From positions 1 through 52,286 of the forward strand of contig CAYVTB010000001.1 in the NCBI GenBank assembly GCA_964454365.1: 52,286 nucleotides of DNA, read 5' to 3'. Below, one piece after another: positions 1-52,286 of the stretch. Position 1 is the first letter of the stretch, and each line of letters begins with the position of its first letter. The DNA is from an uncultured Bacteroides sp. (lineage in GTDB: Bacteria; Bacteroidota; Bacteroidia; Bacteroidales; Muribaculaceae). The notes below the pieces were generated by a model. It ran no database searches, had not been told where the DNA came from, and saw only the letters and a program-made list of their open reading frames with translations. Position numbers and translations under genes: made by a program.

Positions 1-71
1 CTATCTTCGGCCCCGGTACCCGTATCCCCGTCTCGGCTATCAAGATGCTCGAGATCCTCAACGAGGAATAA
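1..71 (+). CDS. scpA: 3' end of a probable methylmalonyl-CoA mutase large subunit (partial)
   Basis: Frame from nt 3 reads IFGPGTRIPVSAIKMLEILNEE*, with stop TAA at 69-71. IFGPGT is the typical end of the B12-binding domain. Only 22 codons are visible. Confidence 0.6.
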   Translation, partial: IFGPGTRIPVSAIKMLEILNEE

Positions 72-81
72 TCTTAGTACC

Positions 82-131
82 TCAATAACGAAAGCATCCC
101 GCGAGAATTCGCGGGATGCTTTCGTTATTGA
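82..131. terminator. Bidirectional intrinsic terminator
   Basis: Perfect 23-bp inverted repeat (82-104 / 109-131) with loop GAAT, between two convergent genes. Confidence 0.9.
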
Positions 132-147
132 ATATCAATACTTAATC

Positions 148-1248
148 TTATTTAGTTTCGGGAATTGTAGGTGTCATAGGAATGGTGCTGTCTGCATCGG
201 TCCAGTCGTTGACATCAACCTTCAACTTGATAGGTGCGCCGAGAACGGGTTCACCGGGAGTAGGATCATCAGGGTCTACATTACCTGCACCGATGGTGAA
301 GTCAAGAGTGTAGATATATTTCTTACCCTGCTCCCAAGTTCCTGACAGAGGAATCGAGGCCCATGCATACTGGCGCTTCTGGCCATTGGCATCCTTAACT
401 GTATCGCTTGAGTAAGGATACATCACGAAGCCGTTATCAGTACGGGTGATTCGTACAAGTACACTGATGTATGATTCGCGTGCTACGTTGTCAGGGTCAC
501 CGGTAGGACTCCACGGAGTAAGGGTCTGAGGCAGCAGCATTGCGTTACCCGAGGGGCCCATGATGCTCTGAGGCGTCGAATTAAGAGTAACGGTATCACA
601 GCTGCTGGTGTAGACTGCAGTGTCATGCCAGTCGTCAAGAGTCCATTGCTCGGTAGCGAAATCAAACGATCCCATATACTGTGCGCGACCGATACGCACA
701 CCCGTTACCTTGAAGGTATATGTGGGGTTCTCTGATTTTGCGCGAACTTCAATCTGCGAGAGACGGTGGTCGAAAGTAAGTTCGACACCTGAAGTTTCAT
801 TATTCTTACGGTTACCGGTTGCACTGGCGGTTATGAAGTCGACCTGGTCGGCGATATCGTCGGCAACTGCAAAGCTTTCAAGTTGCAATCCTGCCTTGCC
901 ATCTACTACTGTAACATCCGCGCCAAGCTCATCCTGTGAAGGAGCATAGGCATAGAACTGAAGGGTCTCGTCATTTTCAAGCCACGAGTACTTTTCACTC
1001 GAGGTGAAATAAGAGTCAGCACCCTTAACAAAGTTGGCATTTTCAAAGTATGGAGTGGTACCGTCAAAGGCCGTCACATAGATTGAACTTAAGTTGGAGT
1101 TGGTCGTCTCGGTTGCACGAGATGCCATGCCTGAGCGGAATGAAATTGCTTCATTGCTCGTGCGGACGTCGACAGGCTCGTCGCTGGCGCAAGAGGCCAT
1201 TGTGAGAGCTGAAAGTGCGGCGATCAGGATTAGTGGTTTTGTGCTCAT
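148..1248 (-). CDS. Type V pilin / fimbrillin family lipoprotein (Mfa-like)
   Basis: Lipobox TMAS-C followed by acidic residues. AISF..SRA processing-type motif, LTFDHRLSQI, WEQGKKYIYTLDF and a C-terminal V..W donor-strand-like segment. Confidence 0.85.
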   Translation of the reverse strand: MSTKPLILIAALSALTMASCASDEPVDVRTSNEAISFRSGMASRATETTNSNLSSIYVTAFDGTTPYFENANFVKGADSYFTSSEKYSWLENDETLQFYAYAPSQDELGADVTVVDGKAGLQLESFAVADDIADQVDFITASATGNRKNNETSGVELTFDHRLSQIEVRAKSENPTYTFKVTGVRIGRAQYMGSFDFATEQWTLDDWHDTAVYTSSCDTVTLNSTPQSIMGPSGNAMLLPQTLTPWSPTGDPDNVARESYISVLVRITRTDNGFVMYPYSSDTVKDANGQKRQYAWASIPLSGTWEQGKKYIYTLDFTIGAGNVDPDDPTPGEPVLGAPIKLKVDVNDWTDADSTIPMTPTIPETK

Positions 1249-1374
1249 AATAATATGTGTTTTTTAATATAGTAATCTATATGTGTTTTTTATTTCTCTT
1301 TATAATATTAAAACAATTCGTAACACCAAAAGTTTGCTCATGATTATGTTTTTTTCTTGGCGAAAAAGACCAAA

Positions 1375-2340
1375 TTACATGTGCATATCGATATATACAG
1401 GTTGCCACTCATTGACATCGGGAACAATTCCTGCACCCGGTTGCTCGGCCGGAGGCTCGGGCAGGGGAAGCCCCCTGAGAATAATGTGGACATGGCGGGG
1501 ATCGGGAGCCTTTGAGACCTGATCGGTTACGTCAAACGTGTGGTACCACTTGCTGCCGTCGGTCAGCACCATATAAACCGTAAGCATGTGACGGGCAGAA
1601 TTCGTCGGACTTTCGCCGAAGGTCAGGAATTCACCGTGTAGGGAGTCTTCGTCGCGTTCGGCATGCAGCGTAAAGGTCATCGTGACATGCGCGTCTGTTG
1701 CCGACTGTGCTCCGAGACTGTAGCCTTCAGCCATGCCGGAAATTGTGGCATCGATATCAGATGATCTGACACCATCTATATTATCGACATCGTAGATATC
1801 TACTATATAATGACACACTGCTTCCTGAGGATAAAGCGTGATTGTCTGCTTTCCGGTGTGGGGACCGATTTCGATGTTATTCGTGCGATTTGTCCACAAC
1901 ATTCCGGGAGTGACAGCCATTCGCTCCGACTCAGCTTCTTCGGAACGGGGCAGCGAATATGAACTCAGATTTTGGGCCGCCAATTGTGCGGCATCGGAGG
2001 TATAGACTTCCATCTTCTCGATATCCTCGTTGTTGCGCACATAAGCCCAGTCGGTGTTATCGCCGTTCATATACAATGCGTGACAGGTTCCGAAAGGAGC
2101 CTTGATAAGACCACCCGTGCGGTTTGCGAAAATAAATCGCATCGGGGATTTTCCATCGTTATCATAAAGATATAAAGCCATGGAAGAGGGATTGGCATCC
2201 GGTGCATATCGCCAGTCAAACACGACCTCGAGCTCACTGGTGAGCGATTCTTCCATATAAAGATATTTGTGACGGCACGACGTCAGCGAGAGCAAGACAG
2301 CGATGACGGCAACTGCCTTTCCGATTACATTGTATTTCAT
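1375..2340 (-). CDS. DUF5119-like fimbrial accessory lipoprotein
   Basis: Lipobox LTS-C-RHK, VVFDW, FLTFG, FDVTDQV and C-terminal PDVNEW. Lies between DUF3575 and fimbrillin genes. Confidence 0.75.
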   Translation of the reverse strand: MKYNVIGKAVAVIAVLLSLTSCRHKYLYMEESLTSELEVVFDWRYAPDANPSSMALYLYDNDGKSPMRFIFANRTGGLIKAPFGTCHALYMNGDNTDWAYVRNNEDIEKMEVYTSDAAQLAAQNLSSYSLPRSEEAESERMAVTPGMLWTNRTNNIEIGPHTGKQTITLYPQEAVCHYIVDIYDVDNIDGVRSSDIDATISGMAEGYSLGAQSATDAHVTMTFTLHAERDEDSLHGEFLTFGESPTNSARHMLTVYMVLTDGSKWYHTFDVTDQVSKAPDPRHVHIILRGLPLPEPPAEQPGAGIVPDVNEWQPVYIDMHM

Positions 2341-3605
2341 AGTGTCTCTCCTTTCCGAGGATTATAGTTTCCTCTACCGACGAGCCACACGAGGGAGATC
2401 TCGGCCTTTGTGGGTCCGAACCAGCGCAGGCGGTGGGTCGACTGCCAGATATAGTATTTGCCCTTGGGCACATATTCGTAATAAGTACCTCCGAGATAGC
2501 CTATTCCTATCGAGAAGTCAATATTGAGTCTGCGGCTGACAGGAAGCGAATAGCCATATTCCACTCCTGCGACCACGTTGCAGCGGTCCCAAAGGGTGCC
2601 ATGAGGTTTACCGCCCATGTAGCCGCGTCCACCGAGCTCGAAGTCATAGGTAACCACGCCGGCATAAACGCCGACATGATGTCCCGTCAGAGGCTTGCGA
2701 TGGGCTGCCTTGCCAAACCAGCGGCGGGCACCTAAAGTACCGCCGTAAGCGCGCCAGTAATAATGAGTGCGGTTAACGTCCCACCAGCCGTACATCCAGT
2801 CAGCTGTGACAGACCATCCGCGGCCGACATAAATGTCAGCACCGACATGCGGGATAAGGAGCGCGTCGGAGAGAAGATTAGTCTTAAGACCGATATAAAG
2901 AGGACGATGATATTCCACCGGCGCTGGTGACATTGTCAGCGTCCCGGGCGCGGGAACTAAGTTTACCGGCAGCATGGGAACGGCCGTGGGACCTTCCGGA
3001 GTAATACGTTTCAATGCATCTTCATAATCGAGGACAATTGTCGAAAAACGCAGCGATGGAAAAATGTTCCTGTATAAATACAGATAAGGAACGCCGCCGC
3101 GCAGGGCCTTGAGACTAGCAAGCGGATGTTCTATTTCCGAGCCGGAGGCTGTTCCCTCGTCAGTAACCCTGTCGAGCAGATCGAGAACTTCATCACGATA
3201 AGGCACATTCTCATCGGCAAGAACCATAGAACGCAATCCCGTCCAGTCGCGACCGAGATAATTGAAGGAAATGACGGAATCCTCGACAATTCCGCGGTCA
3301 CGGAAAATGTCAAAGATTGCTTCAGCACGCTTTTTAGAAAGATAATCATTAAAGCTTACAGAACCTTCCGGAGAGGCTGCGCCGACTACTGAAACGGATT
3401 TCAGCGTGCGCCTCATGGCATTCAGGGAGTCCGACTCCAGTCGACGGAATATGCTGTCGAGACGGTCACCGTTATTCATGAATTCGGGATCCACATTGAT
3501 ATGGGACTGTCTGAAACCTATTGTAACAGAGTCAGCAGAAACACGCGAGAAAGCCGGATAGCTTCCCGCGAGCATTAATAATATTATAGATAAAATCTTC
3601 TTCAT
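2337..3605 (-). CDS. DUF3575 outer-membrane protein with N-terminal OmpA-like domain
   Basis: GAASPEG..N..LS..RA (OmpA-like), LKTNLLSDA and WFGPTKAEISLVWL (DUF3575). Start moved to MKKILSII at 3605, which gives a signal peptide. Overlaps the next gene by 4 nt. Confidence 0.85.
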   Translation of the reverse strand: MKKILSIILLMLAGSYPAFSRVSADSVTIGFRQSHINVDPEFMNNGDRLDSIFRRLESDSLNAMRRTLKSVSVVGAASPEGSVSFNDYLSKKRAEAIFDIFRDRGIVEDSVISFNYLGRDWTGLRSMVLADENVPYRDEVLDLLDRVTDEGTASGSEIEHPLASLKALRGGVPYLYLYRNIFPSLRFSTIVLDYEDALKRITPEGPTAVPMLPVNLVPAPGTLTMSPAPVEYHRPLYIGLKTNLLSDALLIPHVGADIYVGRGWSVTADWMYGWWDVNRTHYYWRAYGGTLGARRWFGKAAHRKPLTGHHVGVYAGVVTYDFELGGRGYMGGKPHGTLWDRCNVVAGVEYGYSLPVSRRLNIDFSIGIGYLGGTYYEYVPKGKYYIWQSTHRLRWFGPTKAEISLVWLVGRGNYNPRKGETL

Positions 3606-3715
3606 CTCTTCTTGACTGTCGGCGTCGAGCACCGTAACAAGCATTTGTGTGTTCTGATAGGATTAGTATCACTATGATAACACACGCACTTACAAATCTG
3701 TTCGCGCACGTCCGA

Positions 3716-3757
3716 CAAAAAAATCGCCCGCTGTAGCACTTGGCACAGCGGGCGATT
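3716..3757 (-). terminator. Intrinsic terminator of valS
   Basis: 13-bp stem AATCGCCCGCTGT / ACAGCGGGCGATT, followed on the minus strand by a T run. Confidence 0.8.
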
Positions 3758-3775
3758 ATATCTTGACCGGGAAAA

Positions 3776-6469
3776 TCAACTGAGCGCGGCAAGAGTGGCG
3801 CGGTTAGCGGCAAGCTTGGTCTCGGTGTCGCTGAGTTTCTTGCGTTCACCTTCAACTACAGCAGCGGGAGCGTTGTTCACGAAACGCTCGTTGCCAAGTT
3901 TCTTCTCAATGGAAGCCTTGAAACCTTCGAGATAAGCGATATCCTTCTTCAGACGCTCGATCTCGGCAGCAACGTCGATCGAAGCTGCAAGGGGTACATT
4001 GAACTCCAGTGTACCGACCATGAAGGAAGCCGCAGCAGGATCCTTGACAGCATCAGCATTAATTTTCTCAACATTTCCAAGCTTGGATACAAGCGTTTCG
4101 ATTCCTGCAGGAATCTGGCCTACAATGTTAAGAGTTAACGCCTCGCGGGCCGGAATATTCTTCTTGGCGCGAACGGCGCGGACACCTGTAACGATCTCAC
4201 GGGCCAGGTCAACATCGGCCAGCAGCTTGTGGTCCGGTTCTTCTGCCACCGGAGTTGTAGCATACATGATGGATTCACCTTCGCGGCGAGTTTCGAGGTG
4301 CTGCCACAGTTCCTCGGTGATGAATGGCATAAACGGATGAAGGAGACGCAGCAAAGCATCGAAGAAACCGCGGGTGGCTTTCATAGTTTCACCGTCGACA
4401 GGCTCGCCATAAGGCGGCTTGACCATTTCGAGATACCACGAGGAGAAGTCGTCCCAGAAAAGACGGTAGATAGCCATGATGGCATCGTTGAGACGGAAAC
4501 GGGCAAGAAGATCGTTAACTTCAGTGATGGTAGCGCTCAACTTGGACTGCATCCACTTGACAGCGAGTTTTGACGCCTCGGGAGCAGCGGCATTTGTGTC
4601 AACCTGCCAGCCCTGGAGCAGACGGAAGGCATTCCAGATCTTGTTACAGAAATTACGTCCCTGCTCACAGAGGCGCTCGTCAAACATGATATCATTTCCT
4701 GCGGGAGCGGCGAGCAGCATACCCATGCGCACACCGTCGGCACCGTAACGGGCGATAAGATCTAGAGGGTCGGGCGAGTTGCCAAGAGACTTTGACATCT
4801 TGCGCCCCAGATTATCGCGGACAATACCGGTAAAGTAAACGTTCTTGAACGGTTCCTTTCCGACGTATTCATATCCGGCCATAATCATGCGCGCAACCCA
4901 GAAAAAGATGATATCGGGACCGGTAACGAGCGTGGCCGTCGGATAATAATAGTTGATTTCCTCGTTGCCGGGATTGTTGATGCCGTCAAAGAGTGTGACG
5001 GGCCACAACCACGACGAGAACCATGTGTCAAGCGCACCTTCATCGCGGCGAAGATCATCGGCTGTGAGAGATTCGCATCCTTCGATAGCTTTGACTTTGG
5101 CGAGAGCTGCCTCGGGCGACTCGGCGACAACAATCTGTTCCTCGCCGGTAACGGGGTTATTATAATAATATGCAGGAATACGGTGGCCCCACCACAGCTG
5201 TCGTGAAATACACCAGTCCTGGATGTTCTCAAGCCAGTTGCGGTAAGTCGTCTTGTATTTTTCGGGAACGAAGCGAATAATGTCGTCCATGACGGGGGCG
5301 AGCGAAATCTTTGCAAAGTGGTCCATCTTCACAAACCACTGCAACGAGAGACGCGGCTCGATAGCTACCTTAGTGCGCTCCGAGAATCCCACATTATTAG
5401 TATAGTCCTCGACTTTTTCCATCAGGCCTGCTGCTTCAAGATCGGCTGCAATAGCCTTGCGGCAGTCAAAGCGATCCATTCCGACATACATGCCTGCAGT
5501 CTCGGCGATCGTAGCGTCATCATTGAAGATATCGATAGTCTCGAGCTTGTGGGTCTTTCCGAGCATGTTATCGTTCTTGTCATGGGCAGGCGTAACCTTG
5601 AGACAGCCTGTGCCAAATTCAATGTCAACATAACGGTCCTCGATAACAGGAATCTCGCGGCCTACGAGAGGAACGACGACCTTGCGGCCGCTGAGCCAGC
5701 GGTTCTTGGGATCCTTGGGATTGATACACATGGCCGTGTCACCCATAATTGTTTCGGGTCGGGTGGTGGCTACGACGGCATAATACCGTCCCTTGTCATC
5801 CACATGGATAACCTCGCCCTCGCGGGCCTCGCCGGGAGCAGCTTCACCCGGAGCGAGATAATAACGCAGGTAATAGAGCTTGCTCTGCTCCTGCTCGAAG
5901 AAGACTTCGTCGTCGCTGATAGCCGTGAGGTTCTGGGGGTCCCAGTTAACCATGCGCAGGCCGCGGTAAATCAGTCCTTTGTCATAGAGGTCACAGAAAA
6001 CCTTGGTAACTGCCTTGTTGCGGGGCTCGTCCATCGTGAAAGCCGTGCGGTCCCAGTCACAGGAAGCGCCAAGCTTGCGCAACTGCTGAAGGATGATACC
6101 GCCGTGCTTGCGGGTCCAGTCCCAGGCATGTTCAAGAAATTCCTCGCGGGTAAGATCAGTCTTTTTGATACCTTCCGACGCGAGTTTTGCGATAACCTTT
6201 GTCTCGGTGGAAATCGATGCATGGTCGGTACCCGGCACCCACAGGGCGTTCTTGCCGTCCATGCGGGCACGGCGCACCAGGATATCCTGAATTGTATTGT
6301 TGAGCATGTGCCCCATGTGGAGGACACCTGTGACATTTGGCGGAGGAATCACGATAGTATAAGGTTCGCGGGCATCGGGAACGGAACGGAACAGCTTGTG
6401 TTCCATCCAGTAAGCATACCACTTATCCTCTACTTCGGTAGGGTTATAAACCGTTGCTAATTCTTTCAT
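3776..6469 (-). CDS. valS: Valine--tRNA ligase
   Basis: [13 protein letters not shown] (HIGH), [16 protein letters not shown] and a C-terminal coiled coil. Confidence 0.99.
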
Positions 6470-6504
6470 AGGAATTTAACTTTCTCTATTTTCATAAACT
6501 GTTG

Positions 6505-6512
6505 CAAAGATA
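6505..6512 (-). promoter_or_regulatory. Bacteroidetes -7 promoter element for valS
   Basis: TATCTTTG on the minus strand, 35 nt upstream of the ATG. Confidence 0.65.
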
Positions 6513-6619
6513 GTGATTTTTTAGCTAATAACTAACAAATCGTCTCTCTATAAATCATCCTGAATCTCCACGAGAGTTTATCGAACGGGAAAACTTTTCT
6601 ACACGGAGGCATTTTTTTC

Positions 6620-6650
6620 TTTGAGGATTTCGGCATATTTCGTACCTTTG
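6620..6650 (+). promoter_or_regulatory. Bacteroidetes housekeeping promoter for the patatin-GH13-prs operon
   Basis: TTTG (6620-6623), N19, TACCTTTG (6643-6650). Matches the -33/-7 consensus. Confidence 0.75.
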
Positions 6651-6669
6651 TCGCAAAGAAAAACTGAGC

Positions 6670-7497
6670 ATGGAGTCCAGCAGTCACGACACTCGCCCAC
6701 CCTATAAAATCGGAGTCGCCCTCACGGGCGGAGGTGCGCGCGGCTTTGCACATGCCGGTGTTCTCGCCGCCTTTGAAGAAGCGGGCATCAAGCCCGACAT
6801 CATGGCCGGCGTCAGCGCGGGCAGCATTGTCGCAACATTATATGCAGCCGGGGTAAAGCCCCGCGAGTTTGTCGGTCTCTTTTCCGATCGCAGTTTCCGC
6901 GATTTTGTTAATCTGCGGCCCCATGCAGGCTCAATTTTCTCTACTGAGCCTTTCAAGAAATTCATTGAAAAGAATCTCAGGGGTTACGAACGCCTTGAAG
7001 AACTTCCCATCCCCGTTTATCTTGGCGCGACAGACTTTGACAAAGGACTCGCAATCGAGTTTCACGAGGGGCCTATTGCAGAGCGAGTAGTGGCATCCTG
7101 CACCATTCCCATTATTTTTAAGCCTGTTAATATCGACGGCGTAAATTATGTCGACGGCGGCGTTCTGCGCAACCATCCTGCCTGGATTATCCGAGACAAA
7201 TGCGAGCTGCTGATCGGTGTCAATGTGAGCCCGTTGAACAACAAGGCCAAGACCGACTCGTTTGTGTCCGTTGCCCTGCGCACTTACAATCTCATGGCCA
7301 AGGCCAACCAACTTATAGACATGAAACTGTGTGACATCAATATCGAACCGATGGAGATTTCACACTACCGCACCTTTGACCTGCGTTCAATCAAGCAGGT
7401 CTATCTGAGCGGATATATCCACGCCCGACGAGCTCTGCGCGACGCCGGCCTGTGGCATCCGTCTCCCGATAATAATTATATACCGACTGATTTATGA
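6670..7497 (+). CDS. Patatin-like phospholipase family protein
   Basis: GGGARG oxyanion motif, GVSAG nucleophile elbow and DGG motif. Confidence 0.93.
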   Translation: MESSSHDTRPPYKIGVALTGGGARGFAHAGVLAAFEEAGIKPDIMAGVSAGSIVATLYAAGVKPREFVGLFSDRSFRDFVNLRPHAGSIFSTEPFKKFIEKNLRGYERLEELPIPVYLGATDFDKGLAIEFHEGPIAERVVASCTIPIIFKPVNIDGVNYVDGGVLRNHPAWIIRDKCELLIGVNVSPLNNKAKTDSFVSVALRTYNLMAKANQLIDMKLCDINIEPMEISHYRTFDLRSIKQVYLSGYIHARRALRDAGLWHPSPDNNYIPTDL

Positions 7498-9254
7498 TGA
7501 AAGCAGAGAGCCCCAAGCCAATAATCTACCAGATGCTGCCCCGACTGTTTACAAATTACAACACAGCCCCTGTAGTCGACGGTACCATTGAACAGAACGG
7601 CTCGGGAAAGCTCGCTCTTATCAATGACAACATTCTCAAGTCAATAAAGGACCTTGGCGCGACCCATGTCTGGTATACCGGTGTCATCGAGCACGCACAC
7701 ACGCCCGACTACACCGCCTACGGAATCCCCCGCCACAATCCTTATATAATTAAAGGTAAAGCGGGGAGTCCCTATGCAATCACCGATTATTATGATATAG
7801 ACCCCGATCTCGCTGTCGACGTGCCTTCGCGCATGACTGAGTTTGAGGATCTCGTCAAGCGCAGTCATCGCGCCGGCCTGAAAGTGATAATAGACTTTGT
7901 ACCCAACCATGTCGGCCGTCAATATCACAGCGACGCTGCTCCCGCCGGAGTCGAAGACCTCGGGAAAGGAGACAACGGCGAAATGTTTTTTGACCCGACA
8001 AACAACTTTTATTACATTACCCGGCAGCAGTTTTCCCCCGATGGCGTAGATCTCGGCCAGGGAGCTGAAGCCTATGTCGAATTCCCGGCTCGTGCCTCGG
8101 GAGACGACTGTTTCACGGCCTTCCCGGGCAAATACAACTGGTATGACACGGTGAAGCTCAACTATGGCTACGACTATGGAAACGGCTCGCGCCACTACGA
8201 TCCTGTACCTTCGACCTGGCTCAAGATGCTTGCCATCCTCCGATTCTGGGCTTCGAAGGGGGTTGACGGTTTCCGCTGCGATATGGCCCACATGGTCCCG
8301 GTAGACTTCTGGCGCTGGGCAATCCCCCAGGTCAAGGAAGACTATCCCGGAGTGATCTTCATCGCTGAAATTTATGATATTGGTCTTTACAGGCAATTCA
8401 TCTATACCGCAGGCTTCGATTACCTCTACGACAAGGTAAATCTCTACGACACCTTGAGAGCCATCGAAACCTCCAACCACTCGGCCGCAACCATCACTAA
8501 TTGCTGGCAGGCAGTCGACGGCATCGGTCCCCACATGCTCAACTTCCTCGAAAATCATGATGAGCAGCGATTTGCATCCGAGCAATACGCCGGAGATGCG
8601 ACCCGTGTCGTTTCCTCGCTGATTGTCAGCGCATTGATTTCGACCGGGCCGTTCATGATATATGCCGGTCAGGAACTTGGAGAAAAAGCCGACGAAGCCG
8701 AGGGATATAGCGGAAAAGACGGCCGCACGACCATCTTTGACTACTGGAGCATCCCTACCCTGCGCCGCTGGCTTAACCACGGCACATGCGACGGACATCT
8801 TTCCGATTCCGAATCCAAGCTGCGCGCGCTCTACAGCCGCGTGCTCAACATTTGCAATGAAGAACCGGCAATCTCCGAGGGCAAGTTCTTTGATCTTATG
8901 TATGTCAACTATGACAACTCCCGCTTCAACCCTCACCGCCACTATGCCTTCATCCGCCAGCACGGGGACGACATCTTGGTGATACTTGTCAACTTTGCCG
9001 ACGAGGAATCTCAGGTTGAAGTCAACCTGCCGGGACACGCGTTTGACTATCTTGGAATTAAGCGCGGAAAAGCAGTCGCGACCGATCTTCTGACAGGCCA
9101 ACAGACCGAAAAAGAGTTCACCGACCGCGTTCCCTTTAAATCCCACATTCCCGCCCACGGCGCCGTTATCTGGAAGATTGACAACCGCTCGATCATTCCG
9201 GAAGAGGCTTCGTCACGGGACACCATCAACAATAAAACCCTACTTAACAGATAA
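7494..9254 (+). CDS. Alpha-amylase family glycoside hydrolase (GH13)
   Basis: DFVPNH, DGFRCDMAHMV, FIAEIY and FLENHDE conserved regions. No signal peptide. Confidence 0.93.
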   Translation: MMKAESPKPIIYQMLPRLFTNYNTAPVVDGTIEQNGSGKLALINDNILKSIKDLGATHVWYTGVIEHAHTPDYTAYGIPRHNPYIIKGKAGSPYAITDYYDIDPDLAVDVPSRMTEFEDLVKRSHRAGLKVIIDFVPNHVGRQYHSDAAPAGVEDLGKGDNGEMFFDPTNNFYYITRQQFSPDGVDLGQGAEAYVEFPARASGDDCFTAFPGKYNWYDTVKLNYGYDYGNGSRHYDPVPSTWLKMLAILRFWASKGVDGFRCDMAHMVPVDFWRWAIPQVKEDYPGVIFIAEIYDIGLYRQFIYTAGFDYLYDKVNLYDTLRAIETSNHSAATITNCWQAVDGIGPHMLNFLENHDEQRFASEQYAGDATRVVSSLIVSALISTGPFMIYAGQELGEKADEAEGYSGKDGRTTIFDYWSIPTLRRWLNHGTCDGHLSDSESKLRALYSRVLNICNEEPAISEGKFFDLMYVNYDNSRFNPHRHYAFIRQHGDDILVILVNFADEESQVEVNLPGHAFDYLGIKRGKAVATDLLTGQQTEKEFTDRVPFKSHIPAHGAVIWKIDNRSIIPEEASSRDTINNKTLLNR

Positions 9255-9279
9255 TAAGTTCCTTCATATTATTTCCCTT

Positions 9280-10224
9280 ATGGATTCCAATCTTCCCCCT
9301 TTCAAAATTTTCGCCGGCACAAAGTCGCGCTACATGGCTGAAGAAATCTGCAAAGATCTCGGCGTAGAACTCGGTAAAATGAACATCCAGCGCTTTGCCG
9401 ACGGCGAATTTGAAGTCTCTTTTGAGGAATCGGTTCGTGGCTGTGAAGTCTATCTGGTACAGTCAACGTTCCCCAACAGCGACAACCTCATGGAGTTGCT
9501 GCTCATGATCGACGCCTCAAAGCGCGCATCGGCCAAGTCAACCATCGCCGTTATACCCTATTTCGGCTGGGCACGTCAGGATCGCAAAGACAAGCCCCGC
9601 GTATCTATCGCCGCCAAGCTTGTTTCCGACCTTCTCGTTGCAGCAGGTGTCGACCGCGTCATAACCATGGACCTGCATGCCGATCAGATTCAGGGCTTTT
9701 TCAATATCCCTGTCGACCACCTCTATGCATCGTCGGTGTTCATTCCCTATATCCAGTCGCTCAAGCTCGATAACATGGTGATCGCCACCCCCGACGTAGG
9801 CGGTGCAAAGCGCGCCAACAGCTATGCCAAATACCTTGATGTGCCCCTGGTACTCTGCCACAAGCAGCGCGCCAAGGCCAACGTTGTCGCCAACATGAAC
9901 GTAATCGGCGACGTTAAGGACAAGAACGTAATCCTCGTGGACGACATGGTCGACACAGCCGGCACCATCACCAAGGCAGCCGACCTTATGATCGAAAACG
10001 GTGCCAAGAGCGTGCGCGCCCTGTGTTCACATGCCATCATGAGCGATCCCGCTACAGAACGCGTCGACAACTGTGGCCTCGTTGAGATGATTTTCACCAA
10101 TTCTATTCCCTACAATAAGGAATGCAAGAAGTGCACTATCCTCTCCGTGGCACGCCTCTTTGCCGACACTATCCGCCGCGTACACAACAACGAATCTATT
10201 TCATCGCAGTATCTCATTAAATAA
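9280..10224 (+). CDS. prs: Ribose-phosphate pyrophosphokinase
   Basis: FADGE, PYFGWARQDR, DLHADQIQGFF and VDDMVDTAGT. Start trimmed to ATG 9280. Confidence 0.97.
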   Translation: MDSNLPPFKIFAGTKSRYMAEEICKDLGVELGKMNIQRFADGEFEVSFEESVRGCEVYLVQSTFPNSDNLMELLLMIDASKRASAKSTIAVIPYFGWARQDRKDKPRVSIAAKLVSDLLVAAGVDRVITMDLHADQIQGFFNIPVDHLYASSVFIPYIQSLKLDNMVIATPDVGGAKRANSYAKYLDVPLVLCHKQRAKANVVANMNVIGDVKDKNVILVDDMVDTAGTITKAADLMIENGAKSVRALCSHAIMSDPATERVDNCGLVEMIFTNSIPYNKECKKCTILSVARLFADTIRRVHNNESISSQYLIK

Positions 10225-10248
10225 GAGAGATAACATATACCTTATCAT

Positions 10249-10283
10249 GAGCGTCGCCCGGAAGTGTTATCCGGGCGGCGCTC
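10249..10283 (+). terminator. Stem-loop after prs (probable terminator)
   Basis: 14-bp GC-rich stem GAGCGTCGCCCGGA / TCCGGGCGGCGCTC with one G-U pair. The U-tract is weak. Confidence 0.65.
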
Positions 10284-10435
10284 TAAATTATAAAAAAGAT
10301 AAAAAACTCTAATAAAAATTACAAATTCACTCTTAAATTCTTGGCAGATACGAATATTTTATATTACTTTGCACAAAAATAAGAGAAATTGCTATAGAAA
10401 GCCGAATATTCCTTATCTCACTTAATATTTCTTAG

Positions 10436-12154
10436 ATGAAAAAAGCTTTACTCTTTCTTTCCATGGGTTGCATCTGTGGTGCAATGAACGCCGAAATGGT
10501 TGCTCCCAAGATCTTTGATACCGTCAGTTTCCAGAAAATTTCACCCGACGGTCGTTACATTGTCTCAGAAATGTATGGTCAGGTTCAGATTTTTGACTTA
10601 GTCGAAAACACCGTCTACAACTACATTGACGAGTATGGCACCCAGAGCTGGAGTATCGGCATTGGCAATGCTTTCAGCGAACAGAATATCCTGGTCGGCA
10701 GCGCCGAAATTGACTCTAACACCGCCTACTGGCAGAATGGCAAATGGCATAGCCTTCCTCTCACAGGCGAAGAAAAGAGCAACAACATGGCCAACGGTAT
10801 CACAGCCGACGGATCGCGTATCTGCGGTACTGTGAGCATCGTTGAAATGACTCTTGATGACGCCACCATGACAGTTCCCGTCATGTGGCAGCGCAATGAA
10901 GAAGGCACCTACGACAATTATGTCATCCTTCCTCATCCCGAAGCAGATTATTCGGGCCGCGCTCCCCAGTACGTTACAGCTATCTCTATCAGCCCCGACG
11001 GCAAGACTATCGCCGGTACCGTTACCGACTGCGCCGGCCGTCTCGTTATGCCTATCGTTTATACTGAAAACGAAAACGGCGAGTGGTCCTACAGCCTCCC
11101 CATGGAGAAATTCATCAACCCCAACCACGTTGAACTTCCTCCTTACCCCGGTGAATATCCCATGTGGCCCGATGCAAAAGACTACATGACCGATGAAGAA
11201 ATCGAAGCCTATAACGCAGCTTATGACGAATGGGTAGCGAACTTCTACCAGGGTGAGATGCCCGAATACACCGCCTATATGACGGAAGAGGAAAAGGCCA
11301 GCTATGAAGCAGCCTACGACAACTGGCAGAAAGAAGCTACTGAATTCGAAGAAAAGCAGAGCTTATTCCTCGAGGCTCTCGATGAAATCTGCAGCGCCTC
11401 GACTTCGATTGTCTTCAACAACATCCTCCTCAGTCCCGACGGTAAGCAGATCGCTGTGACAGCCATCACCGTCGTTCCCGATCCCAACAGCTGGATTCCC
11501 GGTGGTACAAAGGAGATTCCCCACATCTGGACAATCGACCTTGCAAGCGGCGAAATCCAGAAGTATGAAGATGCCGAGGCTAACCTCCACGGCTGGTATG
11601 CCGACGGTACCATCACCGCCTGGGGCAACATCTGGGATGCCAATCCTGCGGCTTACATCCTCAAGGACGGCAAATCAACCTCTTTCGTCGACTATATCAA
11701 CGGCATCAACCCCGAACTCCAGGCATGGGTTAAAGAAAATATGACCCACGTTGTCGAGAGCTATGACTGGGAAACCGAGGAAGTTATCCAGGAAGAAGGT
11801 CTTTATGTAGGTCTTCCCCTGTTCTCAGCCGACATGAAAACCCTCGCATGCTGGACTCCTACCATGTGGGACTACGACATCATGTATCAGGGCTATGTCT
11901 TTGACCTCGCTCAGTTCAACGGTGTTAACTCGGCTGTCGCTGCCGGTGATCTCGCAGTATATGTCAACCAGGCCGGTGATATCGTAGTCAACGGCGATGC
12001 TGCCACTCTCCGGGTCTACAACCTCCAGGGCGTGTGCGTGGCAAGTGCTTCCAATGTTTCCGGTGTGGTTGATGTAACACTCGCAAGCGGCGTATATGTT
12101 GTCAAGGCTGTCTCAGCCAACGGCGTTGTAAACGTTGCCAAGGTTGTGAAATAA
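10436..12154 (+). CDS. Secreted beta-propeller-like protein with T9SS C-terminal sorting domain
   Basis: Signal peptide, repeated IS/LSPDG..I blade motifs, and C-terminal VYNLQG...LASGVYVVK...KVVK typical of a T9SS CTD. Confidence 0.7.
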   Translation: MKKALLFLSMGCICGAMNAEMVAPKIFDTVSFQKISPDGRYIVSEMYGQVQIFDLVENTVYNYIDEYGTQSWSIGIGNAFSEQNILVGSAEIDSNTAYWQNGKWHSLPLTGEEKSNNMANGITADGSRICGTVSIVEMTLDDATMTVPVMWQRNEEGTYDNYVILPHPEADYSGRAPQYVTAISISPDGKTIAGTVTDCAGRLVMPIVYTENENGEWSYSLPMEKFINPNHVELPPYPGEYPMWPDAKDYMTDEEIEAYNAAYDEWVANFYQGEMPEYTAYMTEEEKASYEAAYDNWQKEATEFEEKQSLFLEALDEICSASTSIVFNNILLSPDGKQIAVTAITVVPDPNSWIPGGTKEIPHIWTIDLASGEIQKYEDAEANLHGWYADGTITAWGNIWDANPAAYILKDGKSTSFVDYINGINPELQAWVKENMTHVVESYDWETEEVIQEEGLYVGLPLFSADMKTLACWTPTMWDYDIMYQGYVFDLAQFNGVNSAVAAGDLAVYVNQAGDIVVNGDAATLRVYNLQGVCVASASNVSGVVDVTLASGVYVVKAVSANGVVNVAKVVK

Positions 12155-12182
12155 TATAACGACTTTATAAATACTCATTTAA

Positions 12183-12223
12183 ATTCACTACAAAGGACCT
12201 TCGGGCCCTTTGTGGTGAGTTTT
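12183..12223 (+). terminator. UUCG-tetraloop hairpin between the propeller gene and tlpA
   Basis: ATTCACTACAAAGGACC-TTCG-GGCCCTTTGTGGTGAGT followed by TTT. Confidence 0.6.
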
Positions 12224-12236
12224 GATTAAAAAGACG

Positions 12237-12734
12237 ATGAAAAAACTACTGACACTTTGCGTAGCCGCCTGTCTCGGTCTCGCATTATCTTTCCAAGCTG
12301 CAGCTCAGCTTCCTGCAGTACAACTCAAAGACCTCCGTGGACGCACGGTCAATACCACTCAGATCAATAACGACGGGAAGCCCTATGTCATCAGTTTCTT
12401 CGCTACCTGGTGTAAACCCTGCATGCGTGAGCTCAAGGCTATCGCCGAGGTATATCCCGACTGGCAGGAAGAAACCGGAATGAAAATGTATATTGTTTCC
12501 ATCGACGACGCCCAGAATCTCTCGAAAGTTCGTCCCCTGGTCGATACCGAAGGTTGGGAATACGAGGTGCTCCTCGATACCAATAATGACCTTTTCCGCG
12601 CCCTGGGCCTCCAGACCGTCCCCCACGTTCTCGTGTTTGACGGCTCCGGCAAGATGATTATGAATCACTCGGGTTATACCGACGGTTCTGAAACCGAAAT
12701 AATCGAGACTATCCGTAAATCACTCAATAAATGA
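12237..12734 (+). CDS. TlpA-family thiol-disulfide oxidoreductase (exported)
   Basis: FFATWCKPC active site and cis-Pro-type TVP. Signal peptide ends AAA-Q. ATG at 12237. Confidence 0.93.
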   Translation: MKKLLTLCVAACLGLALSFQAAAQLPAVQLKDLRGRTVNTTQINNDGKPYVISFFATWCKPCMRELKAIAEVYPDWQEETGMKMYIVSIDDAQNLSKVRPLVDTEGWEYEVLLDTNNDLFRALGLQTVPHVLVFDGSGKMIMNHSGYTDGSETEIIETIRKSLNK

Positions 12735-14407
12735 CCCGCCGCGTCGTAAACTCAGTGGCCGCCGCGACACTGGCTCTGGCCGCAATCCCCTACTCTGCCG
12801 AGGCAATTAACATCGGCAAGGATAATGGTGTGGCCCTGCACGGCAGCGTGCAGGCCGATGTCCTATTCCCCCAGGAAGACGAAGCCATCAACACCGGTAC
12901 TTATGATCACAAGGTGCTGTTCAACACCTATGCCGACCTCAATCTCACAAGCAGATATGTAGACGCAGGTGCCCGGCTCGAGTTCATGAAATGGCCTCTT
13001 CCCGGCTATGAGAACGACTTTAAAGGCTGGGGCGTTCCCCACATCTACGCAAAGGGCCGTTATAAAGGCTTTGAACTCACGGCCGGCGACTTCTATGAGC
13101 AGTTTGGCAACGGTTTCATTCTGCGTACTTACGAAGAACGTTCGCTCGGCATCGACAACTCCATCCGTGGCGGGCGGCTCAAGGTAACTGCCGTCCCGGG
13201 CCTGCGACTGACAGCCCTTGGCGGACTTCAGAGACGCTACTGGGACTGGAAAAAATCATCTCAGGTCTACGGTGCCGATGCCGAAGTAATGTTACAGGAT
13301 GTGTTCCGTGGCCTGGCTAAGCACGATCTTTCGTGGACATTCGGCGCATCTTATGTCCTCAAGCATGAAGACGACCAGGATGTCACCATCGCCGGCACTG
13401 ATCTGCGACTTAATCTTCCTAAGAGTGTGAGCGCCTTTGACCTGCGTTCACAGTTCATGAAAGGCAATTTCTCCGTTCTCGGTGAATTTGCATGGAAAGG
13501 TCAGGATCCCTCCTTTGACAACGACTACACCTATGGCAAAGGAACAGCTGTGATGTTGAGCGCATCTTATTCAAAATCAGGTCTCAGCGCCCTAATTCAG
13601 GCCAAGCGCAGCGAGAACATGGCATTCCGCTCCCAACGTCTGATGTCAGGCACCTCGGCGTTCCTGAACAATATGCCCGCCTTCTCCTATCTGCACACTT
13701 ATGCATTGCCTTCCCTCTACCCCTATGCTACCCAGGCAGCCCCGGGCGAATGGGCTTTCCAGGGTGCCTTCGGTTATAACTTCAAGCGCCGCACCGCGCT
13801 TGGCGGCAAATACGGCACCAAATTAAAGCTGAACATCAGCTATATCCGCGGCCTCAATCACGGCACACCCGACTTCATCATCGATGGCGTCGTGAGCGGC
13901 ACCGACGGGACTCCTACAAAGTTCTTCGGCATGGGCGAGGCTTATTACCACGACATCAATCTCATTGTCGAGAAAAAATGGTCATCCTCTGTTTCTCAGA
14001 ACTTCATGTACATGAATCAGATGTACAACATGGATGTCATCGAGGGACATGGCGGCCGCGTCAAATCTAACATTTTCGTTGTCGACACCAAGTGGAAAAT
14101 CGACAACAGATTCACCCTCCGCAACGAGCTCCAGTACCTGCACACCCGCCAGGACCAGAAAGACTGGCTCTACGGACTGCTCGAGCTCTCGATAGCTCCC
14201 TACATGATGGTCACCGTCAGCGACATGTGGAACTGCGGCACCACCGGCAGCCACTACTACAATTTCGGCGTAGCCGGCAACTATCGGTCCAACCGACTGA
14301 CTCTGAGCTATGGTCGCACCCGCGCAGGCTTTAACTGTTCGGGCGGTGTCTGCCGCTATGTACCGGCGACCCATGGTTTCCAGATTGGATATGCATATAC
14401 ATTTTAA
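12731..14407 (+). CDS. DUF6029-like outer-membrane beta-barrel protein
   Basis: Signal peptide, GDFYEQFGNG.ILR..EERSLGIDN, amphipathic strands, C-terminal CSGGVCR and beta-signal GFQIGYAYTF. Confidence 0.8.
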   Translation: MTRRVVNSVAAATLALAAIPYSAEAINIGKDNGVALHGSVQADVLFPQEDEAINTGTYDHKVLFNTYADLNLTSRYVDAGARLEFMKWPLPGYENDFKGWGVPHIYAKGRYKGFELTAGDFYEQFGNGFILRTYEERSLGIDNSIRGGRLKVTAVPGLRLTALGGLQRRYWDWKKSSQVYGADAEVMLQDVFRGLAKHDLSWTFGASYVLKHEDDQDVTIAGTDLRLNLPKSVSAFDLRSQFMKGNFSVLGEFAWKGQDPSFDNDYTYGKGTAVMLSASYSKSGLSALIQAKRSENMAFRSQRLMSGTSAFLNNMPAFSYLHTYALPSLYPYATQAAPGEWAFQGAFGYNFKRRTALGGKYGTKLKLNISYIRGLNHGTPDFIIDGVVSGTDGTPTKFFGMGEAYYHDINLIVEKKWSSSVSQNFMYMNQMYNMDVIEGHGGRVKSNIFVVDTKWKIDNRFTLRNELQYLHTRQDQKDWLYGLLELSIAPYMMVTVSDMWNCGTTGSHYYNFGVAGNYRSNRLTLSYGRTRAGFNCSGGVCRYVPATHGFQIGYAYTF

Positions 14408-14431
14408 AACAACAATATTACACGAAAATCA

Positions 14432-15247
14432 ATGAAAAAAGCCCTTCTCTCTCTCTTGGCTTCCTCCATGCTGCTCTCCTGCAGCGATATCTCCACTGAC
14501 GACCGCTACATTTCTCAGGACAGCGTTGAAGCTCAGCGTGCGGTCCTTATCGAAGACTTCACAGGCCAGAACTGCGTTAACTGCCCTGCCGCTCACGATA
14601 TACTTGAAAAGCTCAGCACGCAGTATGGCGCGATGGTTATCCCCGTCAGTATCCATGCAGGCGGGTTTGGCATTTCTGTTGAATCGACCCGCTACACGGG
14701 CTTGATGACACCCGAGGGCGACATTTATAACGATGCCTGGGGCATCACCGAGTGGCCCAAAGGCGTAGTCAATCGCCACGGCGCTCCTTCCAACGCCTCC
14801 GACTGGGCTGCATTAGTTCGCACAGAAATTGCCCGTCCCACCACCCTTGCAATCGACCTTGAAGCCGGTCTCAGCGACGACGAATCGACGGTAACCGCTA
14901 CCGTCGTTCTAAAGCCTACAGCCAACATCACAGGCAAGTTGCAGGTGTGGATTCTTGAAGACGGTATCGTAGCTTTCCAGAAGGATGACGAGCGCGGACG
15001 CATCCCCGACTATGTCCACAACCATGTCTATCGTGCATCGGTCAACGGTGTCGGCGGCGAAGCTGTCGTGCTTCAGTCCATGATTCACAAAACATTGACT
15101 TTCTCCATCCCCGTGCGCGATACCGAGCACGAACACTGGAACGCTCACAACCTCTCGGTCGTTGCATTCGTCTATGACGACTCGGAAGTACTTCAGGCTG
15201 CCAAGGCCCATGTGTGGACCGACCCTGACTCAGAAACAACCAATTAA
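14432..15247 (+). CDS. Omp28-family outer-membrane lipoprotein (thioredoxin-like)
   Basis: Lipobox LLS-C-SDISTDD, VLIEDFTGQNCVNCP, YVHNHVYR and LSVVAFV. Confidence 0.9.
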   Translation: MKKALLSLLASSMLLSCSDISTDDRYISQDSVEAQRAVLIEDFTGQNCVNCPAAHDILEKLSTQYGAMVIPVSIHAGGFGISVESTRYTGLMTPEGDIYNDAWGITEWPKGVVNRHGAPSNASDWAALVRTEIARPTTLAIDLEAGLSDDESTVTATVVLKPTANITGKLQVWILEDGIVAFQKDDERGRIPDYVHNHVYRASVNGVGGEAVVLQSMIHKTLTFSIPVRDTEHEHWNAHNLSVVAFVYDDSEVLQAAKAHVWTDPDSETTN

Positions 15248-15256
15248 TTATTATAA

Positions 15257-15940
15257 ATGAAGAAATTTTACTTATTACTCTGCGCTGCGGCCCTCGGCTT
15301 GACCGCTCAGGCCCGCCAGCTCACATTCTACATCGGCGACCAGGTCATCACACCCGGTTCTACAGTAGAATTCTCTGACATCCTCATCGAGGAAGAAGGT
15401 GGTGTACAGTATGTAACAATGGCTCCGTCGCTGTCGCTCGGCACCGATCTTTATATGAAGGTCGACATTGTAGCCGACTGCACGTCGGGCCAGACTATCC
15501 AGATGTGTGCCGGCGGTGCATGCTCTACCGGTACAAAGGTCGTTAAAGAAGGCGTCGCTATTTCAACCGGCGCAAAGGTTCCCCTCAAATTCGAGTATGA
15601 AGACGAATTTGACAGCGGTGTAACCATTCCCGACGTTACGACATCTTTCTCTGCCGTATGCCCCGACTACCCCGAGACCAAGATTGAATTTGTTCTCGTG
15701 ATGGGTAGCGAGCTCAATTCTCTTACAGTTATCGAGACTCCCGCAGAGCTCAAGGTCGTTCCCGGCGCTATCGAGTACAATGTAACTTCCGCAACGGAAT
15801 TCTCGCTGTACAACGCAGCCGGCACCTGTGTCCTGAACACTACTCTCAAGGGCAACGGAGCGGTTGCAACCGATTCTCTGGCTGCAGGCATCTATGTTTA
15901 CGCTCTCGGTGCCAAGACCGGTAAAATATATGTAAAGTAA
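15257..15940 (+). CDS. Small secreted protein with T9SS CTD and CxGGxC motif
   Basis: Signal peptide, QMCAGGAC, and C-terminal LYNAAG...LAAGIYVY...KIYVK. Confidence 0.7.
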   Translation: MKKFYLLLCAAALGLTAQARQLTFYIGDQVITPGSTVEFSDILIEEEGGVQYVTMAPSLSLGTDLYMKVDIVADCTSGQTIQMCAGGACSTGTKVVKEGVAISTGAKVPLKFEYEDEFDSGVTIPDVTTSFSAVCPDYPETKIEFVLVMGSELNSLTVIETPAELKVVPGAIEYNVTSATEFSLYNAAGTCVLNTTLKGNGAVATDSLAAGIYVYALGAKTGKIYVK

Positions 15941-15965
15941 TTTAAATCAATTATATCGCAGAACT

Positions 15966-17888
15966 ATGAAGAAAAGTATCCTTATCGTTGCGGCTGCCAT
16001 CACCGCGATGAGTGCCTCGGCATTTGACCTTGCCCCGCGTCATCTCGTCGCCCCTGTACCCGCAAATATGGAAAGTGCGACCATCGAGTTGCCTGCAGCC
16101 CGCATGTCTGCCCCCGCCAAGGCTGCCGATGAGATTTTGTCAATGAATTTCAGTCCCGCCTCCCAGCCCTATCAGGCAATGGGCTTCCAGGATCTGCCTA
16201 TTGGCACAAAGTATGGACAGGCTTTTGAATTCACTGCCACCAATGCCAACTCTTTTGCCGGAAACAGCATCACTGATATTTATTTCTGGACTGGTGTCAA
16301 CAATAAAACCGGCGTCAACAACATCCGCAAAGCAACCGTTTTCCTTGCCGAGGATATTGATGCCACTCCCTTCTATACTCAGGTAGTTGAACTTCCCTCG
16401 TCTCGCTTCACTCCCGTGAATGTTCACCTTGACACTCCCTATGAAATCACGGCCGGCAAAAGGATCTTCGTCGGTACTATTTGCGCAATTTCCGCCTCAG
16501 ACGATTTTCCTCTCGTGGTCGACTATATTAACCATGGCTCTGATGATGTCGGCGGTTGGGTAGGTTTACAGGAGTATGGTTCCAACCAAATGGTCTGGGA
16601 TAACTATTCAACCCAGATAGGTTTCGTAACCATCGGTGTTACAATCCAGGGCAACGCCCTTCCCACCGACATGGTTTCAATTGACGATTATTTTGTATCA
16701 CCCGTTGTCTACACCAGTGAAGGCTTTGAGCTCGATCTTTTCCTCACCAACAATGCCGCAAACACTGTCAAGGACGTAGACATTGAGATTCAGGTCGGTG
16801 ACCAGGCTCCTGAAACTATCAATAAAAAGCTAGATAATGCTCTCGGATTCAACGGTCAGGATATTATTGCCATCAACGGTCTTTTCTATCCCAACGCCAC
16901 AAAGGATGTAACGGTAAAGGCTACTATCACCAAGATCAACGGTAATGATAATACAGATGCCAACAAAGGACTTGAAACATCCATTTCTGTCGTTGACCCC
17001 GATAAGAGTTTCAACCGCAATGTAGTGATCGAAGAATTCACCGGTATCTGGTGTGGTTACTGCCCCATGGGTATCGTCGCCATGGAATATATCCGTGAAA
17101 ACAACAACAACTATTCCTATATTCCCGTAGCAATCCACATTCAGGATGCCCTCTCGGCTACATCCTTCTCAAAGGTAATCAATAACTATAGTGGCGAAGG
17201 CGTGCCCTCGGCAATTCTCAACCGCTGGCAGAGCTCATATCCTTCCCTCGACTACGGCATGCTCGAAGACCTCGAATTTGTAGCTTCTATTCCCGCAATC
17301 GCCACCGTCAACGGCTCTGCCGTCTTCGATGCAGAAACCAAGACAATCCGGGTCGATACCGAGACTCAGTTCTCGTATGACTACACCGACGGCGACAAGA
17401 ACTTCATCCTCAGCTACGCTATTACTGAAGATAATGTAGGTCCCTACAATCAGACCAACTATTACAGCGGTACAAACGAGCTCCCCGGCTGGGGCAATAA
17501 GGGCGAAACTGTCTCGACCATTTACAACGACGTTGCCCGTCAGCTTGATAAATACTCCGGTATTACAGGTTCTGTCCCCGCTAACATCACCAGCGGCGAG
17601 ACCTATTCATTCTCTCACACCATCAATGCCGTTTCTGCCATCAAGAATTTCGAAAACTGCAATGTAGTTGTTTATCTGACCAATATCAAGACCGGCGTCA
17701 TCGAGAACGCCTGCTGGCTCACCAAGGGTAACAACTACAGCGGCGTTAACGACATCCGTCAGGACAATGTAGACGAAAACGCTCCCGTTGAATACTATAA
17801 CCTCCAGGGCATCCGCGTTGCCGAGCCCACCAACGGCCTCTACATCCGTCGCCAGGGCAACACCACCTCCAAGGTTATTATCAAATAA
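15966..17888 (+). CDS. Omp28-related thioredoxin-domain protein with T9SS CTD
   Basis: Signal peptide, VVIEEFTGIWCGYCP, ITED, YNDVAR, and a short CTD EYYNLQG...GLYIRRQG...KVIIK. Confidence 0.85.
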   Translation: MKKSILIVAAAITAMSASAFDLAPRHLVAPVPANMESATIELPAARMSAPAKAADEILSMNFSPASQPYQAMGFQDLPIGTKYGQAFEFTATNANSFAGNSITDIYFWTGVNNKTGVNNIRKATVFLAEDIDATPFYTQVVELPSSRFTPVNVHLDTPYEITAGKRIFVGTICAISASDDFPLVVDYINHGSDDVGGWVGLQEYGSNQMVWDNYSTQIGFVTIGVTIQGNALPTDMVSIDDYFVSPVVYTSEGFELDLFLTNNAANTVKDVDIEIQVGDQAPETINKKLDNALGFNGQDIIAINGLFYPNATKDVTVKATITKINGNDNTDANKGLETSISVVDPDKSFNRNVVIEEFTGIWCGYCPMGIVAMEYIRENNNNYSYIPVAIHIQDALSATSFSKVINNYSGEGVPSAILNRWQSSYPSLDYGMLEDLEFVASIPAIATVNGSAVFDAETKTIRVDTETQFSYDYTDGDKNFILSYAITEDNVGPYNQTNYYSGTNELPGWGNKGETVSTIYNDVARQLDKYSGITGSVPANITSGETYSFSHTINAVSAIKNFENCNVVVYLTNIKTGVIENACWLTKGNNYSGVNDIRQDNVDENAPVEYYNLQGIRVAEPTNGLYIRRQGNTTSKVIIK

Positions 17889-17912
17889 GATAAACTAAAC
17901 CTCAATGACAGC

Positions 17913-17989
17913 CAAGGGCCGGCACCTTCACGGGAGCCGGCCCTTGTTGTAGAAAATAACATCTCCGCCCATAAGAGGAACGGAGATGT
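17913..17989. terminator. Two tandem hairpins terminating convergent genes
   Basis: CAAGGGCCGGC/GCCGGCCCTTG (17913-17946) and ACATCTCCG/CGGAGATGT (17959-17989). Confidence 0.75.
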
Positions 17990-18039
17990 CTCGCAGAATT
18001 ATATATAACATTCAACCATAAAGGTCAGGGAAGTATTCA

Positions 18040-18963
18040 TTATTCGACTGTTACGCGGGCCGAAGCGAATACGTTGAGGCCTAATTTATTTGCAATTTCC
18101 TCGATGGCCTTAGCTGCACGGACAGATGTACCGTTGCAGTCAAGCTTGGGACTGTAGGCTGCGATTGCACCGAATCCGGGAAGAATTGCCAGAATCAGAC
18201 CGCTGCGGCTGCTCTTGGCGGGCAGACCTGTGCGCATCATCCATGCACGAGTTTCTTTCTTGGGGCCTTTCACTGCTGCAAGAGTGACGACTCTCGAAGC
18301 GATAGAACCGTCGAAAGCATATTCTTTAGTCACAGGATTGAGACCGTCGGCTGCGATAGTTGCACCCATCGTTGCAAGCTGCTGGGCACTGGCCTTCTGA
18401 GAAATCAGTCTCACATAGAGGTCAATAGCAGTTGCAGCATTGTCATAGAGGGTGAACTCGGCAGCAGCCAGCTTATTCTCTGTATCGGCTGCCTCAACCT
18501 CTGACTTTATTTTTTCATAAAGCTTTACGTCAAACTCAGGCGCACTCGCCGCGAGGTTGATGAAGTTGTTAACCATAATATCCATCTTGCCGTCGGGATC
18601 GCCCTGAGGCACGATGGCGCTAACTGCACGGATACCGTGGCGGCTTACCGGTATTTCAGGTTTTGCCTTGCGGTCGGCGTGGCATACACCCGTACCGCTC
18701 TTCTTCACGAGTTCGTCAGGAGTATTCTGAGTCAGAAGAATCACGGATGTAGGAATCTTGGCAATTTCACCGATAGGAGCGGTCAAACTGCTGTCACCCT
18801 TGTTAATCATTCGTCCGTCGGTCAGAACGACACTGATACCGAAATCTTTCTCGGTACCGGTGGCATAAGTTGAATCGACAGTACCTTCTGAATTTGACTT
18901 GTTGTTTTCATAAGCGTCATAAACCGCTTTTTCAACATCAGTAAAGCTTATTTTTCTTTCCAT
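18040..18963 (-). CDS. Glutaminase-like protein with degenerate active site
   Basis: Glutaminase scaffold motifs FGISVVLTDG, QLATMGATIAADGLNP, GLPAKS and IAAYSPKLD. The catalytic SxxK reads EIAK. Confidence 0.85.
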   Translation of the reverse strand: MERKISFTDVEKAVYDAYENNKSNSEGTVDSTYATGTEKDFGISVVLTDGRMINKGDSSLTAPIGEIAKIPTSVILLTQNTPDELVKKSGTGVCHADRKAKPEIPVSRHGIRAVSAIVPQGDPDGKMDIMVNNFINLAASAPEFDVKLYEKIKSEVEAADTENKLAAAEFTLYDNAATAIDLYVRLISQKASAQQLATMGATIAADGLNPVTKEYAFDGSIASRVVTLAAVKGPKKETRAWMMRTGLPAKSSRSGLILAILPGFGAIAAYSPKLDCNGTSVRAAKAIEEIANKLGLNVFASARVTVE

Positions 18964-19089
18964 AATGTTATGTGTTTTTTATATACGTTTATATACGTTA
19001 GGTGTCTTTCTTTATTTCTAAGTCAATAATAGAACGTCTCACAACTCTCAAAGTTGCGAGAAAAGCCAAATTCTTAAAAAATATTCGGT

Positions 19090-20280
19090 TTAGCGACCGA
19101 AAAAGCGGCGTAGAGCGGCCGTGTGGTCACCGAGGATGATCACATGATGGTTGCCCAGCGGATTCTTGAGGAAGTAATCGACACTTTCGTCCAGTTTGAG
19201 ACGTATCTGGGTGCGACACATCGAAGGATTGTCAAGATTCTCGACAAGCCGTCCACGCGAAATGAAGTGATGATTCATTTCAGGTCCCCACCATTTCAGG
19301 ACGGTGACATCACCCAGAGGCAGCACGCCTTGCAGGGCAACACCTATTCCACTCTCGAAGTGGCTGCGCAGAATATTAGTACCGGCCATGGTCATGGGCA
19401 GCGTGCAATGTGCGAAAATGATCTCATTACCTTTGGTATCGATGCGCGAGGGATTGGCCATGAAAGCATCGGCACCGGCAACTCGACGGGCAAGCAGCAT
19501 TGTCAGAAGAGCGGGAACGTCGCCTTCACATCCTGCGGGAATGCCCTTGGCGTTTAGAACAGCGAGTGCAAGACAGCCGGTAGTTCCGAGCGGTTCGAGC
19601 AGATCGAAGCACTTGAGGGTAAATGCGTCGAGACGGTGACGCTTAACGACGGCCTCGATCGCCGAAGTGAGTCTCAGAGCTTTGTCAAGATCTTCCTCAG
19701 TAGGTTCTACGCGGCGGAGCGAGTGGATGCCGCTCACGTCGGCCGGCTCCGAGCGGTTGTACTCCTCAATGATCTCATTGAGATCAATGGCAACGAATTC
19801 TATGCCGTAAAGCTCGCTGACAGCATTATAGTCAACATCACTTGAAATAAGCCAGCCTGAGGGGCCCCCCATCAGACCCACACGACAACCTCGCAACGCT
19901 TCCCGAGCCTCGATCGACTGCAGCTCGCGGACCATCTCTGCCGGATTATCGTGGATGATCTTCGCGCCTATACCTTTTGTACCGAGCCACGCAGCGATTT
20001 CCATCGAGGCGGCAAGCGAGTTCTGAAGACCATCGGCAACCAGATAGACCATCTTGACGTCAGACGACTCGATAGCCTCGCGCACGCCCTCCTCGACTCC
20101 TCCTGTTGCGACAAAAAGCAGTACGGTACCAGTCTTGCCTTTGAGGTCCGAAACCGGGACAAGCTCTATGTCAAACACTTTGTCCAATGCAGCAAAAATA
20201 TCCTTGTGAGCAGCTTTTACAGCCTCACTATTGTGCAAGCCCGATATGGCTTGATAAAGTTTCAAAGCAGTTTTTTCCAT
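19090..20280 (-). CDS. L-fucose/L-arabinose isomerase-like protein
   Basis: GCEGD, FAHCT, CRTQI and LGNHHV motifs of the fucose-isomerase-like family. Substrate unknown. Confidence 0.75.
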   Translation of the reverse strand: MEKTALKLYQAISGLHNSEAVKAAHKDIFAALDKVFDIELVPVSDLKGKTGTVLLFVATGGVEEGVREAIESSDVKMVYLVADGLQNSLAASMEIAAWLGTKGIGAKIIHDNPAEMVRELQSIEAREALRGCRVGLMGGPSGWLISSDVDYNAVSELYGIEFVAIDLNEIIEEYNRSEPADVSGIHSLRRVEPTEEDLDKALRLTSAIEAVVKRHRLDAFTLKCFDLLEPLGTTGCLALAVLNAKGIPAGCEGDVPALLTMLLARRVAGADAFMANPSRIDTKGNEIIFAHCTLPMTMAGTNILRSHFESGIGVALQGVLPLGDVTVLKWWGPEMNHHFISRGRLVENLDNPSMCRTQIRLKLDESVDYFLKNPLGNHHVIILGDHTAALRRFFGR

Positions 20281-20302
20281 AATGCAAAATTTATTTCCGC
20301 TA

Positions 20303-20371
20303 CAAAGATATGATATATTTATGAAAATGCCGCGCGAATATTGGCTTGCCGAGAATAATTTTGTATTTTTG
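20303..20371. promoter_or_regulatory. Divergent -7 promoter elements (isomerase-like gene / hut operon)
   Basis: TATCTTTG on the minus strand (20303-20310) and TATTTTTG on the plus strand (20364-20371). Confidence 0.6.
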
Positions 20372-20423
20372 CCAAAGTAACCGCAGGCATGCGGGCTTAA
20401 ACGATAAAAATCCTATTTCTGAC

Positions 20424-22133
20424 ATGGAAAAACGCCTAATAGAATGTGTGCCCAATTTCAGCGAGGGCCGCGACCGCGCCGTCATCGACGCAATCACATC
20501 AAGCATTACTTCAGTGGAAGGGATCAGTCTGCTCGACGTAGATCCCGGAGAAGCCACTAATCGTACCGTAGTCACCTTTGTCGGTGAACCCGAAGCCGTC
20601 GTTGAAGCGGCTTTCCGCGGAATAGCGCGGGCTGCCGAGCTTATAGACATGCGTAAACACCATGGCGCTCACCCGCGCATGGGAGCCACAGACGTGTGCC
20701 CCCTCATACCGGTAAGCGGCGTCACACTTGAAGAATGTGCCGAGATGGCACGCAAACTTGCAAAACGGGTATCCGATGAACTTGGAATACCCGTTTACTG
20801 CTATGAGGCGGCAGCCTTCACCCCCGAGCGCAAGAACCTTGCGGTGTGCCGCGCCGGCGAGTATGAAGCGTTGCCCGAGAAAATGAATCATCCCGGTAAA
20901 GGACCCGACTTCGGCGACCGCCCGTTTGATGAGGCAGCAGCCCGCACAGGTGCCACGACCATCGGTGCCCGCGATTTCCTCATTGCTGTCAACTTCAACC
21001 TTAACTCAACCTCCACTCGCCGCGCCAACGCAATCGCCTTTGACGTGCGCGAAAAGGGCCGCCCCATGCGCGAAGGCGGAAAGGTTACAGGCAAGCCTGT
21101 GAAAGATGAAAACGGCAACCCGGTCATGATTCCGGGAACGCTCAAAGGCACCAAAGCTATCGGCTGGTATATTGATGAATACGGCATAGCTCAGGTTTCA
21201 ATGAATATCACTGACATTGCCGCCACGCCGCTCCACCGCGCATTTGACGAAGTGTGCCGTGCAGCCCTTGCCCGTGGCATCCGTGTTACCGGCACGGAGA
21301 TTGTAGGCCTCGTTCCTAAAAAGGCTCTTGTCGATGCAGGCCGTCATTTCCTCCACGCGCAGCAGCGCTCCACCGGCCTGCCCGAGGAAGAGATAATACG
21401 CATTGCAATCAAGTCTATGGGGCTTGACGAGCTCAAGGAATTCAATCCACGGGAAAAAGTTATCGAATATATCCTCGAAGACGCCGGCGCAAAATCCAAC
21501 AAGCTTGTCGACATGACGCTGAAGGCATTTGCCGACGAGACTGCTTCTGAATCTCCCGCTCCCGGCGGCGGCTCGATTGCCGCATATATGGGAACTCTTG
21601 CCGCGGCACTGGGCACGATGGTTGCCAATCTCTCGGCCCACAAGGCCGGTTGGGACGACCGCTGGGAAGAGTTTTCTGAAGCAGCCGAGGAAGGGCGCCG
21701 TTCACTGGAACAGCTGCGGGACCTTGTCGACGAGGATACCGCCGCTTTCAACCGCATCATGGCCGCAATTTCGATGCCGCGCGGCACCGAGGAAGAACGT
21801 GCCACCCGTGCTGAAGCGCTTGAAGAAGCCACGCTGTATGCCACCGAAGTTCCTCTGAAGACCATGAAAGCTGCTGCTGCGACATTTGATCTGCTCGAGC
21901 GCATGGCCCGTAACGGCAACCCTGCATCGGCCTCGGATGCCGGCGTAGGCGCTATCGCGGCAGAAGCAGCTGTTGCAGGTGCATTCCTCAACGTGCGTAT
22001 TAACGCAGCCGGACTTGCCGACCGCGAAAAAGCCGACTTCCTTGTAAAAAGCGCCGCCACGATTGCCGCCGAGGCTTCGCGTCGTCGCTCAGAGATTGTA
22101 GATATTGTCAATTCCGTTATAGATAAAAACTGA
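20424..22133 (+). CDS. ftcD: Bifunctional glutamate formimidoyltransferase / cyclodeaminase
   Basis: ECVPNFSEGR, HPRMGATDVCP and QVSMN, followed by a cyclodeaminase domain with SPAPGGGS and GNPASASDAGV. Start trimmed to ATG 20424. Confidence 0.95.
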   Translation: MEKRLIECVPNFSEGRDRAVIDAITSSITSVEGISLLDVDPGEATNRTVVTFVGEPEAVVEAAFRGIARAAELIDMRKHHGAHPRMGATDVCPLIPVSGVTLEECAEMARKLAKRVSDELGIPVYCYEAAAFTPERKNLAVCRAGEYEALPEKMNHPGKGPDFGDRPFDEAAARTGATTIGARDFLIAVNFNLNSTSTRRANAIAFDVREKGRPMREGGKVTGKPVKDENGNPVMIPGTLKGTKAIGWYIDEYGIAQVSMNITDIAATPLHRAFDEVCRAALARGIRVTGTEIVGLVPKKALVDAGRHFLHAQQRSTGLPEEEIIRIAIKSMGLDELKEFNPREKVIEYILEDAGAKSNKLVDMTLKAFADETASESPAPGGGSIAAYMGTLAAALGTMVANLSAHKAGWDDRWEEFSEAAEEGRRSLEQLRDLVDEDTAAFNRIMAAISMPRGTEEERATRAEALEEATLYATEVPLKTMKAAAATFDLLERMARNGNPASASDAGVGAIAAEAAVAGAFLNVRINAAGLADREKADFLVKSAATIAAEASRRRSEIVDIVNSVIDKN

Positions 22134-22136
22134 TAT

Positions 22137-24152
22137 ATGACTCTCGAAGAATTCCGTGAAGATATACGCACCGGTATTCCCTCGGTGCTCCCTCCCCCGC
22201 AGCCGCGCGATCCGTCGCTCAACCATGCTCCGCGCCGCAAAGATATTCTTACCCCGGCCGAAAAGGAGCTTGCTCTGGCCAATGCCTTGCGTTACTTCCC
22301 TGCTGAAATGCACGCCGAGCTCGCCCCTGAATTTGCCCGCGAACTTCATGATTACGGTCGTATCTATATGTATCGCCTGAGACCGACCTACCCCATGCAC
22401 GCCCGCTCTATTGACGATTACCCGGCACGGTCACGGCAGGCAGCAGCCATCATGCTCATGATTCAGAATAATCTTGACCCGGCAGTCGCCCAGCATCCCC
22501 AGGAACTAATTACCTACGGAGGCAACGGCGCAGTATTCCAGAACTGGGCACAATATCGCCTTGCGATGAAATATCTGAGCGAAATGACCGACGACCAGAC
22601 CCTTGTCATGTACTCGGGCCATCCCCTGGGTCTTTTCCCGTCACACCCCGGCGCTCCACGCGTCGTTGTCACCAACGGCATGGTGATTCCCAACTATTCC
22701 AAGCCTGATGATTGGGAGAAATTCAATGCTCTCGGTGTATCTCAATATGGCCAGATGACGGCAGGTTCCTACATGTATATAGGTCCTCAAGGCATCGTTC
22801 ACGGCACGACTATCACTGTCCTCAACGCCGCCCGCGCGCTCCGTGGTGGTGACGATATCGCCGGCATGCTCTTCGTGACAGCCGGCCTCGGCGGCATGTC
22901 GGGAGCACAGCCCAAGGCAGCCCGCATTTCCGGGGTTGTCAGCATAACGGCTGAAATCAACCCGGCTGCAGTTGAAAAACGCCACTCACAGGGCTGGGTT
23001 GACGAGGTATATGATGACGTTGACCGCGTGATCGACAGGGCTCTCGAAGCGCAGAAAGCTCGAGAAGCCGTCTCGCTCGCTTACCGAGGCAACATTGTTG
23101 ACCTCTGGGAACGTCTTGCCGACCGCGGGGTCAAAGTAGACCTCGGCAGCGACCAGACGTCGCTTCACAATCCTTGGGCCGGCGGTTACTACCCTGTAGG
23201 CCTGTCCTATGAGGATTCGCTGAAAATGATGGCCGAGAATCCCGACAAATTCAAGGAGGCCGTCAAGGCGTCTCTCAGAAGACACGTCGACGCTGTCAAC
23301 AGACTTGCCGCCGATGGAATGTACTTCTTTGACTACGGCAACGCTTTCCTACTGGAGTCGTCCCGGGCAGGAGCAGATATAATCGGAAAAGACGGCAAGT
23401 TCCGTTATCCTTCCTATGTGGAAGCTATCATGGGCCCGAGATTCTTCGATTACGGGTTCGGACCGTTCCGCTGGGTTTGCACTTCGGGCGACCCGGCCGA
23501 TCTCGCCGTTACCGATCAACTTGCAGCTGAAGAACTTGAACGCCTGCTTGCCGCCGCTCCCGACGATATTAAAGGCCAGCTTGCCGATAACCTTCACTGG
23601 ATCCGCGAAGCAGGCCGCAATAACCTTGTCGTTGGATCTCAGGCTCGCATACTCTATGCCGATTCTGCAGCTCGCACTGCCATTGCCCTCGCCTTTAACA
23701 AGGCCATCCGCGACGGCCGCATTTCAGCGCCTGTCGTGCTGGGCCGCGACCATCACGATGTCTCGGGCACCGATTCACCCTACCGCGAGACTTCAAATAT
23801 AACCGATGGCTCGCAGTTCACCGCCGACATGGCTGTTCAGAACGTCATCGGCGACTCTTTCCGTGGAGCAACCTGGGTATCTCTCCACAATGGTGGCGGC
23901 GTAGGCTGGGGCGAGGTAATCAACGGCGGCTTCGGTATGGTGATCGACGGATCTGAAGAATGTGACCGCCGCATTGCGTCAATGCTTCTTTGGGACGTGA
24001 ATAACGGCATTGCGCGTCGATCATGGGGCCGCAATCAGGGTGCCATGGACGCTATCAGACGGGAAATGGATCGCACTCCCGGCCTGAAGGTTACGATTCC
24101 CAACGTTGCCGACTCTGAAACAATTAAACAAGCTCTTAACTCTATTAGCTGA
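22137..24152 (+). CDS. hutU: Urocanate hydratase (long type)
   Basis: YGQMTAGSYMYIGPQGIVHGT, GLGGMSGAQP, GRDHHD and HNGGGVGWG. Confidence 0.98.
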   Translation: MTLEEFREDIRTGIPSVLPPPQPRDPSLNHAPRRKDILTPAEKELALANALRYFPAEMHAELAPEFARELHDYGRIYMYRLRPTYPMHARSIDDYPARSRQAAAIMLMIQNNLDPAVAQHPQELITYGGNGAVFQNWAQYRLAMKYLSEMTDDQTLVMYSGHPLGLFPSHPGAPRVVVTNGMVIPNYSKPDDWEKFNALGVSQYGQMTAGSYMYIGPQGIVHGTTITVLNAARALRGGDDIAGMLFVTAGLGGMSGAQPKAARISGVVSITAEINPAAVEKRHSQGWVDEVYDDVDRVIDRALEAQKAREAVSLAYRGNIVDLWERLADRGVKVDLGSDQTSLHNPWAGGYYPVGLSYEDSLKMMAENPDKFKEAVKASLRRHVDAVNRLAADGMYFFDYGNAFLLESSRAGADIIGKDGKFRYPSYVEAIMGPRFFDYGFGPFRWVCTSGDPADLAVTDQLAAEELERLLAAAPDDIKGQLADNLHWIREAGRNNLVVGSQARILYADSAARTAIALAFNKAIRDGRISAPVVLGRDHHDVSGTDSPYRETSNITDGSQFTADMAVQNVIGDSFRGATWVSLHNGGGVGWGEVINGGFGMVIDGSEECDRRIASMLLWDVNNGIARRSWGRNQGAMDAIRREMDRTPGLKVTIPNVADSETIKQALNSIS

Positions 24153-24157
24153 AAATC

Positions 24158-25648
24158 ATGACACATTATATATCGGCCGAGCGCCTCACTATCGATAAGG
24201 TCGCAGAAATCCTGGCCACAGGTTGTAAACTCGCGCTTAGCGAAGACGCAAAGGCAAGAATCATACGTTGCCGCGAATATCTTGATGAAAAAATGGCGAC
24301 GGCTACCGAGCCAATTTACGGTATCACGACCGGTTTCGGCTCGCTTTGCAATATCAGCATCGACCACGACAGTCTTGCCGCTCTTCAGCGCAACCTGGTG
24401 ATGTCTCATGCCTGCTCAATCGGTGAACGTGTGCCCCGAGAGATAGTTAAGCTCATGCTGCTGCTTAAGGTACAATCACTGAGCTACGGTAATTCAGGCG
24501 TCCAGCTGAAGACCGTGCAGCGTCTTATAGATTTTTATAATCTTGACATCCTGCCGCGCGTTTGCACTCAAGGATCGCTCGGAGCATCGGGTGACCTTTC
24601 TCCGCTGGCGTGCCTGAGCCTGCCGCTGCTTGGTCTTGGCGAGGTCGAATATAAAGGAAAGCTACGCCCGGCCGCTGAAGTTCTGTCTGAAACAGGACTC
24701 GAACCTATTGAATTACAGTCAAAGGAAGGACTGGCACTACTCAACGGCACACAGTTTATGAGCGCCTACGGGACATGGAATGTCATCCGCGGTCGCCAAC
24801 TGAGCGCTCTTGCCGATAAACTTGCAGCCCTGTCTCTCGACGCTTTCGACGGACGCACAGAGCCTTTCTGCGACCCGGTTAACGAGGTGCGCAATCATCG
24901 TGGCCAGATTGAGACAGCCCGTGCCGTGCGCCGCTGGAGACATGACAGCGAGATTGCTGCCGCTCCCAAGGCCCATGTGCAGGACCCCTACTCTTTCCGT
25001 TGCGTGCCCCAGGTCCACGGTGCCGTTAAGGATACTCTTGCCCACTGCGCGTCTGTGATTGAGGATGAAATCAATGCACCGACAGATAATCCTACCATCT
25101 TCCCCGACCTTGACCTCATCGTCTCGGCAGGTAATTTCCATGGCGAGCCTATAGCGTTGCCTATGGACTTCCTGGCGGTGGCCTTCTCGGAACTCGCCAA
25201 TATTTCAGAGCGCCGTGTCTACTGTCTCATCTCGGGCAAGCGCGGATTGCCCTCGTTCCTCGTCGCCAATCCGGGGCTCAACAGCGGCTTCATGATTCCG
25301 CAGTATGCCGCCGCATCGATCGTCAGCCAGAACAAGGGGCTCTGCTGGCCTGCGAGCTGCGACTCCATCCCCTCGTCTCAAGGACAGGAAGACCACGTTT
25401 CGATGGGTGCCAACTCGGCAACGAAACTGCAACGGATCATGGACAACACCGCCCGCGTGCTCGGTATAGAGCTGTTCAATGCCGCCCAGGCGCTGGAATT
25501 CCGTCGTCCTCTCAAATCTTCTCCTGCGCTTGAAAAGTGGGTTGCCGACTACAGGAAGGTTGTGCCTTTCATTGTAAATGACACCGTGATGTATCCTCTT
25601 ATCGAGAAATCTGTCGAGTTCCTGCTTAATGAAAACTCTGCTGATTAA
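24158..25648 (+). CDS. hutH: Histidine ammonia-lyase
   Basis: YGITTGFG, GASGDL (MIO), KEGLALLNGT, QDPYSFRC and QEDHVSMG. Confidence 0.98.
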   Translation: MTHYISAERLTIDKVAEILATGCKLALSEDAKARIIRCREYLDEKMATATEPIYGITTGFGSLCNISIDHDSLAALQRNLVMSHACSIGERVPREIVKLMLLLKVQSLSYGNSGVQLKTVQRLIDFYNLDILPRVCTQGSLGASGDLSPLACLSLPLLGLGEVEYKGKLRPAAEVLSETGLEPIELQSKEGLALLNGTQFMSAYGTWNVIRGRQLSALADKLAALSLDAFDGRTEPFCDPVNEVRNHRGQIETARAVRRWRHDSEIAAAPKAHVQDPYSFRCVPQVHGAVKDTLAHCASVIEDEINAPTDNPTIFPDLDLIVSAGNFHGEPIALPMDFLAVAFSELANISERRVYCLISGKRGLPSFLVANPGLNSGFMIPQYAAASIVSQNKGLCWPASCDSIPSSQGQEDHVSMGANSATKLQRIMDNTARVLGIELFNAAQALEFRRPLKSSPALEKWVADYRKVVPFIVNDTVMYPLIEKSVEFLLNENSAD

Positions 25649-26870
25649 AAATATCGGGCTCCTGCGCGGTATCCGCGAAAATAATATAGTTCCGCTCCGC
25701 GGTGCTGAAATGGATCGCGTCGAGCAACTCAAGGATGCCTGGCTTCTGGCCACGGACGGTATCATCAGTGATTTCGGAGAAATGTGCGCTTGTCCCGAAA
25801 ATGCCGATGAAGTCATTGACGCCAAGGGGGCAATCGTTACACCGACATTCTGCGACAGCCACACCCATATTGTCTATGCCGGCAGTCGCCAGGGAGAGTT
25901 CATTGACAAGATCAACGGTCTCAGTTATGAGGAAATCGCGCGACGCGGAGGTGGCATCCTAAACTCGGCCGACAGGCTCGCGGCAACCTCGGAAGACGAA
26001 CTTTACGATGCTGCCCGCCGGCGACTGCTACAGGCAGCGGCTCTCGGTACAGGAGCTATAGAAATTAAAAGCGGCTATGGCCTCACACTTGAAGGCGAGC
26101 TGAAAATGCTCCGTGTGATTGCCCGTTTACGTTCTGATCTACCTCATATTGAAATACGTTCAACTTTCCTGGGGGCACATGCGGTCGGCCGTCAATTTGC
26201 CGGTCGCCGTGAAGCCTATGTCGACCACATAATTCAAGAAATGATTCCGGCTGTAGCTGCGGATGGACTGGCCGACTATGTCGATGTCTTTTGCGACGAA
26301 GGCTTCTTTACGGTCGAGGACACGCGCCGCATACTCGAGGTTGCCGCCCGTTACGGGATAAAACCGAAGATTCATGCCAATGAGCTTGCAATCTCGGGGG
26401 GCGTCCAGATAGGAGTTGCTTCCGGGGCTCTATCAGTCGACCATCTCGAAAGAATCGGAGAGGAAGAAATGGATCTCTTGGCCCAATCTCCTACAATCGC
26501 TACGATGCTGCCCGGTGCATCATTCTTCCTCGGAATGCCCTACGCTCCTGCGCGCCGCGCAATCGACCGCGGCTGTGCTGTAGCCCTCGCTTCCGACTGG
26601 AATCCCGGCTCATCGCCCTCAGGATCTATGCCGATGGTTATGTCGCTCAGCTGTATCAAGATGAAGCTCACACCCGACCGGGCATTCAACGCCGTTACTG
26701 TCAACGGAGCCGCAGCCATGGGCGTTCTTGGTACACACGGATCTATAACAAGAGGAAAAGCAGCATCCTTGATAATTTACAAACCTTATGTTCCTGACCC
26801 CGACTATATACCCTACGCTTACACCGAGCCGCTGATCGACCGGGTAATCCTGAAAGGCAAAGCGATATAA
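25629..26870 (+). CDS. hutI: Imidazolonepropionase
   Basis: DSHTH, GGGIL, EIKSGYGL, IHANE, DHLE and SDWNPGSSP. Confidence 0.97.
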   Translation: MKTLLIKNIGLLRGIRENNIVPLRGAEMDRVEQLKDAWLLATDGIISDFGEMCACPENADEVIDAKGAIVTPTFCDSHTHIVYAGSRQGEFIDKINGLSYEEIARRGGGILNSADRLAATSEDELYDAARRRLLQAAALGTGAIEIKSGYGLTLEGELKMLRVIARLRSDLPHIEIRSTFLGAHAVGRQFAGRREAYVDHIIQEMIPAVAADGLADYVDVFCDEGFFTVEDTRRILEVAARYGIKPKIHANELAISGGVQIGVASGALSVDHLERIGEEEMDLLAQSPTIATMLPGASFFLGMPYAPARRAIDRGCAVALASDWNPGSSPSGSMPMVMSLSCIKMKLTPDRAFNAVTVNGAAAMGVLGTHGSITRGKAASLIIYKPYVPDPDYIPYAYTEPLIDRVILKGKAI

Positions 26871-26888
26871 GAATTGAAAGAACTGAAG

Positions 26889-26914
26889 AACTGAGCTCCG
26901 CGGCTCAGTTTTTC
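26889..26914 (+). terminator. Short terminator after hutI
   Basis: AACTGAGC/GCTCAGTT stem followed by a T run. Overlaps the convergent DMT stop codon. Confidence 0.55.
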
Positions 26915-27834
26915 ATTTTAGAGCGACGGTTAAGGTAGTCGCCAAGCCATAGACCGCCTAAAATGAGCGCGCAACCAATGTAACCGATAGCAGTGACAAC
27001 CTCGTGGAGGCACACCATCGAGAAAATCATCGTGATAATCGGCTGCACATAAAGATAATTGTTGGCCTTGAGGGCACCCATAGCTCTAACAGCTTCGGCC
27101 CAAAGCACATAAGCGATCAACGATGCACCGATGCCCAGGAAAAGAAGATTACCGAGAACGGCTCCGTCATTGAAAATATCGACTATATTGTAACGCGGGG
27201 GCTCGACAAGCAAGAACGGCAGTGATGTCAGGACCCCGTAAAAGAACGTTTTGCGTGAAATAAACCAAACATCATAGGTCGCATTCAACTTCTTAAGTAC
27301 CAGAGAATAAAGCGCCCAACTTACTGCCGCCATCAGGGCAAGCATATCGCCAAGCGGCTTGATCTGCACATTGAAGCTGCTGTTAAATATAATACATCCC
27401 ACCCCGAGGAAAGCAACCAGCGAGCCAATAATCATGCCTCCGCTGGGGCGGTCGCTCTTATAGAGAATCCCGACGAGGAAAGCCGTTATCAAGGGAGATG
27501 TCGCCGTCAGCAACGACACATTGGATACAAGAGTATATTGAAGTGCGAAATTCTCGGCAAGGAAGTAAACCGATCCTGCCAGAATACCACAGAGACACAG
27601 AAGTCCCTCGTCACGCCAGTTATGGGACAGCCATCCGGTGCGTTTGAATAGAATAATCAGGACGTAGGCCAGGACGAATCGGTAGATATAGATCTCAACC
27701 GGTTGCATGCCGTGGTTGAGAAGGACCTTAGTAGATACGAATGAAATACCCCACACGGTGATGCAGAGCAACGCGCCAAGGTGAGCGAGCAATAATTGTT
27801 TGCCTTTGTACTGATTACCTGTAACGCCGGACAT
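26905..27834 (-). CDS. DMT/EamA family transporter
   Basis: About 10 hydrophobic helices in two EamA-like halves (WGISFVSTK, GD.LAL.AA.SWALY). TAATTTTG -7 element at 27866-27873. Confidence 0.9.
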   Translation of the reverse strand: MSGVTGNQYKGKQLLLAHLGALLCITVWGISFVSTKVLLNHGMQPVEIYIYRFVLAYVLIILFKRTGWLSHNWRDEGLLCLCGILAGSVYFLAENFALQYTLVSNVSLLTATSPLITAFLVGILYKSDRPSGGMIIGSLVAFLGVGCIIFNSSFNVQIKPLGDMLALMAAVSWALYSLVLKKLNATYDVWFISRKTFFYGVLTSLPFLLVEPPRYNIVDIFNDGAVLGNLLFLGIGASLIAYVLWAEAVRAMGALKANNYLYVQPIITMIFSMVCLHEVVTAIGYIGCALILGGLWLGDYLNRRSKMKN

Positions 27835-27988
27835 CTTCTAAGGTTATTTGGATGTATTACGCCTACAAAATTAGTGATTTTTTCTGACATACCTCAACAT
27901 TTCATCCTTATATTTTGTATTATAGAAAAGACATTCTTTTTCAGAAATAATTAAACAGGAATTATTAACGACATTAATCCATAAAGTG

Positions 27989-28693
27989 ATGAAGACATTA
28001 AAAATTGCATGCATAGCATTATTATGCGGAGCCGTTTTAGTAGGTGAAACCGGCTGCAGTTCATTAACCAATACCGGCAAAGGCGCGCTTATCGGCGGCG
28101 GTGGTGGCGCAGGTGTAGGCGCAGGCCTCGGCGCTCTCATCGGCGGCGGTAAAGGTGCCGCGATTGGCGCAGCTATCGGTGCTGCTGTCGGCTCAGGTGC
28201 CGGCGCTCTTATCGGTAACAAGATGGACCGGCAGCAGCGTGAGCTTCAGGAACAGTTGGCCCAGCAGGCAACCGTTGAAGAAACAACCGACGCCAATGGC
28301 TTGCGTGCAATCAAGGTGACCTTTGAAGGCGGCATCCTGTTCCCCACCAACAGTTCCACCCTTAATCCCCAGGCCCAGGCCGATCTTACAAAATTTGCAA
28401 ACTCTCTGAAGGCCAATCCCGGAACTGACGTTCAGATCTACGGTTTCACTGATAACACCGGCAGCTACCAGGTGAACGAACGAGTTGCTAACTCGCGCGC
28501 CGAATCAGTGCTCACTTATCTCGTAAACCAAGGTGTCGCGCCTACACGTCTAAGTGCTCAAGGCGTTCCTATGGCCGATTATGTTGCATCGAACGACACG
28601 CCCCAGGGTCGCGCTCAGAACCGCCGCGTTGAGATTTACATCACAGCAAGCAAGCAGATGATCGAGCAGGCCGAAGCCGGAACCCTCAAATAA
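27989..28693 (+). CDS. OmpA-family lipoprotein with glycine zipper
   Basis: ETG-C-SS lipobox-like site, glycine zipper, GFTDNTG..N...RA and GRAQNRRVEI. Confidence 0.93.
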   Translation: MKTLKIACIALLCGAVLVGETGCSSLTNTGKGALIGGGGGAGVGAGLGALIGGGKGAAIGAAIGAAVGSGAGALIGNKMDRQQRELQEQLAQQATVEETTDANGLRAIKVTFEGGILFPTNSSTLNPQAQADLTKFANSLKANPGTDVQIYGFTDNTGSYQVNERVANSRAESVLTYLVNQGVAPTRLSAQGVPMADYVASNDTPQGRAQNRRVEIYITASKQMIEQAEAGTLK

Positions 28694-28709
28694 GTAACCA
28701 CATAATAAC

Positions 28710-28758
28710 ACATAACGGGGCCGCGACTTGAAGTTGAAAAGTCGCGGCCCTGTTATGT
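28710..28758. terminator. Bidirectional terminator (ompA / neuB)
   Basis: 20-bp inverted repeat with one G-U pair (28710-28729 / 28739-28758). Confidence 0.85.
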
Positions 28759-28761
28759 TGT

Positions 28762-29775
28762 TCAATCAATTTCGATAAGTTCGTCGCGGGTATAATCCCT
28801 CGCGGCTCTTGTTCCGATCACGCTGTCCCATAGCATTGGAGAAACACCGTTGCCGGGGCGCTTTACCGTGATATTTTCTTCTGTAAGAATTTCGCCGGCC
28901 TTGATGTCACGGGCAGCGACAATCGACTTTCGCGCCACCTCAATATTAGGTCTCTCGGCTTCCGCAACGGTCTTTACTCCGTTTCCGAGCGCCTGCTCGA
29001 CCACGCGGACGGCCTTTACCATCTCGGCCAGTTCGGCAGGCTCGAGCGACGCACGATGATCCGGACCGGGAAGGTTGCGATCAAGGGTGAAATGCTTCTC
29101 TAATACCTTCGCTCCTCGGGCAGCTGCAGCCACAGGGATAGTGATGCCGACTGTGTGGTCGCTGTAACCTACCCCACCACATCCCAATGTAGCCAGCGCA
29201 TCCATGGCCCGCAGATTCACGGCATCGGGGGGCGTGGGATACTGCGTGGTGCAATGCAACAGGATAATATCTTCGCGCTTAATGCCGCCGGTGCAAAGGA
29301 TATCGACCGCGGCAGCTACCTCTTCAAGCGTAGACATGCCGGTCGATAAAATCACCCGTCCTCCCTTTGAAGCGATTTTACGCAGATAAGGCAGGTTGGT
29401 GATTTCACCCGAGGGAATCTTCCACCAATCCATGTCGAGGGCGGCAAGACAATCAATGGAAACGAGATCGAAGGGCGTGCTCATAAAACCGATACCAACT
29501 TCATCACAAAGTTCCTTAAGTCCTGCATAATCGCTGAGCGGCAAATGGATGGCCTTGCACATCTCAAGCTGAGACTCGCCCTCGCCTGTTGTCTCTTTCT
29601 GATACTCAGCCTTAGGTGCGAATGTCGATATTACAAGTTCGGGAACGGCCGTCTGGAATTTAACGTAATCGGCCCCTGCTTCCTTGGCCGCATGGACCAT
29701 GCGACGGGCCATTTCGAGATTTCCGTTATGGTTAACGCCGGCCTCGGCTATGATAATTATATGATTGTCGTTCAT
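28762..29775 (-). CDS. neuB: N-acetylneuraminate synthase family protein (NeuB/LegI type)
   Basis: IIAEAGVNHNG, VKFQT, KIPSGEITN, YSDHT, EKHFTLD and a C-terminal SAF domain. Confidence 0.93.
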   Translation of the reverse strand: MNDNHIIIIAEAGVNHNGNLEMARRMVHAAKEAGADYVKFQTAVPELVISTFAPKAEYQKETTGEGESQLEMCKAIHLPLSDYAGLKELCDEVGIGFMSTPFDLVSIDCLAALDMDWWKIPSGEITNLPYLRKIASKGGRVILSTGMSTLEEVAAAVDILCTGGIKREDIILLHCTTQYPTPPDAVNLRAMDALATLGCGGVGYSDHTVGITIPVAAAARGAKVLEKHFTLDRNLPGPDHRASLEPAELAEMVKAVRVVEQALGNGVKTVAEAERPNIEVARKSIVAARDIKAGEILTEENITVKRPGNGVSPMLWDSVIGTRAARDYTRDELIEID

Positions 29776-30722
29776 GATTTTTCAGGATAAAATACTGTTT
29801 CTGCAGGGTAGCGCGCAATTTCGACACCCGGTTGCACGATAGGTACATGCAATGGCATTCCCAGCGCCTCGTGTATAATCAATGAAGGGATTTCAGCGCC
29901 TGCGAGGACGCTGCACACCGCGCCTCCGCCGAGGCGGGGATTTATCTCCATCAACAGCAGGCGCCCGTCGTCAAGATCGCGCATGAACTGAACCGTCACA
30001 GCTCCGCGAAGGTCGAGGCGCTCGATGGCTTCGGTTGACAGAGCCGTTAACTCCGGGATGTCGACCGTAACCGTTTTCGTCACTTCACCGCCGGCAACCT
30101 GCAGGCGTCGGCGAGGACTTGCCACAATGACCCTGCCGTAGCCAACCGAGGCGTAGCAGTCAACCGTGTATTCCTCGCGCCGGTCGATACGTTCCTGTAT
30201 AAGATATTTATCGCCTTCACCGAGGATTGCATCGAGCTGTTGCAGCGAGCGGATTTCGACGATACCCTTTGAGGCAGATCCATGGCGGGGTTTTGCTATC
30301 AGCATCAGAGAGGGCACGCCGGGAACATATGTGGCAGGAATAGGCAATGATGCTTTTTCAAACAAGGCTGCTGCAACAACCTTATCAAACATCTGCTCGG
30401 CCTTTTCAGGAGTACAGCAAGGCGCGAAGGCCGCATCGGCGAGCCGGGCGGCAACGGCCACTGCACCGTCTACAAACGGAATAACTGCTTTTATATTATT
30501 CTCACGGATTATATCGCGCAAATGACTGTCGACAGCCGGGTCGTTCCATCGCAGGCCCTCAATCACTGTCGCCTCGCAGGCAATTGCCTCGTGCGTAGAC
30601 ATCTCATAACTGAAGATGTTGCATTTCAAGCCCATCCCGGCAGCAGCTTTCTTGAACAGGCGGGCCATTGAAACCCGCTTGGCCCCCCCGAGGAACAGCA
30701 CATTAAACTCAACCGGTGTCAT
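29772..30722 (-). CDS. ATP-grasp domain protein
   Basis: DK, KPRHGSASKG, QE, EYTVD and EINPRLGGG motifs. Confidence 0.88.
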   Translation of the reverse strand: MTPVEFNVLFLGGAKRVSMARLFKKAAAGMGLKCNIFSYEMSTHEAIACEATVIEGLRWNDPAVDSHLRDIIRENNIKAVIPFVDGAVAVAARLADAAFAPCCTPEKAEQMFDKVVAAALFEKASLPIPATYVPGVPSLMLIAKPRHGSASKGIVEIRSLQQLDAILGEGDKYLIQERIDRREEYTVDCYASVGYGRVIVASPRRRLQVAGGEVTKTVTVDIPELTALSTEAIERLDLRGAVTVQFMRDLDDGRLLLMEINPRLGGGAVCSVLAGAEIPSLIIHEALGMPLHVPIVQPGVEIARYPAETVFYPEKS

Positions 30723-31726
30723 CGGTTATAAATATCTGTCTTGTATTTTTTTATATTTTCAGGCTTAATAAACCACTCGGCAGTCAACCGCAGGCCTTCT
30801 TCCAAAGAGACTTGGGGACGCCAGTCGGTAAGCTCGGTGATAAGCCTGTTGTCGCCGCATAAACGACGCACCTCGCTTCGCGAAGGTCTCAGACGTTCGG
30901 GATCGACAACAAAATCGACTTTGCGTCCCATAACCCGCGCAATAGTTTCAAGTGTCTCGGCCATAGATATTTCCGTACCGGATGCAATGTTGATCTCGCG
31001 GCCTTCTATTCCATCTGCCTCTGCCAGAGCAATGAAGCCGCGGCATGTATCGGTGACAAAATTGAAATCACGGGTCGGTGTGAGGTCGCCCACGCTGATC
31101 ACATTCTTTCCGCTTGCGATCTGGGTAATAATTGTCGGAATAATTGCTCTCGCACTCTGGCGGGGGCCGTAGGTGTTAAACGGGCGTGCTACAACTACCG
31201 GTAATTCAAAAGCATTATAAAAACTCAGGGCTATGGCATCTGCCCCGATTTTGGTAGCTGAGTAAGGCGACTGCGGCTGACGCGGATGTGTCTCGGGAAT
31301 CGGGACTTCAATGGCCGTGCCATATACCTCGCTCGTAGAGGTGACCAGCAGTCGCTCCACCCCGGCCTCGCGCGAAGCCTGGCACATGTTCAGCGTGCCT
31401 TTTATATTCGTATCGACATAACTCTCGGGAGCTATGTAGCTGTAAGGAATTGCTATAAGGGCCGCGAGGTGAAAGACAGTTCCGGCTCCTTCAACAAGAC
31501 TGCGGCAGAAAGCGCTGTCCCGAACGTCGCCACTGACAACCTCAAGCCGGTAATCTCCGGCAGGACGTCGCGCGATAACATCTTCAAGCCAACCCCAGTT
31601 GTTGAAGGAATTGTACTGGGCAAGGGCTCGCACTGTAAATCCACGGTCAAGCAGCATCTCGGTGAGATGGCTGCCGATAAATCCGTCGGCGCCGGTCACG
31701 ACAACCGGTTTATTTCTGTTTATCAT
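30719..31726 (-). CDS. NAD-dependent nucleotide-sugar 4,6-dehydratase (LegB-like)
   Basis: GADGFIGSH, HLAALIAIPYSY, STSEVYG, YSATK and RPFNTYGPRQSARA. Confidence 0.9.
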   Translation of the reverse strand: MINRNKPVVVTGADGFIGSHLTEMLLDRGFTVRALAQYNSFNNWGWLEDVIARRPAGDYRLEVVSGDVRDSAFCRSLVEGAGTVFHLAALIAIPYSYIAPESYVDTNIKGTLNMCQASREAGVERLLVTSTSEVYGTAIEVPIPETHPRQPQSPYSATKIGADAIALSFYNAFELPVVVARPFNTYGPRQSARAIIPTIITQIASGKNVISVGDLTPTRDFNFVTDTCRGFIALAEADGIEGREINIASGTEISMAETLETIARVMGRKVDFVVDPERLRPSRSEVRRLCGDNRLITELTDWRPQVSLEEGLRLTAEWFIKPENIKKYKTDIYNR

Positions 31727-31730
31727 CGTC

Positions 31731-32174
31731 TTACCAGGTTTTTCGTAAAATATACTTTCGTGTCACTCCTTCATAGGTCCAGGTCCATTCCATGCGACGG
31801 CCGTCTATGTGGCAATCCATTTCCATCGGTACTGCAGAAGTCATGTCCAACCATTCCGGGGCCTTATAACGTCCCTGACCCTGCTGATACTGGCTGTCGC
31901 TGTGAGTAAAATTGAGGACTATATGGCCCGGAGTCTCAGACCATGAACCGAACCGCTGAAAATTGGTCCCGTATTCATCATTTAACTTGTCGGCCTCGAC
32001 AACACCTCCCTGAAAACTGAAAGTACAACCCTCGGGAGTCAGTTCTTCCACATCGTCAATGAAGTAAGCCTCGACTGCCCATGTCCCAAAGAAAGCACCT
32101 ATAGGACCGTCGTTCTGGCATGAGGTCAGCATCGACAATGTTAATGCTATTATAAGATAAACGGTCTTTTTCAT
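31731..32174 (-). CDS. Lipocalin-like domain lipoprotein
   Basis: Lipobox LTS-C-QND, G.W motif (FGTW), SFQ and terminal LRK. Family assigned by resemblance. Confidence 0.65.
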   Translation of the reverse strand: MKKTVYLIIALTLSMLTSCQNDGPIGAFFGTWAVEAYFIDDVEELTPEGCTFSFQGGVVEADKLNDEYGTNFQRFGSWSETPGHIVLNFTHSDSQYQQGQGRYKAPEWLDMTSAVPMEMDCHIDGRRMEWTWTYEGVTRKYILRKTW

Positions 32175-33712
32175 TTCTTATCTTTAATGAAAGTAAAATT
32201 ACCGCTGTAACTGAGTGCAACAAGAATACCGAAATTATTTCCCCGCAACTTACCGTGGTCATAGGCGACAGTCGCCGATACATTAAGTCCGGGAATAAAC
32301 CGTGAAGCATTCCATGCTGCCGATGCCATCACGGAATGGTCTTCAAGCGACGCTACCGCGGGAATGCGGCCCGTTCCCCAGGCCTGTTGCCAGGAATACT
32401 TAACCGTGTAATCCCAGGCTTCACCGATGCAACCCTTGACAGCTGCATGAATACCGCGGGCTCTGTTATGCGCAAATCCCGAGAAACCGTTGAGATTATA
32501 GATCGGTGAAACAAGGAACGGAGTAGCGATGGCCATGCCGTAGTTGGCGTATCCGCCATAGGCCTCGTTGTTGTAATTGTCGTCGCCGCCCGTTGCTTCC
32601 GCGTCAAGATTACTTCCCGGGAAACTGCCGGGAGCCCAGTGAATAGGACCGCTCTGATTGCGGAAATCGATATATTCAATAGCTGCTCCGGTCACCCATT
32701 GACGCGAATTTGTAGTGTAATATAGTCCGTAAAGGCCATCCCATCCGTTGCGGTGACCTATACCGGAACCATCTTCCCATGGCCACTGAAATGCAAAACT
32801 CAGTTCATCACCGCAATCAAGTCGATAGCTGGCCTTGAAATCCCAGGTACCAAGTGAGTTTCCTTCATAATATCCGTCTTTGGAATCACCCTGAATAGGG
32901 AAAAACATTTTGAATACATCCTTTAAGCGGAATCCTCGGGAATCGCTGTTTATGATGTTACCTAAATAATAATGCCGCCAGTAGCCGCCGAATTGTCCCG
33001 CTGTCTGCATGCCGACGGTGACACTGAACGGTTGCGACGGCTTGGTGCGGAAGAAGCAGCGTTTATATGTGTAATTCAGATGCTTGGTCCACACATAGTT
33101 GTAATAATTGAATTGGTCGTGACTAAATCCGTCATCAGTAAATCGACCGTATTCTATTACACCGTCAATCTGCACCCAGCCATTTGTAAACGGGATATCC
33201 TGAAAATCAATAAAGCCTGCTTCAATACCGGGAATACCGCGGGCATTTGAGCTGCGGGTGAGGTCGCCTGAGCTCAGGCTTTCATCAAGCAAAGCCGACG
33301 TGTGGTCTTTCTGACCTATACGGAGAAAAATACTGCGATACTTTAATTCACCGTAGAGTTGCTGAATCCAGATTGCAGCCGGGCGGTTGCTAACGGTCCC
33401 CCATGTCTCTATTTCCTTGTACCAACGTGCATAGGAGTTGGCCGACGAATAACCGGTTATCACTTCGGCTCCTGCCCCCCAGCTGAAACGGCGCGTGGAG
33501 TCAATATCAACCTTTACACCTAAATCAAGCAGGACTGCATTCTTTCTCGGCGTGCGACCTCCGTTAAGCGACCCTATGAAGTAGGGAGCGAAATCCCCTC
33601 CGGAAGCTTGACCGAGCACCGTCGCGTCATATTGCATGACGCTCTGGGCCCGGAGTTCCGTGACAAAAGTCGCTAAGATCGCAACTGCCAGTATTTTGAG
33701 TCCTGTTTTCAT
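32171..33712 (-). CDS. Capsule assembly Wzi-family outer-membrane protein
   Basis: Signal peptide, LSSGDL..S.NAR.IP, GNSLGTWD, EDGSG, DGLYG and DDNYNN. Confidence 0.75.
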   Translation of the reverse strand: MKTGLKILAVAILATFVTELRAQSVMQYDATVLGQASGGDFAPYFIGSLNGGRTPRKNAVLLDLGVKVDIDSTRRFSWGAGAEVITGYSSANSYARWYKEIETWGTVSNRPAAIWIQQLYGELKYRSIFLRIGQKDHTSALLDESLSSGDLTRSSNARGIPGIEAGFIDFQDIPFTNGWVQIDGVIEYGRFTDDGFSHDQFNYYNYVWTKHLNYTYKRCFFRTKPSQPFSVTVGMQTAGQFGGYWRHYYLGNIINSDSRGFRLKDVFKMFFPIQGDSKDGYYEGNSLGTWDFKASYRLDCGDELSFAFQWPWEDGSGIGHRNGWDGLYGLYYTTNSRQWVTGAAIEYIDFRNQSGPIHWAPGSFPGSNLDAEATGGDDNYNNEAYGGYANYGMAIATPFLVSPIYNLNGFSGFAHNRARGIHAAVKGCIGEAWDYTVKYSWQQAWGTGRIPAVASLEDHSVMASAAWNASRFIPGLNVSATVAYDHGKLRGNNFGILVALSYSGNFTFIKDKK

Positions 33713-33741
33713 TTAATGCGAAAGGATTATTATTAGATTCC

Positions 33742-35016
33742 TCAGCTTTCGGATTTTTCAAGATCGTGGCCCGTCATGGCACACACACAACTGTCGGACC
33801 ACACATTCTCGGCGGTCTCCACCATATCGATTACCGTATAAATCGGAAGGATAAGCCCCATCACGACAACCGGCGCACCTATACCCGTCATAAGAGACAG
33901 GGTGAGGAAATAACATCCCATCGGTACACCTGCGTTGCCGATAGCCGATATGACTGCAAGGGCAAGCCATGTGAGCATCGTTCCGACGCCGATGTCCATG
34001 CCGCCGTTCTGCATGACGAAAAGTGATGTTACCAGAATGAATGCGGCGCAGCCGTTCATGTTAATTGTCGTACACAACGGAAGGACAAAACGCGAAATCC
34101 GCGGATTCACACCAAGCCGCTCCTCGGCGTTCTGCATCGTTACCGGCAAGGTTGCTGCAGAACTCTTGGTGAAAAGTGCCATCAGCACGGCCGGGCCCAT
34201 AGCCTTGAGAACTTTCAGAGGATGAAGACCACGAGCAAGCAGGAACAACGGCAGGACAACTGCAAACTGCAGGCAATTACCGAGAAGAACGACAAGTACA
34301 TAACGGCCCAAAGAGTCCATCATCATGCCGCCGCTCATCTGCGCCGTCAGTTGCTCCGAAAAAGCGAGAATACCGAGCGGCAAGGTCCAGATAAGTGCAC
34401 GGATAAGAATAAGCAACAACTCCTGAAGGGCGTTGAAACCCTTGACCAAAATCGTCTTTCCATCGGACTGAGGCATGACCGACAATCCTATGCCGGCCGC
34501 AAAAGCGAGGATAAGGATTGAAAGTACATTACCCTCGAGGAGCGGCTTGACGATATTATCAGGAATGACGGACATAAAGTGCTGTCCGAGAGTGAAATTC
34601 TTGAGTCCTTCGGGAATCGCGTCACCTCCGGTTGAAAGTAATTCCACCGGAAGATTGCCGGGCTTGATGACAATGAAGCACAGTAGACCGATAACAGCTG
34701 CAGCCAGTGTCGTCAGGAAAGTATATGTCACAGTCCTGACAAACAGTTTCCCTGTCGAGCGGTCTTTACCGGCCGCCGCGAGTGTCGTGACGATTGCAAG
34801 AGCGATAGTCGGCACGGCGAGCAGCTGGAAGAGTCGCGTATAGATAGTGGCGATTACGTTGGCAACGTTATCGATACCCTTGACACGGAGCAAACCGAGC
34901 CCCGCGCCTATTGCAAGCGCGGCAATCCAGATAATAAACTGTCGCCTGTCAAAGCTCGACCGTATACTGGGTCTTGCGTAAGGATCGGTCGCTACCTTTT
35001 CACCGTCGTTCTTCAT
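33742..35016 (-). CDS. Dicarboxylate/amino acid:cation symporter (DAACS)
   Basis: SSAATLPVT, FVLPLCTTINMNG, GNAGVP and DMVETAENVWSD. Confidence 0.93.
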   Translation of the reverse strand: MKNDGEKVATDPYARPSIRSSFDRRQFIIWIAALAIGAGLGLLRVKGIDNVANVIATIYTRLFQLLAVPTIALAIVTTLAAAGKDRSTGKLFVRTVTYTFLTTLAAAVIGLLCFIVIKPGNLPVELLSTGGDAIPEGLKNFTLGQHFMSVIPDNIVKPLLEGNVLSILILAFAAGIGLSVMPQSDGKTILVKGFNALQELLLILIRALIWTLPLGILAFSEQLTAQMSGGMMMDSLGRYVLVVLLGNCLQFAVVLPLFLLARGLHPLKVLKAMGPAVLMALFTKSSAATLPVTMQNAEERLGVNPRISRFVLPLCTTINMNGCAAFILVTSLFVMQNGGMDIGVGTMLTWLALAVISAIGNAGVPMGCYFLTLSLMTGIGAPVVVMGLILPIYTVIDMVETAENVWSDSCVCAMTGHDLEKSES

Positions 35017-35041
35017 ATTGCTTCTTTCAAACGATCAAATA

Positions 35042-35959
35042 TCAATCCTGGGTATTGAGGTAACCCTGGTAGTTTTTTCCGTCAATCACGCTGTGCACAG
35101 TAAACGGAGCACCATGAACCGAGCATGTAAAATCTACCGTGCTGGTGCGGTTGCCGGGAGCGATTACAGCAGTGAAATTGGAGATAGGATAACCTTCCTG
35201 AGGTACACCGCCGATAGTAGGGATAAACGCATCGGAGGACATGGTCACGACTGCATCCGAATCAATGGTGAAAGGAATATCGTTGAATTCCATGTTAAGC
35301 AGCGGCATGCCCTGGGCAAAGCTGGCATTACGGATCAGGAGTGTTCCGACATTCTTTGTGAAGTCAAGAGTCACAACATACAATGAAGCATCAGACTTGT
35401 AAGGGTCGCTTGCGGGGCCGGGGGCCGTGACCTCGGTATTGCCGCCGAGCACAATCGGTGTAATGCCGCCGGCGATCTTATAATTACCGTCGAGAGTAAA
35501 GGAATAGCTCAGAACAGGGAAATACAACTTATCGGCAAAGAGTTTGTTGAGCACGTTGGACAGATCAGGACGATCGTTCCAATAAAGCTTGAGATCACTC
35601 ACATCAACACGCGAACCCGTAGCAAGGAAAGCCGAGCCGTCCCCGACAATCTCGCCTACCGACGTTGTATCGTAAATTCTGATGGGAGCTTTCTCGATAT
35701 TGATCATGGGATAAACGTTGCCTGCGATCTTAAGACCCGAAACTGTAAGACCGGCCTTGAGGGTTGTCCAGTTATCAAGCATTGTGATATTAACGCTTGA
35801 GCAGATTTCCTTGGAACCGTCGCGCGTATCGGTAACCACCGCATAAGTGCTGTTAAACGGATGTGAGTAGATAATATCCTGCTTGCTTTCGTTGCTCGAG
35901 CAAGAACTGAGAGCAGCGGCGGCAGAAAGTGCAATAATCGGTAAATATAACTTTTTCAT
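35042..35959 (-). CDS. Hypothetical lipoprotein
   Basis: Lipobox LSS-C and beta-rich sequence. Directly downstream of the TonB-dependent receptor. Confidence 0.8.
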   Translation of the reverse strand: MKKLYLPIIALSAAAALSSCSSNESKQDIIYSHPFNSTYAVVTDTRDGSKEICSSVNITMLDNWTTLKAGLTVSGLKIAGNVYPMINIEKAPIRIYDTTSVGEIVGDGSAFLATGSRVDVSDLKLYWNDRPDLSNVLNKLFADKLYFPVLSYSFTLDGNYKIAGGITPIVLGGNTEVTAPGPASDPYKSDASLYVVTLDFTKNVGTLLIRNASFAQGMPLLNMEFNDIPFTIDSDAVVTMSSDAFIPTIGGVPQEGYPISNFTAVIAPGNRTSTVDFTCSVHGAPFTVHSVIDGKNYQGYLNTQD

Positions 35960-35984
35960 TTTTATTTATTTTATTATTTTTTAA

Positions 35985-38204
35985 TCAATTAAACTGCATG
36001 CGCAGGGTAGCGCCGAAGGTTGCCGGAAGCCCGCGCTGGGTAAATGCATTGCCCATGGACAGGAAATAGAATGTGTTGTATCGGGTCGATGTTATATTAC
36101 GGCCCCAGAGCTGAAGGCTCCAGCGATCGGCCTTGAAGCCGAGTTCTGCTCCGAGTAGAGCATAGAATGGCTGCGAAACTGTGTTTGCCTCGTTCCACTG
36201 TATATCGCCCACCCCGCGCACGTTAACGGAAAGTGAAGGCGTCAGCGGGCCGAGAGTGAAAGGCAGCTTCCACAGGGCCGAGGCAAATAGTGTATTGGAC
36301 GGTGCATAGGGAACTCGCTTGCCGCGAAAATCTTCACGCCCGTTGTCATAGCTGCGGAAGACAGCATTGGTGAAACCGTAGGAAACTCTGAAAGTCAGGG
36401 GATCGAGAGGCTGCCAATCGCCCGAGAGCTCAAGGCCCATGGATCGTGTGCGACCCGCATTGGTCATTATTCGTCCTGTTACCATTCCGGGAGGAAAGAC
36501 AGTGAGCTGCTGGTCGCGGCAGTTAATGAAGAAAGCAACTGCCTGATAGGAAGCTCTGCCACTCTGTGCTGACCCCGAAACACCAAGCTCGAAGTTCCAG
36601 CTCGACTCGGGCTTATAGCTGACAATGTCTGAAATCTTATAAGACATCCCTACCCCCATGCTTTCCATAACGCGCTGCTGAAGGACATCGCTGAACATCT
36701 GAGTGTTAAAGCCGCCCGATTTATAACCGCGTGAAACAGAAAAGAAAGCTTTGCCATCAGGGAACCGGTAGGTCACGGCCAGCTTGGGGAGGAGCTCGTT
36801 AAACGTCTGGTGAAGACGGCCGTTATCGTGAATTGCAACGGGAACATTCTTATAAAATTCACGGGAACCGTCGGGAAGCACATGATAGACCGTATAGGCC
36901 GCATCGGCATCGCTGTTGTAATCACACGATACCCGCTCGAAATCCCAGCGCAGACCGGCCTCAAGCGTCCAGTCGCCGAGATCAAGCTGGCTTTCATGAT
37001 AGAGGGCAAAACCACCGCCGCGGGTAGTAAACTCGCTTAACAAAGGGAAATTGCGGTTGTCCCATACAATGGGATAGTTGGGATTCATCTCGTTACGCTT
37101 TCCTTCAATGAGTGAGGATATGCCGGCTTCGTAAAAGGTAACCGGAGCCCACATGCGTATGTTGCGCGCAAAAGCAAAGACACCTCCCAGCCAGGAATAG
37201 GCATTTCTGCGGCCCTTGGCAAACAAGTCTTCGGTAAATGTCCACTCATGACGGCGCTGGGTGAGGGTAAAGAAATCCTCGGGAAGAAAATCCTGGTCAA
37301 GAGTCATGTTGTCATCAAGATACTGGACCGATGTCAGGGAAGTGACGACAACTCTTTTACCTGCCCATGCGACCGTGAGGCCGTCGCTGAAAGTATTCCG
37401 GCGATAGAAACATGTATCGTTATAGGCTATCTTGCCTGTCTCGACCGATTGATAAGGATAACCGCTCTGGCGTGAAATAGAGAATGCTGCGGTATTGGTG
37501 ATTGTGTGATGGGTCGAGGGGCTGAATACGGTCTTCCACCGCAGTGACCCGCTATTTTCAAGTCCCGTGCGGGTTCCATTGAAAGTGTTGCGCCAAAAGC
37601 CGTCAGAGTGGCGGAAATCGGCGACGAGCGATGTGAAAAGCCCGTCGGCTACACGAAAATAACCGCCGGCCGAAACTCGTGACGTGTTTGCACGGCCATA
37701 TTCCACAGCAGCGCGAAATCCCTGAAAATCTTTGGGAGAAAGTGTATAGATATTTATCTGACCACCCATTGAGTTACGGCCGTTAAGGAGCGACTGCGCG
37801 CCGCGGGCAACTTCAATGGAAGCGATATCAGGAATATCGGAATCATAAGCATCCTTGTTCAGGAAGGGAACGCCATCAATATTAAGACCGACTACAGCCT
37901 GGTCGAGCCGCGAACCGAGACCTCTCACATAAATCGACGAAGTCATGCGCGAACCGTAGGCGGGAGTATAGAAGTTGGGCACGATCTCGCCTATATCCTT
38001 GAGCGCGTAAATCCCGAGTCGGGTGACTGTCGCGCGGTTAATGGTTGTGACAGGTGAAGCTCCCGGCGTTGGCATCTGCTTGATACCTAAGACCTCAACC
38101 GGCCGTAGCTCACGAACTGCAGTCACATTGACCGAGTCGGAGTCAACAGCACCAACGGAAAGCGCGCCGCCCAGGATAGCAAGTGAGACTGCAATCATTT
38201 TCAT
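35985..38204 (-). CDS. TonB-dependent receptor (non-SusC type)
   Basis: Plug motifs IYVRG, IDGVP and IEVARGAQSLLNGRNSMGGQINI. Barrel motifs RGYKSGGFN and NAG. Ends LRMQFN. Confidence 0.93.
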   Translation of the reverse strand: MKMIAVSLAILGGALSVGAVDSDSVNVTAVRELRPVEVLGIKQMPTPGASPVTTINRATVTRLGIYALKDIGEIVPNFYTPAYGSRMTSSIYVRGLGSRLDQAVVGLNIDGVPFLNKDAYDSDIPDIASIEVARGAQSLLNGRNSMGGQINIYTLSPKDFQGFRAAVEYGRANTSRVSAGGYFRVADGLFTSLVADFRHSDGFWRNTFNGTRTGLENSGSLRWKTVFSPSTHHTITNTAAFSISRQSGYPYQSVETGKIAYNDTCFYRRNTFSDGLTVAWAGKRVVVTSLTSVQYLDDNMTLDQDFLPEDFFTLTQRRHEWTFTEDLFAKGRRNAYSWLGGVFAFARNIRMWAPVTFYEAGISSLIEGKRNEMNPNYPIVWDNRNFPLLSEFTTRGGGFALYHESQLDLGDWTLEAGLRWDFERVSCDYNSDADAAYTVYHVLPDGSREFYKNVPVAIHDNGRLHQTFNELLPKLAVTYRFPDGKAFFSVSRGYKSGGFNTQMFSDVLQQRVMESMGVGMSYKISDIVSYKPESSWNFELGVSGSAQSGRASYQAVAFFINCRDQQLTVFPPGMVTGRIMTNAGRTRSMGLELSGDWQPLDPLTFRVSYGFTNAVFRSYDNGREDFRGKRVPYAPSNTLFASALWKLPFTLGPLTPSLSVNVRGVGDIQWNEANTVSQPFYALLGAELGFKADRWSLQLWGRNITSTRYNTFYFLSMGNAFTQRGLPATFGATLRMQFN

Positions 38205-38282
38205 AACTGCAAAGGTAAGACTATTTTTTTAAATAATGTTTAAAATAGAGTACCCTAAGAGCAAAAATAAGATTATTTTGCT

Positions 38283-38290
38283 TATCTTTG
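38283..38290 (+). promoter_or_regulatory. -7 promoter element for the ECF sigma gene
   Basis: TATCTTTG, 22 nt upstream of ATG 38313. Confidence 0.6.
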
Positions 38291-38312
38291 CACACAAAAC
38301 ATCCCTATCACA

Positions 38313-38870
38313 ATGGCAAACCTTCCGGCCGAAGACCCCGAACTCATCTCGCGCCTCCGCGATCCGTCGACCGTCAGGGAAGCGTTTGGAGAAGTAATTG
38401 AACGCTTCACCGAACCGCTTTACTGGCAGATTCGACGTATGGTCCAGGACCATGAAGACGCCAACGACCTCCTGCAAAATACTTTTCTGAAAGCATGGTC
38501 GTCGATAGAGAATTTCCGCGGTGAAGCGCGCCTCTCGACATGGCTCTACAAGATTGCTGTCAACGAGGCTATCACTCACCTGGGACGTGAGCGCAAGCGC
38601 GCTTCAATCTCGCTCGACGAGCAGGCCGACACACTTGCGGCCGCCATCGAAGCCGACACCTATGTAGATGGCGATGAACTCGCAAAAAAATTGCGCCAGG
38701 CCGTCACCTCTCTACCTGAAAAGCAGCGACTTGTATTCAACATGAAATACTACGATGACATGAAGTATGAAGAAATGTCATCGATACTTGGCACAACGGT
38801 AGGTGCTCTCAAGGCATCCTACCACCTTGCGGTAAAAAAAATCGAGAACTTTTTTAAAAATTCCGATTAA
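38313..38870 (+). CDS. ECF-type RNA polymerase sigma factor
   Basis: DANDLLQNTFLKAW, FRGEARLSTWLYKIAVN (region 2) and LPEKQRLVF...YEEMS (region 4). Confidence 0.95.
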   Translation: MANLPAEDPELISRLRDPSTVREAFGEVIERFTEPLYWQIRRMVQDHEDANDLLQNTFLKAWSSIENFRGEARLSTWLYKIAVNEAITHLGRERKRASISLDEQADTLAAAIEADTYVDGDELAKKLRQAVTSLPEKQRLVFNMKYYDDMKYEEMSSILGTTVGALKASYHLAVKKIENFFKNSD

Positions 38871-38921
38871 ACCATTGGAACAGGTTTAAGTCAAAAGAAG
38901 TAAAGGAACTAAGAAACATAA

Positions 38922-39344
38922 ATGGACAAGCAAAAAGATATACTCGAGCAAGTTAACCACAGGGACGGCATGACCGTCCCCGACGGCTACTTTGCCGACT
39001 TCAAGAGCCGCATGGCAGCTTCGCTGCCCGACAGGCCCGAGATCACCGGCACGGTGACAGCGCCAATGAGCCGCTGGCAGCGTGTAAGACCGTATGTCTA
39101 CATGGCTGCCATGTTTGCCGGTATCTGGTGCATGCTCAAGATGTTCACCATGCTCACGGCAACATCCTCCACTCCCCTGGAAAGCAATCCCGTGATTGCC
39201 GAGGCACTGTCCAACGAGGACTTTGTCAATGAATATGTCATCAGCGACATCAACCAATGGGACTACTATGACGAGCTCATGGAAGACGGCATTGACCCGG
39301 ACGCCTTGTGTGACTCCATCCTATCAATGAATATTAGTGAATAA
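38922..39344 (+). CDS. Putative single-pass anti-sigma factor
   Basis: VPDGYF N-terminal motif, one TM helix (YMAAMFAGIWCML) and an acidic C-terminus. Directly follows the ECF sigma gene. Confidence 0.65.
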   Translation: MDKQKDILEQVNHRDGMTVPDGYFADFKSRMAASLPDRPEITGTVTAPMSRWQRVRPYVYMAAMFAGIWCMLKMFTMLTATSSTPLESNPVIAEALSNEDFVNEYVISDINQWDYYDELMEDGIDPDALCDSILSMNISE

Positions 39345-39356
39345 CATTTTTACGGT

Positions 39357-39836
39357 ATGATCAAACGATTTACCTTATCGGCGGTATTGTTGCTCACGGC
39401 TCTTCTGAGTTGCAGTGTAGCGGCCCAGTCCAACCGCAGCGACGGCGACCGTCAACGGTGGTTAAACGAGATCAGAGGCTACAAGCATGAATTCATGGCC
39501 AAGGAGCTGAATCTCACCCGCGACCAGCAGAACGCGTTCTTCCCCCTTTACGACGAAATGGAAGATGAAGTCGAGCGACTCAACAGCGAAACCCGTGACC
39601 TTGAAAACTCGGTGAACGAAAATACTGACGCGAGCGAAGTCGAGATTGAAGCTGCCTCGCGCAAGGTATTTGAACTCAAGGAAGCCGAAGGCAAAATAGA
39701 GCTCAGATACTACGACAAGTTTAAAGAAATCCTGCAGCCGCGCCAGCTACTTCAGCTGAAAAACGCCGAGCGCCGTTTCACCCAGCAACTTGTCAACCGT
39801 CACCGGCGCATTCGGCCGCAGGGAAATCGTCCGTAA
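39357..39836 (+). CDS. Exported helical protein, Spy/CpxP-like
   Basis: Signal peptide, LNLT.DQ...FFPLY and ILQPRQLLQL motifs resembling LTxxQ repeats. Confidence 0.6.
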   Translation: MIKRFTLSAVLLLTALLSCSVAAQSNRSDGDRQRWLNEIRGYKHEFMAKELNLTRDQQNAFFPLYDEMEDEVERLNSETRDLENSVNENTDASEVEIEAASRKVFELKEAEGKIELRYYDKFKEILQPRQLLQLKNAERRFTQQLVNRHRRIRPQGNRP

Positions 39837-39852
39837 TATCTCTCTAAACCAT

Positions 39853-39893
39853 ACAAAGGCGGCGTGCATCTCAGTGATGCACGCCGCCTTTGT
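39853..39893. terminator. Bidirectional terminator (ECF module / ftsH)
   Basis: Perfect 18-bp stem ACAAAGGCGGCGTGCATC / GATGCACGCCGCCTTTGT with a 5-nt loop. Confidence 0.88.
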
Positions 39894-39908
39894 TGTTATG
39901 GTCTTTAA

Positions 39909-42002
39909 TCAGTTATCAGTTTTATTGTCTGTTTCAGGCTTGGAAGTATCCTGCGCTTCGGGTTGCTCCTTGGTAGAGTCAGACGTCTCGGTTGCAGCAG
40001 GTTCATCCTTCTTGGATTCATCTGTGGCTGGGACTTCCGTAGCTTCAACATCCTGAGGCTTGTTGCGGGGATCGAGAGCCAGGATTTCATCGGTGCGGCT
40101 CTTCCAGGGGCGTTCACCGAAGATATCAATTACATCCTGAGTGAAGATAACTTCGCGATTTACAAGAACATCCGTGAGCTTGCCATGACCTTCGGCATGT
40201 TTTCTGAGAATATCCTTTGCACGCTCATATTGCTCAGCTATGATACGCGACACTTCCTCGTCGATGATGCGGGCTCGTTCTTCAGAATAAGGCTTGGTGA
40301 AGCCATAGGACTGGCCTGACGAATCATAGTAAGAAAGGTTGGGCAGGCGGTCACTCATACCATAATAGACAATCATGGCATAGGCCTGCTTTGTAACGCG
40401 CTCAAGGTCATTGGCGGCGCCGGTTGAAATGCGGCCGAGGAATAATTCTTCCGCAGCGCGGCCGCCGAGAGTGGCGCAGATTTCATCGAGAATAACCTGG
40501 GAAGGCGTAATCTGGCGCTCCTCGGGGAGATACCAGGCTGCGCCGAGGGCCTTTCCGCGCGGAACTATAGTTACTTTCACCAGAGGATTGGCATAGCGCA
40601 GATGCCATGAAACGGTCGCATGGCCGGCTTCGTGAATTGCGATTGAACGCTTTTCCTCAGCAGTTGTGATCTTGTTGCGTTTCTCAAGACCACCGATGAT
40701 ACGGTCAACAGCAGCCGAGAAATCCTCCTTGGTGACAACAGGCTTGTTATTGCGCGCGGCGATAAGGGCCGCCTCATTACAAACATTGGCAATATCGGCA
40801 CCCGAGAAACCCGGAGTCTGGCGGGCGAGCAGGTCTATATCGAGAGAATCATCGGTCTTGATCTTGCGCAGATGTACCTTAAATATAGCGACACGGTCGG
40901 GAAGGTCGGGAAGATCCACATAAATCTGACGGTCAAAACGGCCGGCACGCATGAGGGCCTTATCAAGAATATCGGCACGGTTGGTTGCCGCAAGAATAAT
41001 TACACCACTGTTGGAACCGAAACCGTCCATCTCGGTAAGGAGCTGGTTCAGTGTGTTCTCACGCTCATCGTTGGAGCCCATGTTAGCGTTGCGTCCACGG
41101 GCACGGCCCACGGCATCGATTTCATCGATAAACACGATACAAGGCGCTTTTTCCTTGGCCTGTCGGAAAAGATCGCGCACACGCGAAGCGCCGACACCGA
41201 CAAACATTTCAACAAAATCGCTACCCGACATCGAGAAGAAAGGCACATTAGCCTCGCCTGCCACAGCCTTGGCAAGCAGAGTCTTACCTGTTCCGGGAGG
41301 ACCTACAAGAAGCGCGCCCTTGGGTATCTTGCCACCAAGGTCGGTATAGCGTGAAGGATTCTTAAGGAACTCAACAATTTCCTCAATTTCTGTCTTGGCC
41401 TCAGACAAGCCGGCCACATCCTTGAATGTCACCTTGTTGGCATTATTCTTGTCAAAGAGCATAGCCTTGGACTTGCCGACAGAGAAGACGCCGCCTGCTC
41501 CGCCGCCGCCACCGGCACCGCCACTCATGCGTCGCATGATCCATATCCATGCAATAATCAGAATGACAATCGGAGCGAGCGAGAACAGGAACGAGCTAAG
41601 CTGGCTACTACGCTCATACTTGACATCGCCGTCAAAAACACCTGCATCCTTCCACTCGTCAATTTTGGAGGAGAACTTGTCGGCCGAGGGTATATCGGTC
41701 ACAATCTTGGCTTTAACGGGATTTTCGCCAAGGCGGTCGGCAAAAATCTTCTTGGCCATCTCGGGTGTCAGCACACCCTCGGCCTCGCGCTTGTCGCTGT
41801 AGACGACTATTTCACTGACGCCTTTCTGCTCTACATATTTCTCAAAATCAGAGTAGCTCACAGTGCGGGAGACCGATGTATCATCAAGGTAGTAAATACC
41901 TCCTAAAAACACGAAAACAATAGCATACATCCACCAGAGGTTGATGCTGAACGGGCGCTTCTTGCGTCCAGGACCCGGGGTATTGGGGTTTTGATTTGCC
42001 AT
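39909..42002 (-). CDS. ftsH: ATP-dependent zinc metalloprotease FtsH
   Basis: Two TM segments, [16 protein letters not shown] motif RAGRFDR and HEAGH. Confidence 0.98.
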
Positions 42003-42043
42003 AAAAGGGTATCTGTATTAAGTATCGACAGTTGTTCTGCTGA

Positions 42044-42409
42044 TCAGTCAAGATCGGGAATATCGGTTATAACGGCGTCGCTCCACAGTTCCTCGAGGTT
42101 ATAGTGGCGGCGCGTCTCGGGAAGGAAGATATGAATCCACACATCGCCGTAGTCCATTACTATCCACTCGGAATTCTTAAATCCATCGGTGTTATAGGGC
42201 TTTATGCCCCCCTCCTCCCTGAGGCGCTCTTCAAGATGATCAGCGATACTGCTCACCTGCGTGGTTGAATTACCCTCTGCGATAACAAAGAGCGATGCCG
42301 AGGCTCCGGGAATTTCGGAAAGATCTAATAATGTGATGGCATGACCTTTACGGTCGCGTATTGCGTCTATGATAAGTTCGCGGTTGTCTGTCTTTTTCTG
42401 TGATGTCAT
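42044..42409 (-). CDS. rsfS: Ribosome silencing factor
   Basis: WIVMDYGDVWIHIF...R.HYNLEELW. Start at ATG 42409 is supported by TATATTTG at 42431-42438. Confidence 0.95.
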   Translation of the reverse strand: MTSQKKTDNRELIIDAIRDRKGHAITLLDLSEIPGASASLFVIAEGNSTTQVSSIADHLEERLREEGGIKPYNTDGFKNSEWIVMDYGDVWIHIFLPETRRHYNLEELWSDAVITDIPDLD

Positions 42410-42534
42410 TAAAAAAGTGGTTTTCGGGGGCAAATATACAAATTTTTCCTCGTTAAAGCTAACGCAGAAAAGGTCTTTTATAAAATGTAACAATTAAGCC
42501 GGCCAAAAAGATTGCTTACCCCGGGATGCAATTT

Positions 42535-43776
42535 TTATTCGTAGCGCATTGTGGAAGCGGGATCAATGCGGGCGGCGAGGCGCGCCGGAAGGATAAGAAT
42601 GAGCCATGTGCCGACCATCACACCGATATTCAGCAACACGAACAACAGCCAGGGGAATTCCACAGGCACATAGGAAAGATAATACATCTCGGGATCAAGC
42701 GGGATGAAATGGGTGAAGTATTGCACCGCAGCAACTCCAAGGCCAAGGATATTACCAATCAATAATCCGCGCCCCACAAGACGCATCGCCATGTTGATGA
42801 AAATGTGGCTCACAGCTGTGCTTGAAGCGCCGATAGCCCTCAATATGCCTATCGTGGAAACATGGTCCAAAATAAGGATAAACAGGCTGGAAATAAGTGT
42901 AAACACTGCAACACAAAGCAACAGGGCGAGAATAACAACAACATTTGTATCAAGCAGATCGAGCCAGGTCAGATACATCTGCCCTCTCTCGGTGATGTCA
43001 GTTACAGGATGAATACGCGAAAGGGTTCCGGAAGCGGCAGCCTTCGTAATGGCCTCATTAATTTTAGCTGCAACCTTGGGCGCGTCGTCGATAGTTACGT
43101 TTTCGATATCAAGAGAAGTCACTCCGAGAGAATCGCTCAACGACTGCATGGTCGGGAACGGAACATAAATAACCGAGCTGTCAAATTCTCCGAAAGACGA
43201 ATCATAGAGACCGGAAATCACTACACGACGAGCCTTAACGCGCCCGTCAACAAAGAAATAAAGGAAAACCTTGTCACCTAATCCGACTTTCATGCGAGAT
43301 GAAATTGTCTCGGAGATGACCACGCTGTCGCCTGATGCTGTCATGTCGGGCCAATGGCCTGCGATGACATTCTCGCGTTCAAAGCTGTCATCGTGCGCAG
43401 CATCGTGGGATAGACATTCAACGGCCACGAAATTATCATCGGTCTTGAGTATAGCCCTGCGGGTCACCGACTTGACAATCTTGCAATCCGGAGCAGCCTC
43501 TTCTATTAACTGCAGCAAATGAGGCTCGGCCGTCATCTCGGCATCGAGCATCCTGGTAGCATAATTATAACCGGGCAAGATAGAGACTGGAGCCTCGAAG
43601 CCCGCAAGCTTGCGACGTATCTCACGTTTGAAACCGACGGAAACCGCAATGCTGAGTTCCATGACCATCAAAGCCAATGCAACACCCGCGACGGCGATGA
43701 CCGCTCCGGTTGCTGCACCGGCAGTCGCTCCCTGTCGCAGGCTCATACGCCTTGATATCCAGTAGGAAAACTTCAT
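42535..43776 (-). CDS. LolC/E-like ABC transporter permease (FtsX family)
   Basis: TM1, a large periplasmic domain, then three TMs. IGILRAIGAS and DPEMYYLSYVP. Promoter TTTG-N20-TAACTTTG at 43867-43836. Confidence 0.88.
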   Translation of the reverse strand: MKFSYWISRRMSLRQGATAGAATGAVIAVAGVALALMVMELSIAVSVGFKREIRRKLAGFEAPVSILPGYNYATRMLDAEMTAEPHLLQLIEEAAPDCKIVKSVTRRAILKTDDNFVAVECLSHDAAHDDSFERENVIAGHWPDMTASGDSVVISETISSRMKVGLGDKVFLYFFVDGRVKARRVVISGLYDSSFGEFDSSVIYVPFPTMQSLSDSLGVTSLDIENVTIDDAPKVAAKINEAITKAAASGTLSRIHPVTDITERGQMYLTWLDLLDTNVVVILALLLCVAVFTLISSLFILILDHVSTIGILRAIGASSTAVSHIFINMAMRLVGRGLLIGNILGLGVAAVQYFTHFIPLDPEMYYLSYVPVEFPWLLFVLLNIGVMVGTWLILILPARLAARIDPASTMRYE

Positions 43777-43978
43777 TTATAATAAGCTCATTTTGGCGGT
43801 TACGGAACGCGATTCCGGGTGCCGCAATCGGTTCACAAAGTTAAGGCTTCTTAGGCGGCTCACCAAATTTTTACAGTTACAGAACTTTTACAGAATACTT
43901 ACAAATCGGTATTTTGAGGCCCGGGAGTAGAATAATTTGCAGAAATCGGGATAAATTGTGAACTTTGCAACTCTAAAG

Positions 43979-46360
43979 ATGCTACTGTCGCAACTGAAAA
44001 CCGGCCAGCGTGCCATCGTGGTGAAAATTCTGGGCCACGGTGCCTTCCGCAAGCGCGTAATCGAAATGGGTTTCGTGCGCGGTCGCGAAGTGAAGGTTGA
44101 GCTGTCGGCCCCCCTGAAAGACCCTATAAAATATGAGATTCTCGGCTACAGCATCTCTTTGAGAAGGTCCGAGGCCGAGATGATCGAGGTCGAGCCTCTT
44201 GATAGCGAACAGGCCCCGGGGAACGGAAACGCCAAGTCTCACGGAACGACAGATGCCGAGGAACCGGCGCAGACCCGCGCCTCAGAAGCCGGGCGCATAA
44301 TTAATGTGGCGCTCGTCGGGAATCCCAACTGTGGTAAAACCTCGCTTTACAACCGCATGGCGGGGGCGACCGAGCATGTGGGGAATTACAGCGGGGTAAC
44401 TGTCGACATCAAGAAAACCACCTTCAAATATGGCGATTACACGATAAGGCTGGTCGACCTTCCCGGCACCTATTCCCTGTCGGCCTATACCCCCGAAGAG
44501 TTGTATGTGCGACGGTATCTGCGTGACGAACTGCCCGATCTTGTGTTGAACGTAGTTGACGCTTCCAATCTTGAACGCAATCTTTACCTTTCCACCGAGC
44601 TTATCGATATGAACATCCCGATGGTGATTGCGCTCAACATGTATGACGAGCTGCGTGCCACCGGCGCGAAGCTCGACTACAAAATGCTTGGCGAGATGAT
44701 CGGCGTCCCGATGGTCCCGGTGGTAGCGCGCAACGGTAAGGGTATCGACCGCCTCAAGGAAACAATAATCAAGGTCTACGAAGGAAGACACGACGCCGTG
44801 CGCCATGTCCACGTCAAACTTGATCCCGATACTGAAGAAGCCGTCAGGGTACTCGTGGACATCATCAAGAAGGACAACTCTATAGGCCATCGTTTCTCGC
44901 CCCGTTTCCTGGCCATTAAACTTCTCGAGGGCGACCGCGTCATCGACGGAATCCTTGAACCTACCGACTGCTACGGGCAGTTAATAAAGGAGCGTGATAC
45001 TCTTCGTGCCGCTCTCGAGCGATTGAAGCAGGAAGATATCACCTCGGCAATCGCTGCTCACAAATATGGCTTTATAGCGGGTGCGCTTGCTGAAACTTAC
45101 ACGCCGGGAGAAGATGCCGGACACCACTCGTCGTCTCTCATCGACAAAATCGTCACCAACAAGCTCCTCGGCTTCCCTCTGTTTCTCGCCGTGATGTTTA
45201 CAATGTTCTGGGCTACATTCTTCCTGGGTCAATACCCTATGGACTGGATTCAGAGCGGGGTCGACGCATTGAGCCATCTCACCGCAACTTATCTTCCCGA
45301 CGGAATTCTGAAGGACCTTATCTCCGACGGCATCATAGGTGGCGTCGGAGGCGTGATTGTCTTCCTCCCCAATATCCTTATCCTATATTTTTTCATCTCT
45401 TTTATGGAGGATTCGGGATATATGGCCCGCGCGGCGTTCATAATGGACAGGATCATGCACCGCATAGGCCTTCACGGAAAGTCTTTTATACCTCTTGTCA
45501 TGGGGTTTGGCTGCAATGTCCCGGCAATTCTCGCCACTCGCGCCATTGAAAGCCGGTCGAGCCGCCTGATTACGATTCTGATCAATCCTTTCATGTCCTG
45601 CTCGGCGCGACTGCCGATTTATGTCCTTTTTATAGGAACATTTTTCTATAGCTATGCAGCCTGGATTTTCATGGGCTTGTATCTCACCGGTATCCTGGCT
45701 GCAATAATCACGGCCAAGATACTGAGAAAGGTAGCGTTTCACAAGGATGAGACGCCCTTTGTGATGGAGCTTCCGCCCTACCGCATGCCTACCGTGCATG
45801 CAATGGCACGCCACACCTGGTCCAAGGGTGTGCAGTATCTCAAAAAAATGGGGGGCATCATCCTCTTCGCCTCAATAATCGTGTGGGCCCTGAATTATTT
45901 TCCTCATCATGAACGGGATAATTCCACGGCTGCAACCCGCAGCATTGACCTGTCTCATGACTCTTACCTCGAAATGGCCGGCAAGGCTATCAATCCTGCC
46001 ATGGAGCCGCTGGGGTTCGGCTGGCGCGCCACTGTAGCCGCTCTTGCAGGCGTCCCTGCCAAGGAAATCATCGTCTCCACCCTCGGAGTGCTTTACACTA
46101 ACAATGAAGCTGTCGATGACACTACACTCGGAAAGAAGCTCGAGACACCGGGCCCTAGTGGCAAACCCGACTTCACTCCGGCGGTCGCCTTGAGTTTTCT
46201 TGTGTTCGTTCTCCTGTATTGTCCTTGCCTGGCAACGGTAACCGCTATCGTGAAAGAAACCGGAACATGGAAGTGGGGGGCGTTCAGCGTCATTTATAAT
46301 ACTGCCGTTGCGTGGTTGGCAGCCTTTATCGTTTACCGCATAGCTTTGATTTTCTTATGA
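43979..46360 (+). CDS. feoB: Ferrous iron transporter, FeoA-FeoB fusion
   Basis: N-terminal FeoA domain (KRVIEMG..APLKDP..SLRRSEA), GNPNCGKT, DLPG, NMYD, GFGCNVP, FMSCSAR and LYCPC. Confidence 0.97.
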   Translation: MLLSQLKTGQRAIVVKILGHGAFRKRVIEMGFVRGREVKVELSAPLKDPIKYEILGYSISLRRSEAEMIEVEPLDSEQAPGNGNAKSHGTTDAEEPAQTRASEAGRIINVALVGNPNCGKTSLYNRMAGATEHVGNYSGVTVDIKKTTFKYGDYTIRLVDLPGTYSLSAYTPEELYVRRYLRDELPDLVLNVVDASNLERNLYLSTELIDMNIPMVIALNMYDELRATGAKLDYKMLGEMIGVPMVPVVARNGKGIDRLKETIIKVYEGRHDAVRHVHVKLDPDTEEAVRVLVDIIKKDNSIGHRFSPRFLAIKLLEGDRVIDGILEPTDCYGQLIKERDTLRAALERLKQEDITSAIAAHKYGFIAGALAETYTPGEDAGHHSSSLIDKIVTNKLLGFPLFLAVMFTMFWATFFLGQYPMDWIQSGVDALSHLTATYLPDGILKDLISDGIIGGVGGVIVFLPNILILYFFISFMEDSGYMARAAFIMDRIMHRIGLHGKSFIPLVMGFGCNVPAILATRAIESRSSRLITILINPFMSCSARLPIYVLFIGTFFYSYAAWIFMGLYLTGILAAIITAKILRKVAFHKDETPFVMELPPYRMPTVHAMARHTWSKGVQYLKKMGGIILFASIIVWALNYFPHHERDNSTAATRSIDLSHDSYLEMAGKAINPAMEPLGFGWRATVAALAGVPAKEIIVSTLGVLYTNNEAVDDTTLGKKLETPGPSGKPDFTPAVALSFLVFVLLYCPCLATVTAIVKETGTWKWGAFSVIYNTAVAWLAAFIVYRIALIFL

Positions 46361-47775
46361 ACGACCTCAAGCACATCGTCGAGACTATTGCAACAGTGTG
46401 CAGCGACAGCATTTTGGTTCCCCTTTTGCTGATTATCGCCTTGTATTTTACCTTCGCAACCCGTGGAGTACAGTTCACAATGATACGCGAGATGCTGAGA
46501 TTGCTTGTGACCTCCGGAAAACGCGAAGGAGAAAAGCCCTCGGACGGTCACAAGGGAGTAAGTTCATTTCAGGCGTTCGCTATCTCGATAGCTTCGCGTG
46601 TCGGGACCGGCAACCTTGCAGGCGTGGCAAGCGCCATAGCTATCGGAGGTCCGGGTGCGGTTTTCTGGATGTGGATCATAGCCTTGCTGGGCGCTGCGAG
46701 CGCTTTTGTTGAATCGACGCTCGCGCAATTATACAAGGTCAAGGGTGACAAATCTTTCCGAGGAGGACCGGCCTATTACATCCTGCATGGTCTTCATTGC
46801 CGCCCTTGGGCGATAGTTTTTGCCGTGCTCATAACACTGACTTTCGGTTTTGCGTTCAATAGCGTCCAGGCCAATACGATTGCCGACGCCATGTATGAAT
46901 CTTTCGGCATCCCGTCGTGGATTGTCGCCGTGTCTCTCACAGTCCTCACCCTTCTGATTATATGCGGAGGTATCACACGCATCTCCCAATTCAGCCAATG
47001 GGTGGTCCCGGTGATGGCGATAGCCTATATAATTCTGGCTCTTGTGGTAGTGATTATCAACATTGGTGAAGTGCCCCGCGTGCTTGCGCTCATCGTGGAA
47101 AACGCTTTCGGTTTTGACCAGGCTCTTGGAGGAACTCTCGGGGCAGCGATGGTCATGGGTATAAAACGGGGCTTGTTCAGCAACGAGGCCGGCGAGGGAT
47201 CAACGCCCAACGCAGCTGCGACTGCCGATGTTTCACATCCTGTAAAACAAGGTCTGATACAGGCCCTCGGTGTTTACACCGACACCTTGATTATCTGCTC
47301 TTGCACGGCTTTCATTATTCTTTGCAGCGGCCTCTATCTCGAAGGCCACGACGGCATCGTCCTCACGCAGCGCGCAATCGATGCCGGGCTGGGAACCGAC
47401 ACCCATCTCGGCTCTCTCTTCGTTTCGATTGCCATCTTTTTCTTCGCTTTTACCAGCATCGTTGCCAATTATTACTACGGCGAGACCAACATACAGTTCA
47501 TCACGCGTAAAAAGGGTGTTATAACTGTCTATCGAGTGCTCGTAGGTGCTATTGTCTTCACCGGCGCACTGGCTTCGCTTGATTTAGTCTGGGGCTTCGC
47601 CGATATAACCATGGCTCTCATGACGCTGTGCAACCTCGGCGCTATCGTGGCGCTTTCTCCCTATGTGAGGGTACTTCTCGAAGATTACCGCCGGCAGCGC
47701 CGTCTCGGCGACCCGGTTTATCGCCGCTCGACCCTTCCAAAGATAGCCGGGGATACACCCTGCTGGCCCGACTAA
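46357..47775 (+). CDS. Alanine/glycine:cation symporter (AGCS family)
   Basis: RVGTGNLAGVA, GGPGAVFWMW, GGPAYY and RGLFSNEAG. ATG 46357 overlaps the feoB stop (ATGA). Confidence 0.95.
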   Translation: MNDLKHIVETIATVCSDSILVPLLLIIALYFTFATRGVQFTMIREMLRLLVTSGKREGEKPSDGHKGVSSFQAFAISIASRVGTGNLAGVASAIAIGGPGAVFWMWIIALLGAASAFVESTLAQLYKVKGDKSFRGGPAYYILHGLHCRPWAIVFAVLITLTFGFAFNSVQANTIADAMYESFGIPSWIVAVSLTVLTLLIICGGITRISQFSQWVVPVMAIAYIILALVVVIINIGEVPRVLALIVENAFGFDQALGGTLGAAMVMGIKRGLFSNEAGEGSTPNAAATADVSHPVKQGLIQALGVYTDTLIICSCTAFIILCSGLYLEGHDGIVLTQRAIDAGLGTDTHLGSLFVSIAIFFFAFTSIVANYYYGETNIQFITRKKGVITVYRVLVGAIVFTGALASLDLVWGFADITMALMTLCNLGAIVALSPYVRVLLEDYRRQRRLGDPVYRRSTLPKIAGDTPCWPD

Positions 47776-48602
47776 TCTTTCTTGCGGTCACGCTGCCTGT
47801 CGGCCAGGCGTTGCCATGATACCGACTCCTTGATGCACTTCTCTATCTCATCCTCCGAGCGTCCTTCCTCAAGTGCGCGGCTACTGTACATGTCGGCAAT
47901 AGCGGCTGCAGCTTCCCACATTCCGAAATCATAGGCGTCTTCATAATACTTCCGCGCGAGCCTGAAGGAAGGATTGCAACCGATCCCCCTTGAAAGCAGG
48001 GATGCGTGACGGAACGAATAATTATATGGATCCTTTACCACAGCTTCAAGCGACCAGCGATAGCAAAGTTCATTAGTCTCGTAATCCTGAAAGTCAAATG
48101 CCTCGGCGCGGTCCCAATAATAATCGCTCAACTTGGTTGTAGCTTCGATATTATCATCAGCGATTGCTTCGTAGTGTTCCAGAGCGATGTCAGGATCTCC
48201 TCCGCGGGCACTGTCCATGAAATAATCCCCGAGCCACATGTGGGCCGGCTCGGCCCATGAGCTCGTGGTTGCAGCGCAACGCTCCATAAATCTTTCCGCA
48301 TCGTAATGATCATATTTTTGACGCGGGCCACCGAAAGCCTGATCGGGCGTCTCGATGTTCTCGCACATATATCCTAAAAGATAAAGGGCAACTCCTTCAT
48401 CATGCTCTGCTGCGCGCTCAGCATACTCAAAGGCTTTGTCAAAGTTGACATTGACACCAACGCCGTCGTGGTAGGCCAGAGCCATCAGGCCGTCACGTTC
48501 CGGACCGTCGGGTGCATCGAACACAAGACGGAAGGCTTCAAGCCTTGCATCAGACGACTTTCCGTCGCCAAATATTTCCCAAAATTTCTCGGAAAGATTC
48601 AT
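47772..48602 (-). CDS. Sel1-like repeat protein
   Basis: LAYHDGVGVNVNFDKAFEY and LSRGIGCNPSFRLARKYY repeats. No signal peptide. Confidence 0.75.
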   Translation of the reverse strand: MNLSEKFWEIFGDGKSSDARLEAFRLVFDAPDGPERDGLMALAYHDGVGVNVNFDKAFEYAERAAEHDEGVALYLLGYMCENIETPDQAFGGPRQKYDHYDAERFMERCAATTSSWAEPAHMWLGDYFMDSARGGDPDIALEHYEAIADDNIEATTKLSDYYWDRAEAFDFQDYETNELCYRWSLEAVVKDPYNYSFRHASLLSRGIGCNPSFRLARKYYEDAYDFGMWEAAAAIADMYSSRALEEGRSEDEIEKCIKESVSWQRLADRQRDRKKD

Positions 48603-48614
48603 AGTGCTAAAAAT

Positions 48615-49445
48615 TCAATCAAACATAACCCCGGGATTCATCGCATGAGGGGAATGCCACTCGATGCCGTAGGCCTCGCGCAAGAGGCGTTCCTTTTCAC
48701 GCCAGTACCTGAAACAGAAACCCATGCGACGAGGCTCGTCGGCAAGCAGGCGATCGAGTTCATCCGATACATCATAATATATCTGTTCCCAACGCTCGGT
48801 AAATTCCACCGGATCGGCACGCAGGTGCCCTACCCTGGGATTGAGAATAATATCAAGTAATTCTTCCGGTAAAAATATGTCGGATAGCTCTGCCGAAGGC
48901 ATGTAATGATCATAAGGATCGGAGCCGCCGGTCAGTACTGTCAGTGCCAGATATCTCTTGATTTTCCGCTTAAGAGGCCTCAGGGACTTACCCTCTCTCA
49001 CTCGCAGTCTGATAAGCTCCTGCATCACACGGATATAATCGCGATGATAAACAGTGTCGGCAAGCACGTCGGCCATGCGGCTGTAAGCATCGCCCAGTGT
49101 CTCGGAATCAATCTCACGGGAGTTGACTGCGGCATTTAACATCTTCCGGGCCAACAACCCTATAGGTCTGTAACGTTCGAGATTGGAATAGGCTTCGGCA
49201 AGAAGCACGCAGGCGAAGATCATGTCGGGAGCATCAACCGCCCCGGCACCCTCCAGCAATTCTATTATTGTCTCATAGATCAAAGCACAGATTTCAGCAT
49301 CGGTGTTTTCGTCAACATTATCGTCGGCCTCATCATGGTCTCCATCTTCCGCCAGAGCCTGCAGCCTTTCGATACGTTCCTCAAGCTTTATGTCGGCATC
49401 TGCCACGATATCAGCGACCTTTTCCCTTATTTCATCCAAATTCAT
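48615..49445 (-). CDS. Hypothetical protein (helical N-terminus, compact C-terminal DPVE...MNP..FD domain)
   Basis: Long ORF in tandem with the Sel1 gene. Start at ATG 49445 is supported by TATCTTTG at 49464-49471. Confidence 0.75.
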   Translation of the reverse strand: MNLDEIREKVADIVADADIKLEERIERLQALAEDGDHDEADDNVDENTDAEICALIYETIIELLEGAGAVDAPDMIFACVLLAEAYSNLERYRPIGLLARKMLNAAVNSREIDSETLGDAYSRMADVLADTVYHRDYIRVMQELIRLRVREGKSLRPLKRKIKRYLALTVLTGGSDPYDHYMPSAELSDIFLPEELLDIILNPRVGHLRADPVEFTERWEQIYYDVSDELDRLLADEPRRMGFCFRYWREKERLLREAYGIEWHSPHAMNPGVMFD

Positions 49446-49535
49446 TCTGCAAATAGTTTTTTGCAAAGATAGTAATAAAAGATTTTGTATCAAGTGTAAA
49501 ATGATGAAATTGGTTGATTTTACAGTAAAATAGGC

Positions 49536-49566
49536 TTTGTGTTGTAACGTCCATTACCTAAATTTG
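49536..49566 (+). promoter_or_regulatory. Housekeeping-type promoter for the CMD-cupin gene
   Basis: TTTG (49536-49539), N19, TAAATTTG (49559-49566). Confidence 0.7.
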
Positions 49567-49588
49567 CAATTCGAATTAATAACATCCT

Positions 49589-50410
49589 ATGAACCGTATA
49601 TTTCTAACGGCAGTTATAACCCTGACCGCTTTTTCTTCACTTATGGCACAGAAAAAAATTATACAGACAGCCGGCCACGACCAGCTGGGAGAGTTTGCGC
49701 CTGAATTTGCACGACTCAATGATGAAATTCTCTTCGGCGAGGTGTGGAGCCGCAACGACCTGCTTTCGCTGCGCGACCGCAGCCTTGTGACAATAACCTC
49801 GCTGATATCGCAAGGAATAACCGACTCTTCACTGATTTACCATCTTCAGGAAGCCCGGAAAAACGGAATCACCCGCACCGAGATTTCCGAGATTCTCACA
49901 CACGTTGCATTTTATGCCGGCTGGCCGAAGGCTTGGGCAGCATTCCGCCTTGCAAAAGATGTGTGGGCCGACGATGTTACCGGCGACGGAGCCAAGGAAG
50001 CCTTCGCGCGCACGATGATTTTCCCCATTGGCGAGCCTAACACCGCCTATTCCCAATATTTCATCGGCAACAGTTATCTTGCCCCGGTATCTACAGAGCA
50101 AGTGCCCGTGTTCAACGTTACCTTTGAACCCGGATGCCGCAACAACTGGCATATTCATAAAGCGACCAAGGGCGGTGGCCAGATGCTTGTCGGCGTCGCC
50201 GGCCGCGGATGGTATCAGGAAGAAGGCAAAGATCCCGTGGAAATCCTTCCCGGGGCTGTGATTCACATTCCCGCCAATGTCAAGCACTGGCACGGAGCGG
50301 CTGCTGATTCTTGGATGGCACATCTTGCTTTTGAAGTCCCTGGAGAGGGCTGTGAGAACGTGTGGCTCGAGCCTGTGGATGATAATCAGTACCCCAAAGC
50401 TGGCGAATAG
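49589..50410 (+). CDS. Carboxymuconolactone decarboxylase family-cupin fusion protein
   Basis: LFGEVWSR..LS.RDRSLVT and H.AFYAGWP (CMD). FEPGCRNNWHIH and KHWHGA (cupin). Confidence 0.9.
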   Translation: MNRIFLTAVITLTAFSSLMAQKKIIQTAGHDQLGEFAPEFARLNDEILFGEVWSRNDLLSLRDRSLVTITSLISQGITDSSLIYHLQEARKNGITRTEISEILTHVAFYAGWPKAWAAFRLAKDVWADDVTGDGAKEAFARTMIFPIGEPNTAYSQYFIGNSYLAPVSTEQVPVFNVTFEPGCRNNWHIHKATKGGGQMLVGVAGRGWYQEEGKDPVEILPGAVIHIPANVKHWHGAAADSWMAHLAFEVPGEGCENVWLEPVDDNQYPKAGE

Positions 50411-50460
50411 GCCTCAAAATATACCCGACGCAAAAAAATAAGAAATATCATGCTGAAAAA

Positions 50461-50493
50461 TTTGTCGTTATTCCGACGAAATTATTAATTTTG
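50461..50493 (+). promoter_or_regulatory. Housekeeping promoter for hup
   Basis: TTTG (50461-50464), N21, TAATTTTG (50486-50493). Confidence 0.7.
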
Positions 50494-50528
50494 TGCCGTA
50501 AAATCACATTTTAAAGAAACATACAACC

Positions 50529-50804
50529 ATGACTAAAGCAGAGCTTGTTACAGAAATAGCAAAAACTACCGGCATTGAGAGAGCAGCAGTTCTTGAAGTT
50601 GTAGAACAGTTCATGACCGTGGTAAAAGATCACCTTGCTCACGGCGAGAACGTCTATCTGCGTGGCTTCGGCTCATTTATCGTCAAGACCCGCGCTGAAA
50701 AGGCTGCCCGCAATATCTCCAAGAACACCACTATCATCATTCCCGAGCATAAAATTCCGGCATTCAAGCCCGCTCGCACATTCAAGGATGATGTAGCTAA
50801 ATAA
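50529..50804 (+). CDS. hup: HU/IHF family DNA-binding protein
   Basis: MTKAELV, VYLRGFGSF, RAEKAARNI and PAFKP. Confidence 0.95.
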   Translation: MTKAELVTEIAKTTGIERAAVLEVVEQFMTVVKDHLAHGENVYLRGFGSFIVKTRAEKAARNISKNTTIIIPEHKIPAFKPARTFKDDVAK

Positions 50805-50827
50805 GAAATTCTGTTTACAGCACAATT

Positions 50828-50866
50828 GAGCCCTGAACGATACAGCGTTCGGGGCTCTGTTTTTTT
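50828..50866 (+). terminator. Intrinsic terminator of hup
   Basis: GAGCCCTGAACG / CGTTCGGGGCTC stem followed by TGTTTTTTT. Confidence 0.88.
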
Positions 50867-51024
50867 CCTTATCTCGCTCTGCTAACTTTCCACCGGGCCA
50901 TAATCCCGAAGTTCAATTTATCATTTATTATAGATAATTTTGTGAAGAGACGCGCGCCTCGCGATGCTTCCTGTCATTTCTCTTTCAAAGTTATATAAAT
51001 CACTAATTGAACAATAATTACATT

Positions 51025-52242
51025 ATGGCTTCTATCAAGATAAAATTCAAACCGTCTACATTAAAAGACCACGAAGGTTCAGTCTACTATCAGGTTATCA
51101 AGGACCGGAAAGTCAAGCAGTTTTTTACCGGTTATCATATCTTCAGCCGCGAGTGGGATGAGAAAAGATGTGCTGTCAAGTTGATCGCCGACAGTCAACG
51201 AGCCAACCTCTTGCAATCGGTGCGGGATAATATAAGATGGGATCTTGAGCAGATAACCGCGATAATCAGGAAATTTGAGGGTATGGGGACTCCTTTTTCA
51301 TGCGAAGACATCGTCGAAGATTTCATTCAGCAACGACGGGAGTGTTCTCTATTCAACTTCATGGAACGCGTGATAGCCAATCTGCGAGCTAACGGCAAGT
51401 TCAGGACTTCCGAGACCTATCGGGCTGCCCTGAGCAGTTTCAGGAAGTTCCGCAACGATGTTGATGTCTTCATGCATGAGATGTCATCAGGGATGATGGG
51501 CGAATATGAGGGCTGGCTCTGCTCGGGCGGGATATCGGCCAACACGGTGTCGTTCTACATGAGAATCCTGCGCGCGACTTACAACCGGGCCGTGGAAGAC
51601 GGCAAAATCGAGGACCGCCGTCCTTTCAGGCATGTTTATACCGGAGTTGACAAGACCGTGAAACGTGCACTGCCGATTTCGACTATCCGCAAAATAAAGA
51701 ATCTGGCGCTCGAGAAGACTCCTGCTCTGGATTATGCCCGCGACATATTTCTACTTAGCTTCTGTTTAAGGGGGATGAGCTTCATCGATATGGCTTTTCT
51801 GAAAAAATCTAATCTCACCAACGGCTATGTTACCTACCGTCGCCGCAAAACAGGGCAGCTTTTAATTATTAAATGGACCAAGGAGATGCAGACAATTCTT
51901 GACAAGTATTCTGAGAATGATAGCGTGTATCTACTTCCTATCCTCCGTAAAGTCAGGATTGAGGAAAGAGATCCTTCTGCAAGAAGGATGTACAGAAATG
52001 CAGGCAGCAACATCGGCCGGAGTCTGAAGAAAATCGGCAATATGCTAAGGCTCGATATTCCGCTGACTCTCTATGTGGCGCGCCACAGCTGGGCATCCGC
52101 AGCTCGAGCCAAAGGCGTTCCGGTAAATATTATCAGCGAAGGTATGGGCCACAATTCCGAGAAAACTACACTTATTTACCTTGCATCGCTAGATGCATCG
52201 GCAGTTGACAGGGCCAATTCCATGATACTCTCCGACCTCTGA
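51025..52242 (+). CDS. Site-specific tyrosine recombinase/integrase (Bacteroidales type)
   Basis: Arm-like N-terminus and SAM-like domain. Catalytic R (LRGM), K (RRKTG), YVARHSWA, MGH and Y (LIYL). TAATTTTG -7 element at 50935-50942. Confidence 0.93.
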   Translation: MASIKIKFKPSTLKDHEGSVYYQVIKDRKVKQFFTGYHIFSREWDEKRCAVKLIADSQRANLLQSVRDNIRWDLEQITAIIRKFEGMGTPFSCEDIVEDFIQQRRECSLFNFMERVIANLRANGKFRTSETYRAALSSFRKFRNDVDVFMHEMSSGMMGEYEGWLCSGGISANTVSFYMRILRATYNRAVEDGKIEDRRPFRHVYTGVDKTVKRALPISTIRKIKNLALEKTPALDYARDIFLLSFCLRGMSFIDMAFLKKSNLTNGYVTYRRRKTGQLLIIKWTKEMQTILDKYSENDSVYLLPILRKVRIEERDPSARRMYRNAGSNIGRSLKKIGNMLRLDIPLTLYVARHSWASAARAKGVPVNIISEGMGHNSEKTTLIYLASLDASAVDRANSMILSDL

Positions 52243-52286
52243 ACAACGTCAATTTCCGTCATTAATCCCCGACCCTCTCCACTATA

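Follow-up and report, generated by a model that had tools for sequence, protein, structure and literature searches.

The DsbD cascade moves reductant across a membrane through a chain of cysteine pairs (tmDsbD, cDsbD and nDsbD, then TlpA, ResA, CcmG or DsbC), and DsbD itself is a helical inner-membrane protein. A large barrel takes electrons across the outer membrane in the MtrAB porin-cytochrome conduit, which works by heme hopping. The fimbrial usher pore has 24 strands, a plug and periplasmic N- and C-terminal domains. Two reports describe nDsbD as an Ig-like domain, distinct from the thioredoxin fold, that bears a Cx5C loop and works between thioredoxin-fold partners (PMC2631958, PMC3173608). 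In Porphyromonas gingivalis, the surface protein HBP35 shows cysteine-dependent reductase activity in vitro, reduces insulin, binds hemin independently of its cysteines and complements an E. coli dsbA mutant (PMC2907840). This organism also carries an operon (PG2175-PG2172 / PGN_0120-0123) encoding a thioredoxin-domain protein, a 65 kDa outer-membrane protein, Omp28 (PDB 2r2c) and PorA (PDB 6kjk), the last of which activates PorXY-SigP via its CTD. A literature search returned studies of PorA only from this operon, and none of the barrel or of the module described below.

A five-gene locus encoding exported cysteine-pair proteins

The window is a 52,286-nucleotide stretch of DNA from an uncultured Bacteroides sp. 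of the Muribaculaceae. Its plus strand encodes a TlpA/ResA-like protein (gene 1, 12237-12734, 165 aa), a DUF6029 beta-barrel (gene 2, 12731-14407, 558 aa), an Omp28-family lipoprotein (gene 3, 14432-15247, 271 aa), a PorA homologue (gene 4, 15257-15940, 227 aa) and an HBP35-like, putative surface thioredoxin (gene 5, 15966-17888, 640 aa). The intergenic distances are -4, 24, 9 and 25 nt, and the translated cysteine motifs are, in order, CKPC, CSGGVC, CVNC, CAGGAC and CGYC. The original prediction of five packed, co-directional genes with cysteine pairs was thus reproduced exactly in its ORFs, gaps, motifs and coordinates; the export signals of all five were read off the sequence by eye.

Strong RNA hairpins flank the unit on both sides. 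One lies on the plus strand between an upstream T9SS cargo gene and tlpA (12181..12222, -24.2 kcal/mol, z -6.3); none of 200 shuffles folded equally well. It is absent from the terminator-scan list and is likely a terminator or transcript boundary. The other, also on the plus strand, lies 3' of gene 5 and faces a convergent glutaminase gene (17908..17950, -30.7 kcal/mol, z -5.8). It is likely a terminator.

The locus resembles the DsbD cascade in its succession of cysteine pairs, but the membrane component here is a predicted beta-barrel of the outer membrane that bears a Cx4C hairpin. Homology to DsbD was not detected, and none of the five proteins matched PF02683, the DsbD helical domain; the module would act downstream of DsbD. 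The barrel fold matches MtrAB (PDB 6r2q) at a Z of 11.3, which is generic, and the chemistry here would be two-electron thiol exchange instead of heme hopping. None of the five cysteine pairs forms a CxxCH heme motif, the CxxC motifs being followed by M, P and P.

The TlpA, barrel and Omp28 core

Gene 1 has a signal peptide visible in the sequence, no lipobox, and the thioredoxin motif WCKPC (12408-12422). It matches the Pfam families AhpC-TSA/Redoxin and, among PDB entries, 2m72 (E 2e-55) and ResA structures (E 4e-12). With its exported thioredoxin fold and CxxC, it resembles the TlpA/ResA/CcmG periplasmic reductases. It scores below the named subfamily cut-offs (ResA, 60.9 vs 170; TlpA, 31.9 vs 230; DsbE, 36.6 vs 123), and both cysteine columns are C in 85/85 rows of its own family. 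We assign it on sequence grounds to a distinct, barrel-specific TlpA subfamily. The same genome encodes the DsbD transmembrane domain as well as SprA/Sov and GldK.

Gene 2 belongs to DUF6029 (PF19494, E 4e-174, 580.8 bits vs a gathering score of 27) and covers profile positions 15-538 of 538. The AlphaFold2 model (pLDDT 94.6, pTM 0.89) is all-beta; by DSSP its barrel has 24 strands. Loops L3 and L7 are long, the longest loop measures about 45 residues, and the chain ends in Phe. The barrel spans residues 10-532 of the 533 in the mature chain, and the model, in which it begins at residue 10, has no TonB plug. Fimbrial ushers are its closest structural match and have the same strand number as the model; the best VIA matches are the FimD and PapC pores (Z 17.8 and 16.8, rmsd 4.6-4.9), a generic similarity at 11% identity and rmsd 4.6. 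The ushers' plug and periplasmic N- and C-terminal domains are missing from the model, and none of the five genes encodes a chaperone.

The last outer loop of the barrel, between strands 23 and 24, carries the cross-strand pair C536/C541 of the CSGGVC motif (14327..14362, plus strand; DSSP strands 508-512 and 515-519 in mature-model numbering). This Cx4C hairpin is kept in 147 of 150 DUF6029 representatives taken from 50%-identity clusters. One of the 150 (P0201) has lost the first cysteine, and 106 of them have only two cysteines past residue 30. Both cysteines occur in 117/118 rows of the barrel alignment, the exception being a frameshifted gene, and are among its most conserved positions (0.98-0.99, weighted). 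Covariation of the hairpin is weak, with 15/20 strand partners facing the lumen (p 0.02), and its enrichment in strands 18-23 concerns a region picked after inspecting the data; on this basis the hairpin is probably folded into the lumen. Loops L3 and L7 likewise covary with lumen-facing residues. At 50% identity the family comprises 917 clusters or more (E up to 1e-30), and within the order it occurs in 171/301 genomes.

Gene 3 matches the Omp28 lipoprotein model NF033782 (271 bits vs a cut-off of 150) and combines a thioredoxin-like CVNC domain with an Omp28 domain (PDB 2r2c, E 2e-9). The lipobox cysteine is Cys17, a column that is C in 70/70 homologues, and both CxxC cysteines are C in 71/71 rows. 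Bacteroidota lipoproteins are exported to the surface by polar and then acidic residues after the cysteine, with the consensus SDDDD/SDDFE (PMC5080379). The mature chain of gene 3 begins with the acidic stretch C-SDISTDD, which fits this consensus only in part. Among 70 homologues examined, a lipobox was detected in 57, and positions +2 to +7 are net-acidic in 52 of these. Going by this acidic N-terminus, Omp28 would probably lie on the outer face of the outer membrane.

Conservation across Bacteroidota supports these three proteins as the core. The barrel is present in 80/301 Bacteroidota genomes. With the profile of the TlpA subfamily, 80 genomes reach 153 bits or more and the others at most 123. 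The two genome sets are identical, although kin are not independent, so the 80/80 match overstates the number of evolutionary events. Of the 80 TlpAs, 38 are not among the sequences of the profile, and the TlpA orthologue is retained in 5/5 tested genomes in which it is unlinked from the barrel. Omp28 exceeds its cut-off in 50/301 genomes, and the barrel occurs in all 50. Nine loci of family f28 were fetched and have two CxxC redoxin-like genes after the barrel in place of Omp28; in the two that were inspected, these encode a lipoprotein and a CTD-bearing protein. It thus seems that an exported CxxC is selected here, not the Omp28 fold.

The co-conservation of DUF6029, TlpA and Omp28 and the near-invariance of the cysteine pairs, in the gene 4 family as well, accord with the original prediction. 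Its five-gene unit holds for the three-gene TlpA-barrel-Omp28 core; gene 4 is a rare neighbour across the phylum and gene 5 adjoins the unit in about half of the loci compared, and we regard the PorA-like and HBP35-like proteins as lineage-specific additions.

PorA-like and HBP35-like additions

Gene 4 had been taken for a generic small T9SS cargo protein. Its model instead points to structural homology with PorA, which is known to regulate the T9SS: PorA-N (6kjk) ranks first among fold matches with each of the two programs used (Foldseek, E 2.4e-6; the other, Z 14.4 vs 9.9 for the next match, rmsd 2.7, 127/134 residues aligned, 14% identity). The protein consists of an Ig-like (FimH-like) domain with the CAGGAC hairpin and a T9SS CTD (TIGR04183, 25.1 vs a cut-off of 23). 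By sequence, 6kjk is unlisted at E up to 10 with phmmer or a 62-row profile. The gene occupies the position of P. gingivalis PG2172, directly after omp28 (PG2173), and like it encodes a small type A CTD protein. Activation of PorY in P. gingivalis needs at least six basic residues; gene 4 has five Lys in its last 72 residues, and 46/62 family rows have at least six basic ones. A gene with a PglZ domain, such as PorX has, was found in the same genome. The family's cysteine columns are C in 62/62 and 61/62 rows, and the spacing of the pair varies widely, as expected of a structural staple, which counts against a relay. A PorA-like gene follows Omp28 in 68/69 close relatives but in 1/60 phylum-wide loci.

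Gene 5 has an N-terminal part of about 330 aa that lacks a family assignment, followed by a WCGYC thioredoxin, an Omp28 domain (PF11551, 35 bits vs 34.9) and a short CTD-like tail. To the eye the tail (YNLQGIRV...GLYIRRQG...KVIIK) is similar to short CTDs; TIGR04183, the T9SS CTD model, was not matched. HBP35 (PDB 5y1a), a surface protein of the T9SS type, likewise combines a WCGYC thioredoxin motif with an Omp28-like domain. The match to it is local only (E 4e-4), and gene 5 differs in its length (640 vs 344 aa) and long N-terminal part. An HBP35-like gene is adjacent in 29/60 close loci, with CxxC kept in 29/29. Judged by its sequence, gene 5 is an HBP35-like accessory of the module.

Likely orthologues in Porphyromonas gingivalis

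Going by locus tags and annotation, the P. gingivalis operon has its four genes in the same order as here. It shares an Omp28 sequence match and the PorA fold with this locus, and is likely orthologous. PGN_0121 and PGN_0120 were equated with DUF6029 and TlpA from gene order and size. The HBP35-like gene is fifth here, whereas hbp35 (PGN_0659) lies elsewhere in the P. gingivalis genome.

Published native-gel data (PMC10947112, Table S1), of which 97 of 1232 rows entered our correlations, bear on the assembly of these proteins. In bands 1-9, of 93 profiles compared, that of Omp28 (PGN_0122) correlates best with PGN_0121 (r 0.997), and their ratio is near-constant at 1.75-2.25 in bands 5-9. Over all 12 bands it ranks 3/96, and in bands 1-9 the unrelated PGN_0179 correlates nearly as well (0.990). 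PGN_0120, the likely TlpA, runs apart, and PorA does not track PGN_0121 (rank 22/93). Omp28 and the likely barrel orthologue probably form a complex in P. gingivalis.

A putative thiol-disulfide relay and alternative explanations

From conservation and co-occurrence we lean, by a little, towards the TlpA-barrel-Omp28 module relaying thiol-disulfide exchange through the outer membrane. DsbD would reduce periplasmic TlpA, which would visit the periplasmic mouth of the barrel and reduce the C536-C541 hairpin; this outer loop seems to be folded down into the lumen. The hairpin would then hand electrons to the CxxC of Omp28, seated stably on the barrel, probably at its outer face. Omp28 could re-reduce surface proteins anchored by the T9SS; at this locus its downstream partners might be the PorA-type hairpin and the HBP35-like thioredoxin. 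The alternation of thioredoxin and hairpin folds along the gene order (Trx/hairpin/Trx/hairpin/Trx) can be likened to the alternating folds of the DsbD cascade. More tentatively, and with doubt outweighing belief, DUF6029 may be the first outer-membrane disulfide conduit, its hairpin swinging within the 24-strand barrel from a dedicated periplasmic TlpA to a surface thioredoxin bound to that barrel. This five-step chain would use the PorA Ig domain as an nDsbD-like shuttle to T9SS-anchored thioredoxins such as HBP35. The original claim of a trans-outer-membrane relay is partly supported. Counted against it are that conserved loop disulfides of barrels can be structural, that PorXY activation does not require the PorA cysteines, and that the complementation of dsbA by HBP35 leaves an oxidising or isomerising role possible.

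Barrel-plus-lipoprotein pairs are typical of SusCD-type systems, and the co-migrating pair resembles them. The barrel might accordingly be a channel for thiols, peptides, metal or heme that is gated by the hairpin disulfide, with a lid-like Omp28 reducing or binding the substrate and TlpA resetting the gate, so that electrons need not exit the cell. The large 24-strand pore, the coupling of L3 and L7 to the lumen and hemin binding by HBP35 fit this idea, but we consider it unlikely, given that the model has no TonB plug, the downstream partner is replaceable by another CxxC subfamily, and conserved substrate-use genes are not evident in the neighbourhoods. We deem it improbable that the barrel is an usher-sized export pore for Omp28, PorA or small cargo that TlpA keeps reduced or isomerises before passage. 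Its FimD/PapC likeness and the FimH-like fold of gene 4 would suit such a pore, as would the arrival of PorA at the cell surface of P. gingivalis independently of the T9SS (PMC7712824, PMC12152298). The likeness is generic, however, a PorA-like gene rarely follows the barrel across the phylum, and in the native-gel bands PorA fails to follow PGN_0121.

Every disulfide except that of TlpA could instead be structural or serve folding only, with TlpA a private reductase or isomerase for assembling a non-redox barrel-Omp28 complex. Outer-membrane proteins commonly carry a single disulfide in a loop, and the variable spacing in gene 4 agrees with this reading, as does the report that the four PorA cysteines are dispensable for PorXY activation (PMC12152298). 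It has a low probability in our judgement: a single two-cysteine hairpin should need no isomerase, the CxxC in thioredoxin context is invariant in Omp28 and gene 5, and HBP35, the equivalent protein, has catalytic activity. That DUF6029 is a polysaccharide-export porin is an idea suggested by the similarity HHpred finds for Wzi-like barrels, and a feature search gave a 0.90 match to a cluster with Wzi in 10% of its members. We give this almost no credence, as the immediate neighbours of DUF6029 in about 140 loci are thioredoxin-fold genes and the cysteine hairpin and TlpA match would be left unexplained.

Implications

Each component is a member of a known family; neither the system nor the mechanism proposed for it corresponds to any described kind. 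Catalytic thioredoxins are exposed on the surface of Bacteroidota, as the cysteine-dependent activity of HBP35 in vitro illustrates, and the literature consulted contains no explanation of how these could be re-reduced outside the outer membrane. By offering a single barrel with a single cysteine pair and a donor dedicated to it, the module makes this question testable, and P. gingivalis is genetically tractable and expresses the likely orthologues, two of which co-migrate. If the relay is real, Dsb pathways would extend across the second membrane, DUF6029 would gain a function, and a role would be suggested for PorA's N-terminal domain, which is dispensable for signalling. If the PorA Ig domain acts as a shuttle, this T9SS regulator would be tied to cell-surface redox.

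The five-gene unit and its surroundings

The unit spans 12237-17888 (+ strand). Its five ORFs and their cysteine motifs are exactly those of the original prediction, as are the intergenic distances of -4, 24, 9 and 25 nt. Family scans identify, in order, a redoxin/TlpA-like protein, a DUF6029 protein (the barrel), an Omp28 lipoprotein, a small T9SS-CTD protein (gene 4) and an Omp28-domain protein of 640 aa (gene 5, HBP35-like). Strong RNA hairpins flank the unit at one end (12181-12222) and at the other (17908-17950). A sigma-70 scan with a model ill-suited to Bacteroidota stayed at chance level (9 matches against 8.0 by chance). Close homologues that carry names come for the most part from Muribaculaceae. 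The genome is 78% complete, has a single DUF6029 copy and encodes DsbD, SprA/Sov and GldK.

A T9SS cargo of 572 aa (10436-12154, +), which combines a WD40-like repeat with an acidic helical insert, was excluded from the unit on three grounds: an RNA hairpin separates it from tlpA, its homologues lie directly upstream of tlpA at 18/70 close loci, and CxxC occurs in 2/28 homologues. None precedes tlpA at the 60 phylum-wide loci. The window also encodes a type V pilus-like cluster with Mfa-like fimbrillin, DUF5119 and DUF3575 genes (148-3644, -), a glutaminase (18040-18963, -) and what, from the look of the translations, are presumably histidine-utilisation enzymes (20346-24152, +).

Conservation of a three-gene core

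Gene neighbourhoods were compared at 80 loci from close relatives, each count being restricted to loci with sufficient flank, and, phylum-wide, in 60 genomes drawn from the 79 others in our sample that carry the barrel. Counts derive from a six-frame survey; an ORF-based survey overlooked genes masked by longer shadow ORFs. Among close relatives, the Cx4C hairpin of the barrel occurs at 79/79 loci, a CxxC-bearing TlpA immediately upstream at 76/76 and a CxxC-bearing Omp28 immediately downstream at 75/75, which bears out the expected co-conservation around DUF6029. A gene-4 homologue is present at 68/69 loci, and gene 5 is next in line at 29/60. For 15 of the 31 close loci without gene 5 in place, a long Omp28-domain protein is encoded elsewhere in the locus. 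Seven loci (L053, L055-L058, L087, L099) have Omp28-domain proteins of 1200-1330 aa on the opposite strand and no gene 5 downstream; several of these genes are divergent just upstream of tlpA.

Phylum-wide, the hairpin was detected at 58/60 loci, and the remaining two genes carry frameshifts, with the motif preserved in a different reading frame; by eye, neither has a selenocysteine variant. TlpA lies upstream on the same strand at 48 of the 60 loci (54 on either strand), Omp28 immediately downstream at 37 (46 within 6 kb), and a gene-4 homologue follows Omp28 at only one. The barrel cysteines also persist across homologues: Cx4C is found in 119/120 near homologues, the exception being one partial sequence, and in 147/150 representatives of 50%-identity clusters, where two fragments and one true loss of the first cysteine make up the rest. 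Co-occurrence and cysteine conservation partly support the originally proposed relay across the outer membrane; the neighbourhood counts reduce its conserved core from five genes to three (TlpA, barrel, Omp28).

DUF6029 occurs in 80 of the 301 genomes sampled. Scored with a profile of barrel-linked TlpAs, 80 genomes reach at least 153 bits and all others stay at or below 123 bits; these are the 80 genomes with DUF6029, 38 of which contributed no TlpA to the profile. Six genomes have no TlpA near the barrel; an orthologue is kept elsewhere in the five of five tested, and the sixth (G268) matches the TlpA profile. At three loci of family f31 (L115, L118, L126), a ~205-aa gene, with TPR in L115, occupies the upstream position of TlpA, whose orthologue is elsewhere in the genome.

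Omp28 exceeds the cut-off in 50 genomes, every one with a barrel, and seven genomes have sub-threshold matches only and no barrel. The 30 barrel genomes without Omp28 above the cut-off belong mostly to family f28 (27 genomes). At nine f28 loci (L162-L170), two CxxC redoxin-like genes, mostly CPHC, follow the barrel in place of Omp28; in the two examined closely, L163 among them, one gene encodes a redoxin-type lipoprotein and the other a redoxin ending in a CTD-type tail (Pfam covered one of the two loci). This exchange suggests selection for an exported dithiol. The genomes are related rather than independent, so the phyletic counts overstate the number of events. At one further locus (L160:8058-8543), the barrel gene and an Omp28-CTD gene are separated by a gene for a lipoprotein-like protein of 161 aa, which has a CDPC motif and matches no Pfam family. 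The distribution of the module is patchy: DUF6029 is found in 0/3 other sampled genomes of the window's own family and in 0/14 control genomes, Bacteroides thetaiotaomicron among them, and Bacteroides pyogenes carries it.

The barrel and its cysteine hairpin

The AlphaFold2 model of the barrel is confident (pLDDT 94.6), with 24 strands counted; on one face the strands are joined by short turns, on the opposite face by long loops. In VIA comparisons, usher pores match the model best (Z 17.8, rmsd 4.6, 11% identity), and Foldseek ranks unrelated barrels alike. In the model, the cysteines flank the two-residue GG turn of a beta-hairpin inside the last long loop, which is predicted to be extracellular by standard barrel topology. 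Sequence comparison of the barrel with the PDB returned spurious RecA-repeat matches only.

Covariation in an alignment of 468 sequences (~263 effective) recovers neighbouring strands and pairs L3 and L7 of the barrel with residues that face the lumen. The hairpin loop has 20 strand partners within the top 600 pairs, of which 15 are lumen-facing (p 0.02), in low-rank pairs and with a strand set picked after inspecting the data. Among these pairs are G513-E460 and V515-T499 (mature numbering), close to where strands 20 and 23 end on the periplasmic side. The covariation suggests that the outer loop may fold inward, where the hairpin could be reached by periplasmic TlpA.

Gene 4 resembles PorA

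PorA-N (6kjk) is the top match to the gene-4 model in both fold searches, and gene 4 occupies the slot of PorA after omp28 (PG2173 then PG2172 in Porphyromonas gingivalis). Sequence searches gave no link between the two; fold comparison alone connects them. No homology with nDsbD is claimed, since it is absent among the 50 listed fold matches. In the accessible text of PMC7712824, PorA activates PorXY-SigP, and a portion of it gets to the surface without the T9SS. The PorA CTD is by itself sufficient to signal, and the four cysteines of PorA are dispensable for this (accessible part of PMC12152298), which makes an obligatory role of gene 4 in the relay less likely. Its Ig domain is left with no known job, while the cysteine pair is kept (62/62 and 61/62 rows, variable spacing).

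Likely orthologues in P. gingivalis

Gene 1 matches PDB 2m72, which we take to be PG2175, with an E of 2e-55. PGN_0119 was rejected as TlpA, as it encodes a respiratory-chain subunit. PMC13744359, in its accessible part, lists PG2175 as a thioredoxin-domain protein, PG2174/PGN_0121 as an uncharacterised outer-membrane protein of 65 kDa and PGN_0122 as Omp28. By gene order and size, PGN_0121 is the likely barrel and PGN_0120 the likely TlpA. The accessible supplements of PMC12152298 and PMC8754138 contain none of the orthologue locus tags.

A published native gel with 12 bands (PMC10947112 Table S1, first 96 rows and one more, 97 proteins) bears on their association. PGN_0121 and Omp28 are both maximal in bands 7-8, and in these rows Omp28 ranks 1/93 for correlation with PGN_0121 over bands 1-9 and 1/66 for constancy of the ratio. 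About 65% of the Omp28 signal lies in bands 5-9, with a second, faster pool, and PGN_0120 has 4% of its signal there. Co-migration of Omp28 with the likely barrel is suggestive only, because Omp28 ranks 3/96 over all bands and 17/97 proteins are maximal in bands 7-8. The pair is missing from the complexes named in section 3.1 of that paper. In Tn-seq, PGN_0120-0122 are depleted (log2 -3.9 to -7.9); this is weak support, as 482/2090 genes are depleted in both screens and polarity on porA is possible (accessible part of PMC5581868).

HBP35 (PGN_0659) has a broad peak in bands 7-9 of the same gel rows and ranks 9/93 against PGN_0121, which may merely reflect A-LPS modification. Its reductase activity depends on its cysteines, it binds hemin independently of that activity, and it complemented dsbA (PMC2907840, accessible part). 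The window's genome encodes a second HBP35-like protein (contig C12, ~19881-21704, +) with WCNYC in an open frame of 608 aa, possibly a further client of the barrel.

A candidate thiol-disulfide relay

The reading we modestly favour is a relay in which DsbD would pass reductant to TlpA, TlpA to the barrel hairpin, the hairpin to Omp28 and Omp28 to surface targets; we infer each of these transfers. Such a relay would account for a dedicated donor TlpA that is kept with the barrel without remaining attached to it, for the stable pairing of barrel and lipoprotein, for the confinement of the barrel's conserved cysteines to a single hairpin, and for outer CxxC partners that can be exchanged. Thioredoxin folds exchange poorly among themselves. 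The five genes alternate as Trx, hairpin, Trx, hairpin, Trx. DsbD offers a parallel, since its nDsbD loop, which is not a thioredoxin, lies between thioredoxin folds (PMC2631958, PMC3173608, accessible parts).

The same hairpin might instead gate a channel through the barrel in response to redox state, a possible but doubtful alternative. It is improbable that the barrel is an export pore. Disulfides that serve folding only are likewise an unlikely explanation. The full-text literature on DUF6029, in its accessible parts, holds a suggestion of polysaccharide export (PMC9603273), which we consider very improbable, and no account of the module.

The full-text literature found, which covers few subscription journals and lacks earlier papers on Omp28 and native gels, does not describe a TlpA-barrel-Omp28 module, and searches of it for Omp28 as a selenoprotein and for barrel disulfides gave no paper. 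The module is real and widespread, and the relay proposed for it is a plausible, new and directly testable mechanism.
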